The translations under genes were made by a program, and so were the position numbers. Below the pieces are notes generated by a model, which saw only the letters and a list, made by a program, of their open reading frames with translations, ran no database searches and was not told the origin of the DNA. A stretch of DNA of 62,609 bases, the filler included, from Deltaproteobacteria bacterium (GTDB lineage: Bacteria > JAEEML01): the NCBI GenBank assembly GCA_016283195.1. It is 4 parts of 4 records of this genome, joined end to end, with 100 filler letters (N's around TTAATTAATTAA, not from the genome) between each part and the next. Parts side by side here need not be neighbours in the genome. Positions count along the whole stretch, not along the records: positions 11,402 to 31,402 come from JAEEML010000122.1; 3 more parts are not named here. One strand, written 5' to 3'. Below, one piece after another: positions 1 to 62,609 of the stretch; positions within the stretch are counted from its first letter, which is position 1; each line of letters starts with the position of its first letter.

Positions 1-280
1 GCAAGTAGCGGAAATTTGGCATCTTGCTCTCTCCATTTTTACAAATTTCCCTCACCACGAAGATCAGAAGCAATTTTTGCCGCTCGCCCCTCTCCGTTTT
101 TACAAACAGCGAGGGGCTCCAAAACGTGGCATGGAGCATTTAAAATGGGCAGATTGGCGGAATCAGTGGCACAGTAGTGTCTCGTTGACTATGGCGCCCG
201 CCGCCAAGTTTTTGGATATGAGGTGGTTTATATAGAAGATTTAAGCTCTGCAGTTGTTTGCAGGAGTAAGGATAGAAAAG

Positions 281-1267
281 TTAAAGATCGGCTAGCCCGA
301 CATTCAGCAGCATTTCAGCAAGTTCATCTACATCTATGCAACGAATACCATTTTCAGCGGCTTTTTTTAATGCACTGTCAGAAAAATGAGCTGTTGTTAC
401 TGCCCACCAAGAGTGAGTGTAATCATCTTTTCCGTTAAAATTGCGGTTGTCTTCACCATTTCTTGCTTCTATTAACTGGTTTATTGCTTCGTCTCCTTCT
501 TTACCTTCGTGATGCTTGGCTTGGATGTGGACACAATGCTTAAGGTTTGTAAAAGAAGCGATTACATCGACGTCACCTCGTTTGCCATTATATGCCTTGC
601 CTGGGTAATCTATATCTGCCCCCATCTTTTCCATGAGAGAGCCAAGGAGATGTTCAAATTTTTGTGGGTTTAAAGCGCTCTTCCCATTTTTAAAGGATAA
701 AGCCTCACAAATACTTTGTTTAGCGCTGTTACTTAAAATTATCTGCAAATCACTTGGTGTTCTAAGTTGAGTAACAATTTCAGTAATATTTTCTGAGCCA
801 AATAATATCTCTGCTTTGCCAGCATGGCACACTGTTTGCTGTACTTTCATTTTGCGCTGTAAAATTTGAGAGGAGTTTGCTCGTTTAAAAATTCCGAGTA
901 CAGTAACAGGCAGCTTAATTAGTCCATTTGTGTAATCTGCTTCCAAAATTGGCTTATCGCTAGCTATAACCTGCGCCAGAATAAATTCTCCCGGTAAAGG
1001 AACACAGATGAGATCATTTTTTTTGATATTATGGAGTATAAGATGCCAACTGGTAGTTGAGCGCAGATTGGCAGATTTTTTATATTCAAGGATGTTTTTC
1101 CAATCCTGATTCAATGATTTATTTCCTGAACCGCTTGGTATCAGGCAGTTCGTCCAAGCGTTGGCATCAAGCCAGCCGATAGTAACAAAATCGGAATTAC
1201 CAGGTTGACATTTTTTAAGACGAAGGTCTTGGTTTTGATAGCGCATTCTGATGACATAGACTTTCAT
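281..1267 (-). CDS. Mrr-like (type IV) restriction endonuclease
   Basis: C-terminal Mrr_cat-like motifs: PQKFEHLLGSLMEKMG, GDVDVIA, IQAKH, VTTAHFSDSA, IDVDELAEML. AT-rich relative to the flanks. Confidence 0.85.
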   Translation of the reverse strand: MKVYVIRMRYQNQDLRLKKCQPGNSDFVTIGWLDANAWTNCLIPSGSGNKSLNQDWKNILEYKKSANLRSTTSWHLILHNIKKNDLICVPLPGEFILAQVIASDKPILEADYTNGLIKLPVTVLGIFKRANSSQILQRKMKVQQTVCHAGKAEILFGSENITEIVTQLRTPSDLQIILSNSAKQSICEALSFKNGKSALNPQKFEHLLGSLMEKMGADIDYPGKAYNGKRGDVDVIASFTNLKHCVHIQAKHHEGKEGDEAINQLIEARNGEDNRNFNGKDDYTHSWWAVTTAHFSDSALKKAAENGIRCIDVDELAEMLLNVGLADL

Positions 1268-1319
1268 TGAGATACTCCCTTACAGTTAAGTACGTAAATA
1301 TCTACTATTTGCCGCATAG

Positions 1320-2132
1320 TTAACTAATTTCTTCTATTATTATTACACGTTTGATTTTTTCAACCTTATTATCCACTCTAGTTGGCAAGATCATGATAAT
1401 TGGAATTATTAAGGCTATTGCAACCAGAATAAATACAAGTGACCCAATTATGTAATTTAGCGCAATAATTATAAAAAATATCCTGCTGATTATTGAGTCA
1501 GCATCAGAAATTCTGTGAAAAATATCTATAAACCCAAGTTTAAAAATATAATGACCTACTACAAAGCACAAGCCACTTATAACACTAACAATTATAATGA
1601 GTAGCAAGCAAAAATTTTTGAAAGTTTCTTTCTTGGGTGAAATGCATTTTTCGTTTTTACATATCAATTTTTCGCCGTTTTTATCTGTATTGCAATCGTT
1701 GTCTGTTCCGCAAAAATTACCTTCTAATCCCTCAGCACAGAAAGGCAATACGGTAAAACTGTGCCAATCGTTTGGGCAAATGCATTGGTTATTAGTGCAA
1801 ATAAGGTTTCCTTGACAATCGTCATCAATACTGCAAGGACTTTCCATTAGCCCGCTGGAACAAAATGGTGAAATATCGATACGATGTAATTCTCCTGGGC
1901 AAAGACAGAGTGCTTCTCCACTATTATCATTGCAAGTTAGGTTGCCGTGACACGTTTTTATTGTACAGGCAGGTAAACAAGAGCCGTTGTTATCATTATC
2001 TTGATAGTTTTCAGCGCATTTTTTGCATTTTCTACCACTATAACCTTCGGGGCATTCTTTAGCCAAAGAGATTATTGGAGCAAGTAATACAACAAGCAAG
2101 AATATGCAAAAATCCAGAAAGTAAAGCTTCAT
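1320..2132 (-). CDS. Cys-rich EGF-like membrane protein
   Basis: Signal peptide, a YQDNDNNGSCLPAC module like those in 37944-42308, CxxDxDC repeats and two C-terminal hydrophobic helices. Confidence 0.7.
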   Translation of the reverse strand: MKLYFLDFCIFLLVVLLAPIISLAKECPEGYSGRKCKKCAENYQDNDNNGSCLPACTIKTCHGNLTCNDNSGEALCLCPGELHRIDISPFCSSGLMESPCSIDDDCQGNLICTNNQCICPNDWHSFTVLPFCAEGLEGNFCGTDNDCNTDKNGEKLICKNEKCISPKKETFKNFCLLLIIIVSVISGLCFVVGHYIFKLGFIDIFHRISDADSIISRIFFIIIALNYIIGSLVFILVAIALIIPIIMILPTRVDNKVEKIKRVIIIEEIS

Positions 2133-2389
2133 GTACCCCTACCTTTGAGAAATTAGCTAGGTCCAAAAACTTTCGCTCCCCTTGCAAGGGGAGTCTTATT
2201 GTTAACACAATAAGACTAATATAACTGCCCAGCGGCGCCCGGACTAAAAATAGCGCGATCGCCCGCCTGCGGCGGGCGCCAATTTGCCCCCAAGTTGCGC
2301 TGGCCCCCCTTATCTTCCTCTTGGCACTGGGCCTGTTTAGTACTGCAAAACCGTATTAAACATAAAGACGCCATATTGACAGGTGCTTT

Positions 2390-2659
2390 ATGAGTCAAAC
2401 TTTGGTGAATTTCAGAATGGATACAGATTTAAAACAGCGCATGGAGGCTATTTGCCGGGATTTGGGTATGACCATGACCACAGCTTTTACCATTTTTGCC
2501 AAAAAAATGACCAGGGAAAAACGTATTCCCTTTGATGTTTCGCTGGATCCTTTTTATTCTGAATCCAACATGAATTATCTCAAAAAAGTTGTGGCCGATA
2601 TTGATTCCGGCAAAGCGGAGCTTCACGAGCATGAGCTTATTGAGGAAGCCGATATATGA
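2390..2659 (+). CDS. RelB/DinJ family antitoxin
   Basis: N-terminal ribbon-helix-helix pattern VNFRMDTDLKQRMEAICRDLGMTMTTAFTIFAKK and RIPFDV..DPFYSESN. Confidence 0.9.
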   Translation: MSQTLVNFRMDTDLKQRMEAICRDLGMTMTTAFTIFAKKMTREKRIPFDVSLDPFYSESNMNYLKKVVADIDSGKAELHEHELIEEADI

Positions 2660-2694
2660 AACTACTCTGGGACGATCGGGCCTGGGAGGATTAG
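2656..2694 (+). pseudogene. Truncated Txe/YoeB-family toxin remnant
   Basis: ATGA overlap with the antitoxin stop. Encodes MKLLWDDRAWED*, a typical YoeB N-terminus, then a stop and unrelated sequence. Confidence 0.75.
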
Positions 2695-2738
2695 CTGCCG
2701 TGGTCATTATTAGCATCTGAGGGGCCGGGGTGAGGAGC

Positions 2739-3338
2739 TTATTTTATCCCGCTTTTTAGCTCTTTGGCCGCAGTTTTTATAGCTCCCCGCACCAAAGCGC
2801 CGAGAGCTATGGCCCCATCTTTGGCCTCTTTTATCCCTTCCGGGCAAGCTTCGTGGTAGCGTTTTACATAATTAAAGCCGCTCTCAGATGCGATGGTAAA
2901 AGCCAGATTCAGGTGGCACTCCTCCTCTTTTTGCCAGGAGAGATCGGAGATAAAAAGATTAATATTTTTAGCCTCTTTGGGCGGATTTTCGCCGGGCAAT
3001 ATGAGGTTTATGCCCTCGGCGTAAAGCGCCTCTTTCAGCGCATAGGCCATAAGTTCGCCAGGCATAGCAGCCCACTCTTCATCGGCGAGAAAAGTGGCTG
3101 AGCCATCTTTATTTAAAGTGACAATAGCCGAGCGGTTATAGAGCGGGTGCACTTTTATATCGTTTAAAACAAGGGGCGTCAGGGTGGCGGCATCATCGGC
3201 CCGGCTTTCGGCCGGCGCACTTTCCTCACCGGTAGCGGCCATATTGAGGGCAATATAGGTGACAACGTGGCCTTTGCCGCCAAAACAGGCAGCCATAAAG
3301 AGAAAAGCCGGCAAAATAAAGGGCAGAATTTTGGCCAT
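2739..3338 (-). CDS. ABC-transport auxiliary (PqiC-like) lipoprotein
   Basis: Lipobox-like MAAC; YNRSAIV...EEWAAMPGELMA resembles the PqiC family motif. Confidence 0.6.
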   Translation of the reverse strand: MAKILPFILPAFLFMAACFGGKGHVVTYIALNMAATGEESAPAESRADDAATLTPLVLNDIKVHPLYNRSAIVTLNKDGSATFLADEEWAAMPGELMAYALKEALYAEGINLILPGENPPKEAKNINLFISDLSWQKEEECHLNLAFTIASESGFNYVKRYHEACPEGIKEAKDGAIALGALVRGAIKTAAKELKSGIK

Positions 3339-3349
3339 AGCGCCCCCTT

Positions 3350-4753
3350 TTAGTAGCGGTAATAATCCGCTTTAAAAGGCCCGTCTTTAGGCACGCCGAT
3401 ATAGTCGGCCTGTTCCTGCGTGAGCTTCGTGAGTTTAGCTCCCAGGTGGTCCAGATGGAGGCGAGCCACCTCTTCGTCGAGCTCTTTGGGGAGTGTATAA
3501 ACGCCAATTTCGCGCTTTGTCTGCCAGAGCGAAAGCTGAGCCAAAGTTTGGTTGGTAAAGCTATTAGACATAACAAAGCTGGGGTGCCCGGTGGCGCAGC
3601 CCAGATTGACAAGGCGCCCCAGGGCCAAAAGAATAATTGAGTGGCCGTCGGGGAAGGTAAACATATCCACTTGCGGCTTGATATTGGTGTGCTTAATGCC
3701 CGGGAAGTTTTGCAATTTATCCACTTCAATCTCGTTATCAAAGTGGCCGATATTGCAAACAACGGCTTTGTCTTTCATCTTAGCCATGTGTTCGATGGTG
3801 ATGACATGGCAGCAACCGGTGGTGGTGACAAAAATATCGGCATCGGGGAGCGCATCTTCCACGGTGCAAACTTTATAGCCGGCCATGCAGGCCTGGAGGG
3901 CGCAAATGGGGTCAACTTCGGAGACCATAACCCGCACATGGCTACCGGCGAGCGACTGGGCCGAACCTTTACCCACATCGCCATAGCCGCAGACCATAGC
4001 CACTTTACCGGCTAGCATGAGGTCGGTGGCCCGGCGGATACCGTCCACTAGTGATTCGCGGCAACCGTAGATGTTGTCGAATTTGGACTTAGTTACCGAG
4101 TCGTTGACATTGATGGCCGGGAAGAGCAGCTCGCCGGCCTTTTCCAGCTGATAGAGGCGGTGCACGCCGGTAGTTGTCTCTTCGGAAACGCCCTTAAACT
4201 CTTTTACCAGGCGGTGGAAGAAGGTGGGGTCTTCAGCTAGCCGCCCCTTGAGCACTTTATTGACTATTTTGAGCTCATGATTTTCCGTCGGCTCATCTAA
4301 AATAGCGCTATTTTCTTCGGCTTTGTAGCCGCGTTGAATAAGGAGCGTGGCATCGCCGCCGTCATCCACCACCAGATGGGGTCCCTTCCCCTCCGGCCAG
4401 GTGAGCGCTTTTAAGGTAAATTGCCAGTATTCATCTAAAGTTTCGCCCTTATAGGCAAAAACGGGCACACCGCCGGCGGCAATAGCGGCCGCCGCGTGAT
4501 CCTGCGTGGAATAAATATTACATGATACCCAGCGGATATCGGCGCCAAGTTCTTTTAATGTTTCAATTAAAACAGCCGTTTGAATGGTCATGTGCAGGGA
4601 GCCCATGATGCGCGCCCCTTTGAGGGGCTTATCTGCGCTATATTTCTTGCGCGTTGCCATGAGGCCGGGCATTTCGCATTCGGCGAGAGCTATCTCTTTG
4701 CGGCCAAAATCGGCCAGGTTTATGTCTTTAACCAGATATTCGCTTGCAACCAT
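3350..4753 (-). CDS. ahcY: Adenosylhomocysteinase
   Basis: [46 protein letters not shown] and NLGCATGHP motifs. Start placed at the ATG after the GGAG RBS. Confidence 0.97.
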
Positions 4754-4831
4754 ATAAATCTCCATAGGGAAACAATTTCCCAAAATAAAAGCGGCGCTAC
4801 TTTAACATGAAAAGAAAGAAGATCAAGTGTG

Positions 4832-5773
4832 CTAGTTAAGCATATATTTGGTCGGGTCTTGGGGAATGCCGTTCAGGCGCACTTCATAGTGCAGGTGCGG
4901 GCCGGTGGAACGGCCGGTATTGCCTACCATGCCGATGAGCGAGCCGCGTTTAACTTTATCGCCCAGTTTTACGCTATAGCCGGACATATGCGCAAAGTGG
5001 CTCTGAATGCCAAAGCCGTGATCGACAATAACGGTCATGCCGTAGCCGCCACGGGTGCCCACCCAAATAACGGTGCCATCGGCGGGAGCAAAAATTTCGC
5101 TGCCCTCGGGAGCGCCGATATCGAGGCCCTTATGCATAACCCGCTCGCGGGTATATGGGTCGCGGCGAATACCGAAAGCCGAAGTCTTCATGCGCGAATG
5201 GACTGGCCAAATAGAAGGAGTGGAGCGCAGAAGCACCTTTTGATAATCGAGATAACGGCTTAATGAGCTCAGCTTATCTTCATCGGTAACCGCCCGCTCT
5301 TCGAGAGCATCGATTTTAGCGGAAAGAATGCGGGTGGTGAGGGCGGAATCAAGCGGCTCATTGACAGAATCAATGCGCTCACCGCTGGCAAAGAGCACGG
5401 AGGGGCGCTCGCCGCTTTCCAAAGTGCCGAGAGGGCCCATGGCCAGGTTGCGCTCGCTGTCGTTTAGCTGAGTAATGGCCCGTACTTTAACATCAAATTG
5501 CTCAATGCGCTCTAAAAGGCGCTCAATGCGCGAAACTTTGGAACGCATGGTGATGAGCTGCGATTCCAGTTGGCGCTTTTCTGTGCGAATATCGCGAGTT
5601 TCCCGCAGCTCTTTTACGGTGCTGAAGTAATGAAATGTAAATATGGAAATAACGGCAATTACTGTAAAAGACAGTAAACCGAGATTGATGATAGTTTGTC
5701 TTTTTACCTTAAAACTCTTGGTGGTTGAAGAGCGTTCGGGTACAATCATGACAGTAAAAAAGCGGCTCGCCAC
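4832..5773 (-). CDS. M23 family metallopeptidase
   Basis: N-terminal TM and coiled coil, then HKGLD and GRSTGPHLHYEV motifs. Confidence 0.93.
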   Translation of the reverse strand: MASRFFTVMIVPERSSTTKSFKVKRQTIINLGLLSFTVIAVISIFTFHYFSTVKELRETRDIRTEKRQLESQLITMRSKVSRIERLLERIEQFDVKVRAITQLNDSERNLAMGPLGTLESGERPSVLFASGERIDSVNEPLDSALTTRILSAKIDALEERAVTDEDKLSSLSRYLDYQKVLLRSTPSIWPVHSRMKTSAFGIRRDPYTRERVMHKGLDIGAPEGSEIFAPADGTVIWVGTRGGYGMTVIVDHGFGIQSHFAHMSGYSVKLGDKVKRGSLIGMVGNTGRSTGPHLHYEVRLNGIPQDPTKYMLN

Positions 5774-6027
5774 TATATAAGCTCCTTGAGTCCTTTTTAG
5801 GACAATATAAAGCTGACAAAAAGCCGGGTTTTATACACCCGGTGCCCTGTGGTACCAAAAGTGGGTGAAAACGTCAAGATTTGGTACAATTTTATGCATA
5901 ATTTTTTAAAAAAACCAAATAATGACTTGCCTAAAGTAACTTTTTTAAAGTTCACGCCGCGATTGCGGGCCGAGCGTCATTGTGCTAGTTAGACTCTGGC
6001 CCCAGTTGGCCGCGGAGAAGTAAAAAA

Positions 6028-7095
6028 ATGTTTAAAGTAAGTACCAAAGAAGATGTGCGCCGGGCTATCGGCTATATGCTCATTGGCCGTTATCACGGCA
6101 TGGAACCGGGCGCCGAAGTACGCGAGGTTTTGCAAAGCGGTATGTGCCGTAATATTATTGAATTTGCCGATAATACCAAGGATTTGGAACAACTGGCCGA
6201 AAATCACCGCCAGTTTACCGAATGGAGCGGCGGCTGTCTGTTTTCTGTCGATCAGGAGGGCGGCCGGGTGCAGCGCATAAAAGCGCCGCTTACTGTTTAC
6301 CCGCCGATGGGTGTTCTGGCGCAAAAAAACGACTCCGAACTTATGGAACTGGTGGGCAAGGCCATGGCTTTGGAGCTTAGAGCGCTTGGCTACCATATAG
6401 ATTTTGCACCTGTTGCCGATGTCAATTCCAACCCGGATAATCCGGTTATTGGTGACAGATCTTTTGGAAATAGCCCGGAAAAAGTGGCGCTTTTAAGCTG
6501 TGCTTTTATCAAAGGGTTGCAGGCCGGCGGTATTGCTGCTTGTGCCAAGCACTTTCCAGGTCATGGTGACAGCAGCAAAGACAGCCACAAAGAATTACCT
6601 ATTATCGCTCTTAATCTGGACGAAATCCGCGCTATACACTGGCCGCCTTTTAAAGCGGCAGCCGCCGCCGGTGTGGCCCTGATGATGAGTGCTCATCTTT
6701 TGGTGCCGGCGCTTGATGGCGTGCGGCCGGCTACCCTTTCTCCCACTATTATCGGCCGCCTCCGCGAAGAGATTGGCTTTAATGGCCCGGTGGCGAGCGA
6801 TGCTCTTGATATGGGCGCACTTTCGGAAATTCCTCTTGAAAAGCGGGCCATCGGCGCAGTTTTGGCTGATTTGGATCTTTTAACACTTTGCGGCGGTATC
6901 AGTGATGTCCCGGCGGCTTTTGAGGCCCTGGTGCATGCGGAAGAGCAGGGGATTATTACTAAAGCGCGGCTGGAAAAATCTCTGCAGCGGCTCAAAAGTC
7001 TTTGGAATAATTATTTTCGTCCGCAACCGGACTCTCTCGAAAGTATTGAAAATTTAACCGAGGTCGCGCGCCTCGAGCTGGAAGAGCGGTGGTAA
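6028..7095 (+). CDS. nagZ: Beta-N-acetylhexosaminidase (GH3)
   Basis: VDQEGGRVQR, KHFPGHG..DSH and SDALDMGAL motifs. Confidence 0.9.
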   Translation: MFKVSTKEDVRRAIGYMLIGRYHGMEPGAEVREVLQSGMCRNIIEFADNTKDLEQLAENHRQFTEWSGGCLFSVDQEGGRVQRIKAPLTVYPPMGVLAQKNDSELMELVGKAMALELRALGYHIDFAPVADVNSNPDNPVIGDRSFGNSPEKVALLSCAFIKGLQAGGIAACAKHFPGHGDSSKDSHKELPIIALNLDEIRAIHWPPFKAAAAAGVALMMSAHLLVPALDGVRPATLSPTIIGRLREEIGFNGPVASDALDMGALSEIPLEKRAIGAVLADLDLLTLCGGISDVPAAFEALVHAEEQGIITKARLEKSLQRLKSLWNNYFRPQPDSLESIENLTEVARLELEERW

Positions 7096-7096
7096 A

Positions 7097-7783
7097 ATGG
7101 CGGTGATAGCCGGTAAAAACATAACAATAGGCGAGGAAATAAAAGCGCGCTGCCCGGAATATGTTGGCGCCGCTTTTTATGCCGAAGTGGTAAATAGCGC
7201 CTACTCTGCCCCTCTTTGGGCGGAGATAAACGCTTTTGTTGCCGATTATCGGGCCAAATATACGCCCGATTCTTTAAAAGAACTGCCGGCCATTATGGCT
7301 ACCCGCCGGGCCTATAAGCGCTGCGGTAAAGATCCGAGCCGCTACCGCCCATCCGGTGAAGCACTGGTGCGCCGCACTCTGCAAGGTAAGGAACTTTACC
7401 AGATAGATACTCTGGTGGATTTGATAAACCTCGCTTCCATTGCCTACGGCTACAGTATCGGCGGCTTTGATTTTGATAAAATTTCCGGCCCCACCATAAC
7501 TTTGGGCATCGGCCGCGAGGGCGAGCCTTATGAGGGCATCGGCCGCGGCGCGCTCAACATTGCCGGCCTGCCCGTTTATCGCGACTCTATGGGCGGTATC
7601 GGCACGCCGACGAGCGACAACGAGCGCACCAAACTTGGCCTTTCTACCCGCCGCCTTTTGGCTATTGTTAACGGTTATGACGGTGATAAAGTAAATACCT
7701 TGGCCTGTGCCAAATATATAGGCGAACTGGCCGAAAAATACGCTGCAGCCGTGAATTGCTGCCTGATTTGTTACGCAATTTAA
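7097..7783 (+). CDS. B3/B4 (PheRS-beta editing-like) domain protein
   Basis: YKRCGKDPSRYRPSGEALVRR and LVDLINLASI motifs. Confidence 0.85.
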   Translation: MAVIAGKNITIGEEIKARCPEYVGAAFYAEVVNSAYSAPLWAEINAFVADYRAKYTPDSLKELPAIMATRRAYKRCGKDPSRYRPSGEALVRRTLQGKELYQIDTLVDLINLASIAYGYSIGGFDFDKISGPTITLGIGREGEPYEGIGRGALNIAGLPVYRDSMGGIGTPTSDNERTKLGLSTRRLLAIVNGYDGDKVNTLACAKYIGELAEKYAAAVNCCLICYAI

Positions 7784-7792
7784 ATATTTTCC

Positions 7793-7821
7793 TTGACAAG
7801 AGAAAAATATCTCGTTATCAT
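7793..7821 (+). promoter_or_regulatory. sigma70 promoter of the str operon
   Basis: TTGACA-N17-TATCAT upstream of rpsL. Confidence 0.85.
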
Positions 7822-7886
7822 GCCGCACCCTAGAGGGGCCTCTGGTGGCCCTTGGACTTGTAGTTTATCGATGTAAGGAGATTCGG

Positions 7887-8258
7887 ATGCCTACTATAAA
7901 CCAGCTCGTTCGTAAAGGACGGGAACAAAAGAAGGCCAAAAACAACGCTCCGGCTTTGAAGCGTTGCCCCCAAAAACGCGGTGTGTGCGTGCGTGTTTAC
8001 ACCACCACCCCTAAAAAACCTAACTCCGCTTTGCGTAAAGTCGCTCGTGTGAGACTGGTTAACGGTTTGGAAATTACTACTTATATCCCCGGTGTGGGCC
8101 ACAATTTGCAGGAACACTCCGTGGTGCTCATCCGTGGTGGCCGTGTTAAAGACCTCCCCGGTGTTCGTTATCACATCGTTCGCGGTTCTCTCGATACCAC
8201 CGGTGTTGAGGGCCGTAAACAGTCCCGTAGTAAATACGGTGCCAAGCGCCCGAAATAA
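7887..8258 (+). CDS. rpsL: 30S ribosomal protein S12
   Basis: [21 protein letters not shown] and [21 protein letters not shown]. Confidence 0.99.
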
Positions 8259-8278
8259 GTTAGAGGGCGGAGGATATT

Positions 8279-8749
8279 ATGCCAAGACGTAGAGAAGTTG
8301 TTAAAAGAAAGATCAATCCGGATCCCAAGTTTGGTGATAAATTAGTGGCTAAATTTGTCAACGGCCTGATGGAACGCGGCAAAAAGAGCACTGCCGAGCA
8401 CATTCTGTATAGCGCTCTGGAACTTGTTGGTGAGCGCACCAAAGAAGAGCCTTTGAAAGTCTTCAAAAAGGCTATGGACAACGTGAAACCGCAACTGGAA
8501 GTTAAGAGCCGCCGTGTCGGTGGTGCTACTTATCAGGTTCCGGTGGAAGTCGGTGCTGCTCGCCGCGAAGCATTAGCTATGCGCTGGCTCATCGGTTATT
8601 CCCGTGATCGCAACGAGAAGACCATGGCCGAGCGTCTTGCTGCTGAGCTCATTGATGCTGCCGCCGGGCGTGGTAGCGCGGTGAAAAAACGCGATGATAC
8701 TCACCGTATGGCCGAAGCTAATAAAGCTTTTGCTCACTATCGCTGGTAG
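8279..8749 (+). CDS. rpsG: 30S ribosomal protein S7
   Basis: [17 protein letters not shown] and [13 protein letters not shown]. Confidence 0.99.
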
Positions 8750-8840
8750 TTTTTCTTTTTTGCTTAATGGTGTTTTGAGCTCGCTGAGCTTTTGATCTTT
8801 GATAACCTGTGGCTGTTGGGCCTCATGTGGAGAAATGCAG

Positions 8841-10931
8841 ATGGCTAATACATCGGTTGATTATCCCTTGGACAAGATCCGTAATATCGGACTTGCGGCC
8901 CATATAGATGCAGGTAAAACCACCACCACCGAACGTATCCTCTACTATACAGGTATAACTCACCGCATCGGTGAGGTCGATGACGGCTCCACGCAAATGG
9001 ACTGGATGGAACAGGAGCAGGAGCGGGGCATTACCATTACCTCGGCCTCTACTACCGCCATTTGGAAAAATTATCGCATAAACGTTATCGACACTCCCGG
9101 ACATGTGGATTTTACTGCCGAAGTTGAGCGCTCAATGCGTGTTCTTGATGGCGTTATTGTGGTTCTCTGTGCCGTTGGTGGTGTGGAGCCGCAAAGTGAA
9201 ACCATCTGGCACCAGGCTGAACGCTACGGTGTGCCGCGTATCGTCTTTGTTAATAAGATGGATCGCACCGGGGCTGACTTTTTGGGAGCCGTTGAAAGCC
9301 TTAAAGAGCGCCTCGGGGCCCATGGTGTGCCGGTAGAATTGCCTCTCGGCAAAGAAGATACCTTTGAAGGTGTGATTGATCTCATCACCATGAAAGCTAT
9401 TCGCTATAATGGCGAAACACTGGGCGCCACCTTTGATGAGGTAGCTATTCCGGAAGAGTATGCCGATTTGGCCGAGGAATACCGCCAGAACCTTCTGGAG
9501 GCGGCGGCCGAATATGATGATGCTCTGATGGAAGCCTATCTTGGCGGCGAAGAAATAACCCCGGAGCAGATTAGAGCAGCTCTCAGAATCGGCACTTTGA
9601 AGCGGGAGATCTTTCCGGTCTTTTGCGGCTCTTCTTTTAAAAATAAGGGCGTGCAACCGCTTCTTGATGGCGTTATTGATTATCTGCCTTCTCCTCTTGA
9701 TGTGCCGCCGGTTATCGGACGCCACACCAAGACGGGTAAAGAGGTAGAGATTAAAGCCGATAATGATGCGCCGCTGGTGGGGCTCGTCTTTAAGATTGCC
9801 ACCGATCCATTTGCCGGACAGCTGGCCTACATTCGCATTTATTCCGGTGTGCTGCGTGATGGCATGACTATTTACAACGCCACCTTGGATAAACGCGAGC
9901 GCCTCGGCAAGCTCCTGCATATGCATGCCGCCCGCCGCGAAGAAATTGCCGAAAGCGGTGCCGGTAATATTTGTGCCGCCGTTGGCCTTAGAAGTGTGCG
10001 CACCGGCGATACCATTTGCGATCTTAAGCAGCAAGTGGTTATTGCCGGCATGGAATTTCCCGAGCCGGTTATTTCTGTAGCTTTGGAGCCGAAGAGCAAA
10101 GCCGATGAAGACAAAATGAACGACGCTTTGCAAAAGCTGGAGTTTGAAGATCCCACTTTTAGCACCCGCCGCGACAAAGAAACCGGCCAGCTTCTTATTA
10201 GTGGCATGGGTGAGCTCCATCTGGATATTATTGTCGATCGCTTGAAACGCGAATTTGGTGTTTCTGCTAAAGTCGGCAAGCCGCAGGTCAGCTACCGTGA
10301 GACTGTTACCGCCGCCGCCCAGGCGGAAGGACAGTTTATCCGTCAGACCGGTACCGGCAAAGGGCAATACGGCCATGTTATTTTGCGCGTTGAACCGAGC
10401 GAAAAAGATGGTTCGGAATTTGTCCGCGCTTGTAAAGATAGTGAAGTACCGCCTATTTATACCGAGGCGGTTAAATCCGGCGCTCTTTCCGAGATGGAAT
10501 ACGGCACGCTGGCCGGTTATCAAATGATTAACATTAAAACAACTCTTCTGGGCGGTTCTTTTAATGAAGTTGATTCCAGCGATTTAGCCTTCCATGCGGC
10601 TTCCTCCATAGCTTTTAGAGATGCCGTTAAGGCTGCTTCGCCGACTATACTTGAGCCCATTATGGATACCGAGATTGTTGCTCCCGGCGAATATATGGGC
10701 GATATAGTTGGTGATATCAATAAGCGCCGCGGTAAAGTAATAGCCATTACTCCGCGTGGTGTGTTGCAAATTATCAAAGCCAAGGTGCCTTTGGCCGAGA
10801 TGTTTGGTTATGCTACCGGACTCCGCTCTCTTACCCAGGGGCGGGCCTCATATAGTATGCAATTTGATTATTATGAGCGCGTTCCGGCTAATATTGAACA
10901 AAATATGATAGCAAAACTTGGAGGGTACTAA
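8841..10931 (+). CDS. fusA: Elongation factor G
   Basis: [32 protein letters not shown] and GMGELHL motifs; str operon position. Start chosen from the GGAG RBS. Confidence 0.97.
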
Positions 10932-11058
10932 GATTTTGCTTGCTTTTTAAACTGTTTTTGGTGTATAAACCGCTAACTCGTTTGCAAGGATGCAACGAGC
11001 TGGCAAAGAAATAACGACCACAAGTTTGTAAGTGGTGGATTTTGAAAGGAAAAGTGCA

Positions 11059-11301
11059 ATGGCAAAAGAAAAGTATGAAAGCACAAAAATTCACGTCAAC
11101 GTTGGTACCATCGGCCACATCGACCACGGTAAAACCACATTGACTTCCGCTCTGACCAAAGTTTCCGCCGATCGCGGTATGGCCAAAGCCGTTACCTACG
11201 CCGAAGTGGCCAAAGCCTCTGCCAGCCAGGGCTTCCGTAACGATATGAAAACCGTTACCATCGCTACTTCTCACGTTGAATACAATTCCGAAAAACGTCA
11301 C
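11059..11301 (+). CDS. tuf: Elongation factor Tu, N-terminal fragment cut by the gap
   Basis: [23 protein letters not shown] and TSHVEY, following fusA. Confidence 0.93.
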
Positions 11302-11401
11302 NNNNNNNNNNNNNNNNNNNNNNNNNNNNNNNNNNNNNNNNNNNNTTAATTAATTAANNNNNNNNNNNNNNNNNNNNNNNNNNNNNNNNNNNNNNNNNNN
11401 N
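11302..11401. other. Artificial contig linker
   Basis: N run with a central TTAATTAATTAA (stops in all frames). Confidence 0.98.
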
Positions 11402-11403
11402 AA

Positions 11404-11631
11404 TACGGCCAGGGGGAGAGCCATGCCAAATATGAGCATGTGGAGCGTTTAGTGAAAATGCACCTTAGCGGGGAGAAAATATCCCTGGCCGATGAAAGAC
11501 CGCTGCAGTTTGAGCTTTTGGATAATAATGTTACGCGCAACTGGGAAGGGGTGGCCATCTGGCCGGGGCATGGCTTTTTTGTGGTTACCGACAAATTCCC
11601 GGGCTCTATTTTAGGCTTTATTGCTTTTTAA
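11404..11631 (+). CDS. Hypothetical protein, C-terminal fragment
   Basis: Open frame from the contig edge ending NWEGVAIWPGHGFFVVTDKFPGSILGFIAF*. Confidence 0.55.
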   Translation, partial: YGQGESHAKYEHVERLVKMHLSGEKISLADERPLQFELLDNNVTRNWEGVAIWPGHGFFVVTDKFPGSILGFIAF

Positions 11632-11661
11632 AATCTAAAATTTAAACTCAAAGATAAAAAA

Positions 11662-11797
11662 CGGCTCCCGGTGTGTAATTAAGAGTGGTTGACTTGGAAG
11701 TCGTGGCAGAGGGGAGAGGTCGCGCGTACTCGCGGAAACTACCTTTTAAAAATCGGCCGCAGCCTAAGCCGGCCAGAGCCGGTAACACCGAAAGCCG
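11662..11797 (-). ncRNA. Candidate structured ncRNA, copy 1
   Basis: Closing stem CGGCUUUCGGUGU/ACACCGGGAGCCG with two G-U pairs on the minus strand. Hairpins CCGGC-UCUG-GCCGG and GGC-UGCG-GCC, followed by a U6 tail. Homologous to 37755-37894. Confidence 0.75.
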
Positions 11798-11802
11798 GAG
11801 GA

Positions 11803-11831
11803 ATTGTGCGCCAGATGAAGAATTATGTCAA
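11803..11831 (-). promoter_or_regulatory. Putative sigma70 promoter of ncRNA copy 1
   Basis: Minus strand TTGACA-N17-CACAAT; predicted +1 near G11796, at the start of the closing stem. Confidence 0.6.
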
Positions 11832-11870
11832 TTATATGTTACGAATTATGGCCAGTTATAACAGGCGGAT

Positions 11871-14114
11871 TTACATTAAGTTAAACCAATATTTGTCGCT
11901 AAAGAGGCTTTTGTGTGATTGGCAACCTGTGCACTGGGTAATGTTATCATTGCCGTCTAAAATACGGAAGCCGGGGCTCATTTGGCCTTTTTGCCATAAG
12001 CCAATTCCGCCATGTATAGTATAATTGTGTTTGTTAAGAACAGTTTTATCGACGGTGACAGAGGAGCCGGAAGCTTTAAGGCAGGCAATATCGCCGTAGG
12101 CATTGAAAACCATAGCATCACAGGCAGTTAGCTCACGATTGGTGTGGCTCTTTACAAACAGGCCTTTGAATATTGTTTCATGTACGCAGGCCGCGGTTTT
12201 TTCAATTGTATAGGTGTTGCCGGTATTGGAGCCTTGTACACCTTTAAAAATATACCTATATTTCTGGCAATATTTTTTGCCGGAAGAGTTGTACTCCCAC
12301 TCACAATTGGTAGTAATGTTATAATTGCTGTCGCCGCCTTTTCTGGTATATGGAACATTATTGCGATGTTCCCCGACTTCGTTACAGTGATAATAATGTT
12401 CACCTGTGGGTTCAATCATTCTGCCAAGCCAAGCATACATACCGGGGCTACAGGTATCTTTGCTGCCGCCGTTGCGCTGAGCATAGCCTGAAGCGGTGTG
12501 GCGGGTTAAGAGCAGCAGAGTATTATCATTATTCATGGTGAATTTTTTGCGCAGGGAGACAGGAGCAGCTCTTTCGCCTTCGACGCCTTCGATGCTCACA
12601 TAGGGCAGAGTGAGGTTGCTGCTGACGAATTTTGCACTGGTGCTGAGTACTGTTTTGGCTTTTTCAAACCAAACATCATCACTAATTTTACTGGTGCAGC
12701 ATTTCACGCCGTCCAGGCTGCTTGTAATATAGTAGCTCACTGAGGCTACAGAGCTCAGAGAGCCGCTGTTAATATGTTTTGCTCTGATTTGGGTGATATA
12801 CTTGCCGTTTTTTACGTTGCTATCCTGCACCAGTGTGCAACTGCCGCGGCCGGACGGAGCCCATTTGGCATCATCGATTTTGCCTGCCGGGGCGCTGCGG
12901 CACTCATAAGAATAAGCGCGACTTTCCAGCATATCGTGTTCGAAAGCAACAGCAGTGTCATTACCAGCTTGATCTTTCCAGCCGACAACATCTTTGTTGC
13001 AGGCATTGTTAAAGGGCTTATCGGCATTTATGGTCGGGGCGTTTACGATTACAGAGGTTACCGTGTTGCAGTCGGCACCTTCCCAGCCGCTTTTGCAAAT
13101 ATTGCATAAGTCGCCGTCCCAGTTGCCATTACATTCACACAGGCCTGTGCCGCCGAGACCATCGCTGCAGGAGCCATGCGCGCCGCAGTCCGGACAGGTG
13201 TCTTGGCAATTATCGCCATAGAAACCGGAACGGCAATTTGAGCAATCATCGAGCCAGCGGGTTTGGTCGCAGCTTGGCGGTAAAACGCTCGGCGTGCAAA
13301 CCGATTTTTCGCCGATTTCGCCCTGGCAAGTGTAACTATCTTCAACAGTGCAACCGGCGCTGCAACCATCCTCGTTATCGGAGTTGCCGTCATCACAAGC
13401 TTCGCCGGATTCTCTTACGCCGTTGCCGCATTTGGGCTCATCGCCGGGATTATCGTTTTTGGGTGTGCAAACCGATTTTTCGCCGGGAGTATTAGTGCAA
13501 TTATGGGTCTCTTCAACCTGGCACTGGGCATTGCAACCGTCATGGTCGTTTTTATTGCCGTCATCGCAGGCTTCTTTGCCAGCAAGAAGATGGCCGTCAC
13601 CGCAAACGTTTAGTTTGCAAGTTGTCAGGCATTCTTTGCTGAGGTCGTTATTATTGCCGTCATCGCACTCTTCCTTGCCTACTACTTGGAATTTATCGCC
13701 GCATATCGGAGTGCATATCGATTTGCCATCGCTGTTTTCTTTGCAATTCCAGCCTGTTTCAATAGCGCAACTGGCACTGCAACCATCGCCCGGAGTATTG
13801 TTTTCGTCGTCGCAATCTTCGGTCGGTTCTTTAATGCCGTTGCCACAGACAACATAGGTGCCCTCGGCACACACTTTGGCATCATTGCAATGTTGATTAC
13901 TGGCGCAATCTTTGTTGGTATTGCATACTTTGTGGCAGCGCTCCATGTAACAACTTAGTCCGGAGGCACACTCTTTGGGATCTGAGCAGGCATAACCTTC
14001 AAGGGTGGCGCCGGAACCATCTTTCCCGGGAGTGACACTATTGCCACAGGCATTAAGCAAAAGTAGAAAAGTTGCTACCAAAGAGCTGTTTAACAATAGC
14101 CGCTGTTTTCCCAT
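11871..14114 (-). CDS. Cys-rich surface lipoprotein with a conserved C-terminal domain (paralog of 37944-42308)
   Basis: Lipobox LNAC; ECDDGN/CGNG myxobacterial-type Cys repeats and EGF-like units; ~400-aa C-terminal domain shared with the 1454-aa protein. Start at the ATG after AGGAGG. Confidence 0.85.
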   Translation of the reverse strand: MGKQRLLLNSSLVATFLLLLNACGNSVTPGKDGSGATLEGYACSDPKECASGLSCYMERCHKVCNTNKDCASNQHCNDAKVCAEGTYVVCGNGIKEPTEDCDDENNTPGDGCSASCAIETGWNCKENSDGKSICTPICGDKFQVVGKEECDDGNNNDLSKECLTTCKLNVCGDGHLLAGKEACDDGNKNDHDGCNAQCQVEETHNCTNTPGEKSVCTPKNDNPGDEPKCGNGVRESGEACDDGNSDNEDGCSAGCTVEDSYTCQGEIGEKSVCTPSVLPPSCDQTRWLDDCSNCRSGFYGDNCQDTCPDCGAHGSCSDGLGGTGLCECNGNWDGDLCNICKSGWEGADCNTVTSVIVNAPTINADKPFNNACNKDVVGWKDQAGNDTAVAFEHDMLESRAYSYECRSAPAGKIDDAKWAPSGRGSCTLVQDSNVKNGKYITQIRAKHINSGSLSSVASVSYYITSSLDGVKCCTSKISDDVWFEKAKTVLSTSAKFVSSNLTLPYVSIEGVEGERAAPVSLRKKFTMNNDNTLLLLTRHTASGYAQRNGGSKDTCSPGMYAWLGRMIEPTGEHYYHCNEVGEHRNNVPYTRKGGDSNYNITTNCEWEYNSSGKKYCQKYRYIFKGVQGSNTGNTYTIEKTAACVHETIFKGLFVKSHTNRELTACDAMVFNAYGDIACLKASGSSVTVDKTVLNKHNYTIHGGIGLWQKGQMSPGFRILDGNDNITQCTGCQSHKSLFSDKYWFNLM

Positions 14115-14181
14115 TGATAACCTCCTTCCGGGACAAGCCCGCACGGTGCCGTATTATAATAGATGAATAGAGCGTTGACAA
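14115..14181 (-). promoter_or_regulatory. sigma70 promoter and conserved 5' leader of Cys-rich gene 1
   Basis: TTGTCA-N17-TATAAT (14181-14153), then the leader ACCGTGCGGGCTTGTCCCGGAAGGAGG, similar to 42309-42369. Confidence 0.75.
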
Positions 14182-14300
14182 TAATGTCTAATAAGATAAT
14201 CAGAGCCTTTTGCCGCTTTAAAGAGGCCTGTGTGTTGACGCCGGCCCGCCTATTTGATACGAAAGCGCGAGTGTGCGGAGGAGTCCGCCAAAGGGGTTAA

Positions 14301-15386
14301 ATGATGACAGATGTAGAAAAAACTTCCCACTCTTCTTATGAAGCAGCTATTGAACGCAGTGCCAAGATAGAAAAAGATATTTTGGTAAATCCTAAAAAAT
14401 ACCGCGTGCTTACCGGGGATAGGCCCACTGGGCGCCTGCATATTGGGCACTACTTCGGCTCTTTGCAGAATAGAGTGCGCCTTTCTAAATTGGGCGTACC
14501 GACGATGATTCTCATTGCCGATTATCAGGTACTGACCGATCACGACGCTTTTGATAAAATTAGCCAAAATACCAAAGAGCTGGTTATTGATTACCTGGCA
14601 GCCGGGATAGAACCTGGTGAAGATGTTATAATATTTCCGCATAGTTATATTCCGGAAGCCAATCAGCTGATGCTGCCTTTCCTTACTTTGGTGAGCAATG
14701 CCGAGCTCAGCCGCAATCCCACGGTAAAGGAGGAAATTCAGTCGGCGGGGCTAAAGAATGTCAATGCCGGTATGTACACTTATCCTATTCATCAGGCTTG
14801 CGATATCCTCTTTTGCAAGGGCACGGTGGTGCCGGTGGGTAAGGATCAGTTGCCGCACATTGAGATTACCCAAACTATTGCCCGGCGTTTTAACAATAAG
14901 TTTTCGCCTGAAAAGCCCATTTTCCCCGAGCCGGAAGCACTTTTATCTAAGACTCCCAGCATTTTGGGGCTGGATGGCAGCCAAAAAATGAGCAAGAGTC
15001 GCGGTAATGCCATTATGCTCTCGGCAACGGAAGATGAGACAGCGGCGCTCATTAAAAAGGCCAAAACCGATTCCGATCGTCACATTACCTATGAGCCGGA
15101 AACACGCCCGGAGGTGGCCAATTTATTGCAACTGATAGCTCTTTGCACCAAAGAAACCCCAGAAGCGGTGGCCGAGCGCATTGGTGATGGCGGCGGTGGT
15201 ATGCTCAAAAAAGAGCTCACAGCAGCACTTAATGAAGAATTACGCCCACTTAGAGCCAAAAGAGCCGAGCTGGAAAAGAATCCTGATTATATAAGAAAAG
15301 TGCTTCTTGATGGTGCCGAGCGGGCGCGGGCTATAGCCAAAGCCACTCTTGATGAGGTGCGCGCCGCCATGAATATGGTGATTTAA
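14301..15386 (+). CDS. trpS: Tryptophan--tRNA ligase
   Basis: TGDRPTGRLHIGHY, VPVGKDQLPH and KMSKS motifs. Confidence 0.97.
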   Translation: MMTDVEKTSHSSYEAAIERSAKIEKDILVNPKKYRVLTGDRPTGRLHIGHYFGSLQNRVRLSKLGVPTMILIADYQVLTDHDAFDKISQNTKELVIDYLAAGIEPGEDVIIFPHSYIPEANQLMLPFLTLVSNAELSRNPTVKEEIQSAGLKNVNAGMYTYPIHQACDILFCKGTVVPVGKDQLPHIEITQTIARRFNNKFSPEKPIFPEPEALLSKTPSILGLDGSQKMSKSRGNAIMLSATEDETAALIKKAKTDSDRHITYEPETRPEVANLLQLIALCTKETPEAVAERIGDGGGGMLKKELTAALNEELRPLRAKRAELEKNPDYIRKVLLDGAERARAIAKATLDEVRAAMNMVI

Positions 15387-16315
15387 GCGCTTGGATCCGC
15401 TATTTTTAGCTCCCTTTCAATATATGCCACATCATCTTGCATAGCCGCTATAATGGCCGCCGGGCCGGAAAAACGGCGGCTTTCGCGCACAAATAGTGTG
15501 AGCTCCAGCGCCACTTTTTGGCCGTAAAATTCACCGCCGCTATAGTGTGGCAGGTAGGCCTCAACAGTGGGCAAAGTAGCGCCAAAAGTGGCTGGCGCTC
15601 CGATGTGGACTGCTGCTAAGTAGCGGATATTATTAAGGCTAAGAAAGCCGCCATAGACGCCAGCCAGCGGCAGGAGCTCATGAGTGGCAATATTGGCTGT
15701 GGGGTAACCCAGCTGGCGTCCTCTTTGTGCTCCGGGTACTACTTCGCCATATAGTGTGTAATTATGGCCTAAAAGTTCATTGGCTACCTTGATATCTCCG
15801 GCTGAAAGCAGTGAGCGGATGCGGGTAGAGGAAATCGAAAGGCCGTCGGCAGTTGTTATGTCTTCTAATAAGTGGGCAGAAATATTATGCTTTTCGGCTA
15901 AATCCTTTAATGTGGCAAAATTGCCGGAGCGCTCATGGCCAAAGGAGAAATCACGCCCGACAGCTATATCCTTAACCCCCATAGGCAAGAGTATTTTCTC
16001 GAAAAACTCTGCCGGGGTGAGGGCGGTAAAATCAGGGCTGAGCTCTTGTACCAGCGTTTTTTGCACCCCCAGAGCGGCTAGTGTTTCCAGCCTTTTTTCC
16101 AGGGGCATTAGGAGGGGAAAGCTTTTTTTCCCCAAGGTGGCTGGGTGGGGGTGAAAAGTCAAAACGGCGCTTATCATTTGGCCGACATGCGCTTTATCAA
16201 CAATGTGGGCGATGAGTTTCCGGTGACCTTTGTGCACGCCGTCGAAAGTGCCAATAGCCAGAGCCAGAGAACCGCAGTTTTTGGGGAAATTAGTGTAATT
16301 ATAAAAAATATCCAT
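15383..16315 (-). CDS. ribF: Riboflavin kinase/FAD synthetase
   Basis: IGTFDGVHKGH, ISSTRIR and GRQLGYPTAN motifs. Confidence 0.95.
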   Translation of the reverse strand: MDIFYNYTNFPKNCGSLALAIGTFDGVHKGHRKLIAHIVDKAHVGQMISAVLTFHPHPATLGKKSFPLLMPLEKRLETLAALGVQKTLVQELSPDFTALTPAEFFEKILLPMGVKDIAVGRDFSFGHERSGNFATLKDLAEKHNISAHLLEDITTADGLSISSTRIRSLLSAGDIKVANELLGHNYTLYGEVVPGAQRGRQLGYPTANIATHELLPLAGVYGGFLSLNNIRYLAAVHIGAPATFGATLPTVEAYLPHYSGGEFYGQKVALELTLFVRESRRFSGPAAIIAAMQDDVAYIERELKIADPSA

Positions 16316-16318
16316 AAG

Positions 16319-17323
16319 TTAGTTACCAACAGTTGTTTTAGAACGGGCCAGCAGCCACAGGAAAAACGGCCCGCCAAAGAATGAGGTTATTACTCCCACT
16401 GGCAGGCTGGTGTCAAATAAGCCAAAGCCCAGGCGGGCGGCGGTGTCGGCCAATAATAAAAGGGTGGCGCCGCCAAAGAAAGAGCAGGGGAGGAGCAGGC
16501 GGTGGTCCGGCCCGATGATGAGGCGTAGAATATGGGGCACCACCAGGCCGATAAAGCCAATCATGCCCACGATGGAGACCACGGCAGCCACGATAAGCGA
16601 GGCGGCGAGGTATATGACCCAGCGCAGGCGTTCCACATTTATGCCCAGGGTGCTGGCCACCTTTTCTCCCAGAGCCAGAGTGTTGAGTTTGGGAGCCAGC
16701 AAAGTGAGCAATAGAGCGCCGCTAAGGACGAGCACTAGAGCCAATATGGACTCATTCCAGGCCGGGTAGCCCAAAGAGCCCATCAGCCAAAAGAGGAGCT
16801 CCTGCGCCTTGGTGGCCGAGGCCGCCACTTTTAGCACGGTGATGAGGCTCGAGGCAAAGGCATTGATGACTACGCCGGTTAAAAGCATGGTGAGCGCCGA
16901 ATTTTGCGGAAAGCGCCGGGCCAGCCACATAGTGAAAATAATGGTTAATAAGGCGCCGCCAAAGGAGCAGAGCGGGATGAGGAAAATACTGCCGGTAAAG
17001 ATAATGGCAATAGTGCCGCCTAGGGCGGCGCCGGCCGAGACGCCCATGACGTAAGGGTCGGCCAGAGGATTGCGCAACAGAGCCTGAAAAGCCACACCGC
17101 TGATGGCCAGGGCGCCGCCGGTGGCATAGCCCAAAAGGGCGCGTGGGGCGCGTAGCCAGAGGAGTGAACCGTTATAAGTGTCGCTGCTAAAGGTAGTGGC
17201 TCCGCAGGTCATGGCCAAAAAGAGAGCCAGAAGAGAGAGTAGGCAGGTCAATAAAACACTGCCGATAAGCCTCCTGCGCGAAAGTGGCTCACGATGAGTT
17301 TCTTTTGTTTGCCAGATGGGCAA
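16319..17323 (-). CDS. FecCD/BtuC-family ABC permease
   Basis: LRAPR, QALLRNPLADPYVMGVSAGA and GMIGFIGLVVPH motifs. Confidence 0.92.
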   Translation of the reverse strand: MPIWQTKETHREPLSRRRLIGSVLLTCLLSLLALFLAMTCGATTFSSDTYNGSLLWLRAPRALLGYATGGALAISGVAFQALLRNPLADPYVMGVSAGAALGGTIAIIFTGSIFLIPLCSFGGALLTIIFTMWLARRFPQNSALTMLLTGVVINAFASSLITVLKVAASATKAQELLFWLMGSLGYPAWNESILALVLVLSGALLLTLLAPKLNTLALGEKVASTLGINVERLRWVIYLAASLIVAAVVSIVGMIGFIGLVVPHILRLIIGPDHRLLLPCSFFGGATLLLLADTAARLGFGLFDTSLPVGVITSFFGGPFFLWLLARSKTTVGN

Positions 17324-17451
17324 TTGGTGCCTCCGGTAAAGCCCTCTTATTGATTATAGTTCAAGCGGCAGAGTGCTGGCCTAAGCCGCGAATGCCGCTA
17401 TATAGCATGTTTTGGTGAAAAAGTGGCAGCTGTTTTTTATGGTAACATGGA

Positions 17452-18732
17452 TTAGTTGGAGGCATCCCTTACACAACGCACGGATCTTGGCCACTCGCTG
17501 GCTTTAGCATCAATATTGGTAATATTATAAGATATGGTGAAAGCATAGCCACCAGCGCCACCGGCCTTAGTGGCCGACCAAAAAGAGGCGGTGGTGGTGT
17601 TATATTGAATTTCGTTGTATGAACCGGCGGGCAGAGCCGAAAAGCCATAAGTATTTTTCCCATCTTCCCAGTTTGTATCTCTTAAATTGTCGGAACGAGT
17701 TTGGTCATCATTACCAGCTGTTTGCTGCAAATTATCGTATTCATCTTTGCTCGGCAGCCGCCAGCCGCTGGGGCAGAAATCATCGCCGGTGGCTATGGTC
17801 CAGGTATAAAGGAGACCATATTCGCTGTCGTTATTGGCCTTACCGTTAGAATGATAATAATCTGTGTCTTCTGTGCCAACTACGTGGCGATAATTCTCGG
17901 CCATCCATTCCAGGCCATCTATGATGACAGTTTTGTAAGTAATATTATCCCGGTTGTCTTTTACCGAGCCGTAGGTCTGGCAACTTTCTCCAAAGCCGCC
18001 ATTTATGCACTCATTGCAATTCTCGCCGGTCATCAGCGAGTTGGTGCAGGTGCAGTCTGCGCCGGAGCGGCCATCTTTACAGGAAGAGCAGTCATCACCG
18101 GTGCGCCCTTCGGCACAGCTATTGCAATAATAGCCGGTCCAATGCGCGTTGCAAACATCGCAGGCATCGCCTTCCCAGCCGGTATCTTCTTCGCATATGC
18201 AGGTGCCGTCGCCATCTTTGCCTTCATCGCAAGTGCCATGGCCGCAGCTTTCCGGGCAGGGCTGACAATCGTCGCCATAAAAGCCGCTGGAACATTCGTC
18301 GCAATTTTCACCGGTAAAGCCGGTTGGGCAGCCGGTTGGCTCATCGCAGTTAGCACCTTGCCAGCTATCAGCGCATGTATCGCAATTTTGCCCGCTGAAA
18401 TTGCCGGTACAGGCGCCAGTGCATTTGCCGTTGCCATCTACGCCCAGGCTGGGAGTGCCGTTTTTACAAGTTGGCGCTTTGTCGCAATTGGCTCCCCAGA
18501 AATTGCCGCTGCAAATGTCACAGTTAGCGCCGCTCCAGCCGGTACCTTGCGGACAATTGGTATTATTATTGTTGTTATTATTATTATTGTTGTTATTGTT
18601 GTTATTGCCTTTTTGTTCGGTTTTGCTGCTCGCTCCATTATTTTCTGCCGGCGATTTTTCCTTTTCGCCGCAAGCTGTAAGAGCCAGAGTTAAAGCGCAA
18701 AATAGCGCCAATTTGCCGGATGTTTTCTTCAT
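17452..18732 (-). CDS. Lipoprotein with EGF-like repeats and a C-terminal Fibrobacter major paralogous (FISUMP) domain
   Basis: Lipobox LTAC and an N15 tract; YKTVIIDGLEWMAENY, YGLLYTW, CPSGWRLPS, YGFSALPAG and SVRCVRD motifs. Confidence 0.88.
   Translation of the reverse strand: MKKTSGKLALFCALTLALTACGEKEKSPAENNGASSKTEQKGNNNNNNNNNNNNNNNTNCPQGTGWSGANCDICSGNFWGANCDKAPTCKNGTPSLGVDGNGKCTGACTGNFSGQNCDTCADSWQGANCDEPTGCPTGFTGENCDECSSGFYGDDCQPCPESCGHGTCDEGKDGDGTCICEEDTGWEGDACDVCNAHWTGYYCNSCAEGRTGDDCSSCKDGRSGADCTCTNSLMTGENCNECINGGFGESCQTYGSVKDNRDNITYKTVIIDGLEWMAENYRHVVGTEDTDYYHSNGKANNDSEYGLLYTWTIATGDDFCPSGWRLPSKDEYDNLQQTAGNDDQTRSDNLRDTNWEDGKNTYGFSALPAGSYNEIQYNTTTASFWSATKAGGAGGYAFTISYNITNIDAKASEWPRSVRCVRDASN
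18562..18606 (-). repeat. (AAY)15 trinucleotide tract encoding poly-Asn
   Basis: 15 consecutive AAT/AAC codons. Confidence 0.95.
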
Positions 18733-18813
18733 AACCTTTTTTCTCCTTATAAAAAGTAAAATTCATTGGCGAAATTGCCAATATTTAAGCCACCTGGTTG
18801 TAGGGGCGCGGCA

Positions 18814-18840
18814 GTTCTATTTTTTTTTTTTTGATGTCAA
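18814..18840 (-). promoter_or_regulatory. Putative promoter with an A13 homopolymer in the spacer
   Basis: Minus strand TTGACA-TC-A13-TAGAAC (15-nt spacer) upstream of the FISUMP gene. Confidence 0.45.
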
Positions 18841-18944
18841 GTGTTTTTATAACGCAGTGAAAATAAAGGAAAAAATAATGTAAGTGATCGGCGTCACAAT
18901 GGTAATATTAGAGTCTAAAAGGTGTAGCAGGTGCAGCGCTTGTT

Positions 18945-19409
18945 TTACGGCGCGCTGGCGCGGACACAATATTGAGTCCGGCCAAAGAGCGGAGCGCCAA
19001 TATAACCGCGTAATTTAAGGCGCTTGCCACCGTCGATGAGCATAACTTTTACTTTGTAATATTTGCCGCTGCCGGTGTCTAAAAGTTGCCCATTACCCCA
19101 GGTGTCTTTATCTATGGGGGCGAGGTTTTCCACTATTTTGAGGCCGACAATGGGCACATTTTTGAGCGCTCCCTCACATTTTTCGCAGAGCGGATTGGAA
19201 TTTTCATTAGATAAAATCTTGACGATTTGCCCGGATATTTTGCCATCCTGCATGGTGACCTTGATAATGCCCGGGGCTTCATCCTTGGTAACTGTTTGCC
19301 AATAGCCAACCGGGGAGGTGAGATCTTCTTCCTCTGCGCCGGCTAGAGCAGGAAAAGCTAAAAATAACGCACAGATAACAAAGAATGATACTTTCTCGTC
19401 TATTCTCAT
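18945..19409 (-). CDS. DUF2147 family secreted protein
   Basis: Signal peptide; SPVGYWQT, CEKC...PIVGLKI and LKLRGYIGAPLFGRTQ motifs. Confidence 0.85.
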   Translation of the reverse strand: MRIDEKVSFFVICALFLAFPALAGAEEEDLTSPVGYWQTVTKDEAPGIIKVTMQDGKISGQIVKILSNENSNPLCEKCEGALKNVPIVGLKIVENLAPIDKDTWGNGQLLDTGSGKYYKVKVMLIDGGKRLKLRGYIGAPLFGRTQYCVRASAP

Positions 19410-19417
19410 AAAAAACC

Positions 19418-19873
19418 TCAATGGCTTAAAATATTCTCTAAAAGCCCCTGGCAACCAGCCTGTACTTCTCGCCAGGTGCGGGCAAAATCATCGCTATACC
19501 ACGGGTCGGCCACTTCGCCGGGGGTGTCGGTATAATCCAGAAGCAGGTGCACTTTGTTTTCCGGGTCATCATCAAACACCCGGCGCATATTGCGGATATT
19601 GGCCATATCCATGCCGATTATCAGGTCAAAGGCCCGGTAATCATTTTTGGTTATTTGCCGCGCCCGTTTGCCTTCGCAGCTGATGCCGTGTTCTTCTAAA
19701 AGGCGGCGCACCGGCGGATAAACGGGATTACCCAATTCTTCGGTGCTGGTGGCGGCTGAGGCAATAACAAAATCGGCGGTAAGTCCCCGTTTTTGCACCA
19801 GATCTTTCATGACAAATTCAGCCATGGGGCTGCGGCAAATATTGCCGTGACAGACAAAAAGTATCTTAGTCAT
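19418..19873 (-). CDS. Low-molecular-weight protein-tyrosine phosphatase
   Basis: FVCHGNICRSPMAE and DPWY motifs. Confidence 0.95.
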   Translation of the reverse strand: MTKILFVCHGNICRSPMAEFVMKDLVQKRGLTADFVIASAATSTEELGNPVYPPVRRLLEEHGISCEGKRARQITKNDYRAFDLIIGMDMANIRNMRRVFDDDPENKVHLLLDYTDTPGEVADPWYSDDFARTWREVQAGCQGLLENILSH

Positions 19874-19908
19874 CTTAATACCGCAAGAGAATAATATGGT
19901 GTCCAAGG

Positions 19909-20166
19909 TCAGGTATCGGAATTACTGTCGGATACTTCTGTTAACCAATAACCCTTGAGCGCTTTTTTCCAACACTCGTATTTGACATTTTCTTTTTCCG
20001 GGGCCATGCCGCAAAGTTCTTGACATTGTTTGGTTCCTTGGCAGGTGCCCAGGCTTTCGGGAACATTACAATCAGTCTCTACATTACATTTATTGGACTC
20101 GCCACAAGCCGGAAGAAGGGCAGAGGCAAAAATGAAAGCCATAGTTGATTTCTTTAAATATTTCAT
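19909..20166 (-). CDS. Small Cys-rich lipoprotein
   Basis: Lipobox LPAC, six further Cys and an AGGAG RBS. Confidence 0.65.
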   Translation of the reverse strand: MKYLKKSTMAFIFASALLPACGESNKCNVETDCNVPESLGTCQGTKQCQELCGMAPEKENVKYECWKKALKGYWLTEVSDSNSDT

Positions 20167-20299
20167 AGCAGGACTCCTAATTTTATGGCGGCTACCTTCC
20201 GCCGTGTGTGCCTAGTATAGTAAAGTCGCTTTTTTGTCAACTGCGGGAGGAGATAAAGGATTTATAATGACCGATGGCATATAGGGGCAGGTTTGCTCA

Positions 20300-20357
20300 C
20301 ACATTTTTGCACCGAAAAACGTGCAAACCTGCACATTTTTGCACCAAAAAAGGTGCA
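20300..20357. repeat. Tandem 26-bp repeat (32-bp period), each unit with a TGCAC-N8-GTGCA dyad
   Basis: CACATTTTTGCACCGAAAAACGTGCA and CACATTTTTGCACCAAAAAAGGTGCA. Confidence 0.8.
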
Positions 20358-20404
20358 CGCTTTTTGAAACAGAGGTTAGAGATGATTAGGGCGGTAAAAG
20401 GGCA

Positions 20405-21223
20405 TTAGGCTAATTCTTGCCACTTATATTCTGGGATGGCGTGCACATGATTGATGGCCCCTTTGACGCCTGTGCCGTAGTGCGGGGCGGTGGCTATGGC
20501 CCGATGGACAAACTCAAGCGCTCTTTGACAAACATGGAGCAGGGGCATATTTTGCGCGATGCCGGCGGCGCAGGCCGAGGCAGTGCTACAACCGGCCCCA
20601 TGGACACAATGGGTATCTATGCGCTTATGGGTGATGGTGTGCACACCCGTCTTGGTATAGAGAATATCTGTCACTTGGTCGGCGCTTAAGTGGCCGCCTT
20701 TTAAGAGAATATTCTTGGCACCAAGTTTAAAGAGCTCCTCGGCGGCATGGCTCATATCATCGCTGTCTTTAATGACTTTGCCGGTCAAAACCTCGGCCTC
20801 TTTGATGTTGGGAGTGAGCAGAGTGGCTTTTGGTAAAAGCAGAGTGCGCACAGCGTCAATGGCATCGTCATCAAGCACTTTTACACCCGGTTTACACACC
20901 ATAACTGGATCCAAAACCAGAGGAATATTGGGAGCATTTTCGCTAAGAACGGCGGCCACAGCTTCCACAATGGCTTTATTTTTGAGCATACCGGTTTTGA
21001 TGCAATCGGCCCCAAGATCTTCCAGCACCGTTTTGGCCTGCAGGGCCACAAAATCGGCCGGAATCTCATGTAGTCCCTTGGAACCATGGGAATTTTGGGC
21101 GGTGATGGCAGTGATGGCCGTCATGGCAAAGCCGCCGAGAGCGGTTACTGTTTTGATATCGGCCTGGAGGCCGGCGCCGCCGCCGGAATCGGAACCGGCT
21201 ATAATAAGAACTCTTCCACGCAT
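20405..21223 (-). CDS. thiD: Hydroxymethylpyrimidine/phosphomethylpyrimidine kinase
   Basis: IAGSDSGGGAGLQADIK, KTGML, DPVM, TPNIKEA and HGAGC motifs. Confidence 0.95.
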   Translation of the reverse strand: MRGRVLIIAGSDSGGGAGLQADIKTVTALGGFAMTAITAITAQNSHGSKGLHEIPADFVALQAKTVLEDLGADCIKTGMLKNKAIVEAVAAVLSENAPNIPLVLDPVMVCKPGVKVLDDDAIDAVRTLLLPKATLLTPNIKEAEVLTGKVIKDSDDMSHAAEELFKLGAKNILLKGGHLSADQVTDILYTKTGVHTITHKRIDTHCVHGAGCSTASACAAGIAQNMPLLHVCQRALEFVHRAIATAPHYGTGVKGAINHVHAIPEYKWQELA

Positions 21224-21355
21224 ACTATTATCTCCTTAAAATTAGTTAGTTACAGCTGCTAATAATCGGCAGCAAATTCACTGGCTGATCTAGCACGCTA
21301 TATAATAAAATACCAGATAAATCATACTTACTTGGTAGGAAATAGCGCTTTTATT

Positions 21356-22624
21356 CTAATTTCCCCCGCCGATGAGCCCCGGTAGCCAAAGCGAAAGGCT
21401 CGGCCAATAAGTGATAACCAAAAGCGAGATAATTAAAAGCCCTAAAAACGGCAAGGTAGTGAGGGCCAATTTGATCATCGGTTCTTTAAAGCGATAACTG
21501 GCGATAAAGAGATTCATGCCAACCGGCGGAGTGCAATAGCCGATTTGCAAGTTGGCCAAAAAGATGATGCCGAGGTGCACCGGGTCAATGCCATATTCGG
21601 CGGCCAGTGGCAGAATGAGCGGCACCACCAGCATAATAGCCGAATAAACATCCAGCATACAGCCAACCAAAAGCAAAAAGCAGTTAAGCAAAATGAGGAA
21701 GGTGATTTTATTGTGAATAAATTGTGAAGTAACCTCAAATAAGCGGCTCGGCACATCCTGGTCGATGAGCACATTGGAAAAAGCATAACTCGCGCCCATA
21801 ATAATGAGGATAGCGCCTACCATAGTCATGGCTTTAACCGTTACTTGTCCCAGCTTTTTGAAGGAAATATCGCGGTAAACAAAAACTTCTATTATGAGGC
21901 AGTAGCAGGCGGTGATAGCTGCTGCTTCGGAGACGGCAAGGAGGCCGGAGAAAATACCGCCCAGCACCACAAAAGGCAGCGGAAATTCAAAGATAATCCC
22001 CAAAAAGGCATCTTTTAGCTCTTTCCAGGAAAAGGGCACTTTTTCCTGCTTGATTTTAGTGCCTTGGTAAATGCTGTAAGTGCCCAGTACAATGAGCATT
22101 AAGAAACCAGGCAAAATCCCGGCGGCAAAAATATCGCTCACGCCCACATCGGCGGCGATGGCATAGAGAATAAGGGGCAGGGCCGGCGGGAAGAGAAGAC
22201 CCAGGCTACCAGAGGTGGTGACAAGACCTAAAGAGAATGATTCCGGATAGTTATCTTTTCTAAGAGCCGGGTATAAAAGGCCGCCCATGGCCACAATGGT
22301 GACGCCGGAAGCGCCGGTTAAAGCGGTAAAAATAGAGCAGACTACAATAGTGACAATGGCCATGCCGCCAGGGAGCCAGCCGAGAGATGCTCTGATGAGG
22401 CGCACCAAACGCTGCGGAGTTTTGGACTCACTCAAAAGGTAGCCGGCAAAAGTAAAGAGCGGTATGGAAATAAGTACATTATTTTGCGATAAGCGGGCTA
22501 TCTCCCCGGCAGCCAGCGAAATTTCCATGCCGCCGCTGTGGTAGCCAAAAATAGCGCCGCCGGAAAGAGCAATGAAGAGCGGAATACCGATTAAAATAGC
22601 CACTAAAGCTAAAATGATACTCAT
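21356..22624 (-). CDS. TRAP transporter large permease (DctM)
   Basis: IPLFTFAG, GSLGLLFPP, GIDPVHLG and TPPVGMNLF motifs. Confidence 0.93.
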   Translation of the reverse strand: MSIILALVAILIGIPLFIALSGGAIFGYHSGGMEISLAAGEIARLSQNNVLISIPLFTFAGYLLSESKTPQRLVRLIRASLGWLPGGMAIVTIVVCSIFTALTGASGVTIVAMGGLLYPALRKDNYPESFSLGLVTTSGSLGLLFPPALPLILYAIAADVGVSDIFAAGILPGFLMLIVLGTYSIYQGTKIKQEKVPFSWKELKDAFLGIIFEFPLPFVVLGGIFSGLLAVSEAAAITACYCLIIEVFVYRDISFKKLGQVTVKAMTMVGAILIIMGASYAFSNVLIDQDVPSRLFEVTSQFIHNKITFLILLNCFLLLVGCMLDVYSAIMLVVPLILPLAAEYGIDPVHLGIIFLANLQIGYCTPPVGMNLFIASYRFKEPMIKLALTTLPFLGLLIISLLVITYWPSLSLWLPGLIGGGN

Positions 22625-23154
22625 ACGGCGGCTCCTTCCTCTTTAGCAGCCGGTATAAGCTCCGGACGTAAGAAGCAGCGCAAATGGCGGGCGCAGTAGA
22701 TCAAAAAGCGCAAAGTAATAACGACAAAGCAGTAAGGCATAATAATAATGGCCTCGGCTGTGGTGATGCCAGCAAAAGCCATTTGCTGCATTTCTACCTC
22801 ATTTTGGTAATTTTGCCATGAGGAGATGATGAGCAGGACGGCAATGGCCGCCGAGAGTAAATCAATAATGGCGCGGAAGAGGTAAAGCCCCCGGCCTTTG
22901 AGCAAGAGACGGGGAATATCAACGGTGATGTGTTGATACTCCCGGGCGGCAATGGCCGCGCCAATCATGGCTATCCAGAGGACACTGTAGCGCATAAAGC
23001 CATCGGCCCAGGCCAGGCCGTTGATGTGTAGCCAGCGGAAGAGAATCTGGCTAAAAGAAATAATGACTACGCTGGTCATGAAAACGGCAATGAGCACATC
23101 TTCCACTCGCCCGTAAATCCAGCGTAATTTAGCTAGAATTTTTAAGAATTTCAT
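22621..23154 (-). CDS. TRAP transporter small permease (DctQ)
   Basis: Four TM helices; W..MIGAAIA...HITVD motif. Confidence 0.9.
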   Translation of the reverse strand: MKFLKILAKLRWIYGRVEDVLIAVFMTSVVIISFSQILFRWLHINGLAWADGFMRYSVLWIAMIGAAIAAREYQHITVDIPRLLLKGRGLYLFRAIIDLLSAAIAVLLIISSWQNYQNEVEMQQMAFAGITTAEAIIIMPYCFVVITLRFLIYCARHLRCFLRPELIPAAKEEGAAV

Positions 23155-23175
23155 AGTGGAAAGTCCTAAAGAAGA

Positions 23176-24204
23176 TTATTTGGCAGCTCCGGCTTTTTCG
23201 GCCCGCACTTTGGCGATGATAGAACGAATTTCACTTAAAAGCTCATCATTAAAGCGGCTTTTTTCGTTGATTTTTTGAATGGCGATATCGGCTTGCCGAC
23301 GGAATTCCTTGGCATTGGCGTCGCTGAGCTTTTCCAAACTAATGCCTTGTTTTATTAGCGTTTTTAAAGCATCGGTGGCATCGTTGCGGTTGGCCTGATC
23401 GACTTTGCGCATGTGCTTATTTAATACTTCCATAATAATGGCTTGATCTTCCGGCGAGACGCGGTCCAGCGATTTTTGCGAAAGGGCCACGGTGCCGTAA
23501 ATATAAAGCAGCGGGAAGTCTAAAATATGTGATACTTTGGTCCACCATTGCAAAACGAGAGCGCCTACAGAGCTGGTGAAGACGGTATCCAAAAGGCCTG
23601 TTTGCAAAGCAGTTAAAACATCGGTCAGCGGCAGGGCAACAGGCGGCACACCTAGAGATTCCATGGTGATTTGGCTAACCGGGTCGCCTTGAGGAATCCA
23701 GATTTTGCGCCCTTTGAGCTGGCTGAGCTCGGTCACTTTGGCATTGCTCATCATGTAAGCAAAGCCGGAATCCACCAGAATGGAGCACTGGTAGCCATAC
23801 TCTTTACAGCCGTTTAAGAGCTTGGGCTCAATAGCGGCTCGCACGGCATCTACTTCGTCATAGTTAGAGAGGAGCATGGGCAGGCTCATAATCTGAAAAT
23901 CGTTGTAAATAGCGCTCATGTCACCGGCGGTAAAAGAGGCGCCGTGGAGCTGGCCGGCTTTGATTTTACGCTGCACAACAATATTATTCCCCATGACCCC
24001 GCCGGGATAAACTTTAAAAGTGGCCCGGCCCTGAGTCTTTTCAAAAACCTCTTTGCCGGCGGCTTTTATTGTTTCGTTCAGTAAACTGCCGTCTGGCGTA
24101 AGTACAGAAATTTTAAAGACAACGGGCGCTGCCGCAGCTTCGCTTGGTGCTGCAAGAATAGTAGCTAGTGCAAGTAATGAGACAGTTAATAAACGCTTAT
24201 ACAT
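23176..24204 (-). CDS. TRAP substrate-binding protein (DctP/TatP-like)
   Basis: Signal peptide; YPGGVMG, LKGRKIW and DVLTALQTGLLD motifs. Confidence 0.9.
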   Translation of the reverse strand: MYKRLLTVSLLALATILAAPSEAAAAPVVFKISVLTPDGSLLNETIKAAGKEVFEKTQGRATFKVYPGGVMGNNIVVQRKIKAGQLHGASFTAGDMSAIYNDFQIMSLPMLLSNYDEVDAVRAAIEPKLLNGCKEYGYQCSILVDSGFAYMMSNAKVTELSQLKGRKIWIPQGDPVSQITMESLGVPPVALPLTDVLTALQTGLLDTVFTSSVGALVLQWWTKVSHILDFPLLYIYGTVALSQKSLDRVSPEDQAIIMEVLNKHMRKVDQANRNDATDALKTLIKQGISLEKLSDANAKEFRRQADIAIQKINEKSRFNDELLSEIRSIIAKVRAEKAGAAK

Positions 24205-24213
24205 TGTTTACTC

Positions 24214-25095
24214 CTATTCAAAATATTCCGCTGATTCATCCAAAAGTTTTTTGGCATCAGCTTTGGCCATAGTGTTCATAAGAGTGAGCGAGGGCTCGAT
24301 ATCTGCCGGCGTATCAAGGACATATTTTAGTAATTTATCATGCATTTCCTGATCAAATTTGGGCCGGGCATAGCGTTTGGCATAGCTGACATAAACGCCC
24401 AAATCGTGACCTTTGGATATGGCAATGGCTTTTTCAAAATGCATTTTGGCTTTCTCCGGCTGGCCGCCCAAGGACTCAGGTACGAGAGAATAGAGCAGAG
24501 CCATTACTTGGTGAGGCATACCACCGCCGTAAGTTTCGTCAAGCTCTAAAAAGCGGTGAGCCAAAAGATCCAGCTTGGGCAAATCGGCGTAATTGTCGCT
24601 GTCTTCCATGTGGGTTTCAATATAAAAAGCCCAGGCCATGATTAGCGTTCCCAAGTATGATTGTTGTTCTTTGGTAATAGTGGCGGCGATAGGCTCAAAG
24701 CCGGCAAAGGATTTCTTGCCATTTTCTTTAAAAGAGGGATTAACCAGCGCCATAGCGGCAAAAGCATATTTTTTAGCCTTTTGGCCCATGGCTTTGGCCC
24801 GCGGAGTGTTCATATCCTCAAAAAAGCCGGATCCAAAAGCGGAGTAGAGCTGGGCACCGGCGGCCAAAAGTTGCGGATTATCGGAATTGCTGTCAATAAG
24901 GCCATCCAAAATCAATAGATAAGAGGGCATGGCTTCACGTACCAGATCGGGATCGTCCTGCTTCATAACCGAATCGACAAAGCCGGAGAGCATATTGCCG
25001 GCTTTCTTTTTGACCATGCGACTACAGCCGCTAAGGCCGATGGAAAGTGCTAAGAGTAACCCGATCGTGCAATACTTTTTTAAACTGTTTGGCAT
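24214..25095 (-). CDS. TRAP-associated TatT lipoprotein
   Basis: Lipobox LSGC; DDPDLVREAMP and GGQPEKAKMHFEKAI motifs; located upstream of dctPQM. Confidence 0.85.
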   Translation of the reverse strand: MPNSLKKYCTIGLLLALSIGLSGCSRMVKKKAGNMLSGFVDSVMKQDDPDLVREAMPSYLLILDGLIDSNSDNPQLLAAGAQLYSAFGSGFFEDMNTPRAKAMGQKAKKYAFAAMALVNPSFKENGKKSFAGFEPIAATITKEQQSYLGTLIMAWAFYIETHMEDSDNYADLPKLDLLAHRFLELDETYGGGMPHQVMALLYSLVPESLGGQPEKAKMHFEKAIAISKGHDLGVYVSYAKRYARPKFDQEMHDKLLKYVLDTPADIEPSLTLMNTMAKADAKKLLDESAEYFE

Positions 25096-25141
25096 TCGTT
25101 CCTCCTCAAACACCGCATCTATGCTACTAAATAAAGCCGTT

Positions 25142-25948
25142 TCATGGCAAGAGTGGGATTACATAGCCGGTATCCATCCACAAAATTTCCCGCTCACGCG
25201 TCACTATTTGGCAACTTAACTGGTATAATGTGCGGTGAAAAGATGTGGGATCCAGTTTGTTGGCTTTTAAAGAGCAAGCTAAAAATGCTGTCTCTTCATC
25301 CGGCTCTTCCATAAGGGTAAAACCATAGGCGCCTATTACTTCTTTTAGGTACTCTGTACCGGCTGAAGTAGTTACACCAAAACCAGTATTATCAATAATA
25401 TCAAATACTTTTAATTTCATAGGCGCCGGAGGTATCCGCAAAGTGCCGTGGGCTAAAAGCTTTAAACCTTCGTCGGTTATCATGCCGCTGGGCATGGAAG
25501 GGAAAATGGCATGCGAGACAACAGTGATGATGTTGCTCCGGCTGATGGCATTTACCTGGCAGGGTAATTCTTTGGGCCAGGTGAGGCGTACGGCAGTGCG
25601 CTTTTCTTTAAGAGTGACGTAATTATCAATATCAATCTGCCCGAGGCAGCTTTCTATTTTGGCTATTTGGGCAGCCGGCATGGCATTGACACTGGCTGCC
25701 AACTCCTCGCTTGTGCCGTCAAACCCGGCGATATTACTGGTAAAAACACCAAGAGTGAGTTCTTGCGCAGTGGCACTTAGGGCAGCTTCGCCTTGGCCCA
25801 TGAGCCATATAAGTTCGCCGGAGCCATAATTTAAAAGTGAGCTTTGGGCGCGGCTGTACCACAGCGGAGCGCGCCCGCCGGAGCTGCAGGCAGTGAAAAA
25901 TAGGCCGAGTAGGCTACTGTAAAATATGAACTGTTTTAGCGCTGACAC
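25142..25948 (-). CDS. Hypothetical lipoprotein
   Basis: Lipobox FTAC; long ORF upstream of the TRAP operon. Confidence 0.6.
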   Translation of the reverse strand: MSALKQFIFYSSLLGLFFTACSSGGRAPLWYSRAQSSLLNYGSGELIWLMGQGEAALSATAQELTLGVFTSNIAGFDGTSEELAASVNAMPAAQIAKIESCLGQIDIDNYVTLKEKRTAVRLTWPKELPCQVNAISRSNIITVVSHAIFPSMPSGMITDEGLKLLAHGTLRIPPAPMKLKVFDIIDNTGFGVTTSAGTEYLKEVIGAYGFTLMEEPDEETAFLACSLKANKLDPTSFHRTLYQLSCQIVTREREILWMDTGYVIPLLP

Positions 25949-26057
25949 CTTATTTATGCTCCCAGAATTTGCTCCCTTCCGGCAGTCGTGATAACCTAGG
26001 TTACAGTAGTTTCTTTGCCTCTTGTTGGCAACAGGCTAATTTTTACAGAGTGTTAAT

Positions 26058-27212
26058 ATGAAGAGAGAACAGCATTTTTTGAAAAGAGCACAGGATTTTC
26101 AGCTGACGCTAACTCGTTCTATGCTGGAAACGCTGGAACTAAATCGCACACTTTATGTTATTTTATCGGGGGTTACCGCTGGCGACGGGCTTGATTTTAA
26201 TCGGGCTTTTCTGCTGCTTGATGACGGTGGGGCGCGTCTTTTGCGCGGTGAAATGGCCATTGGACCCAGCTCGGCCGAGGAGGCTCACCGCATTTGGACC
26301 GAGATGGAATTACAGCGCTTTAACCTGCATGTATTGATGGAGCGCTATGATTTGGCCGACCACAATAACCATGAGCTCACCAGAAAATTGCGCAATTTTA
26401 CTATGCCGTTGCCGCTAAAGAGCGATCAGAGCGATCCGCTGGATGCCAAAATTGTGCAGGTGATGATGCAGGGGCGTTCGGAACTATTAAATGATACGCC
26501 TATGAAGCTCTCCGGCACCGATATTGAGCTTTTGAATTTTGCCATGGTGCCGCTTTTGATAGGGGAGCACGCCATTGGCCTCATTATTGTGGATAATGCC
26601 TATAATAAACGGCTTATTCAGCCGCAGGAGCTTGATGATTTAAAATCTCTGGCTAATTTGGCGGCCATTGCCGTTGAGCGTGCGCGTATGCATGAGCGTT
26701 TGGAGCGCATGGCTACTATCGACGGCCTTACCGGCCTTATGAATCGCCGCTATTTTGATGAAGCTTATCAAAAGTGTTTTTTAAAGGCCCGTTATCACCA
26801 TGAGCCGCTAAGCCTGGCTATTATTGATTTGGACCATTTTAAGGCGGTAAATGACCATTATGGCCATTTGGCGGGTGATGATTTTTTGCGCGAGACGGCA
26901 AATATTATACTTTCTAGGGTGCGTCATGACGATATCGCTGCCCGTTTCGGCGGTGATGAACTTGTTTTGGTGCTGCCACTTGCCAAGCTCAAAGATGCCG
27001 AAAAACTGGCCAAAGATTTGCAGGAAAAAATCAGAAACAGCGCTTTATCGAGAAATCTTAATATGCCGCTCACCGTCAGTATAGGAATTGCTGCTTTGAG
27101 CGAAAAATGTCGCAATCATCTGGACCTTATCGAGCAGGCCGATCAAGCGCTCTACCAGGCCAAAATTCAGGGGCGCGACCGCGTTGTCGCGTATGAGGAA
27201 AAGGCCAAATAA
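26058..27212 (+). CDS. GAF + GGDEF diguanylate cyclase
   Basis: DGLTGLMNRR, DLDHFKAVNDHYGH, an RxxD I-site and an RFGGDEL motif. Confidence 0.92.
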   Translation: MKREQHFLKRAQDFQLTLTRSMLETLELNRTLYVILSGVTAGDGLDFNRAFLLLDDGGARLLRGEMAIGPSSAEEAHRIWTEMELQRFNLHVLMERYDLADHNNHELTRKLRNFTMPLPLKSDQSDPLDAKIVQVMMQGRSELLNDTPMKLSGTDIELLNFAMVPLLIGEHAIGLIIVDNAYNKRLIQPQELDDLKSLANLAAIAVERARMHERLERMATIDGLTGLMNRRYFDEAYQKCFLKARYHHEPLSLAIIDLDHFKAVNDHYGHLAGDDFLRETANIILSRVRHDDIAARFGGDELVLVLPLAKLKDAEKLAKDLQEKIRNSALSRNLNMPLTVSIGIAALSEKCRNHLDLIEQADQALYQAKIQGRDRVVAYEEKAK

Positions 27213-27808
27213 TGGATAAAAATCTAGCGGAAATTCTTAATTTTTCTTTTGAGCTTGATAAGCTTAAACAAATAAAAAGACAAAATATAACCAGTGGGGA
27301 ACTGAGGCCGGAAACTACAGCTGAGCATTCTTGGCATTTGGCAATGCTAGTGCCGCTTTTGGCTCCTTATGCCAAAGAGCCGGTTGATGAATATGCGGCT
27401 ATGATTATGGCCAGTATTCATGATGTGGTGGAAATTGAAGCTGGTGATACCTATGCCTATGACGCGGCCGGCCATCTTGGCAAGTTTGAGCGTGAAGAGC
27501 AGGCGGCTGCCAAAACTTTTGGCCTTTTACCAAAAGATTTAAACGAAAAATTTTCCCAAAGCTGGCACGAATTTGAGGCGGGGCAGACGCCGGAAGCCCG
27601 TTTTGTGCGGGCTCTTGACCGCCTGCAGCCGCTAATGTTGCACCGCCTGACGGATTTTGCTGTTTGGCGGCAAAAAAAAGTGCGCCTTAGCCAGGTGTTG
27701 GCACGGGTGAGCGAGGTAAAAGAAAATATGCCGGCGCTCTGGCCATTTATTGAGGAAACACTTGATATTGCATGTAAAAAAGGAGCAATGATTGCCGATG
27801 TAACATGA
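27212..27808 (+). CDS. HD-domain phosphohydrolase
   Basis: ETTAEHSWHLA, HDVVEI.AGD and LDRLQP motifs. Confidence 0.9.
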   Translation: MDKNLAEILNFSFELDKLKQIKRQNITSGELRPETTAEHSWHLAMLVPLLAPYAKEPVDEYAAMIMASIHDVVEIEAGDTYAYDAAGHLGKFEREEQAAAKTFGLLPKDLNEKFSQSWHEFEAGQTPEARFVRALDRLQPLMLHRLTDFAVWRQKKVRLSQVLARVSEVKENMPALWPFIEETLDIACKKGAMIADVT

Positions 27809-27887
27809 AAAATCGGCAGAATCATTGACAGAATTTGAATCGCTGTTAGAGTCTTTTCAGCTTACTTTTTTAGGAGAGAGGCGGAAT

Positions 27888-30800
27888 ATGAGTGATTTAG
27901 GTGACATTGAACTGGATGATATGTTTGACGGATTGGAAAAGTCGGACCAACCGGCCAAGGAAGAGCCCAAAGCGGCCGCAGATGCTAAAGATGCTGCTTT
28001 GGAGCTGGAATCCGTTGAACCTATTGAGGAGCTGGAAGTGGAAGAGATAAAGCCGGCCGGTGCTGTACCTCCACCGCCATTGCAGCGGACTGCCACCGGG
28101 GCTATGCCTCCGCCTTTACAGAGAACAGCAACAGGAACTCTGCCGCCACTGCAGCGTACGGCCACCGGAGCCATGCCTCCGCCTATTATGAAAAAACGCG
28201 ATTATACCCCTGGAGGAGTGTGGAACGGGCGCACCAATTTTGATGATCTTTTTGCCCTGGATTCTTCTCCATTGCCATCGGCGCGCGGCGGGTTGGAAGA
28301 GAAAGTAGAATTCTTCCGCGAAAAACTAAGGCGTAGTGAAGCGGTGGTGACCAGGTTTAAAGATGCCTGGGGTGTGCGTGAGGGGGAGCTTTCGGCTCTC
28401 GAAGATGTTTATAACAAAGAAAAAACTGCCCACAAAGAAGCTGACGATAAAGTGGCAAATTTAGAGCAAAAACTCCATGCTCATGAGCAGTTTATGGAGC
28501 AGAAAAAGCAGGAATTTACCGCTTATGGCAAAAAAGTGGAGCAGGCCTTTGCCAAAAAAGCCGAGCAGGAAGCCGCTTTAGAAAAGAAAATAAGCGACCT
28601 TAATACGCAAAAGGCTGAACTTTCCACCTCACTCGATGAGCTTAATAAATCAAAAGAGGCCCTTTCTGCCGAGCTTAATGAAGCTAAAGAGAGTGCTCGC
28701 CAGGAAAGCGAGAATTATGAGGCCAAAATAGCCGATATCAATGCCGCGCATGATGCCGAAATGGTTAAACTTTCGGCTACTCATGCCGAAGAAATGCAGG
28801 ATTTAAAGGTCTCTTATGCCGCCGAGGTCTCCTCTTTGCAAACCGAACTTTCCACAGTGAAAAATCAAAGCGAAGAGGATTTGGCAGCTCGTGATGCCGC
28901 TATCGAAAAACTCAAAGAAGCTGTTTCTATGCAAAAAGAGGCTATTGATGAACGCGATGGTCTTATTGGCGAGCGCGAAGCCAGCATAGGCGAATTAAAT
29001 GATGAGCTTAAGCGGGTAAAAGAAGCCCATGAGGCCGAGATTTCCGAGCTTAGCGCTGCTCATGCCGATGAGCTTAATGAATGTAAAGCCGAGGGCGTGG
29101 CGCAGGTTGGTGCTTTGCAACAGGATTTGGAGGCGGCCAAAAACCATGCGGCGGAAGAGATAGCCGTACGCGATGAAGCTATCGAAAAGCTGAAGGAAGC
29201 GGTGGCTGTTCAAAAAGAGCAACTTGGTTCGCTGGGGGCGGCCAAGGAAGAGGCCGATAGCGCTATAGCCGTACGCGATGAAGCTATAGAAAAGCTCAAA
29301 GAGGCGGTGGCTATTCAGAAGGAGCAACTTGGCGAGATTTCCGCGGCTAAAGAAGAAGCTGATAGCGCTATAGCGGTGCGCGATGAAGCTATAGAAAAGC
29401 TCAAAGAGGCGGTGGCTATCCAAAAAGAGGCCATTAATGAGCGCGATGCAAATATTGGTAATTTAAATGAAAAAATCGGCGCTATGGCCGGCGAATTACA
29501 GGCGGAAAAAGAAGCCCATGAGGCTAAAAACGCAGAAACGGCCGCCGCCCATGAAGCCGAGATCAATAATCTTAAAGCCGAGCATGAGAGCGAACTCACA
29601 GAGCTTAGTGCTGTGCATGCCGGTGAGATAAATGAGTTAAAAGCGGAAAATGAGGCCCAGGTTGGGGCTTTGCAACAGGATTTGGATGCCGCCAAAAGTC
29701 AGGCGGCCGCTGAAATAGCGGTGCGCGATGAAGCTATAGAAAAGCTGAAAGAGGCTGTGGCTGCCCAAAATGAGCAGCTTGGCGCTTTGGGTGCGGCTAA
29801 AGAAGAGGCTGATAGTGCCATAGAAGTGCGCAATGAGGCCATCGAAAAGCTGAAAGAGGCAGTGGCTCTGCAAAAAGAGCAGCTTAGCGAAATTTCCGCA
29901 GCCAAAGAAGAGGCGGATAGCGCTATAGCGGTGCGCGATGAGGCTATAGAAAAGCTCAAAGAGGCGGTGGCTATCCAAAAAGAGGCCATTAGCGAGCGCG
30001 ATGTAAATATTGGTGATTTAAACGAAAAACTAGGTGCTATGGCCGGTGAATTGCAAGCTGCTAAAGATGCCCATGAAGCTAAGAGTGCGGAGGTGGCTGC
30101 AGCCCATGAAGCTGAGATTAATAATCTTAAAGCCGAGCATGAGAGTGAGCTCACGGAGCTTAGTGCTGCTCATGCAACCGAGCTTAATGAGCTAAAAGCA
30201 GAGAGCGAAGCCCAGGTTACTGCCCTGCAGCAAGATTTAGAAGGTGCTAAGAGCCGGGCGACCGAAGAAATAGCGGTGCGCGATGAAGCTATCGAAAAGC
30301 TGAAAGAGGCAGTATCTACTCAAAAAGAGCAAATAGATGAGCTGAATGCCGCTAAAGAAGAGGCGGATAGCGCTATAAGTGTGCGCGATGAAGCTATCGA
30401 AAAGCTGAAAGAGGCAATATCCAACCAAAAGGAGGCCCATGAGGCGGAGATTTCCGAGCTGAATGAGGCTCATGCCGGCGAGCTTAATGAATGTAAAGCC
30501 CAAAATGAAGCTGAAGTTTCGGCTCTACGCCAAGAAATGGAAGCTCTTAAAAGCCAGGCCGCCGATGATGTGGCTGTGCGCGATGAGGCTATTAATAAGC
30601 TGAGAGAAGCCGTTGATATGCAAAAAGAGGCTCTGCTTGAGCGTGAAAGCAGCATCAATGAGCTGAATGAGAAAATGCTGGCAGCCCAATCCGCTTATGA
30701 AAAAGAAATGAATGAGCGGGTGCAGCAACATGAAGAAAAACTAAACGAAATGAGTGCCGATTTTGAGGCCAAAATGGCGGAGCTCGGCCAAGAACACGAA

Positions 30801-31402
30801 GCCAAGGTTGGTAGGCTGAAAGATGCTCATGCTGCCGAAGTAGAGCGCTGGCAAAATGATATGGCGGCCATGAAAGAGCAGAAAGAGGCCGATATTTCTA
30901 TTCGTGATGAGGCTATAGAAAAATTGCGTGAGGCTGTGGCTATGCAAAAAGAGGCCATTAGTGAACGCGATAGCAATATTGAGGAGCTTTCTGCAGCCAA
31001 AGAGGCAGCGGACAGCACTATAGCCGAACGCGATGAAGCGATAAGCAAATTGCAAGAAGCTATTAGTGAGCGCGATAGCAATATTGAGGAACTCTCTGCC
31101 GCCAAAGAAGATGCCGATAGTGCCATAGCTGTGCGCGATGAAGCCATTGGCAAGCTGAAAGAGGCAATAACTGCGCAGGAAGAGCAGTTTAATGAACTCT
31201 CTGCCAGTAAAGAAGAGCTGGAAAGTGCTCTTGAAGTGCGCGATGAAGCCATCGGCAAGCTGAAAGAGGCTCTAACTTCGCAGCAAGAGCAAATGGATGA
31301 GCTAAATGCGGCTAAAGAAGAGGCCGATAGCGCCATAGCTGTGCGCGATGAAGCCATCGGCAAGCTGAAAGAGGCTCTAACTTCGCAGCAAGAGCAAATG
31401 GA
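27888..31402 (+). CDS. Very long repetitive coiled-coil protein, cut by the gap
   Basis: Acidic and Pro-rich N-terminus with three PPLQRTATG repeats, then many AIAVRDEAIEKLKEA units, often with a 28-aa period. Confidence 0.85.
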
Positions 31403-31502
31403 NNNNNNNNNNNNNNNNNNNNNNNNNNNNNNNNNNNNNNNNNNNNTTAATTAATTAANNNNNNNNNNNNNNNNNNNNNNNNNNNNNNNNNNNNNNNNNN
31501 NN
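31403..31502. other. Artificial contig linker
   Basis: N run with a central TTAATTAATTAA. Confidence 0.98.
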
Positions 31503-31504
31503 AA

Positions 31505-31798
31505 GAAGGTCCCACGGGCGGGTCGATAAGCGTCGGCTTTTATAGCGACCACCTCACCACTAAAGAAGAGTTCGTGGCTATTCGGGAGAAAATCATCGAC
31601 ACGCTGGAAGCCAAAGGGGGCAAATTTAGCCACGCTATGAGCGGAGCGGAAATGAGCGCCGCCCAGCTCAAAGAAAAGGCCATCGGTTCCTATATTGTGG
31701 AAAATAATGGGAAAAAATATATGGTTATGGTTAATTCCGATTCAGAATTCGGCGAATTTGGTGGCAGCTACGGCCTGCGCCTTATGCTAAAAAAGTAA
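31505..31798 (+). CDS. Hypothetical protein, C-terminal fragment
   Basis: Open frame from the contig edge to the TAA ending at 31798. Confidence 0.5.
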   Translation, partial: EGPTGGSISVGFYSDHLTTKEEFVAIREKIIDTLEAKGGKFSHAMSGAEMSAAQLKEKAIGSYIVENNGKKYMVMVNSDSEFGEFGGSYGLRLMLKK

Positions 31799-31850
31799 AT
31801 TCCAGAAATATATCAGCTAGGTAGAAAGACTCTTCCGCCCAAGCGACGAA

Positions 31851-31940
31851 ATGCCAAGTGGAATCTGTGATATCACCGACCGCCGCATCTCCAGTAAGGG
31901 CTGTAGCTACTACGGCTTCCGCTGCGTCTTTGATAAATAA
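31851..31940 (+). pseudogene. Remnant resembling an FGE-sulfatase/C-type-lectin-fold C-terminus
   Basis: Encodes MPSGICDITDRRISSKGCSYYGFRCVFDK*, with a terminal GFRC motif. Confidence 0.4.
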
Positions 31941-32067
31941 GAGCCGCCCTCGGCAAAACAAAAGGCAATAATTTCCACTTTAAATTAACTAGCTTTATTG
32001 GCTCATAAGAATGTGAAAGAGCATTGGGCGAATCTATTCCTTTTAAAAAAAGGGCCCTTACATAGAA

Positions 32068-32646
32068 TCAATATTTCAGCAAATAATAATAAAATGCGGC
32101 AAATTCCCTAAAAGCCGTGTATATATTTCTCAGCTCAAAATAATAATCAGCAGGGGCGCTGTTAATTTTTATGAGGCCGGCTTTTTTCATGGCCAGGTGT
32201 ATTCTCATCAGATGGGAATATTGTGAAATATTGATGACGCTTTCCAGCTTATTCTGGCGGAGAAAATTTTTTACAAATAAGACAGAATGTTCGGTATTTA
32301 TGCCGTTATTATCTACTACTATTTTGGCGCCGGGAATTTCTCCTTTTTTAATGAGGTAATCTTTCATTATGGCCGCCTCATCATGGCCATTAGGGTCAAT
32401 GCCGCCAGTAACAATGATAAAATTAGCCAATCCGGCATTATATACGGCAATGGTTTTATCTAATCTGGCTGCTAATCTTCTGGAAGGGGTTTTGTCCTTG
32501 TTGACTTTATTGCCATATACGACAATTACATCAGCTTTTTGCGCTTTAGCGGATAAGCCCCAAAAACTATTAATTACGGTATGCAGCAAGAAAAATGAAA
32601 CAAAACAAACGAATAGATATTTTGTAATTTTGAAAACTAGCTTCAT
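32068..32646 (-). CDS. YdcF/DUF218 (ElyC/SanA-like) protein
   Basis: ADVIVVYG, RLDKT, IIVTGG, EAAIMKDYL, NTEHS and HLMR motifs. Confidence 0.85.
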   Translation of the reverse strand: MKLVFKITKYLFVCFVSFFLLHTVINSFWGLSAKAQKADVIVVYGNKVNKDKTPSRRLAARLDKTIAVYNAGLANFIIVTGGIDPNGHDEAAIMKDYLIKKGEIPGAKIVVDNNGINTEHSVLFVKNFLRQNKLESVINISQYSHLMRIHLAMKKAGLIKINSAPADYYFELRNIYTAFREFAAFYYYLLKY

Positions 32647-32766
32647 TATAGCGCTTTCTTTCGTATATTTTTACTCTTTAAAGGCCTTATAAATACTCAC
32701 TGCCATCTCCCAGAATTTTAAAAACAGAGTGGCTTAATCTCGCTATTTTAAAAATTAGTCAGCTTT

Positions 32767-34119
32767 TTACTTGCTCAAAAGGCATACCGTCTCCACATGG
32801 CTGGTCATGGGGAACATATCCACCGGCTGCACTTTTTTAATTTGATACAGTCCATTTAGGTGTAAAAAAGCCAAATCGCGGGCAAGCGTTAGCGGATTAC
32901 AGCTAACATATATTATTTTAGCCGGCGCCATTTGGCAAATGGTGGCTAAAAGTCCCTGGTCGCAACCTTTGCGCGGCGGATCAACCACCACTACATCAGC
33001 CGCCGCTCCCGGTTTATCGAGGATTTTAGGCACAACTTCTTCCGCTTTACCGACATAAAAATCGGCATTAAGAATATTATTAAGACGGGCATTTTGCCGG
33101 GCGTTCTCGGTGGCTTCACCGATTATTTCCACTCCGAGAACCGCTTTGGCGTATCTAGCCAAAAAGAGGGCAATGGTGCCCGTGCCGCAGTAAAGATCCC
33201 AAACCGTTTCCCGGCCGGAAAGTTCAGCAAAATCAACCACTACCTGGTATAAAACCTCTGTTTGTTCCCCATTAATCTGGAAAAATGAGCGCGGGCCCAA
33301 GCGGAAATTTAAAGCCCCTATTTTTTCCTCAATATAAAGCGGGCCGTAAAGCGGTATAAGTTCCTGGCCAAGAACCGCGTTGCCCTTAGCGGTATTGACA
33401 CAGAGTGAAATACTCCTAACGCCGAGGGCTTTTAAGGCGGCTACCAGGCGCTCGCTCTGCGGCAAGCGGCGGCCATTAACAATGAGAGACACCAGCACCT
33501 CGCCGCTACCACGCGCTTCACGGATTAGCAGATGGCGCACTAATCCGCGGCCTGTCTGCTCGCTATAAAGCGAAATTTGCCCCTTTTCTAAAAAGGCCAG
33601 AATAGTTTTAACTATTTTGGCGGCTTTTGGGGTAGATAAAAGGCAATTATCCTGGGCTATGAGGCGGTGTGAGCGCTCACCATAAAAACCGGCTACATAG
33701 TGCCCGCCGGCCGTGTATCCCAAGGGCAAGAGAGTTTTATTCCGGTAATGCCAGGGATTTTTCATGCCCAGAACCGACGCTACCGGCAGAGATAAATCAT
33801 ACTTCTCAAGAGCGGCCATAACCTGGTCCCGTTTCCATTTAAGCTGGGCTTCATAGCGCATCATCATTAATTGACAGGCGCCGCATTTTTCGGCCAGCGG
33901 ACAAGGGGGATCACAGCGATCCGGCGAGGGAACAAGAAGGCGCCTGATGCGCCCGATATCCTGCTTTGGCCCCCGCTTTAGAAGCTGCACTTCCACCTGG
34001 TCTTTGGGAATGGCTCCTTTGACTATAAGTGGCCGTCCGTCTGCCAGGTATGCCAGGCCTTCACCGGCGGTTGTTAGATTAGTAATGGTGACTATTGGCC
34101 AGGGATTATGGGAGGTCAT
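32767..34119 (-). CDS. rlmD: 23S rRNA (uracil-5)-methyltransferase, RlmD/TrmA family
   Basis: TRAM domain, CPLAEKCGAC, SFFQIN, DLYCGTG, DPPRKG, YVSCNP and DMFP.T.HVE motifs. Confidence 0.92.
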   Translation of the reverse strand: MTSHNPWPIVTITNLTTAGEGLAYLADGRPLIVKGAIPKDQVEVQLLKRGPKQDIGRIRRLLVPSPDRCDPPCPLAEKCGACQLMMMRYEAQLKWKRDQVMAALEKYDLSLPVASVLGMKNPWHYRNKTLLPLGYTAGGHYVAGFYGERSHRLIAQDNCLLSTPKAAKIVKTILAFLEKGQISLYSEQTGRGLVRHLLIREARGSGEVLVSLIVNGRRLPQSERLVAALKALGVRSISLCVNTAKGNAVLGQELIPLYGPLYIEEKIGALNFRLGPRSFFQINGEQTEVLYQVVVDFAELSGRETVWDLYCGTGTIALFLARYAKAVLGVEIIGEATENARQNARLNNILNADFYVGKAEEVVPKILDKPGAAADVVVVDPPRKGCDQGLLATICQMAPAKIIYVSCNPLTLARDLAFLHLNGLYQIKKVQPVDMFPMTSHVETVCLLSK

Positions 34120-34558
34120 TTATTTGTGCCGCGTTTTGCCAGGCCGGGGCAGCCGGTTTACCAACCAAAAAGCCCTGTAAGAGCGGGCACCCCATCTTGG
34201 TAACAATAGCGCGTTGGTGTTCGGTTTCAATGCCCTCGGCCACCACCAGCATCTTTTCGCCGGCAGCATAGTCTAAAATATGGCGAATCAGGCGTGATCG
34301 CGGGCTATCTTCTTCGAGATGTTGCAAGAGCTCAAGATCAAGTTTCACCACATCCGGGCGCAGCTCAATAAGAGTGTTGAGGCTGGAATAGCCGGAGCCG
34401 AGATCGTCAAGAGCTATCGCAAAACCGGCCTCTCTAAGGGGCGCCAAAAGGCGATTCAGTTTGGTAAAATCATGGATAGCCTCGGTCTCGGTCACTTCAA
34501 AAACTATCTGCTTGGCGTATTTGCCAAAAGTGGCGGCAAGATGGTCAAAAAGGTCGGG
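34106..34558 (-). CDS. EAL-domain protein, C-terminal fragment
   Basis: IALDDLGSGYSSL, VKLD, VVAEGIET and QGFL motifs. Confidence 0.9.
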   Translation of the reverse strand, partial: PDLFDHLAATFGKYAKQIVFEVTETEAIHDFTKLNRLLAPLREAGFAIALDDLGSGYSSLNTLIELRPDVVKLDLELLQHLEEDSPRSRLIRHILDYAAGEKMLVVAEGIETEHQRAIVTKMGCPLLQGFLVGKPAAPAWQNAAQINDLP

Positions 34559-34559
34559 G

Positions 34560-34659
34560 NNNNNNNNNNNNNNNNNNNNNNNNNNNNNNNNNNNNNNNNN
34601 NNNTTAATTAATTAANNNNNNNNNNNNNNNNNNNNNNNNNNNNNNNNNNNNNNNNNNNN
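34560..34659. other. Artificial contig linker
   Basis: N run with a central TTAATTAATTAA. Confidence 0.98.
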
Positions 34660-34661
34660 CC

Positions 34662-34907
34662 ACTTTTGCCGGAAAGACTATTGTCAGTAGCCTTTTAAAA
34701 TTTATTCCCGGTGTCGGCAGTGTGGCCGGCGGCGCCATTGCCGCTACCACTTCGGTGGCTTTAACCGAATTAATGGGTCATGCTTTTATCGCTGTCATCA
34801 CCCAAGTGGCCAAAGGCAACCTCTCCATTGAGGATTTAGGCAACGATACCGGCATCCAAAAGATGAAAGAAGCCATCGAGCGGGAAAAAAGCGCCAAAAA
34901 AGGATAA
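34662..34907 (+). CDS. DUF697/YcjF-like protein, C-terminal fragment
   Basis: GKTIVSSLLKFIPGVGSVAGGAIAATT motif. Confidence 0.7.
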   Translation, partial: TFAGKTIVSSLLKFIPGVGSVAGGAIAATTSVALTELMGHAFIAVITQVAKGNLSIEDLGNDTGIQKMKEAIEREKSAKKG

Positions 34908-35034
34908 AAACATACCACGCTTTTCCCAACGAATTTTCTGAAAGATAAAAACCACATTCCGAGCCACTTTAAAGACACGCTGAATCACCGCTTTGAGCTT
35001 AACAGTGATAGAACCGGCAGCATTAATTATGCTG

Positions 35035-35910
35035 TTATTCCCAATACTGTTTTACCGGTTTTCTCTTTATACGCACCATCTTGCCGGCTTTTTTGTAATT
35101 GCTATCGCCTTGATATCTATACCAAAGCTCAACCTTCCCCGTAAAAATCCTATTTATCATATTTCTGGCAAAACCAAGACCCTCTCTATTCCACTCTTCC
35201 CAATTTACATTTTTATCTTTGCGCCTCTTAATCCAGCTTTTAAATTTTCTCTTTAATTCTTTGGTACCTTTATCGCTAGAGAAGCCCAAAAGCGCCATAA
35301 CCAATTTTCGCTCATAAAGGTTTACATAAGTCCATAATAATTCATCTTTCTTATTAAAAGATACTCTTTTACCATTTTCGTCTTCATAAATATAACGGCC
35401 AGTCGGGCATAAAATAATTTTTTGCTTAACTATTCCCTGTTCCTTGTGGTCCGGGCCTTCTGAAAAAGGCAAGTATAATTTTGCAAAATATTTGGCCGTA
35501 AGCCCCTTATCACTTCCGACATATTCCAGCCGTTTCTGCTCTGAAAACAGTTGTTTGAGCCTTTCCAAAACAGCTTTTACCTCTTCAATATATTGGTGGC
35601 GATCAAATTTGAATAAAACATTTTTACCATATCTGGTGATATCCCAATAAATTACCTCGCCTTTTATCTCATAAGAGTATGGCCCAAAGCCTACACAATC
35701 ACCCATTCCGCAAGTACAGGTAAGAACACCGCCAGACCCATTTACCCAGGAGAAAGAGCAAAAGCATGAATAAACCAAGCTGAATAAATCAACATATGCT
35801 GAGCAATTACAACCGTCCTCATTCACACTCTCATCGACAAAATAAAAGAGAGCACCCTGCTCATGTTTTATAATTAACTTCTGCCTGACGATCTTGGCAT
35901 ATTTTTTCAT
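35035..35910 (-). CDS. Hypothetical AT-rich protein
   Basis: Long ORF with an AGGAGG RBS and an LTCTCG..DCVGF Cys motif; low GC. Confidence 0.65.
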   Translation of the reverse strand: MKKYAKIVRQKLIIKHEQGALFYFVDESVNEDGCNCSAYVDLFSLVYSCFCSFSWVNGSGGVLTCTCGMGDCVGFGPYSYEIKGEVIYWDITRYGKNVLFKFDRHQYIEEVKAVLERLKQLFSEQKRLEYVGSDKGLTAKYFAKLYLPFSEGPDHKEQGIVKQKIILCPTGRYIYEDENGKRVSFNKKDELLWTYVNLYERKLVMALLGFSSDKGTKELKRKFKSWIKRRKDKNVNWEEWNREGLGFARNMINRIFTGKVELWYRYQGDSNYKKAGKMVRIKRKPVKQYWE

Positions 35911-36181
35911 TACTTCTCTCCTCCTTAGGCTTGGAAAAGCCACATCCCTTTTCAGTAATATTGGAGAAGACTATCAAAACTCGATAGTCTCAGTAAAAAA
36001 TTGCCCGCGCAATCCCTAATAAACACGAAAAATGTGGTCAGAACACACATCGCCTCCATTCAAGAATCCCCCCATTTCTTCCCCATAATCCACTAAGCAG
36101 CGCCACTATGCGGCTCAAATAGTAGCCGCCTTATAAAAAACACCGTAAAGCAATTTTGGGCTTATAAGGCGCTTTTTCCCC

Positions 36182-36210
36182 TTGTCCTTTAGGCAAAAAT
36201 TCCTTATAAA
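36182..36210 (+). promoter_or_regulatory. Putative sigma70 promoter
   Basis: TTGTCC-N17-TATAAA upstream of 36247. Confidence 0.45.
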
Positions 36211-36246
36211 GTCGCCTGGGTGCTAAGCGCCCAAGCGGAGGAATTT

Positions 36247-36540
36247 ATGAGCGATTGGGTCTTTTATTGCTGGAAATGTAAAAATTCCACAAATATGGTC
36301 GATAAAGTCATGCGGGCTGATACCTGCCCCCACTGCGGTGCCGATATGCACTCTTGCAAAAATTGCATGTACCACGACACCAATTATCACAATGAGTGCA
36401 AAGAGCATGTGGCTTTTTATGTGCCGGATAAAGAAAAGTTCAACTTTTGCGGTATGTTTGAGCCCCACGACGGCCCATTTGAGCCGGATGACGACATTGA
36501 CTTGGCCAAAGCGCGCCTAAAAGCCCTTTTCTCTAAATAA
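36247..36540 (+). CDS. Small Cys-rich metal-binding protein
   Basis: CWKC, CPHC, CKNC, ECKE and NFC motifs; GGAGG RBS. Confidence 0.8.
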   Translation: MSDWVFYCWKCKNSTNMVDKVMRADTCPHCGADMHSCKNCMYHDTNYHNECKEHVAFYVPDKEKFNFCGMFEPHDGPFEPDDDIDLAKARLKALFSK

Positions 36541-36570
36541 ATTTCACTTTTACCCCATTTGGTGCCAGCT

Positions 36571-37590
36571 ATGACTATTGCCCAAAGCATTGATGAGCTT
36601 AGAGCTCGCCATTTGCCGGCTATTATGCAACTTTTAGCCGCCGGCCCGCAGGAAATAACCCCAAAAAATTCCTCATTACTTGAAGAATGCGCCTATCAGC
36701 TAAATACCGGCGGCAAGCGCCTTAGAGCCCTTCTGCCCCTGGTAATTGCCCAGGCTCTCGGCAATGACCCGGCCAAACTTGTGCCCTTTGGCGCTGCCTG
36801 CGAAATGCTGCACAATGCCACTTTGGTGCACGATGATGTGCAAGACGGCGATGATGAGCGGCGCGGCGCCCCCACCGTGTGGAAGCGTTATGGCCTGCCG
36901 GCGGCCATCAACTGCGGCGATGCCATGTTTTATTATGCGCTTTCCCTGCTCTATACACTTGATATTACAGCCGAGCAAAAAGTAGCCCTGAGCTCGTTTT
37001 TTATGCAGGAGACTTTAAAAGTCATTAACGGCCAGGAGCTGGAATTTGCTCTGCAAAAGGCCGAAAATCCCACTCTAGCCCAATATAGCGTCATGGTGGA
37101 AGGCAAAACTTCCGGTCTCTTTGCCCTGCCCATTGTGGGGGCGGCTAAAATCTGCGGCGCCGCGCCGGCTATCCAAGAGGCGCTGGCTAACGCCGCTAAA
37201 TATTTGGGCATACTCTTTCAAATTCAGGATGATTTTTTAGACATCTACGGCCAAAAAGGGCGCGCTTTTGTCGGCAGTGATATTGCCGAGGGCAAGCGCT
37301 CGTTTTTGGCGCTTTATGCCCTGTCTGCCACTAAAGATCATGGCCGCCTAAGGGCTATTTTGGACACTCCGCGCAATGAAACTTCCAAGGAAATGATAGC
37401 CGAAGCCATTGCCATCTTTGACAGCGTGGATACGGCCGGCGCTGCCTTGCAAGAGATAAACACTTTAAAAAATAAAGCCATGGATGCCGTCTCCGCTACG
37501 CTCTTCCCTGGCGCTGCCGAGCTCATTAGCGCTATTGCCGATATGCTGCTTGTGGCTATAAAGGATGAGCCCCGCTTAATCACCGGCTAA
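36571..37590 (+). CDS. Polyprenyl diphosphate synthase
   Basis: GGKRLR, LVHDDVQDGDDERRG, GKTS and FQIQDDFLD motifs. Confidence 0.93.
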   Translation: MTIAQSIDELRARHLPAIMQLLAAGPQEITPKNSSLLEECAYQLNTGGKRLRALLPLVIAQALGNDPAKLVPFGAACEMLHNATLVHDDVQDGDDERRGAPTVWKRYGLPAAINCGDAMFYYALSLLYTLDITAEQKVALSSFFMQETLKVINGQELEFALQKAENPTLAQYSVMVEGKTSGLFALPIVGAAKICGAAPAIQEALANAAKYLGILFQIQDDFLDIYGQKGRAFVGSDIAEGKRSFLALYALSATKDHGRLRAILDTPRNETSKEMIAEAIAIFDSVDTAGAALQEINTLKNKAMDAVSATLFPGAAELISAIADMLLVAIKDEPRLITG

Positions 37591-37749
37591 GGCTTTTCCG
37601 GTGAGCACCCAGCGCCCTTTTTGCGCCGACCCCTCGCGAGAAATAAGCCCTTCATTCTTTAGTTTCCTGATATAGAATTTTACTAAATCACGTTTTATAC
37701 CCAGTTTTTCGGCCAGTTCGGTTTGCGAAATCTGCGGAATAGAAGGCAA
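37576..37749 (-). CDS. 57-aa winged-HTH mini-ORF or gene remnant
   Basis: Manual translation from TTG: (M)PSIPQISQTELAEKLGIKRDLVKFYIRKLKNEGLISREGSAQKGRWVLTGKALAGD*. Too short for the ORF track. Confidence 0.6.
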   Translation of the reverse strand: MPSIPQISQTELAEKLGIKRDLVKFYIRKLKNEGLISREGSAQKGRWVLTGKALAGD

Positions 37750-37754
37750 AAAGT

Positions 37755-37894
37755 GGCTCTTGGTGTGTAATTAGGAGTTTGTGACTTGGAAGTGAAGGGG
37801 AGAAGGAACGGTGACCGTCATATCGCGTACGAAAGAACCCGATTTTCACCAATTAGCCGCAGCTAAACTAGCTAAGCTAGTAACACCAAGAGCC
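37755..37894 (-). ncRNA. Candidate structured ncRNA, copy 2
   Basis: Perfect 12-bp closing stem GGCUCUUGGUGU/ACACCAAGAGCC. Hairpins CUAGC-UUA-GCUAG and UUAGC-UGCG-GCUAA, followed by ACUUUUU. Homologous to 11662-11797. Confidence 0.75.
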
Positions 37895-37943
37895 TAAGAA
37901 GTAATAGCATAATTTAAGAAAACCTCAACTCAAAATATAGAAA

Positions 37944-40900
37944 CTAGTATAGAACAGGAATAATATTAGCTTCACAATAGTCTGAGCTATAAGTGCACCA
38001 CTTGTCACTAAAGAGACTTACGTGCCCTTTGTTATTTCCTTTGCTGACGGTGAGAGCATCACTATTATCCAAAATACGGAATCCAGGAGATAGTTGACCG
38101 CGCTTACTAAAGCTCACAGAATTATATAATGTATAATCATGGTTGTGAATAACTGTTTTCTTGACAGATGCACTCGTTCCAGATGCATAAAGACAAGCAA
38201 TATCGCCATGAGCATTAAAGACCATCGCGTCACAGGAGGTAAGCGAACGATTAATATGGTTTTTCACAATCAGACCATTAAACTCTTTTGCAGATATACA
38301 TTCATTGGTTGATTTTTCAACAATGTGGTGTGCTCCATAAGACCAACTACGTTCCCCCCAGATATAATTATCTGTACCATCGAAAGTATATGTATAATTC
38401 TTGCAATACTTATCACCAGTAGTTTCGTATCTCCAAAAACATTGTGTAGAAATATTATAGTGTAAATGACTATCATAGTAGACATTATATCTTGTCTCTT
38501 TTACTTCGTTGCAATGATAATAATGCTGTCCCTTTACTTCCCACATTTGCCCCAACCAAGCATACATGCCTGGGCTACAGGTATTTTTGCTACCACTTTG
38601 GCGCTGAGCATAGCCGGAAGCGGTGTGGCGAGTTAAGAGCAAGAGCGTATTATCACTATTCATAGTAAATTTCTTACGGAAAGTGACGGGCGAAGCACTT
38701 TCACCACTCACGCCGCTAACGCTTACATAGGGCAGAGTAAGGTTGCTGCTGGTAAATTTCGCGCTGGTATCAAGCACATTCTTAGCCGTTGCAAACCAAG
38801 TAGCATCACTTACCGAGCTGGAGCAGCAAGAGACACCATTAAGGCTGGTTGATACATAGTAAGAAACCTCCGCCACACTACTTTCAGCTGCGCCATAAAC
38901 AGCCTTTATCTGAGTAGTATAAGGACCTTCCGGCTGTGAAGAATCTTTGCTCGGTTTACAATAGCCGCCGCTTTCGGCATCAATCCAGCTAGCAGAGCTA
39001 ATCCTGCTCTTTGGAGCCGAGCGACATTTAAAGGTGTAACCGGCGGTATTCAAATTATTATGCGTAAATTTAACACGCATGGCACTACCTGCCGGGTTTA
39101 ACCAGCCAACAACATCTTTGTGACAAGCGTTCTCAAATGGCATGGAGCTGCTAATTGTCGGAGCCACAATTGAAACTTTGGTATCACAATTAGCGCCCTG
39201 CCAGCCAGTCAAACAATACTGGCAATTTGTGGTAATATCAAAGTTACTATTACATGACACACACTTCGCAGTGCCGGAAGAATCCGAGCAAGTGCCATGG
39301 CCGTTACAGGTAGCCGAGGTACAAGCTGGTTCACAGCTGCCGTTGCCATCGTTATCCTGATAGCCGCTTTCACAAGCAGCACAGTGCTCGCCTGCCCAGT
39401 GGGAATTACAAGCACACTTGGCGCTGCCGCCAACTATAGAGCAAGTACCATGATTGCTGCAGCCACCAAAGGTGTTACAATCCGGGAGACAAGTACCGTT
39501 GCCATCGTTATCTTGATAGCCGCTTTCACAAGCTGCGCAATTCGGTGCTGCCCAGTGAGAATTACAACTGCAAGTGACCGAGCCACTGGCATCAGAGCAA
39601 GTGCCGTGGCTGTTACAGGTAGAAGAGGTACAAGCTGGTTCACAGCTACCGTTGCCATCGTTATCTTGGTAGCCGCTTTCACAAGCAGCGCAATTCGGTG
39701 CTGCCCAGTGGGAATTACAAGCACACTTGGCACTGCCGCTGCTATCAGAACAAGTGCCGTGGCCGTTACAGGTAGAAGATGTACAAGCTGGTTCACAGCT
39801 GCCGTTGCCATCGTTATCTTGATAGCCGCTTTCGCAAGCAGCACAGTGCTCGCCTGTCCAGTGGGGATTACAAGCACACTTGGCACTGCCGCTAACTATA
39901 GAGCAAGTTCCATGATTGCTGCAGCCGCCAAAGGTGTTACAATCCGGGAGACAGGTACCGTTACCATCGTTATCCTGATATCCGGAATCACAAGCGCAAT
40001 CAACACGGCCGGTAGTGCCGTTTACAAAACAGTGCGCGTTATCCTGACACGATAAATTAGCGGTGTCACAATTCGGTTCACAAGTTTGGTCGTTATTGAC
40101 ATCTTGATAGCCGGTGGCGCAAGCATCGCAATAGCGTCCTTGATAGCCATTGGCACAGGAACAAACCACTTCACCGGAGCCATCATTACAAGTACCGTGG
40201 CCATTACAATTACCGGCTGTGGCACAAGTGGGCAAACAGGAACCGTTGGTATCGTTATCCTGATAGCCGCTGTTACACTTACAAATAGCTTCGCCGCTGG
40301 TATCTTCGCAATGAGCATTGGAGCCACAAACTTTAGCAGAACAATCCGGGAGACAAATGCCGTCACCGTTGTTGTCTTGGTAACCGGCAGCACATTTGGT
40401 ACAAGAGCCGTTCTCATCTTTGGCATAACCTTCGCTACAAACACAGGTATTAGCCAATTCACCGCTACAGGTACCATGGCCGTTACAAACATTATTTACA
40501 CCGCCGGGGCAAGGTGTACAATCCGGGCCGGCATAACCGGGCAGACATTTGTCACAATTAATACCAGTAAAGCCATCTTTACATTCGTTACAATCAGTGC
40601 CTTTAAAGTGACCGTTACAAGTACAGCGGCCGTTTACATCACAAGTGCCGTGACCGTTACAGGCATTATCCGCTCCGCCTGGGCAGGGCTTGGAACAATC
40701 GCTGTCATACCAGCCATAAACACAGCTGTTACAAGCCGGATAACCGGTAAAGTGACCGTCACAACCGGAACAATCTTCGCCTTGCACATTATCTTGGCAA
40801 TGGCATTTGCCGTCGGCATCACAAGTACCTTGATTATTACAAATATTACCGATGCCGCCGGGACATTCCAAAGTACAGGTATTGCCATAATAGCCATAAG

Positions 40901-42308
40901 CGCATTTATTGCACTGGCCCTCATCGTCTCTAGCCCAGCCAGGAGCACATTCGGTACAGAGGCCGTTGGCATCAACCTTCCAGCCGCCCTTTTCGTGGCT
41001 AATATCGCATTTACAGCTGCCGTCACCATCAAGATTATCATTGCAAACACCGTGCCCGCCGCAAATGCCGGCCTCAGTACCAAAGCCGGGGCAAGTTTGC
41101 CGACAATCGCTACCATAATAGCCGGGGGCACACCTATCGCAATTGGGGCCATCCCAACCGGTGGCGCAGGTGCAATCGGGGCCGGAGCGGTTGGCTGTAC
41201 ATTCATTACACAAATCGCCTTGAAAGCCTTTATCACATTGGCAGGTACCGGGGCTACTCAGACCATCGAGACAAGTACCATGACCATTGCAAACACCGGC
41301 TTCTGTACCGAGACCGGGGCAGGGTTCACAATTTTCACCAAAATAATTATCATTACATTCCGCACAGTTTTCACCGCTATGGGCCGGATCGCATTCGCAA
41401 TTATCACCGGCGCGGCCGTTGCCGCAGCTTTCACAATTTAAGCCGACAAAACCTTCAGCACACTGGCAAAGGCCGGAACCATTTATGCCCATAGAGCAGG
41501 TTCCATGACCGCTGCAAATGCCCTTTTCGCTACCAAGGCCCGGACAGGGCAGACAATCTTCACCAAAATAGCCATCGGTGCAACTGTCACAGGCGCTGCC
41601 GCTAAAACCAGTGGCACAAGCGCACTCGGAGAGCTGGCCATCGCTATTGGCATCTTTACAGCTATAACCATGCTCAACAGTACAAGTTGCCGAACAACCA
41701 TCGCCGCTCTCTTCATTGCCGTCATCGCAAGCTTCACCGGAATCGGAAGATCCGTCGCGCGCAGCTAAAATAAAGCCATCGCCGCATTTAGCTTTTTGAC
41801 AAGTACCGTTAGCACCGGAGGGACAACTGTCGGTAACTATATAATTGCCGTCGTCGCAACCATTCTCACCAAGCTCCGCTCCCACACGCATACCATCTCC
41901 GCAAATAGTTGTGCATACTGTGGGTGAGCTCTTATCGCAATTCCAGCCGGCTTCTTTTTGGCAGGTAGCCGAACAACCATCACCGCTCACTTCATTGCCA
42001 TCATCACATTCTTCGGTATCTTCTAATTTGTTGTTACCGCAAACAACACTTTTGCCAGGCACACAAATGGCTTCAGCTTCGGCACAATGTTGAGAAACAA
42101 CATCACAATCTTCATCGGAGCTGCAGGGCTTTCTACACACTTTGTCATAGCATACAAGCCCAGATAAGCAGCCTTTCGGGGCATCAGCACAGCTTTTACC
42201 CTCTTCGATACTGGGTTCGTTTGGAATAACTACTTTAGTTCCGCAAGCAGTCATCTCAAGAGCCAATAGAACCCCAACTAACGATAGCAGCTTTTTTTGG
42301 TGGTACAT
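37944..42308 (-). CDS. Giant Cys-rich surface lipoprotein (EGF/laminin-like stalk plus conserved C-terminal domain)
   Basis: Lipobox-like MTAC, CDDGN repeats, many CNGHGTC and YQDNDGNG modules; C-terminal domain paralogous to 11871-14114. Confidence 0.88.
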   Translation of the reverse strand: MYHQKKLLSLVGVLLALEMTACGTKVVIPNEPSIEEGKSCADAPKGCLSGLVCYDKVCRKPCSSDEDCDVVSQHCAEAEAICVPGKSVVCGNNKLEDTEECDDGNEVSGDGCSATCQKEAGWNCDKSSPTVCTTICGDGMRVGAELGENGCDDGNYIVTDSCPSGANGTCQKAKCGDGFILAARDGSSDSGEACDDGNEESGDGCSATCTVEHGYSCKDANSDGQLSECACATGFSGSACDSCTDGYFGEDCLPCPGLGSEKGICSGHGTCSMGINGSGLCQCAEGFVGLNCESCGNGRAGDNCECDPAHSGENCAECNDNYFGENCEPCPGLGTEAGVCNGHGTCLDGLSSPGTCQCDKGFQGDLCNECTANRSGPDCTCATGWDGPNCDRCAPGYYGSDCRQTCPGFGTEAGICGGHGVCNDNLDGDGSCKCDISHEKGGWKVDANGLCTECAPGWARDDEGQCNKCAYGYYGNTCTLECPGGIGNICNNQGTCDADGKCHCQDNVQGEDCSGCDGHFTGYPACNSCVYGWYDSDCSKPCPGGADNACNGHGTCDVNGRCTCNGHFKGTDCNECKDGFTGINCDKCLPGYAGPDCTPCPGGVNNVCNGHGTCSGELANTCVCSEGYAKDENGSCTKCAAGYQDNNGDGICLPDCSAKVCGSNAHCEDTSGEAICKCNSGYQDNDTNGSCLPTCATAGNCNGHGTCNDGSGEVVCSCANGYQGRYCDACATGYQDVNNDQTCEPNCDTANLSCQDNAHCFVNGTTGRVDCACDSGYQDNDGNGTCLPDCNTFGGCSNHGTCSIVSGSAKCACNPHWTGEHCAACESGYQDNDGNGSCEPACTSSTCNGHGTCSDSSGSAKCACNSHWAAPNCAACESGYQDNDGNGSCEPACTSSTCNSHGTCSDASGSVTCSCNSHWAAPNCAACESGYQDNDGNGTCLPDCNTFGGCSNHGTCSIVGGSAKCACNSHWAGEHCAACESGYQDNDGNGSCEPACTSATCNGHGTCSDSSGTAKCVSCNSNFDITTNCQYCLTGWQGANCDTKVSIVAPTISSSMPFENACHKDVVGWLNPAGSAMRVKFTHNNLNTAGYTFKCRSAPKSRISSASWIDAESGGYCKPSKDSSQPEGPYTTQIKAVYGAAESSVAEVSYYVSTSLNGVSCCSSSVSDATWFATAKNVLDTSAKFTSSNLTLPYVSVSGVSGESASPVTFRKKFTMNSDNTLLLLTRHTASGYAQRQSGSKNTCSPGMYAWLGQMWEVKGQHYYHCNEVKETRYNVYYDSHLHYNISTQCFWRYETTGDKYCKNYTYTFDGTDNYIWGERSWSYGAHHIVEKSTNECISAKEFNGLIVKNHINRSLTSCDAMVFNAHGDIACLYASGTSASVKKTVIHNHDYTLYNSVSFSKRGQLSPGFRILDNSDALTVSKGNNKGHVSLFSDKWCTYSSDYCEANIIPVLY
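39270..39990 (-). repeat. Near-identical intragenic tandem repeats (153/156-nt units)
   Basis: YQDNDGNG codons recur at spacings of 156, 153, 153 and 156 nt; two unit types in the order B-A-A-B-A. Confidence 0.9.
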
Positions 42309-42369
42309 GGTAGTCTCCTCCCGTACAAGTCCACGGTCGCATTATACAATTTGATACAGAATATAACAA
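42309..42369 (-). promoter_or_regulatory. sigma70 promoter and conserved 5' leader of Cys-rich gene 2
   Basis: TTGTTA-N17-TATAAT (42369-42341), then the leader ACCGTGGACTTGTACGGGAGGAG. Confidence 0.75.
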
Positions 42370-42385
42370 GTTTTTTTAGTAGGAG

Positions 42386-44467
42386 CTAACAGCGTGATAA
42401 TATTGTATAACTTTCCAAAGCAATTAGATGGTTTACCAAATAATCGCTATTATGCCCGCCGGCAGGCAAGAGCAAAAGTTCTTCCATGCCGTCGCTCTTA
42501 GAAAAGGCCAAAACTAAATAACGGCCACATTGGACAGGCTTTTTAAAGAAGGAAAAACGGTAAGCGGCGCGCAGCACTATATGGCGCTCTTGAGAGACTA
42601 AATCCATAACAAAAGGCGCTTTTTTTGCCCGCAAATTTATGCGCAGGGTTTTGGGATAGTGCTCCTTTAAGTAAGCGGAAAACTTCTCCGGCGTAGCGAT
42701 AGCCAGGGGCAGCTTTTTAAGCCAGGGCAAGCTAACAATATTTTCCAAATCGGCCTTTGTAACCTTCTTTTGGTAAGAAGTGCGCACTCCGCCGCCCGTT
42801 AAGAGATAGAGACGCGCTCTGCTCCAAGGTACTTCGGCCTTCTGGAGAGTGTTAAAATAGAGAGCTTTTGTCTTGGTCACCATAGTGAGAAATTCGTGCG
42901 CTTTAAGAGATTCGGCCAGTTGCTGGATAGAGAGCTCGGTATATTTATAATTTTTGTCAAAATCGATTATGGTCACATAAGCTTCGCCGCTTTTTGAGGC
43001 AGCAAGGTAATCTTTAAAATGTTTTAACCAATCGGCATAAGCAAACTCATGGTGCCATTTAATAGCTTTTGGCCAAAAACGCATGGAAAATTCCAAAATA
43101 AGAATAGCCCCCAAAAGTATGCCGCCGAAGGCTAAATCGCGGCTTAAGAAGAGCAATTCGGAGCTATTAAGAGCCCACATAGCCAGGCCAACGGCCACAG
43201 TGCTGAAAATGAGGGTAAAGTAATGTTCCTGGCAAAAGGCCCGCATTTGCGCGGCAGCCAGACGCGAGCGCAGGATAAAGAAAAAGGCGCTCCCCAAAAG
43301 CAGGGCGACCATATCTTCGCGCAAAAAGAAATAGCCGATGCCAATAGAAATAATCCAGGTAACAATGCCCAGTTCATAGCTGATAAAATTAAGGTAGCGC
43401 CCCATTTTAGGTTTGGCAAAACCAAAAAGAGAGCTGCCATATTTCTTTAGATCAAAGTAAAAAAGGTTGGCCCAGGCAATGGAAATATCAAGCAAAGGGA
43501 TGGTGACAAAAAAGAAGACCGTCCAAAAAAGGGCAATAAAGCCGCCACGATCCATATTAAAGAAGCTCATAATCAGCAAAGTGCCGACACGCATAGAGAC
43601 CGAAGCCAGACCACTCAAAAAATAGCTAAAGCGCGGCCCTAATTTGCCGCAATTTTTCAGGCTTTTTATGGAGGCCACCGGCAGAGTCAGGTGCATATTC
43701 AAATTCACTCTTTGCCCGCGGAAGTGGCTGTCCTGCTGCTCAAAAGAGAGGTGCAGGCGCTCGTAAAGCGGAGCAGCAAAATAAATGGTGAGGACAGCCG
43801 AAACAGTAGCGGAGACCAAAGTGGCGTAAATAATGGCGGTTAAATTATAAATGGGCCACAGGAGGATGAGAGTCAAAAGCCAAGACACTTCGCCGGCGAT
43901 AATCGACCAGAGCGGGCGGTAAACTCGGCTAAAGCCATAAACAGCCGAATGAACAGTGCGGCTTAAAATACTGGCGGCCAGGCGAAAGAGCAGACAAAAG
44001 AGATATAAAACGGTGAATTGGCGATCGCTGCCCATATAAAGGGCTTCGCCGCCGATTAAAATGGCGATGGCTACGGCCAAAATAGCAGTGGCGGTGATTA
44101 CCGCAAAACTATACCAGGCATTTACCCGCCTCTGGCACCTGGTGAGGCGAAAGAGCTCCAAATCGCGGCGCACACCGGTGCGGAGTCCTTCCAGCTCGCC
44201 CCACCAAAAGGCTTCAAAAAGGCCTATTATGAGCCTTAAAAGCGCCAGCTCCAAAAACTGATCCTGACGCAATTTATTAAAAAACAAAAATAGTTCCACA
44301 AAATGCAAAAAAACGCCAATGCCCTTGGAAGCACCAAAAAGGCGCAGGCGGTACCAAGTGTAAGAAAGGGTGCGGTGGCCAAATAAAACGTCCTCAACGG
44401 TAGGGCGTTTTTCCTGCTCGCGATATAATTTTTTTAGACAGGCGGTTACATTATTAACTTTGTCCAT
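42386..44467 (-). CDS. Polytopic membrane protein with a soluble C-terminal domain, coupled to the RT
   Basis: Roughly a dozen hydrophobic segments in two blocks, then a ~220-aa soluble tail. Its ATG immediately follows the RT stop (TAGATG). Confidence 0.8.
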   Translation of the reverse strand: MDKVNNVTACLKKLYREQEKRPTVEDVLFGHRTLSYTWYRLRLFGASKGIGVFLHFVELFLFFNKLRQDQFLELALLRLIIGLFEAFWWGELEGLRTGVRRDLELFRLTRCQRRVNAWYSFAVITATAILAVAIAILIGGEALYMGSDRQFTVLYLFCLLFRLAASILSRTVHSAVYGFSRVYRPLWSIIAGEVSWLLTLILLWPIYNLTAIIYATLVSATVSAVLTIYFAAPLYERLHLSFEQQDSHFRGQRVNLNMHLTLPVASIKSLKNCGKLGPRFSYFLSGLASVSMRVGTLLIMSFFNMDRGGFIALFWTVFFFVTIPLLDISIAWANLFYFDLKKYGSSLFGFAKPKMGRYLNFISYELGIVTWIISIGIGYFFLREDMVALLLGSAFFFILRSRLAAAQMRAFCQEHYFTLIFSTVAVGLAMWALNSSELLFLSRDLAFGGILLGAILILEFSMRFWPKAIKWHHEFAYADWLKHFKDYLAASKSGEAYVTIIDFDKNYKYTELSIQQLAESLKAHEFLTMVTKTKALYFNTLQKAEVPWSRARLYLLTGGGVRTSYQKKVTKADLENIVSLPWLKKLPLAIATPEKFSAYLKEHYPKTLRINLRAKKAPFVMDLVSQERHIVLRAAYRFSFFKKPVQCGRYLVLAFSKSDGMEELLLLPAGGHNSDYLVNHLIALESYTILSRC

Positions 44468-45808
44468 CTAATTTTTCCTTCGGCAGGAGCGATTGCGCAA
44501 AACAACTAAAGAACGATATCCCCAAACCTCACGCACATGGCGGGGCGAATACTTACGCATCATGGCCGGGCTACCATTGCCGGTAGCCAGCTTAATCAAA
44601 AGACGGGTGAAACGGTAATCCAGCTGCTTTAGCTGCGACCTGTCAGTGACAATGCGGCGTAAAGCATCGGCATAAGGGTGGCTGTGCTGGCAGGTGGAAT
44701 TAAGCATGGAGTTTAAATGCCTGGCCAGTATTTTGCCCAGTTCATCGGGCGTAGGTTTTTCGCGTTGATACATTTTTACAATGTGCTCTAAACGTTCTTT
44801 GGCGGCCGCATAAAGCATGCCCATGCGTTTGGGGCGAATCATCACCGTGCCATGAAAATCTATGGAAAAGCCCAAAAATTCCACGCGGTTAGCGCCAGGA
44901 AAAGCAGGTGAGTCACAAGGGCGGCCGGCACCGTTAAAGTAGATAGAGAGCTGCTTTTTTTCATTTAATGAAAGGCCAAGTTCATTTAAGCCGCTGGAGA
45001 TAGTGGCAATGGCCTTTTTGGTGAGCTCCTCTTCAGGACTGATAAAGATAATGTCGTCGCCGTAACGGGCATAAAAGGTATCGGGCATAGCGGAGAGTGC
45101 GGCATCTAAGTGCGAAAGATAGAGGTTGGCAACGGCATTGGCCACCGGCGAACCGGTGGGAATTCCCTGCTCCATGCGCCCTTCCCGGCCGTTTATATCA
45201 ATAATAACCGGGCGAATACTCTCCCGAAAAACCTGCCAAAGCTCCTGATGACTCTCCACTTCACCGGGTCCCAGAAGAGTCTTAAGCCACTGCCAAATGG
45301 GCGCTCCGTCATATACGGGAATGGAATCAAAATAGGCCGAAATATCGGTGCGCACCAAATAAAGACCGCGCTGTTTGGGATCGGTAACTTTTTTACGATA
45401 AGCGCGCACATATCTGGCAAGAGCCTGCACCGCCCCGACATAAGAATAGCCGTCACGGTAAGAATAAACATTGGGCACCAGCGTTTTGGCTGTGTACATA
45501 TTAAGTATGGCGGTTATCGCCAGGTGCACTATGCGATCCACCGGCTTAAATTGGTAAACCGTGCGCTCTTTTTCATGGGTTACAATGCGAATGGCAACGC
45601 CAGGAGAAAAATTATAATCGCCGGCAGTAATATCTTTGGCAATAGCTTTACACAGGCGCTTTTCGGCAAAACGCATGCTAGTAATGGTGCAACCCTCCTG
45701 TTGCCTGGCTTCTGGGGTGTGGCGCCAAGCCGGGCTCTCGGCCACATGCAAAAGCGCCTGACGATAAATATCGCTTCCCTTAAGCAATTTCACCCACTCT
45801 ATTGCCAT
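44468..45808 (-). CDS. Reverse transcriptase, group-II-like, stand-alone
   Basis: KERTVYQFKPVDRIVH, YSYRDG, TDISAYFDSI, GIPTGSPVANAVANLYL, YARYGDD (YGDD at 45053-45064), FLGF and a thumb/X-like LKQLDYR segment. Confidence 0.95.
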   Translation of the reverse strand: MAIEWVKLLKGSDIYRQALLHVAESPAWRHTPEARQQEGCTITSMRFAEKRLCKAIAKDITAGDYNFSPGVAIRIVTHEKERTVYQFKPVDRIVHLAITAILNMYTAKTLVPNVYSYRDGYSYVGAVQALARYVRAYRKKVTDPKQRGLYLVRTDISAYFDSIPVYDGAPIWQWLKTLLGPGEVESHQELWQVFRESIRPVIIDINGREGRMEQGIPTGSPVANAVANLYLSHLDAALSAMPDTFYARYGDDIIFISPEEELTKKAIATISSGLNELGLSLNEKKQLSIYFNGAGRPCDSPAFPGANRVEFLGFSIDFHGTVMIRPKRMGMLYAAAKERLEHIVKMYQREKPTPDELGKILARHLNSMLNSTCQHSHPYADALRRIVTDRSQLKQLDYRFTRLLIKLATGNGSPAMMRKYSPRHVREVWGYRSLVVLRNRSCRRKN

Positions 45809-45836
45809 AAGAGTACCTGTTTTTTCAAAAAGAGGC

Positions 45837-46454
45837 TCATTTGATCGGCACAGCTTTTATTTGCACTTTGCCGTTTTCTACAGCCACCCGAAACTTCACA
45901 TCGCGACAGGCATATTTGCTCTTAAGCAAAGTTTGCTGCTTGGTAAGGGCTCCGGCAAGAGCCTCATAAGAGAGATTAGTATTTTGCCCCATCCCGGCCA
46001 AAGCGTTTTTATATTCGTTATATATATATTCCAAAGGCCTTCCGGCCTGAGCGGCCGGCGAAGTAGCCGGCGGGGCTATAGCCTGGGAAGATTGCGCATT
46101 TTGGGTCTCTTGCGCCTTTGGAGCTTGGGCAGCTTGCGGGGCTTGCGGCTTATTGGTGCTGGCGGTTATCTTGGCAGCACGCAGACGATCGCGCTTATAA
46201 GTGCCTTCTTCAATCTGGCGCATTATGCGATTCCAATAACCAAGGTAACTATTAAATTTTGCTACTAAATTATTGCGTTGAAAGCGCAGAGCGGTATTGG
46301 AAATCTGCTCTACTGTAGCCGCCCGCACCTTTTTGCTCACCGCTTCGAATTCATCAAGCGGAGCCAGGCGCTCAAGGCCCATAAAATATTGCTCATAAGC
46401 AAATTTAAGATGGGCTATATCACTTTCCAGTTCTTTCAGTTGTGCGTCATTCAT
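45837..46454 (-). CDS. MXAN_5187 C-terminal-domain-like protein
   Basis: YEQYFMGLERLAP, YWNRIMRQIEEGTYKRD and VKFRVAVENGKVQIKA, recognised from myxobacterial homologs. Confidence 0.7.
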   Translation of the reverse strand: MNDAQLKELESDIAHLKFAYEQYFMGLERLAPLDEFEAVSKKVRAATVEQISNTALRFQRNNLVAKFNSYLGYWNRIMRQIEEGTYKRDRLRAAKITASTNKPQAPQAAQAPKAQETQNAQSSQAIAPPATSPAAQAGRPLEYIYNEYKNALAGMGQNTNLSYEALAGALTKQQTLLKSKYACRDVKFRVAVENGKVQIKAVPIK

Positions 46455-46484
46455 CTGGGTATTTTGCTATATTCTTTATTTTTT

Positions 46485-49088
46485 TTAACAAGATACGCTT
46501 TTTTTGCGCCACAAAAGCCCAAGCGCTAGGAACACGAGAAGAGCCACATTGGCGCCGCCGGCGGCATTGCAACCAGCGCCCCCGGCAGTCTTCTCGGTTA
46601 AAATAGGCTTGCCTAAATTAGTAGAAAGAACAACTTCCTCTTTATTAAAGACTTTTAGCGGAGAAATATTGCCGGCTTCATCGCTGGCAACTACTTCAAG
46701 AGCGCCGCCCATGGTTACCACTTTGGCCGAGAGATCCGCAAAAGCGCTGATATCTTGCCAGGAAGTCTGGTGCGTACCATCATTATAGCGCACTTTTAAG
46801 CTCAATTTGTCGGCAGCGCTGCCCATATCCTCAGCCCAAATGTGCAAAACATCATTCTGAATAGCGCTAAAGACCGCCGGGCGCACGTTATCAACCAGGA
46901 TGCTCAAATTATCCAAAGCAAACTCCCTGGCACTGCCGGGAATACGAGCCACCACTGCAATATTGTGGCGCCCGGGCAAGCGCAAAAGGCCGCTTTTAAT
47001 GAGCATTTTGCCATTTTCGGCCGGCCGGCGGTAAGAGAGCCATGGGCCGTTATCAACCCGGAAGCGATATTCATAACCTGGGGTGGTCATAAGAGCCAGA
47101 GTGCCGCTGGTTTTACCGGCGAGTTCAAAGCCGTAAATGTTCTGCTCTTCACTAAGGGCTTTTATAAGGCCGTTATCGGCCGCCGGCCGCACCGCCGCCG
47201 GAGCGGAAGCATTGGGCAGAGCGCCGCCGTGGCCGGCTCTATAGCAAGCTAAGTCCTTATTATTATTTAAATCTTCCTCAGCACAGAAAGTGGCATAAAT
47301 AGCCAGATAGTGGCCTGGCAAATCGGGATTTGGTTCGGCTGGTTCGCGGCGAATATCATTAAAGAAGAGATCAACATGCTCGCCAAAAAGCGCCGAAAGT
47401 CCCTCGGTAATATTCACGTTAAAATTGAAATTATTGCTTAAAATCGAGCCTAAGAGCATATCGAGGAGACTCTCCAAAAGCTCATCCAATTTGGCATGCG
47501 GGGCCAAATCATTAAAGACAGTCACAAAATTCTTAATGGCCAGGTCATCAACCATAACTCCAAGCTGAGCATCGTTGGTGGAAGCCACAGTAAGTCCGGC
47601 ATGAATATCCATAAGGAGTGTAAACATACGGGCATAGCGATTCTCGGTAAAGAGGAAGAAAGAAAGTTCCAGCTGATTAAAGCTAATAGAAACGATGCTG
47701 TCATTTTTTACGGCCCCGGTAGCTTCATCAACAATCTGTTTACCGGTACCCATTTCCACTACCGGAGCACTGGAAGGTCTTAAAGAAATGATAACCGGAG
47801 CATTAGAAGGCGCAAGATAAGAGAGTTCAGGGGCCAAAGTGGCAAAAAGGCCGACTGTCGGCGAAAAGACACCGCCAACCAGTGCGGAAAGAGAATCGGT
47901 ATCCATTTTCACACAAAGAGCGCCGCTTCTAATGAGGCCAAAAAAGAGCTGGGCCAGTGAATCTTGCGACAAAGTTAAAAGAGCATCGTAATTTTCCGGA
48001 TGCTGGTAACCATCCTGGCCGATAATGGTCACTACGCCGTTATAATCGGGCAAAGTAGTGTGCATGGCCCCATAAACCGGTGGCTCGATATCGGCAATGC
48101 AATTGGATTTTTCCGCGCCGAAAGCGGCATCAAGAACCACACTTAAACCGGCACTGCTGGCATTATTGCCGCTCTGAGTAATACGCAGAGGGTTCCTATT
48201 TGGCGCCACATGGAGACCAAAAGTTTCGGGATAGGCCCACATTTTGTCTAAACCATCTATTTTAGCCATACCAGCAATCATTTCCGGCAGGCTAAAGCCG
48301 TAAATATATTCCACCGGTACTTCGCCCATAGCTTCGTTAATTTTGTCACTGGCCAGTTCGATAAGTTTTGGCATAAAGAGATCTTTAAAAATGTCGGCGC
48401 CGCTTAAAATAACATTACCGGCCACCAAAGCTACCCGCAAAGCACCGCAAGCCGCCCCGTTGCCATCAACGGAACCTCTGATACTATTAATGCCCAAATT
48501 AAGGGTACTGGCGGTATCATTTATATTGAGATCCAAAATTTTAAGACCGGCAGAACCGGTTTTAACGCCAATATCAATAGCTAAAACAATACTGTCAACA
48601 TGGGCTAATGGGCCGTTATCGGTGCCGTGAATAATGCAGTCACTGACATTTAAGTTGGCATATAAATCCATATCGTTAAGAGTAACATTTAAGCTGGCTG
48701 GGTAATCACCATTGCCGTCCGCAAAAGCAACGGTTGTATTGCTATCAAGTTTGGTAATATCCAGATCGAAAGTACCGCTAAAACTACCGGAATTAACTAC
48801 AAAACGGGCTAATTTTTTTCCGTTTTCTTCTACTACCTGGCCGGCAGCACTGCCTAAAAGCTCACCCATGTGGCCGGTAAAAAATTCCAAAAGGCTGTTG
48901 GAAATGCGCACGCGCAAAATATCATCCCGCATGGCGCCGCCCTTGGGAGCGGGATCGGGATATTCGTAATCCGCAACTTGGCCGGGAAAAGCACAGCCGG
49001 CGGAATCGCCGCCACAGGCAAGAGGCAAGGCAGTAAGAGCCATCAGGGAAAGATGCATGATTTTCGAAGAAAGCACTCTATTCATCAC
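46485..49088 (-). CDS. Large secreted lipoprotein with a MYXO-CTERM-like sorting signal
   Basis: N-terminal PLAC lipobox; C-terminal GGAGCNAAGG + hydrophobic helix + RKK. Confidence 0.75.
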   Translation of the reverse strand: MMNRVLSSKIMHLSLMALTALPLACGGDSAGCAFPGQVADYEYPDPAPKGGAMRDDILRVRISNSLLEFFTGHMGELLGSAAGQVVEENGKKLARFVVNSGSFSGTFDLDITKLDSNTTVAFADGNGDYPASLNVTLNDMDLYANLNVSDCIIHGTDNGPLAHVDSIVLAIDIGVKTGSAGLKILDLNINDTASTLNLGINSIRGSVDGNGAACGALRVALVAGNVILSGADIFKDLFMPKLIELASDKINEAMGEVPVEYIYGFSLPEMIAGMAKIDGLDKMWAYPETFGLHVAPNRNPLRITQSGNNASSAGLSVVLDAAFGAEKSNCIADIEPPVYGAMHTTLPDYNGVVTIIGQDGYQHPENYDALLTLSQDSLAQLFFGLIRSGALCVKMDTDSLSALVGGVFSPTVGLFATLAPELSYLAPSNAPVIISLRPSSAPVVEMGTGKQIVDEATGAVKNDSIVSISFNQLELSFFLFTENRYARMFTLLMDIHAGLTVASTNDAQLGVMVDDLAIKNFVTVFNDLAPHAKLDELLESLLDMLLGSILSNNFNFNVNITEGLSALFGEHVDLFFNDIRREPAEPNPDLPGHYLAIYATFCAEEDLNNNKDLACYRAGHGGALPNASAPAAVRPAADNGLIKALSEEQNIYGFELAGKTSGTLALMTTPGYEYRFRVDNGPWLSYRRPAENGKMLIKSGLLRLPGRHNIAVVARIPGSAREFALDNLSILVDNVRPAVFSAIQNDVLHIWAEDMGSAADKLSLKVRYNDGTHQTSWQDISAFADLSAKVVTMGGALEVVASDEAGNISPLKVFNKEEVVLSTNLGKPILTEKTAGGAGCNAAGGANVALLVFLALGLLWRKKSVSC

Positions 49089-49347
49089 TTTTGCTCCTAA
49101 ATAAGAGTCGCCCCAAAGCGGGCGGCGCTTATTCTAGCACAAAAGGCATAAAAATAACTAGTATGCAATTTTTCAACTTCCACTATTCCAACTTGCCTTG
49201 AAAGTGTGCTAAGGAGTCTTGCATTATTGCCAACTGGTATGGTGCCTGTTGGCGCTTTAACCAGCCGTCGGCGTGAGAGGTGCGCCAAAGCGGCAAATGT
49301 GGAGTTTAGAATGGCCCTATGGGGCCAACCCGTTCAGGAGGAAAAGA

Positions 49348-49803
49348 ATGCAGGAGATTTCCCTACGGCAGGTCATTGAGTACGCCATTGCAATAGAAGA
49401 AGAAGGCTATCGCTTCTATCGCCGGGCTATGCGTGTGTCGTCTAATGGGGATTTGCAACAATTGGCTGAAAGCTTTGCCACAGATGAGCTTAATCAGGCC
49501 AATCGTTTTAGAACCGCTCTGGGTACCAAAAGTATAAAAGCGGCCGATTTAGACCGCGTTTTATCGCTAGATGATGCCTTGATGCCGGAGCTCACCCGCT
49601 CAGATTTGGTGCGCAAAGATGAATTTGACAAAGACATTTTAAAAGATGCCATCGACCGGGAAGAAACCACCCAAAAACTCTACACCTTTTTGGCCGGGGT
49701 TAGTGATTTAAACGCCGCGATTAAAACCATCTGTGAGGAATTTATCGAGCAGGAAGGTGGGCACCTGTCCCAGTTAAAAGCCGCCCTGGCCGCTATAGCT
49801 TAA
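49348..49803 (+). CDS. Ferritin-like (rubrerythrin family) protein
   Basis: AIAIEEEGYRFY, AIDREE...LY and EQEGGH motifs; AGGAGG RBS. Confidence 0.8.
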   Translation: MQEISLRQVIEYAIAIEEEGYRFYRRAMRVSSNGDLQQLAESFATDELNQANRFRTALGTKSIKAADLDRVLSLDDALMPELTRSDLVRKDEFDKDILKDAIDREETTQKLYTFLAGVSDLNAAIKTICEEFIEQEGGHLSQLKAALAAIA

Positions 49804-49838
49804 TTACATATTTTCTAAAACCTGCTGCGAGGTAACAA

Positions 49839-51116
49839 GTGGATAAAATCAGCCATTTATGGCGTCTTATTGTTGCCGATATTCCCCGCGAGCAATATAA
49901 GGCCATCTTTTCTATCTGTCTGGTGGATTACTTTTTGATGATGGGCTATTCCATCAATCGCCCCATCTCACAATCCATATTTTTGAGCGCTTTTACGGAA
50001 AAAGGGCTGCCCTACGCCTGGCTCTTTGTGGCCATAGTCTGCGCCGCCGCCGTAGCCATTTTAAACAAATTACTCAATAAATTCGATATTATCCGTCTCT
50101 ATAGCGCCAGCGCCGCGCTCACGGCCCTCACTATGGCGCTCATCACCGCCGGCCACTATTTTCCCCAGGAAAGCTTCATCTATAAAGCGAGTGCCTTTTT
50201 GAGCTTTGCCCTAAAAGATATTTATGTGGTCATTCTTTTGGAGCAGGTGTGGAGCTATTGCAACCTTATTTTTAATAATAAAAGCGCCGCCAAATTATAC
50301 GGCTTTTTTACCGCCATCGGCACCATCGGCTCACTTTGCGGCAATTTGGCAGTGAGCCAGCTGTCCCAGGTATTGGGCTCCAGTAATCTGCTCTGGGGCG
50401 CCTCTATCGGCATTGGCCTTTCGGCTTATCTCTTTTTGGCCCGCGAGCGCGGCGCGGAAAAGCGTCTCACCGGCGGCGGCACCAAGCTGGAGCGCACCGA
50501 GCACGGCGGCACAGCTATTCTGTTTAAGTCCAAATATCTCTTTTTTATGGCTCTTTTGGTGCTCTTTATGCAGCTGGTCATCAATCTTTTGGATTTCCAA
50601 TTTAACGGCCTGGTGAAAAATGTCATCCCGGCTGAAGATGCCCGCTCCAGCTTTTTTGGCTATTTTTATATGTCCATCAACGGCTTGGCGCTCTTAATCC
50701 AAATAGTTCTCGCCCCCATTATGCTCAAAAAGCTGGGCGCGATGAAATCGCTCTGGCTGGCACCTATTTTACTCACTGTAGCAGCCATTGCCATCATCGC
50801 CATGCCTATGCTCACCATTGTGGCCGGAGCTATGGTGCTCGCCAAGGGGCTGGATTATTCGCTAACAAGAGCCGCCAAAGAAATGCTCTATCTGCCTCTT
50901 ACTTTTGAAGAAAAGTACAAAGCCAAAGCAGTTATTGATATGTTTATTTACAGAACAGCCAAAGGAGTGGCCTCCGGGCTGCTTATCCTCTTGCCCTTTA
51001 TTACCGGTAGCGTCGCGCTATTTAGCGGAATTTTAACGCTTATTTCTCTTGGTGGCTGGTTTGGCGCGCTGATTGGCCTCAAAGTTACGGAGCCGAAGCC
51101 TCTGGATGCAGCATAA
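49839..51116 (+). CDS. NTT/TLC-family (Npt1-like) nucleotide transporter, short form
   Basis: About 12 TM helices; EQVWSY..FNNKSAAKLYG, LLDFQF and YSLTRAAKEMLYLP...KAKAVID motifs. Confidence 0.85.
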   Translation: MDKISHLWRLIVADIPREQYKAIFSICLVDYFLMMGYSINRPISQSIFLSAFTEKGLPYAWLFVAIVCAAAVAILNKLLNKFDIIRLYSASAALTALTMALITAGHYFPQESFIYKASAFLSFALKDIYVVILLEQVWSYCNLIFNNKSAAKLYGFFTAIGTIGSLCGNLAVSQLSQVLGSSNLLWGASIGIGLSAYLFLARERGAEKRLTGGGTKLERTEHGGTAILFKSKYLFFMALLVLFMQLVINLLDFQFNGLVKNVIPAEDARSSFFGYFYMSINGLALLIQIVLAPIMLKKLGAMKSLWLAPILLTVAAIAIIAMPMLTIVAGAMVLAKGLDYSLTRAAKEMLYLPLTFEEKYKAKAVIDMFIYRTAKGVASGLLILLPFITGSVALFSGILTLISLGGWFGALIGLKVTEPKPLDAA

Positions 51117-52119
51117 AATCGGCTTTTAAAGCAGCGTGGTCGGAGCCGGCATAGCCGCTTTTACCGGCAGCATCAAAAACAACCGCCGCTGTGCCGCTTA
51201 TATAAGCACCGGCGGCTTTCTTGGCCATAAAGAGGTGATCCAGAGCATAAGTAGCGCCACCATAATAATAAGTGGCTTGCTCTTTTTCCGGGAGTTCGGC
51301 GGCCACTCTTAAAAGCTCGCCATCCTCTTCAAGCGCTTTTAGCGGCTCGCTACCCGGGTAATCGTTTAAATCGCCGCCCATAACAATAAGCGCTTCGGGA
51401 TATTGCCCGGCCCGCTCCACTAAATAATCATGGGCTGTTTTAGCTTCGGCCAGGCGCCTAGCCCCGTCATCTGCACCGGCTTTGGAACGGAAATGAGCGC
51501 AAAAAACAATTAAATCGGGCTTTTTAGCCTCTTGGGCAACAGGATCGACAGCTAGCTGTAATTCAATAAAAATCCGCGAGAAATAAGGAATAGAACTATT
51601 TCCGGCTGTCAGGTCATCATGAAAGAGTGTGAAAAGCAGCTCACCGTTATATAAAATTGCTGTATTTAAAGAGCCTTTATGAATGCCCTCGCCGATAACA
51701 TAAGAGCTATATAGATCTTTTAAGCGGCTGTGCAAATCACCTATAGCTTTTGGACTTTCCACCTCCTGGAGAAATACCACCTCGGCATTTAATTTGCGGA
51801 TACCTTCCGCCACTTTGTTTAATTTTTTATTATATTCGGTTGATGAATACTGAGTTTCAAAATCGCTGGGCCCACAGGAGCCGCTATCACACACATTGTC
51901 AAAAAGTTTTAAGACATTAAAGGTGGCAATGGTGAGTTTCTGCGGAACGGGGGCAGCAGGTTCGATAGTAACAGAATCTGTATTAGCAGGCTCTATAGTG
52001 GCAGGTTCATGGGCTGCCGGCTCATTTGTAGCCCCCGGCCCCAGCTCAAGACCACATGCCGGCAAAAAGAACATAAATGCAATTGCCGGCACCAATCGGG
52101 CTTTTTTTTCAAAATGCAT
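51085..52119 (-). CDS. Endonuclease/exonuclease/phosphatase family lipoprotein
   Basis: Lipobox LPAC; ATFNV, LQEVE, GDLND, LDH and SDH motifs. Confidence 0.9.
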   Translation of the reverse strand: MHFEKKARLVPAIAFMFFLPACGLELGPGATNEPAAHEPATIEPANTDSVTIEPAAPVPQKLTIATFNVLKLFDNVCDSGSCGPSDFETQYSSTEYNKKLNKVAEGIRKLNAEVVFLQEVESPKAIGDLHSRLKDLYSSYVIGEGIHKGSLNTAILYNGELLFTLFHDDLTAGNSSIPYFSRIFIELQLAVDPVAQEAKKPDLIVFCAHFRSKAGADDGARRLAEAKTAHDYLVERAGQYPEALIVMGGDLNDYPGSEPLKALEEDGELLRVAAELPEKEQATYYYGGATYALDHLFMAKKAAGAYISGTAAVVFDAAGKSGYAGSDHAALKADFMLHPEASAP

Positions 52120-52218
52120 CTTCTCTCTCCAAAGGCAAAACGAACTCTTGCTTCACACCGGCTACCCATATATCATTGGCCGCGGCGCCCGGCGTCATCA
52201 TACACGAAAGAGCCTATT

Positions 52219-55092
52219 ATGAGCAAATGGTTCAAAGAGTTTTTACAAACAGTTTTTAAAATAGAGCCCGGTGAGTTTATCATCACTGCTATAATGTTTA
52301 TATATCTACAGGCGGCCACCGGCACTTTCATTGTGGCGCGCATCACCCGCGATGTTATTTTTATGGATATCCCGGGCTGGCGCCAAAAGCTGCCGCTGGT
52401 TTATATGGCCGTGGCTATAGTTGTAGCCGTCATCATGTATCTTTACACCAGAGTTGAGCGCAAACTGCGCCGCGACCGCACTAACGAAATAACACTGATA
52501 GTCTTATTTTTCTTAATGATATTAAGTCGTTATCTCTTGCTGATTTGCGACCACTGGTTTAAATGGGCCTTTTATGTCCTAGTGGAAATAATGGGCTCTT
52601 TTTTAATTGTGCAATTTTGGTCCATTGCCAATGAGATTTTCCACACCAGGCAGGCGAAACGCCTCTTTGCCGTAATTGGATCCGGCGGCGTTTTGGCCAA
52701 TATTATCGCCGGCTTCGGCGTTAGAAGTTTGGTTAAAATAATCGGCACACCAAATATGCTTTATGTTATTGCCGCCCTTCTGGCGGTGGCCTTTGTTATG
52801 GTCTTTTTAATAAGCGGCCGGGCCAAGAACGAACTTGAGGAGGCCTGGCAAAAAAAGGCTGTCCGCCGGGTGAACCAGCCGGAACCGCCCAAAAAAGAAA
52901 AAGAGCCCATCTTTGCCACACGCCATTTAAAAACCATCGCTGTTATTGTGGTCATCACTTATATTGTTTCCACTTTGGTGGATTATGAATTTAAAGCCAT
53001 TTTGGGTGATATCATCACCGAGACCGATGCCAGAAGCCAATATTACGGTCTTTTCTTTGGCTTAACCGGCATTTTGGCGGCTATTATTCAACTCTTTTGC
53101 ACCAGCCGTATTCTCGAGCGTTTTGGCCTCCTGCCGGCGCTTTTGCTATTGCCCTGTGCCATGTTTGGCGGCTCTATGGCTCTTTTTCTGCTTCCCAGCC
53201 TCCTCACTGTCACTCTGGCTAAAGGGTCGGAAAATGTCCTGCGCTACACTGTAAACGATGCGGCCATGCAGCTTTTATATTTACCGGTACCAGCAGCCCA
53301 GCGCGGCCGGGCCAAAGCCTTTATCGACGGTATTTTAAAACATGCCGCCACCGGTAGCGCTGGCCTTTTGCTCTTCCTGGCCACAGCTATATTACCCGGT
53401 TTCATAAACTATCACATAAAGCCGGAATACTTTTCTCTGCCGGCTATGGCTCTCCTTTTAATCTGGGCTCTGCTCGTTATTCGCTTAAAGAAAGAATATG
53501 TAGCTTCGCTTTTAAATACTTTGCACAAAAGGCGGCTCGATTTTTCCGATTCCTCTATCAAAATTAACGATGAAAATACTTTAAAAGTAGTGCTTGATGC
53601 TCTCTCTTCCAATAAGAGAGGCTATGTGCTCCACGCTTTTGAACTTTTGCCTTTCGTAGAGCAAACAGGCAAAGAAATAAACGATAAAATCATAGAATTG
53701 CTCTCCAGCGGCGACCATAATGTGCAAATTGCCGCTCTGGATTATCTCGCTAAAGCCGCTCTACCGATCCAGGCCGATAAACTGCGCGAATTACTTAAAA
53801 GTCCAAACGAAGCCGTGCGGGCAGCGGCTATTAAAGCTTACTCGGCCAGAGAAAAACAAAAGGCCGCCCCGGAAATAGAGATCTTCCTGGATGATGAAAG
53901 CCCACTGGTAAAAGCCAGTGCTGTCTCCTCACTTATCCGCTTTTGCGGTTTAAACGGCGTTTTACGCTCGGCCGATACTTTAAAAAATATGCTCGCCGCC
54001 CAAGATATAAAACTGCGCGAAATGGGCGCCAGAGTGCTGGGCGAAATAAATGTCCCCACTTTTTACGAGCCGCTGCTGCCCATGCTGAAAGATGAAAGCC
54101 ACGAAGTGCGCAGTGCCGCCATAGAAGCCGCCGGCAAGTTACACGCTGAGGAATTTTTGCAACCCCTGCTTGAAGAGCTCAAAGACAGCCGTTTTGCCGC
54201 CATGGCCGTAAATGCTTTGGTGCGCTACGGTTCCGCTATCGAAGAAGAGCTGATAGCCATTATGGATGATTCGCAAAAAGATCCTAAAGTACGCGAAAAT
54301 ATTCCCAAAATTTTGGTGCGGATCGGTGGGCAGAAAAGTGCCGATGCCGTAAGCAAACAACTTTTATCGCCGCTTTTGCCTCTGCGCTTTAATGCCAGCC
54401 GTGCGCTTAGCCTGCTCCTCCTGGGGCACCAGGAAATCACCTTTGATATGCCCACTGTAAGGGCGGCTTTTAACGGTGAAGTCGGGGAGTTTTTGGAAAG
54501 TGCGGCCATGGAGCTTGATTTAGCCATTACCGATGGTAACAAGAGCGATTTGCTCTTTTTAGATACCTTCCGCCACCGGCGCCAGCTAAATTTAAAGCGC
54601 ATTTTTAAATTGCTGGAAATTATTTATCCCGGCACTTCCTGGGAAGTTATTTACCAAAATCTCGGCTCCCCGCAGAAAAATATTCGTGCCAACGCCATTG
54701 AACTTTTGGATAATATTTTGGAAGCAGCCGATAAAGCGCTTATTTTGCCTATTATTGAACTAACTGATTTAAAAGTTCTTTTGAGCAAAAATCCGCAAAT
54801 AAGACGCCGCTCGGCCGATGAGCGGCTGAAAGATTTTCTAAGTAGCCGTGACCGCTGGCTGCAAAATGTGGCCATCTATTATATCGGCACCAAAAAACTC
54901 AGCACTTTTGTTCTCCAGCTGGAGGCCGCCCAAAAAGCCGCCGATGAAGTGGTGCGCCAATCGGCTCTTTGGGCACTTTCAAGAATGCCGCGCCACATGA
55001 ATTCCGCCCATTATTTGGAGGTGGCCCTGGCAGACCGTTCGCCTCTGGTTAAAAATTACGCCCTTTCACTAAAAGCGGAGCTTAACCGATGA
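52219..55092 (+). CDS. NTT-family transporter fused to HEAT repeats
   Basis: QFWSIANEIF..RQAKRLF, LVDYEFK and LLYLPVP..RGRAKAFIDG motifs, then HEAT-like repeats (VRAAAIKA, VRSAAIEAAG). Confidence 0.88.
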   Translation: MSKWFKEFLQTVFKIEPGEFIITAIMFIYLQAATGTFIVARITRDVIFMDIPGWRQKLPLVYMAVAIVVAVIMYLYTRVERKLRRDRTNEITLIVLFFLMILSRYLLLICDHWFKWAFYVLVEIMGSFLIVQFWSIANEIFHTRQAKRLFAVIGSGGVLANIIAGFGVRSLVKIIGTPNMLYVIAALLAVAFVMVFLISGRAKNELEEAWQKKAVRRVNQPEPPKKEKEPIFATRHLKTIAVIVVITYIVSTLVDYEFKAILGDIITETDARSQYYGLFFGLTGILAAIIQLFCTSRILERFGLLPALLLLPCAMFGGSMALFLLPSLLTVTLAKGSENVLRYTVNDAAMQLLYLPVPAAQRGRAKAFIDGILKHAATGSAGLLLFLATAILPGFINYHIKPEYFSLPAMALLLIWALLVIRLKKEYVASLLNTLHKRRLDFSDSSIKINDENTLKVVLDALSSNKRGYVLHAFELLPFVEQTGKEINDKIIELLSSGDHNVQIAALDYLAKAALPIQADKLRELLKSPNEAVRAAAIKAYSAREKQKAAPEIEIFLDDESPLVKASAVSSLIRFCGLNGVLRSADTLKNMLAAQDIKLREMGARVLGEINVPTFYEPLLPMLKDESHEVRSAAIEAAGKLHAEEFLQPLLEELKDSRFAAMAVNALVRYGSAIEEELIAIMDDSQKDPKVRENIPKILVRIGGQKSADAVSKQLLSPLLPLRFNASRALSLLLLGHQEITFDMPTVRAAFNGEVGEFLESAAMELDLAITDGNKSDLLFLDTFRHRRQLNLKRIFKLLEIIYPGTSWEVIYQNLGSPQKNIRANAIELLDNILEAADKALILPIIELTDLKVLLSKNPQIRRRSADERLKDFLSSRDRWLQNVAIYYIGTKKLSTFVLQLEAAQKAADEVVRQSALWALSRMPRHMNSAHYLEVALADRSPLVKNYALSLKAELNR

Positions 55093-55511
55093 TACCACTT
55101 ATAGAAAAAGTTCTTTGTTTAAAAAGCATTGATTTATTTGATCAAATTTCCACAGAAGAGCTTTCGCCCATTGCCGGTATCGCCGAAGAGTGCAACAAAA
55201 ATGCCGGCGAAGAAATTATCCACGAAGGAGATCAGGGCGATTGTATGTACCTCTTAATAGATGGCCGGGTAAAAGTGCACAGCGGCGAAAAAGTCTTTGT
55301 GGAACTGGGTGAAGGCAGCTGTTTCGGCGAAATGGCCATTTTGGATACCGAGCCGCGCTCCGCCTCTATCACCGCTCTCACCGATTGCGTATTGCTACGC
55401 ATCTCCCGTGAGGATTTTAACGAGCTTTTGCTCGAAAAACCGGAAATTTCCCGCGCTATTTTGAGTGTTCTCACTCACCGCCTAAGAGAGGCCAACAAGA
55501 GGGTAAAATAG
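55089..55511 (+). CDS. Cyclic nucleotide-binding domain protein
   Basis: EGDQGDCMY and FGEMAILDTEPRSAS motifs; ATGA overlap with the NTT-HEAT gene. Confidence 0.92.
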   Translation: MIPLIEKVLCLKSIDLFDQISTEELSPIAGIAEECNKNAGEEIIHEGDQGDCMYLLIDGRVKVHSGEKVFVELGEGSCFGEMAILDTEPRSASITALTDCVLLRISREDFNELLLEKPEISRAILSVLTHRLREANKRVK

Positions 55512-55520
55512 GAGATTTTT

Positions 55521-55895
55521 ATGCCGCTAGCCCCGCTTATCATTAGCCATATAGTTATAATTTTGGCTTTTAGCGCTCTTGTGCTCTTTATACTTAGGCG
55601 GCGCGTTCAAAGGCGCGTAGCCAAAGCTGCCGCTGCCGCAAAGGAATTACCAGCCCGTGAGCCGGAATTTTATCTCCCGGTAATGCCGCGGGTTTTACCT
55701 CTCTTATTCCTCACGTTCGGCAATACTGCTTTATTTCTCCTTTGGGCTTTAGCCATAAATTATGCTTTAAGTGCGCCCCAAAACCAAAATTTAACACATG
55801 GCCTCTTTTTAGTGGCTCTGCCGCTTTTTGGCCTGCCGCTCGTGGGGCTTTTTTACGCCTACAAAAGAGGCATTTTTCATGAAAATTCGCGCTAA
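55521..55895 (+). CDS. Highly divergent NuoA-like membrane protein
   Basis: Three TM helices, a LLFLTF..ALFLLWA segment and C-terminal LVGLFYAYKRG, resembling the NuoA ending. Confidence 0.5.
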   Translation: MPLAPLIISHIVIILAFSALVLFILRRRVQRRVAKAAAAAKELPAREPEFYLPVMPRVLPLLFLTFGNTALFLLWALAINYALSAPQNQNLTHGLFLVALPLFGLPLVGLFYAYKRGIFHENSR

Positions 55896-55918
55896 CAATA
55901 GTTGGGTAAAGTTTCGCT

Positions 55919-57397
55919 ATGCAGAATTTTATCAAAGAACGGCTTAAAAGACGCTTTTTCGGCCAGATATTCGGCACTTTTTGCGGCTCCAAGCTGCTAT
56001 TTGTCTGCCAAAATGCCGATTTGCCCGAAGTAGCTTATTTTTTGCAAAACGACCAAGATCTACGATTTGATCGCCTGGCCAATATCGCCCTCTTTGACAT
56101 AGAGCCGAAAACTTTTACCGTCGGCAACATAGTTTGGAGTTCTCTACCGCAAAACTATCAATATTCCAAGGTAGTTATATATCAATTATCCAGTACATTC
56201 TGTGCTCAGGATGTTACCATTGTCACCCCCTTGGCTCCGGAAACGGCTCTTAAATCTCTGGCGGACATTTGGCCGGCAGCCAAGCGCCTGGAGGAAGCTC
56301 CTCATGGCAGTGCGCCAGCGCCAGCAGCTAAACCGGCCGATCTTCTCCTAACCCCGGAAGATCACAATCTGCCTTGGCCTTTTACCATTTCCATAAACTG
56401 CCACGACACAAAAGTCAGCAATCTCCGGTTAAAACCGGCCGGTGAATTATTCAATAGCTCTAATATTATAGGCATGTTACCGCAAAAAGTTCTCATGGCT
56501 TTGAATGAATTGGCCTTGCCGACAGCTCTCGAAGCGGAGAGTGCTTTTTTGCTCCTTCAAGAAGAAGCGACCGGCATAAAAATTCCCGCGGAAGCCGCTT
56601 ATATAAGAACAATTCTTTTGGAACTTAACAGGGTAATAACCCTAAATAGCGCTATAAGCCTGGTTCTTGAGCTAAATACGCTCACTGAAAGCGCAGCTCT
56701 TTTACGCCTTAGTGCCGCAAAACTCTTAACCGCAGCACAAAATGTTGCCCCGGACAGTTTAAAGGGCCCATTTTTGCGCCTGGGCGGCCTCGCTGCTCCG
56801 CCTAAGGAAAGCTGGATAGAGGCACTTTTAAGCGCAGCCGGAGAATACCAGAAAGTTTTAAATAAAACATGCCAGGCTTCAGAAAAAAATTTTCTTTTAA
56901 AATCACGGCTTTCCACTTGTGGCATTCTAAGCGAAGAGCTCGCTAAAAAATATGGTCTCTATCAAACCGACCGCCGCTCTTGTCATCCTTATCTTGCCTA
57001 TGGCGAGCTGGAATTAAAGACCCTAGAAATGCCCTTTAAAAGCGCCTTTAGCCGCCTATTGCGCCATTTTGAAATAATACGCGAATCATTAAATATCATC
57101 AGCCACCTGGCTGTAAAAGTCATCGGCAGCGGAACATACAATGCCATAAAGGGCCAGGAAGTTGTCGCATACGACTTAAAAAGCGGCTTTTATAGTGAAA
57201 CAATAGAGGGAGCCGGCGGCCCCTTTACCGTTAATTTAGCTATTACTGCCGATGGAGCTATCGGCGGCCTGAGTTTACGCGGCGCCACTATATTTAAAAT
57301 TGCTATGCTGGAAGAGCTCTGCCGCGAGGCTCCGCTGGCCGATATCAGCCAAATTTTGGCCTCTTTTGTACTCTTAAGCCAAGAGCTTAATCGTTAG
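55919..57397 (+). CDS. Highly divergent NuoC/D-like fusion
   Basis: LRFDRLANI and SLADIWPAA (NuoC-like); IPAEAAYIRTILLELNR, LRLGGL, PYLAY and LADISQILAS...ELNR (NuoD-like). Confidence 0.7.
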   Translation: MQNFIKERLKRRFFGQIFGTFCGSKLLFVCQNADLPEVAYFLQNDQDLRFDRLANIALFDIEPKTFTVGNIVWSSLPQNYQYSKVVIYQLSSTFCAQDVTIVTPLAPETALKSLADIWPAAKRLEEAPHGSAPAPAAKPADLLLTPEDHNLPWPFTISINCHDTKVSNLRLKPAGELFNSSNIIGMLPQKVLMALNELALPTALEAESAFLLLQEEATGIKIPAEAAYIRTILLELNRVITLNSAISLVLELNTLTESAALLRLSAAKLLTAAQNVAPDSLKGPFLRLGGLAAPPKESWIEALLSAAGEYQKVLNKTCQASEKNFLLKSRLSTCGILSEELAKKYGLYQTDRRSCHPYLAYGELELKTLEMPFKSAFSRLLRHFEIIRESLNIISHLAVKVIGSGTYNAIKGQEVVAYDLKSGFYSETIEGAGGPFTVNLAITADGAIGGLSLRGATIFKIAMLEELCREAPLADISQILASFVLLSQELNR

Positions 57398-57406
57398 GGG
57401 TGTCTT

Positions 57407-58363
57407 ATGTCTTATCTAACGATTCTCTTACATACTTTAGCCATCTTAGGCCTATTGATCTTTGGTTTTATCGGGCCGGCTCTACTGATTTTTACCCGCC
57501 TTTTTAAGTGGCAGCTGCCATCCTTTAAAGATCTTAAAGAAGCTTTTGGGCGCGTTCAAAATGAGCAAAGCCATTCCCCGCTTATAACTTTGCTCCCGCT
57601 TAGCGGCTCAGTTTGTACCTTTGGCGCTCTGGCTTTACTTATTTTACCGTTTTGGCCTCTACCGGAAGCCAAATTCATGGGCCCCTTTGAGCTGCCATTT
57701 TTGCTAATAACAATATTCTGTGGACTTTTTCTCAATTATATAGCCGTTTGGCTCAGCTTGCAAAAAGGCGCGGCCATTTTTATTGCCGATAAATTGGCGC
57801 AACTCCTGGCCCTGGCTATTCTGCTTATCCTCATTGTGGCCGCGCCGCTCATCCTCGCTCCCGGTAGCGAACTGGACACTATTTTCACCAGCCAGGTGAA
57901 CCAAACGAGCTGGCCGGCCTGGAATATTTGGCGCACTCCCATTGCCGCGCTTTCTTTTTTGTGGCTATTATTGCAACTAACCGGCGCGGCTAAAAATGGT
58001 TTCAAAAGCTCTTTACCCATTAAATCTCCGCTCTTATATATGGATTTTTTTGAACGCTTTTTGGTAAAAAACTGTTTTTTTCTCACTACCTTTACCTTGA
58101 TGCTGCTCTTTGTCATGCTCTTTATGGGCGGCGCGGCCGAGGCTTTTATTTTAGCGGCCTTACCCCTAAAAACTCCGCTTCTTACGCTTTTAATAAACTC
58201 TTTAGCCTTATTTGCTAAATTATTTATCCTGGCGCTTTTATTAAAATTTTTGGGCAGAAATTATGTACCGCAAACCATAGCGACCGATATCAGAATAATC
58301 ATTAAATATCTTTTGCCGCTCAATATCGGGCAAATTATTATGCTTATCTTATATAGACTTTAG
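57407..58363 (+). CDS. Highly divergent NuoH-like membrane protein
   Basis: About 8 TM helices; IFTSQ..WNIWRTP and KYLLPL segments; follows the nuoCD-like gene. Confidence 0.55.
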   Translation: MSYLTILLHTLAILGLLIFGFIGPALLIFTRLFKWQLPSFKDLKEAFGRVQNEQSHSPLITLLPLSGSVCTFGALALLILPFWPLPEAKFMGPFELPFLLITIFCGLFLNYIAVWLSLQKGAAIFIADKLAQLLALAILLILIVAAPLILAPGSELDTIFTSQVNQTSWPAWNIWRTPIAALSFLWLLLQLTGAAKNGFKSSLPIKSPLLYMDFFERFLVKNCFFLTTFTLMLLFVMLFMGGAAEAFILAALPLKTPLLTLLINSLALFAKLFILALLLKFLGRNYVPQTIATDIRIIIKYLLPLNIGQIIMLILYRL

Positions 58364-58365
58364 AT

Positions 58366-58403
58366 AAAAAAAACCCCGCTTGCGGCAAGCAAACGGGGTT
58401 TTT
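58366..58403. terminator. Bidirectional intrinsic terminator
   Basis: A8-CCCCG...CGGGG-T5 between convergent genes. Confidence 0.8.
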
Positions 58404-58431
58404 ATGTTCGTCAAAAAGGGCTAAAGTTTTA

Positions 58432-58815
58432 TTAGCCAATCACTTCATCGGAAAAAGACTTGGAGAGTTTCATTTTGACTATTTTTTTAGCAGGAATTTC
58501 AATCGGTTCATTGTTGCGCGGGTTGCGGCCGGTGCGGGCAGCGCGCTCGGCAATGCAGAGTTTGCCGAGACCGGGAAGGGTGAACTCCCCACACTCTTTA
58601 ACTTGGCCGGCAGCCAACTTAACCAATGATTCATAAACCTCTTGGATTTGTTTTTTGGTTTGCTTGTTTGTCTCAGACAAACTGGCGATGATTTCACCTT
58701 TGGTCATAGCTTTTTTGGGGGCTACTTTCTTGGCAGCAGCTTTAGCAGCCGGTTTTTTCTCAACCTTTTTAGCTACCTTCTTCTCCACCTTTTTTTCAGC
58801 AACTTTCTTTGCCAT
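58432..58815 (-). CDS. HU-family DNA-binding protein with a Lys/Ala-rich N-terminal tail
   Basis: MTKGEII, LPGLGKL and RAARTGRNP..IEIPAK motifs; KKVEKK repeats at the N-terminus. Confidence 0.92.
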   Translation of the reverse strand: MAKKVAEKKVEKKVAKKVEKKPAAKAAAKKVAPKKAMTKGEIIASLSETNKQTKKQIQEVYESLVKLAAGQVKECGEFTLPGLGKLCIAERAARTGRNPRNNEPIEIPAKKIVKMKLSKSFSDEVIG

Positions 58816-59075
58816 CTTAATTTCTCCTTATTCCTCTGGGCGAGCCGCCGCCCGATATAATGTGCCTACTTACCATCTAGTTTTTAAAAAGTTAAGTAAA
58901 ATTTAACATTTTTACACTAAAAAATGCATTTTTTTTCAAAAATGGCGTTTTTTATCCTTCTCCAAAGCCGCCCGAAAGCAAATTGGCGCTTTTAAAGGCC
59001 AATTATTAGCACTTTTAGCTTGCTTACTCTAAGCCGGCACTATAAAGAGAATGGACTAAAAAGGAGGGCTAAACC

Positions 59076-60077
59076 GTGCCCAACCAAATATTCTGTCGTC
59101 GAATTAAATTTTTTAGCCTCGCACTTGCTGTTTTCACCTGTGGGGCCGGCTGTGAATCCAAAGAAATTGCCGCTCGCAACGAAATCGCCCGCGAACGCAT
59201 TTGGAAGGGCGAAAAATCGCATGTGGTGCGCTACCCATGGCAGGAAAAACTGGAAGCCGATACTCTTAACAATAATCCTAAGCAGCTAAAGCGCGTGCTC
59301 TCCATGAGTATCGAAGAGCTGGCTCACCGCCTGCCCTCTTTTTCCGCTAGTGCCGACTTAAATATGCTCTTTAACCGCGCCACCCGCCGCTATACTCAGG
59401 AGTCGCAAATGACTCTTAAAGTCGATAGCAGCGCAAATTTCCACTTTATGCAAGGCAGCGGCTTTGACGGCCAAAAATTCCGCGATGATGTGGAATATAT
59501 TTTAAAAGACGATACTCTTTATGTGCGTTATGTAAATGGGCCTTTTCGCCTTAAAGAAGCCTTAAATCAACCGGTTGATAATCTGCGTGAACTATATGCC
59601 AAATCTATATGGGAGAGCTTTGAACCTTGGCTTAAATTTCTAAAACTGGCCGCGCCGGAGCTCATAACCGCAAGCGGGCGCACAGCTTATCGTTATAATA
59701 TTTCCTTGCAAATTCCCGAAAATGCGGCCAAACCGCTAGTCGATGACAGCAATACCGATTTAGCTTCCTGGCACGAAAAATCTTGGCCAACAGATATTAA
59801 AGGCTTTATTACCATTGACAGCGAAACTGCCGCCCTACTGGCCGCTACACTGGAAATAAAGGCCGATATTATGGATAAAAAGCCGCAGCCCACCATCATG
59901 CAATATGCCATGCATCATAAGCTGACAGATATTCTAAAAACCTCTGCCATAGAAGCACCGGAAAAAGCCATAGAAGAATACACTATTATTAAAAATTTCC
60001 GTGGTGGCAAATACCGCCGCCAGGACGAAATGCCTGAAAAGGATGAAAACAGTCCAAAGCGAGATAACGATGATTGA
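59076..60077 (+). CDS. Hypothetical lipoprotein
   Basis: AGGAGG RBS; signal peptide ending GAGC. Confidence 0.65.
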   Translation: MPNQIFCRRIKFFSLALAVFTCGAGCESKEIAARNEIARERIWKGEKSHVVRYPWQEKLEADTLNNNPKQLKRVLSMSIEELAHRLPSFSASADLNMLFNRATRRYTQESQMTLKVDSSANFHFMQGSGFDGQKFRDDVEYILKDDTLYVRYVNGPFRLKEALNQPVDNLRELYAKSIWESFEPWLKFLKLAAPELITASGRTAYRYNISLQIPENAAKPLVDDSNTDLASWHEKSWPTDIKGFITIDSETAALLAATLEIKADIMDKKPQPTIMQYAMHHKLTDILKTSAIEAPEKAIEEYTIIKNFRGGKYRRQDEMPEKDENSPKRDNDD

Positions 60078-60513
60078 AGAAGAAAAAAAAGTTGCAAGCG
60101 CTGAGGAGCCAGTAAAAAGGCGGCGCCCAAAAAAGAAAAAAGTAGTTTCCGCCATAAGTAGCCTGGATATGGCCATTAAAGCTGCCGGCCTGGCCGAAGA
60201 AAAGCTCGGTGACGATATTTTGCTGCTGGATGTGGCCGAAATTACCAGTTACACCAGCTATGTATTGCTGATAAGTGCCAAAAACAGCCGCCTAGCTGCT
60301 AGCCTTAGCAACTATCTGGAGGATCTTTTTGCCACTGAATTCGGGCAAAGGCCACTGAGCCGCGAGGGGCTCCCAGGTACCGGTTGGATGCTCCTGGATT
60401 TTGGTGATATTATCATTCATGTTTTTACCCCGGAAGAGCGGGCGCGTTATGATCTGGAAGGTTTTTGGCCAGATGCCAAACGCATAACCACCCACACTAC
60501 TGCTACAAAATAA
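60070..60513 (+). CDS. rsfS: Ribosome silencing factor
   Basis: DILLLDV and WMLLDFGDIIIHVF...RARYDLEGFW motifs. Confidence 0.92.
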   Translation: MIEEEKKVASAEEPVKRRRPKKKKVVSAISSLDMAIKAAGLAEEKLGDDILLLDVAEITSYTSYVLLISAKNSRLAASLSNYLEDLFATEFGQRPLSREGLPGTGWMLLDFGDIIIHVFTPEERARYDLEGFWPDAKRITTHTTATK

Positions 60514-60516
60514 TCT

Positions 60517-60966
60517 ATGGCCCGCTACCATATCGTAAGTGTGCTGAAAAGAGCCAAAAACGACCCGCTACTACTAGCCGCCGATGATTATATAAAGAGG
60601 CTGAATCACTATCGCCAGAGCCAGTTTCATGTGGTAAAACCATCTAATATTAAAGATGAAGAAGAAAATATTTTAGCTATTCTTCCGCCCAAGGGGCTTT
60701 TGGTGGCGCTCGATGAACGGGGCCAGGAGCTCACCTCTTTAGCTTTAAGCCAAAAGTGCGCGCAGTGGGAACTTAGCGGCTATAATGATTTAACTTTTGT
60801 CATCGGCGGGGCTTTTGGCCTGGGTAAAGAAATAATCGCCAAAGCGCATTTTACTTGGTCGCTCGGCAAGTTGACTCTGCCCCACCGCCTGGCGCTCGTT
60901 ACTTTAAGCGAGCAGCTCTATAGAGCACAAACTATTTTGCGTAACGAGCCCTATCATCACGAATAG
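60517..60966 (+). CDS. rlmH: 23S rRNA (pseudouridine1915-N3)-methyltransferase
   Basis: LDERG, FVIGGAFG, LTLPH, EQLYRA and PYHHE motifs. Confidence 0.95.
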   Translation: MARYHIVSVLKRAKNDPLLLAADDYIKRLNHYRQSQFHVVKPSNIKDEEENILAILPPKGLLVALDERGQELTSLALSQKCAQWELSGYNDLTFVIGGAFGLGKEIIAKAHFTWSLGKLTLPHRLALVTLSEQLYRAQTILRNEPYHHE

Positions 60967-60993
60967 CGAATTTAAGGCGGCCAGTGCGGAAAT

Positions 60994-61710
60994 TTATTTA
61001 TTTTTTAAAATTTCTTCCAGAGCCGGTGGCAGAGCGGCATCGAGCGGCAAGCCCAGATTCTTGCGAATCATCGCATTGAGTTCGCGGCCGGCAGGCTGAT
61101 TAAAATCATTTTGCATTTTAAATATCTTGCCATCGGCCCCAATAAGGGTAACTTTCGGCATATCATCCACTTTATAGCGGCTCTTGGCAATGCCATGCCT
61201 ATCCCAAAGCAGCGGGAAAGCATATTTTTTCTTTTCGGCTAAACTAGTAAATACCGCCACTTTAGTGAGGTCTTTATCAGCTAAAATAATTAGGAGCTCA
61301 AAACCTTTTTCATGATAGCTCGCATAAAGAGCCGTTAAAAGTTTTAAACTTTTAAGGGTATCCGAATTTTTTACGGGCCCCTTGGGGGCAGCCGGCTGAG
61401 CATCACTTACAGCATCTTGTGTATTTTCGCCGCTGGCCGCCTCCGGGGCAGTTAGTAGCTCAAATTCTTTAAAAGTTTGCGGATCACTGGCACTCAAAAA
61501 AGCTATGGCGAGAACTTTAAAAGCGCCCTCTTTATCCAAATAAGATTCATAAAGAGAGAGAGTTTGATTGGCTTTCTTACCAGCAAATTGCAATGTAAAA
61601 TCAGGAGCTTTTACTCCTTCTGCCGCTGTCTCTGCCGCTCTGAGCTGAGACGCTACATAAAAGGAGACTAATTCCAGCAAGAGAAAAGTTAGAAGAAATT
61701 TTTTGCGCAT
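60994..61710 (-). CDS. Redoxin/TlpA-like thioredoxin-fold protein lacking Cys
   Basis: KAPDFTL, YHEKGFEL, FPLLWD and YKVDDMP.VTLIGADGKI motifs; the protein contains no cysteine. Confidence 0.7.
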   Translation of the reverse strand: MRKKFLLTFLLLELVSFYVASQLRAAETAAEGVKAPDFTLQFAGKKANQTLSLYESYLDKEGAFKVLAIAFLSASDPQTFKEFELLTAPEAASGENTQDAVSDAQPAAPKGPVKNSDTLKSLKLLTALYASYHEKGFELLIILADKDLTKVAVFTSLAEKKKYAFPLLWDRHGIAKSRYKVDDMPKVTLIGADGKIFKMQNDFNQPAGRELNAMIRKNLGLPLDAALPPALEEILKNK

Positions 61711-61866
61711 TTATAAACACTCCGCCCCAAAAAACAGTACAAATAAAGCGCCTTAGAAAGAACTTGTCAACTGTGGAAGGTGGTTTTCCCGCCAATAAAC
61801 TATTGCTTTTACGCCCCAAAGTGGCCATCATGCCTAGCGGCTATTTAGCCCTTTGGGAGGCCTATT

Positions 61867-62609
61867 TTGAGTAGCGATACACCAAAAACCACCAGCAGCT
61901 GGCAGCGCGTGCGCCACATCACCGCTGTTATTGCCAAACACGGATTACACCAGGTTTTAGAGAAAGCCGGCGGGAAAAAAAGTAGCGGCGAGGAGGTGAC
62001 CTTCGGCCAGAGAGAAAAGCTCTCCACCTCTTATGCCGAGCGTTTTCGCCTGCTTTTGGAAGACCTTGGCACAACTTTTATAAAATTCGGCCAGATTCTC
62101 TCTACTCGCCCCGATTTGCTCTCGCCTGACGTCATCAGCGAGCTCTCCAAATTGCAGGACCAATGTCCACCGATGAGTAAGGAAGATACCGAGGCGCAGC
62201 TGGCAAAAGCCTATAAGAAGCCGCTGGAGGAGATTTTCAGCGAATTTGACATGACGCCCATTGCCTCGGCCTCCATCTCCCAGGTGCATAAAGCCCGCTT
62301 AAAAAACGGCGATTTGGTGGCGGTAAAAATTCAGCGCCCGGAGCTTTTAAACGAAGTACGGGCCGATATTGATATTCTCTATTATCTCGCCCGCCTTTTG
62401 GAAGCCATTGTGGAAGCCAGCGGCTTTACCGCTCCGCGCAGCCTGGTTAAAGAGTTTGAAGATTCGCTTTTAAAGGAGCTGGATTTTCGCCGCGAAGTGG
62501 CCACTATAAAGCGCTTTTACGAAAATGCCATCGGCCGCGAAGGGGTGGTGATTCCCCAGGTTTATGATGACCTCTGCCGCGATGATGTCATTGTGATGGA
62601 ATTTATTGA
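61867..62609 (+). CDS. ABC1/UbiB/AarF family atypical kinase, runs off the window end
   Basis: Manual translation from TTG after GGAGG gives LGTTFIKFGQILSTRPDLL, ASASISQVH, VAVKIQRP and ELDF. Confidence 0.92.
   Translation, partial: MSSDTPKTTSSWQRVRHITAVIAKHGLHQVLEKAGGKKSSGEEVTFGQREKLSTSYAERFRLLLEDLGTTFIKFGQILSTRPDLLSPDVISELSKLQDQCPPMSKEDTEAQLAKAYKKPLEEIFSEFDMTPIASASISQVHKARLKNGDLVAVKIQRPELLNEVRADIDILYYLARLLEAIVEASGFTAPRSLVKEFEDSLLKELDFRREVATIKRFYENAIGREGVVIPQVYDDLCRDDVIVMEFI

Follow-up and report, generated by a model that had tools for sequence, protein, structure and literature searches.

The window, i.e., the whole 62,609-nt stretch of DNA analyzed here, derives from a metagenome assembly and comprises four contigs joined by N linkers (Table 1). 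Near the start of the second contig (20,001 nt) lies a candidate non-coding RNA (ncRNA), hereafter copy 2, which follows a lipoprotein gene and ends ~260 nt short of the contig edge. The fourth contig holds a diverged version of the same element, copy 1, behind a paralogous lipoprotein gene, together with a reverse transcriptase (RT) gene and the gene for a membrane protein. The C-terminal domain shared by the two lipoproteins is referred to as lipoC. The contigs were assigned to one genome by binning alone and are alike in composition (GC 47–49%, tetranucleotide r 0.88–0.95), and it is only through this binning and similarity that both RNA-bearing contigs are attributed to the same genome. 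Copy 2 had been described as lying on a contig without an RT. Our searches found no homologue of the RT or of its membrane partner on contig 11402–31402, and the whole window contains a single RT and a single membrane gene. Moreover, a convergent plus-strand ORF fills the stretch past the element and leaves no room 3' of it, which excludes an RT directly downstream.

Table 1. Features of the two loci, with coordinates counted along the window.
Feature	Coordinates	Strand	Remarks
Contigs (joined by N linkers)	1–11301, 11402–31402, 31503–34559, 34660–62609		
Convergent ORF	11404..11631	+	3' end only; runs off contig start; bounds cassette
ncRNA copy 2, ~140 nt	11656..11797	-	Fold, stem pairing, family-model alignment over 11666–11793(-)
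P1 closing stem, copy 2	11797–11785 with 11662–11674	-	13 bp
P2 hairpin, copy 2	11782–11769	-	5 bp, loop UCUG
P3 hairpin, copy 2	11766–11753	-	Short; loop UGCG at 11761–11758
Middle of copy 2	between P3 and 3' block	-	Variable, ~55 nt, less structured
3' block, copy 2	11701–11675	-	27 nt, conserved, single-stranded
U6 tail, copy 2	11661–11656	-	Immediately after stem
Promoter-like TTGACA-N17-CACAAT	11803..11831 (11831–11803)	-	10/12 positions match; 6 nt before P1
Lipoprotein gene, 757 aa	11871..14144	-	Cys-rich repeats + C-terminal lipoC; paralogue of 37944–42308; ORF intact
ncRNA copy 1	37748..37894	-	Diverged paralogue of copy 2
P1 closing stem, copy 1	37894–37883 with 37755–37766	-	12 bp
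P2, copy 1	37880–37868	-	
P3, copy 1	37866–37853	-	Loop UGCG
Lipoprotein gene, 1454 aa	37944..42308	-	EGF-like repeats + lipoC; follows membrane gene and RT
Membrane protein gene, 693 aa	42386..44467	-	Begins right after RT stop codon
Reverse transcriptase gene, 446 aa	44468..45808	-	YGDD active site; only RT in window

The element and its diverged paralogue

The original prediction rested on the closing stem of copy 2, two positions of which were said to be C-A mismatches on the plus strand and U-G pairs on the minus strand. They lie at 11792/11667 and 11791/11668 and are as described, as are the run of six uridines after the stem and the 73-nt distance from the end of the lipoprotein ORF to the stem. 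RNAfold gave −51.3 kcal/mol for the minus strand (z −3.2, with 1 of 200 shuffles equally good and P1 recovered) and −54.0 kcal/mol for the plus strand (z −2.5, the stem interrupted by a two-base internal loop). Because the plus strand folds equally well, folding energy cannot pick the strand; it is the U-G pairs, the UGCG loop, the U tails and the strand common to copy 1 and the RT that argue for an RNA read from the minus strand. At the gathering score, Rfam had no match anywhere in the window.

Copy 2 had also been called the second of two copies, and the two sequence motifs quoted in support each occur exactly twice in the window, in copy 2 and at 37763–37793, with 0.03 and 0.10 occurrences expected by chance. 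Each copy lies 3' of a lipoC gene, at a spacing of 49 nt (copy 1) and 73 nt (copy 2); in copy 1, a U5 tail begins two nucleotides past the stem. The copies (136 and 140 nt) have 97 identical letters, i.e., ~70% identity, against a mean of 48.9 and a maximum of 80 in 300 shuffles, and contain two exact blocks of 12 nt each. Their flanks are far less alike, with 26 of 73 positions identical in the spacers and 35 of 96 in the 100 nt downstream. The neighboring lipoproteins are 51% identical over 477 C-terminal residues and 35% over the N-terminal 445; in the paralogous C-terminal domain, where 226 of 393 residues are identical, the four-fold sites of identical residues agree at only 25 of 82 positions (30%), i.e., they are saturated. 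Since neutral sites have been saturated while the element remains ~70% identical, the element has been kept by selection at both sites since an old duplication, which shows, as far as a comparison of sequences can, that both copies are under purifying selection.

The pattern of change within the stems agrees with the claim that selection acts on a structured minus-strand RNA. Among 22 homologous stem pairs, which were counted by a script because alignment A11 put gaps inside P2, four underwent compensatory double changes, two changed to U-G pairs valid on the minus strand only, and one, in P3 of copy 2, is broken. Together with the saturated four-fold sites nearby, these changes uphold that claim. 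A dispersed repeat, named beforehand as what would speak against it, is ruled out, the REP and MITE types included: the 62.6 kb contain two copies, both after lipoC genes, and 21 of 25 related genomes have one. In the metagenome collection, the exact 3' block was found in two contigs only, each equal in length to one of the window's own. A 328-nt DNA contig from run X1 matches 11532–11619 and continues, at a shorter distance, into a variant form of the 3' arm and tail of the element, which suggests that a related strain has a copy with different spacing.

Copy 2 was further credited with its own promoter. The hexamers in question are present upstream of the stem, and this part of the claim stands; however, a promoter scan found three sites in 1 kb against 1.8 expected by chance, so that the motif alone carries no weight. 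In copy 1, TTGAGG-N16-TATTAC can be read off the sequence equally far from the stem; the scanner's rule rejects it. As no terminator is predicted between lipoprotein gene and element in either copy, the RNA is as likely to form the 3' terminus of the lipoprotein transcript as to start from a promoter of its own. Four public runs, available as contigs only, bear neither way on transcription of the element: in RNA run X6 the contigs cover only 13261–13454 and 13869–14083 of the lipoprotein gene, and the contigs of run X11 gave no coverage.

The RT, its membrane partner and a covarying RNA family

The catalytic aspartates of the RT are invariant in 30 sequences, and its only Pfam match is RVT_1. 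Homologues of similar length number ~68 at 30–37% identity, with two closer relatives, P0001 (89%) and P0002 (53%); a scan of genome contigs with the single protein found no close relative. A profile scan of species genomes yielded 80 loci. In viral contigs, the 38 loci found were all partial and at most 29% identical, with no family member among them. The RT tree used below was built by a quick method from which 11 of 81 RT rows, with fewer than 300 profile positions, were excluded. Directly upstream of the RT, a 205-aa ORF (45837–46454, minus strand) carries an MXAN_5187 C-terminal domain (NCBIfam, E 2.6e-15) and has no homologue in the 80 RT loci.

The membrane protein was modeled with a pLDDT of 81. 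The model would comprise a MATE/MOP-fold domain (residues ~25–470) and a GGDEF-like cytoplasmic domain (~470–583). Foldseek matched it to MATE, Wzx and MurJ chains (E 2e-5, target TM ~0.6), VIA-align gave Z-scores of 21–23 over ~410 residues to MATE and Wzx chains, and the ESM Atlas likewise led to MOP flippases. Residues ~470–583 matched GGDEF domains with Z-scores of 8–10 over ~105–114 residues, modestly above the noise quoted for the tool; the matches include domains of the c-di-GMP-receptor type (BcsE, PelD). The protein has no Pfam hit, GGDEF included, and no PADLOC hit. As a sequence family it is discrete, with 766, 677 and 494 clusters at E-values of 0.001, 1e-10 and 1e-30, respectively, among 1.84 billion representatives. 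By tblastn, 52 of the 80 loci have a homologue directly 3' of the RT, and by phmmer 53; record titles place loci with this pairing in roughly ten phyla. In one branch of the RT tree (L055–L079, Bacteriovoracaceae and relatives), two other conserved downstream genes replace it.

In relatives, the gaps adjoining the RT contain long closing stems around a near-invariant hairpin, GAGAC-YGCG-GUCUU. A covariance model seeded on eight actinobacterial sequences (R1) was rebuilt on 21 hits (R2). MAFFT alignments (A3 and trials) failed to align P1 and P2, alignment A4 went unused with P2 and the outer P3 misplaced in three of its 11 rows, and L034 was omitted from the sources of alignment A8 because its match was hairpin-only (E 0.83). 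Over the 21 sequences of R2, base pairing holds in 95.1% of cells, compared with 35–44% in a control in which partners were slid by 1–3 columns, and both sides vary in 21 of 26 pairs; since the alignment was fitted to the model, the pairing figures are flattered. R2 matches 33 loci, all of them within the 53 that have the membrane gene and none among those that do not, leaving 20 of the 53 with no match. Read from the coordinates, the RNA lies upstream of the RT in 26 of the 33 loci, just after the membrane gene in six (all Chloroflexota by title), and upstream of the RT on the other strand in one. Twenty-one of 25 related genomes have exactly one match, at the RT locus, and four have none; the two-RNA arrangement of the window is therefore without precedent in the RNA family. 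These comparisons show an RNA that is conserved with covariation, tied to the RT module and single-copy in relatives, its architecture made up of the closing stem P1, P2, P3 (loop YGCG) and, toward the 3' end, a conserved single-stranded block.

The two window copies are likely homologous to this family, given their matching architecture and length, and are weak by score. With filters off, R2 run across the whole window gave 8.7 bits (E 1.7) for copy 1 and 6.0 bits (E 8.1) for copy 2, among 28 matches and inseparable from noise. Limited to the two regions named in advance, it gave E-values of 0.0072 and 0.035, which for R2 are rough; the best matches were full-length, on the minus strand, and ended within 4 nt of the stems. 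The R2 alignment places the model's CCGAUU after P3 opposite the same letters in copy 2. CAAG-N3-8-ACCACTC, a motif of actinobacterial members picked after both sequences had been viewed, has a single occurrence in the window, which lies within copy 2, against 0.09 expected.

Individual loci of the family have further features. L005 has a second hairpin, GGGAC-UGCG-GUCCC (13047–13060), after the membrane gene, uncalled by R2, and already has its RNA upstream of the RT. A conserved ~290-aa ORF immediately precedes the RT in four alphaproteobacterial loci (L003, L036, L052 and L053, three being of Rickettsiales type) and is positioned between RNA and RT in L036 and L052. From seven loci, ten flanking proteins were sampled (nine next to the module, one the second gene upstream); they include a TetR regulator, isomerases, a peptidase and an amino-acid kinase, and none belongs to a recognized defense-related Pfam family.

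A lipoC profile is present in 12 of the 80 RT loci, by record title nine Myxococcota or ‘Deltaproteobacteria’, one Bdellovibrionota, one Sandaracinaceae (filed under Myxococcota in the tree output) and one Enterobacteriaceae. LipoC lies just upstream of RNA and RT in ten of the 12 and convergent after the membrane gene in two. It is single-copy and RT-linked in 10 of 10 genomes, and lipoC-linked RTs cluster on the quick tree (six changes; 12.2 in shuffles, none of the 500 reaching so low a value), the window RT falling among them on a long branch. Its occurrence in a subset of loci, single-copy at the RT and clustered on the tree, marks lipoC, as judged from its distribution, as a third, lineage-specific module protein. 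Presumably, this clade ancestrally had the order lipoC gene, RNA, RT, membrane gene. In loci lacking lipoC, no distant relative was found upstream (hhalign probability 0.1), and the ORFs there look spurious. In a model of lipoC (pLDDT 75), residues 7–122 are FN3-like (Z ~8); the remainder, barely tested, gave nothing clear, and the ESM Atlas returned nothing for lipoC. Elsewhere in the window, 17875–18555 and 1704–2075 (minus strand) are genes with EGF-like, Cys-rich repeats akin to the N-terminal parts of the lipoproteins, without lipoC. Directly after the U tract of copy 1, at 37580–37745 (minus strand), a helix-turn-helix-like ORF that lacks a start codon is represented by its C-terminal ~55 codons; it has the look of a gene truncated when the RT module inserted.

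Comparison with known RT systems

Retron ncRNAs have a long terminal inverted repeat, 5' hairpins and a variable 3' part, and lie beside an RT and an effector gene. The element resembles a retron msr-msd in its ~140-nt length, its closing inverted repeat (an a1/a2-type repeat of 13 bp in copy 2 and 12 bp in copy 1), its 5'-side hairpins, and, as a family, the adjacent RT and partner gene; unlike a retron, it has no long msd-type hairpin. The RT itself rules a retron out: it scores 37.6 bits against the NCBIfam model retron_St85 (cut-off 235) and 23.5 bits against retron_Ec67 (cut-off 450), and retron RT chains, at E 1e-6 or worse, come far down the list of its solved relatives. The closest of these are a group II intron RT (E 8e-20), a 499-aa RT (9ioa), a Cas6-RT-Cas1 protein and DRT2.

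The class 2 UG/DRT systems (DRT2/UG2, DRT9/UG28 and DRT10/UG17) are among the nearest in layout, combining a stand-alone RT of group-II-intron-like or UG neighborhood with an adjacent conserved ncRNA; here too, a structured RNA occupies a fixed place beside the RT gene (33 of 53 loci, 21 of 26 pairs covarying). DRT2, DRT9 and DRT10 are described with cognate ncRNAs, and DRT10 with a SLATT membrane effector, in the portions of PMC9226505, PMC12632851 and 10.64898/2026.06.29.735271 available to us. DRT10 thus shares with the module a membrane protein partner, which in DRT10 is a two-TM SLATT protein and here a 693-aa protein with a MATE/MOP fold and a GGDEF-like domain; no SLATT effector is present, and with a MATE/MOP-fold protein as neighbor, membership in DRT10 (UG17) is rejected. 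So is membership in DRT2, DRT3, DRT4 or DRT5, as the RT falls under every curated NCBIfam cut-off (Drt2 68.3 vs. 390, Drt3a 65.7 vs. 200, Drt4 33.1 vs. 450, Drt5 29.9 vs. 550). The best PADLOC profile is UG26 (102 bits, E 5.4e-30, profile positions 34–389 of 398), yet the score is far below that of a member. For UG26, the available text of PMC9226505 (Mestre et al. 2022) lists 35 members, nine of them linked to a Vsr-like endonuclease, and names no membrane protein or ncRNA there. Two RNA copies per RT, each tied to a lipoprotein, are likewise unreported for class 2 systems in the portions of the literature covered. An RT linked to a MATE/MOP-type protein is not named in the available portions of PMC9226505, PMC12632851 and PMC2602772, whose supplementary tables may list the group. 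Targeted searches of the literature likewise turned up no account of the module.

What is new is the placement of the RNA in a widespread module of an RT and a MATE/MOP-like membrane protein. RT systems with an ncRNA (retrons, DRT2, DRT9, DRT10) have each revealed an unexpected way to make DNA, and the module described here combines a distinct RT lineage, a MATE/MOP-fold membrane protein and its own covarying RNA. Membrane effectors controlled by nucleic acids are a theme discussed for DRT10 in the portion of PMC12632851 available to us, and the mechanism proposed below is in line with it.

Readings of copy 2

Our preferred reading, which we regard as moderately probable, is that copy 2 is a functional ~140-nt minus-strand RNA gene and a cognate partner of the uncharacterized RT that is paired with the MATE/MOP-fold protein. 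Under this reading, the RT would bind the conserved P2/P3 region and the 3' block and use part of the RNA as a scaffold or template for cDNA, and the product would act on the membrane partner through its cytoplasmic domain. In the window organism, the ancestral order would have been permuted to RT, membrane gene, lipoC gene and RNA, and a second lipoC–RNA cassette copied elsewhere. In both cassettes, P1 and the U tract would end a transcript that starts either at a promoter belonging to the element or, the RNA then being the tail of the mRNA, at that of the lipoprotein gene. Use of copy 2 in trans by the RT at 44468–45808, as originally proposed, is plausible: one enzyme would serve two RNAs with common recognition elements that differ in the middle ~55 nt. 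The orphan RNA–lipoprotein cassette is a natural test of whether one RT uses more than one RNA.

That lipoC is single-copy and tightly linked to the RT locus is a pointer to an envelope-related role, one that is absent from known DRTs. In a bolder version, which we hold to be improbable, one RT serves two RNAs, each inherited with its own lipoprotein gene, and hands its product or RNP to the MATE/MOP-type protein, to act at or beyond the membrane with the lipoprotein. If true, the output of an RT system would be aimed at the cell envelope and not at phage DNA, with RNA–lipoprotein cassettes as exchangeable parts.

The most serious competitor of the preferred reading, an unlikely one in our estimate, is that copy 2 comes from another strain or species in the bin and works with that organism's own RT instead of the one at 44468–45808. 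The window consists of metagenome contigs joined by linkers, the paralogues are old enough for synonymous sites to be saturated, and the run X1 contig carries the 3'-arm variant in a slightly different context at 11619, all of which would fit such an origin. Against it, the contigs are alike in composition, and 10 of 10 relatives have a single lipoC, located at the RT. Furthermore, the cassette has the convergent ORF on one side and a divergent tryptophanyl-tRNA synthetase-like ORF on the other, so that it is detached from any RT whichever genome holds it.

A mere structured 3' UTR or terminator of the lipoprotein genes, unrelated to the RT, is quite improbable. It would account for the position of both copies shortly after lipoC genes, for the stem and U tract at their ends, and for the lack of a predicted terminator between gene and element. 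However, 24 of the 33 RNA loci have no lipoC, and even so their RNA adjoins either the membrane gene or the RT; L012 has the RNA ahead of the RT, with lipoC 4 kb away on the other strand. Nor does a 13-bp stem around ~110 nt of covarying hairpins resemble an ordinary terminator.

Still less probable is that a second RT locus was lost and left copy 2 behind as a decaying relic, as the contig without RT or membrane gene and the broken P3 pair might suggest; the neutral sites nearby are saturated, yet two exact 12-nt blocks and compensated stems persist, and the 757-codon lipoprotein ORF is intact.

Some diversity-generating retroelements (DGRs) have remote targets, one RT serving further cassettes elsewhere in the genome beside surface-protein genes. 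That the system is a DGR, the element being the template repeat for the lipoprotein C-terminus, might be suggested by the adjacency of the RT and a surface protein gene, which in relatives have a non-coding element in between, but we reject this reading as having a next to negligible chance: the RT is of another lineage, its nearest solved relatives being group II intron, DRT9-like and Cas-linked RTs, the fold-matched part of the modeled lipoC would be FN3-like, and no template/variable repeat pair was found, either as a repeat of the element within 11403–14300, lipoprotein gene included, or among 25 related elements compared with their own loci. Most of these gave no match or matches of 23–63 nt, the best at E 2.5e-06 (L026). 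The single match at E 1e-9 or better, in L014, is an adjacent tandem array of ~28-nt units at ~9600–9710, between the RNA and the RT.

Follow-up and report, generated by a model that had tools for sequence, protein, structure and literature searches.

Several described bacterial RNAs resemble, in position or in layout, the element analysed here. MicL and DapZ of enterobacteria are reportedly base-pairing small RNAs of the 3'-UTR type, which have a promoter of their own and use the terminator of the parent mRNA. In bacterial Y RNAs of the YrlA type, the two ends form a closing stem around modular internal hairpins and the 3' terminus is U-rich, and retrons are defined by a priming guanosine directly after an end-pairing stem. 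For the UG26-like group of reverse transcriptases (RT), we know of no RNA that has been described. UG/DRT systems carry a structured non-coding RNA next to the RT (PMC9226505), and class-2 RT systems with non-coding RNAs are the subject of two other reports (PMC13174585 and PMC12632851).

Layout of the element and its place behind two lipoprotein genes

The window, meaning the whole stretch of 62,609 nt that was analysed, consists of four contigs (1–11301, 11402–31402, 31503–34559 and 34660–62609). A 140-nt element (copy 2) and a homologous 134-nt element (copy 1) lie on different metagenome contigs, both on the minus strand and each a short way downstream of one member of a pair of paralogous genes for Cys-rich lipoproteins. 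With a GC content of 47–49% and tetranucleotide correlations of 0.88–0.95 between contigs (0.93 between the two halves of contig 4), a single source organism is plausible, not proven. The linkers between the contigs (N44, TTAATTAATTAA, N44 at 11302–11401, 31403–31502 and 34560–34659) are artificial, and features that seem to span them, for example an ORF at 11346–11594, are artefacts. The features of both loci are as follows:

11663–11796, minus: structured small RNA copy 1, 134 nt (motif, sequence, fold, covariance model)
11871–14144, minus: paralogous lipoprotein gene, listed ORF of 757 aa, likely start ATG at 14114; its 3' end carries copy 1 (Pfam, BLASTP)
37576–37749, minus: winged-helix gene remnant, 57 aa, beginning right after the U-tract (Pfam HTH_24)
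37748–37752, minus: U-tract of five U, 2 nt past P1; presumed 3' end (sequence)
37755–37894, minus: structured small RNA copy 2, 140 nt (sequence, fold, model R1)
37767–37790, minus: conserved unpaired 3' stretch UCCAAGUCA..ACUCCUAAUUAC, about 24 nt (unpaired in both folds)
37791–37850, minus: variable middle domain closed by helix P3 (GGUGAA/UUCACU), with GUACGCG (minimum-energy folds)
37797–37806, minus: unpaired C/U-rich strand, 10 nt, inside the variable middle (fold)
37853–37866, minus: hairpin H2, 5 bp, with invariant UGCG loop; one pair doubly compensated
37868–37880, minus: hairpin H1, CUAGC, loop UUA, GCUAG; two of five pairs changed on both sides relative to copy 1 (CCGGC/GCCGG)
37883–37894, minus: 5' arm of closing stem P1, partner 37755–37766; 12 of 12 standard pairs in both copies
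37901–37928, minus: promoter-like TTGAGG-16-TATTAC, 6 nt upstream of G37894 (read from sequence)
37944–42308, minus: Cys-rich EGF/DUF4215 lipoprotein gene, 1454 aa; its 3' end carries copy 2 (Pfam)
42386–49088, minus: row of four genes upstream of the copy 2 lipoprotein gene, on the same strand

Both copies have the same layout: a 12-bp stem closes the element, inside it lie two small hairpins on the 5' side, a variable middle and a conserved unpaired 3' stretch, and a U-tract follows. The original prediction had described an element of about 140 nt on the minus strand, 49 nt past the lipoprotein stop codon. This element is present and begins at G37894 behind the stop codon at 37944–37946, with the 12-bp closing stem and the second hairpin with its invariant UGCG loop as they had been described, and the U-tract was found after both copies. 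The observation of a structured element as first read is thus confirmed. Copy 1 starts at G11796, 74 nt past the stop of the paralogous 757-aa gene. Four motifs that had been named as conserved (GUACGCG, UCUCCCCU, ACUUCCAAGUCA and ACUCYUAAUUACACACC) occur in both copies, and ACTTCCAAGTCA is found twice in the window compared with 0.20 occurrences expected in shuffles. A covariance model made from copy 1 only (R1) retrieved copy 2 at 68.6 bits (E 6e-14), and the next match in the window had an E of 0.22.

A weak promoter placed as in copy 1 had also been proposed for copy 2. Its hexamers, TTGAGG (37923–37928) and TATTAC (37901–37906) with a 16-nt spacer, are there, and they fail a promoter scan that demands T at the last −10 position. 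The corresponding site of copy 1, TTGACA-17-CACAAT (11803–11831), passes the scan with 10 of 12 consensus matches and ends 6 nt ahead of the first G, at the same distance as in copy 2. At the other end, copy 1 has six U, one nt past P1. A terminator scan found none between either lipoprotein stop codon and the RNA, and the U-tract is therefore probably where the lipoprotein mRNAs end as well. The U-tract itself was not called because the scan requires a loop of 3–8 nt; the roughly 110 nt inside P1 would be an unusual loop for an intrinsic terminator.

Both lipoprotein genes also have strong near-consensus promoters (TTGTNA-17-TATAAT, within 42309–42370 and 14115–14200 on the minus strand). Their leaders, a second non-coding feature that is conserved between the paralogs, are alike, 30–40 nt long, with a small hairpin with CUUGU just ahead of the ribosome-binding site.

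Compared with MicL and DapZ, the element has a similar size (about 100–150 nt) and likewise occupies the extreme 3' end of a protein gene; it too is closely preceded by a promoter-like site and has a presumed shared terminator and a conserved unpaired candidate seed. It differs from them in that the promoter-like site follows the stop codon and does not lie within the coding region, and in that the terminator stem is a long-range closing helix of the 5' and 3' ends around a body of several hairpins. Furthermore, it has no sequence similarity to them, and the host belongs to an unrelated uncultured lineage without a known chaperone.

Conservation, fold and compensatory changes

The C-terminal 477 aa of the two lipoproteins are 51% identical as determined by BLASTP. 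In a codon alignment of 398 codons, the genes share 57% of amino acids, 61% of nucleotides and 44% of third codon positions, and at four-fold degenerate sites 26 of 83 are identical (31%). Saturation of the silent sites means that the duplication is old and that DNA free of constraint would by now be expected not to align. The 5' domain of the RNA is identical in 33 of 44 columns (75%) and the 3' domain, i.e., the last 42 alignment columns, in 33 of 42 (79%). Just upstream of the RNA, 13 of 34 flanking columns are identical, and just downstream 10 of 23; these matches are mostly the promoter-like hexamers and the U-tract. Judged by these alignments, the RNA is better conserved than the adjoining protein-coding DNA. 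Local gene conversion could also keep the copies alike, but on its own it would not explain the paired changes in the stems.

Among ORFs of at least 20 aa across the element, no reading frame is common to both copies. In the ORFs that cross it, the frame of the conserved 3' block differs between the copies, and on the plus strand a frame of 111 aa in one copy stands against frames of just 26 and 28 aa in the other. By its reading frames, the element is non-coding.

Copy 2 folds at −45 kcal/mol (z −4.16) and copy 1 at −47.9 kcal/mol (z −2.95), and none of 200 dinucleotide shuffles was as good in either case. The minus strand folds better than the plus strand (z −2.8 versus −2.1 for copy 1 and −4.5 versus −2.8 for copy 2), and, read on the plus strand, two U.G pairs of copy 1 turn into C.A mismatches. 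P1, H1 and H2 together comprise 22 pairs, of which 43 of 44 cells (97.7%) are paired in a model-based alignment of the two copies, the structure having been derived from these copies and the helices having been aligned with a model fitted to that structure. Four of the 22 pairs are changed on both sides between copy 1 and copy 2: one in P1 (C-G to U-A), two in H1 (C-G to U-A and G-C to A-U) and one in H2 (G-C to A-U). The compensation between CUAGC/GCUAG and CCGGC/GCCGG that had been pointed out at the start accordingly concerns two of the five H1 pairs. In addition, two P1 pairs shift from U.G in copy 1 to C-G or U-A in copy 2, and an A.G mismatch in H2 of copy 1 is a U-A pair in copy 2. The 44 stem columns contain 12 substitutions, and all 22 pairs are standard in copy 2.

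With random bases at the substituted columns, all-standard pairing was obtained in 290 of 200,000 trials, and with random columns instead in none of 200,000. When the 3' partner strand was slid by 1–3 columns, pairing dropped from 97.7% to 28–44% and nearly all double changes were lost. A shuffle control was weak (26 of 500 shuffles reached the observed pairing values) because just two sequences exist. Helix P3 arises independently in the minimum-energy folds, as GGUAG/CUGCC in copy 1 and as GGUGAA/UUCACU in copy 2, and was left out of the covariation count because the copies cannot be aligned column by column in the middle. Within this two-sequence limit, the claim of an unannotated structured non-coding RNA with compensatory changes is supported, as the stem substitutions all keep the pairing. 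It is likely that a real, selected, structured RNA element is present.

Search for relatives, host lineage and genomic surroundings

In the whole window, Rfam 15 gave no match at the gathering threshold, in agreement with what had been predicted for this check. In 401-nt stretches around each copy, searched at E up to 10, only eukaryotic and archaeal families at chance level appeared (miRNA, lncRNA, snoRNA), and these at most touch an edge of the element. Nothing tRNA-like was detected by ARAGORN. An exact-motif scan was done with the two best-conserved motifs (pattern TTCCAAGTCAN{3,10}TAATTACACA). It found no locus in the genome contigs of 185,579 species (one genome per species), 10 loci in metagenome contigs, of which two are the window's own contigs and eight are chance matches without the element, and one chance locus in viral contigs that has no match to covariance model R2. 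Blastn searches against phage and plasmid collections gave no match. The element is thus an RNA family that is new as far as these searches reach, an orphan with two members.

Other searches were centred on Treponema. Blastn against five Treponema genomes returned chance matches of 13–24 nt only, model R2 matched none of 151 genomes of the Treponema-centred genus set at E ≤ 1, and among 40 relatives chosen in the same way it gave two matches, at E 3–7 only. The lipoprotein C-domain was found in none of 338 genomes of the Treponema-centred genus set and, among proteins of 416–1325 aa, matched only itself. These Treponema-centred genome searches say little about relatives of the RNA because Treponema proved not to be kin of the host.

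A link to Treponema was suggested by the tryptophanyl-tRNA synthetase (TrpRS) gene (14301–15386, plus strand), which has 85% protein identity and 70–72% DNA identity to gut Treponema genomes. On the 20-kb contig of copy 1, this gene is the only substantial DNA similarity to Treponema, next to one other match of 147 nt, and in 20 kb of contig 4 no match to Treponema was seen. EF-G is 47% identical to Treponema, and RibF is 27–33% identical in five Treponema genomes and at most 36% across 401 Spirochaetota genomes. Two contig 4 proteins were found in none of the five Treponema genomes, and one of these two, which is NuoCD-like, had just 24–25% matches in 4 of 401 Spirochaetota genomes. The polyprenyl synthase is 33% identical to Treponema, with best matches of 52–58% that are labelled Deltaproteobacteria, Myxococcota or Bradymonas. 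For RibF, one relative has 70% identity, and the rest have at most 41% and are spread over many phyla. Treponema is ruled out as host, as the similarity of TrpRS is not borne out by EF-G, RibF, the contig DNA and the polyprenyl synthase. The distance of the markers from Treponema and Spirochaetota, together with the single close relative of RibF, points to a deep, poorly sampled lineage, and the Treponema-like TrpRS gene was probably acquired by horizontal transfer. As a single marker for the taxonomy of the host, TrpRS is misleading.

Downstream of copy 2, the 57-aa winged-helix remnant is followed by the convergent polyprenyl synthase gene. Its HTH_24 match covers profile positions 16–47 of 48, and by reading of the sequence its in-frame TAA falls inside the RNA. 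Similarity between the copies stops a few nt past the U-tract, where this remnant begins; the 3' end of the RNA is therefore also the edge of a conserved module. The remnant beginning at the end of the U-tract suggests a rearrangement edge; the other half of a split winged-helix gene was not seen at the far end of the operon. Downstream of copy 1, about 260 nt remain to the contig end, with the end of an apparent convergent gene. In another public run, a low-depth contig of 258 nt is identical over 37749–37938 and continues with 68 nt of unrelated sequence. The RNA may lie in a different downstream context in that sample, or the low-depth contig may be chimeric. Four DNA runs contained short identical fragments only and no variants. 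The contig of copy 1 also encodes a 426-aa Cys-rich surface protein (17452–18732, minus) with laminin-EGF, Fib_succ_major and Lcl_C domains.

Proposed function and alternative explanations

The explanation preferred here, and put forward tentatively, is a small RNA specific to this lineage and encoded where a lipoprotein gene ends. It would have a weak promoter of its own, share the terminator of the gene and act by base pairing through conserved unpaired C/U-rich stretches. This model builds on the observed homology, conserved structure, non-coding nature and position of the element, and it predicts transcription, the RNA ends, base pairing and targets. The small-RNA gene would have been kept by selection as two old, diverged copies, each forming the 3'-terminal module of a surface-lipoprotein gene. 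The RNA would probably be made by two routes. In one, a weak sigma-70-like promoter of the RNA itself would start transcription at the first G of the closing stem; in the other, the RNA would be the 3' end of the lipoprotein mRNA, a route considered because the stop codon and the RNA are not separated by any other terminator. For both transcripts the end would be the U-tract past P1, with stem and U-tract serving as terminator and protective clamp, and P1 and the two 5' hairpins may form a compact, nuclease-resistant body. The putative working surface consists of the C/U-rich UCUCCCCU and the 3' block ACUUCCAAGUCA-N3-ACUCYUAAUUAC, both unpaired and conserved. Most likely, these stretches would act as seeds and pair with purine-rich ribosome-binding regions in target mRNAs, in the way of small RNAs of the 3'-UTR type.

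Target prediction within the window gave nothing specific. The rplM-rpsI junction of all five Treponema genomes is a perfect complement of bases 117–130 of copy 2. This lead was rejected as chance: the duplex energies for rpsI (−28.0/−28.9) are barely better than those of the best of 57 start regions of the window (−26.2/−26.8), a few random 14-mer hits per genome are estimated for a 140-nt query, and the genomes are not kin. Self-regulation through the start regions of the cognate lipoprotein genes was also discarded, as they rank 3 and 4 of 79 for copy 2 and 18 and 24 of 79 for copy 1, which is inconsistent between the copies.

A purely cis-acting element of the 3'-UTR is a somewhat unlikely alternative to the small RNA, though a substantial one. 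It would be an elaborate terminator or 3'-end protector that sets mRNA stability, with neither an independent small RNA nor trans targets. The lack of another terminator in front of the element, the U-tract directly after P1 in both copies, the weak promoter of copy 2 and the fact that the element stayed with the paralogous genes through an old duplication all fit such a role. However, a terminator or stabiliser needs neither about 25 nt of conserved unpaired sequence nor an invariant UGCG loop, and the promoter-like hexamers are placed in both copies for a start at the first G of P1.

Improbable, on the evidence at hand, is a protein-binding scaffold or decoy in the manner of Y RNA, 6S RNA or CsrB, in which the paired ends and unpaired loops would bind some protein. 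The compact shape with paired 5' and 3' ends, modular hairpins, an invariant tetraloop and conserved single strands would suit it, and with YrlA-type Y RNAs the element shares a similar size, the closing stem, the modular hairpins and the U-rich 3' end. Unlike the Y RNAs, it has no Rfam family match beyond chance even at E up to 10 and no tRNA-like part by ARAGORN. A Ro/TROVE domain was absent among 33 ORFs scanned with Pfam. Moreover, no candidate partner gene is conserved beside both copies, and repeated GGA-type motifs are missing.

The row of genes upstream of the copy 2 lipoprotein gene includes a 446-aa RT (44468–45808) with RT_UG26 as its best match (5.4e-30). The other genes of the row encode three proteins. 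The one of 693 aa, whose gene abuts the RT stop, has no family match, and the Atlas points only weakly to flippase-like membrane proteins of the multi-pass type; the one of 205 aa has an MXAN_5187 C-terminal domain; and the one of 867 aa has a Gly-Cys, hydrophobic and basic tail that in our own reading resembles a MYXO-CTERM sorting signal. This row may be an uncharacterised RT system; no non-coding RNA was found beside the RT within it. Copy 1 has no comparable gene row, and its upstream neighbour is the divergent TrpRS gene.

A loose analogy to the retron a1/a2-msr arrangement had been drawn in the original prediction and did not hold. Similar to retron msr-msd RNAs, the 5' and 3' ends pair as a1 and a2 do, by a 12-bp stem in both copies, small hairpins follow the 5' arm, and an RT gene lies on the contig of copy 2. 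In contrast to retrons, no RT lies directly downstream. The only RT is the UG26-like one 6.6 kb upstream, and with it the retron models stay far below their cut-offs (37.6 bits with the NCBIfam model, where 235 are required). In the 20 kb upstream of copy 1, no RT was seen among the ORFs scanned with Pfam. The bases after the 5' arm of P1 are U-A-C in both copies and include no guanosine. There is no long msd hairpin, as had already been noted; the folds of both copies agree in showing short hairpins of 3–6 bp inside P1. The retron was dropped, end pairing being the sole point of agreement with its definition. A diversity-generating retroelement was rejected as well: in blastn searches of the last 730–760 nt of both lipoprotein genes against the window (word size 7), only the paralog was found and no template repeat. 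An inverted match between H2 and the RT gene (72% over 32 nt) is level with the other 16 chance pairs.

A different role for the RT is conceivable, namely that the element is the partner or template RNA of the UG26-like class-2 enzyme, which is encoded on the same strand and might use copy 1 in trans as a further substrate. Class-2 defence RTs reportedly make products templated by non-coding RNAs (PMC13174585), and the RNAs of class-2 UG/DRT systems (DRT2, DRT9, DRT10, UG27) are, like the element, structured, about 100–300 nt long, lineage-specific and on the strand of a class-2-like RT. Between the RT gene and its neighbours there is no room for an RNA of this kind, with a gap of 28 nt upstream and none ahead of the next ORF, and the element is a structured non-coding stretch found downstream on the strand of the RT. 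However, the known UG RNAs abut their RT (PMC9226505), whereas two large genes (693 and 1454 aa) separate RT and RNA here. Copy 1 lacks an RVT_1 domain among the Pfam-scanned ORFs of its contig, and what accompanies the RNA at both loci is the 3' end of a lipoprotein gene and not the RT. It is thus very unlikely that the element is the missing scaffold or template RNA of this RT, encoded at the far end of the operon and with an RT-less second copy; more broadly, and at equally long odds, it could be a new class of RNA that is physically tied to surface-lipoprotein genes in a gut lineage that is deep and uncultured.

That the element has no function at all, being a leftover of gene duplication that happens to fold, is hardly probable. 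It is true that only two copies exist, that no homologs were found and that expression is putative, but silent sites of the adjoining genes have diverged to 31% identity while the end domains of the element have kept 75–79%, and each of the 12 stem substitutions preserves pairing.

Least of all can be said for a DNA-level element, be it an inverted repeat of the MITE type or an anchor for recombination or gene conversion where a mobile lipoprotein cassette has its 3' edge, for although it would account for 12-bp terminal inverted repeats, for homology that stops a few nt past the U-tract at a truncated winged-helix gene and for the low-depth contig of another run with an identical RNA segment and different sequence from 37749 on, no target-site duplication was seen at either copy, both copies sit at the same place relative to paralogous genes and were therefore duplicated with the gene and not inserted separately, the arms of copy 1 mismatch as DNA and pair as RNA through G.U, and the compensatory changes in internal hairpins have no DNA-level rationale. 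A MITE or insertion-sequence remnant was likewise rejected, as the inverted ends lack a flanking direct repeat and only two copies are present, in equivalent places behind paralogs.

The practical value of a lipoprotein-linked small RNA is modest until homologs or transcripts are found. If expressed, it would represent a new small-RNA family from a very poorly sampled bacterial lineage and a clean case in which a small RNA and a surface-lipoprotein gene have stayed together since before an ancient duplication. Such a lipoprotein-coupled small RNA would also hint at RNA control of cell-surface proteins in gut bacteria.
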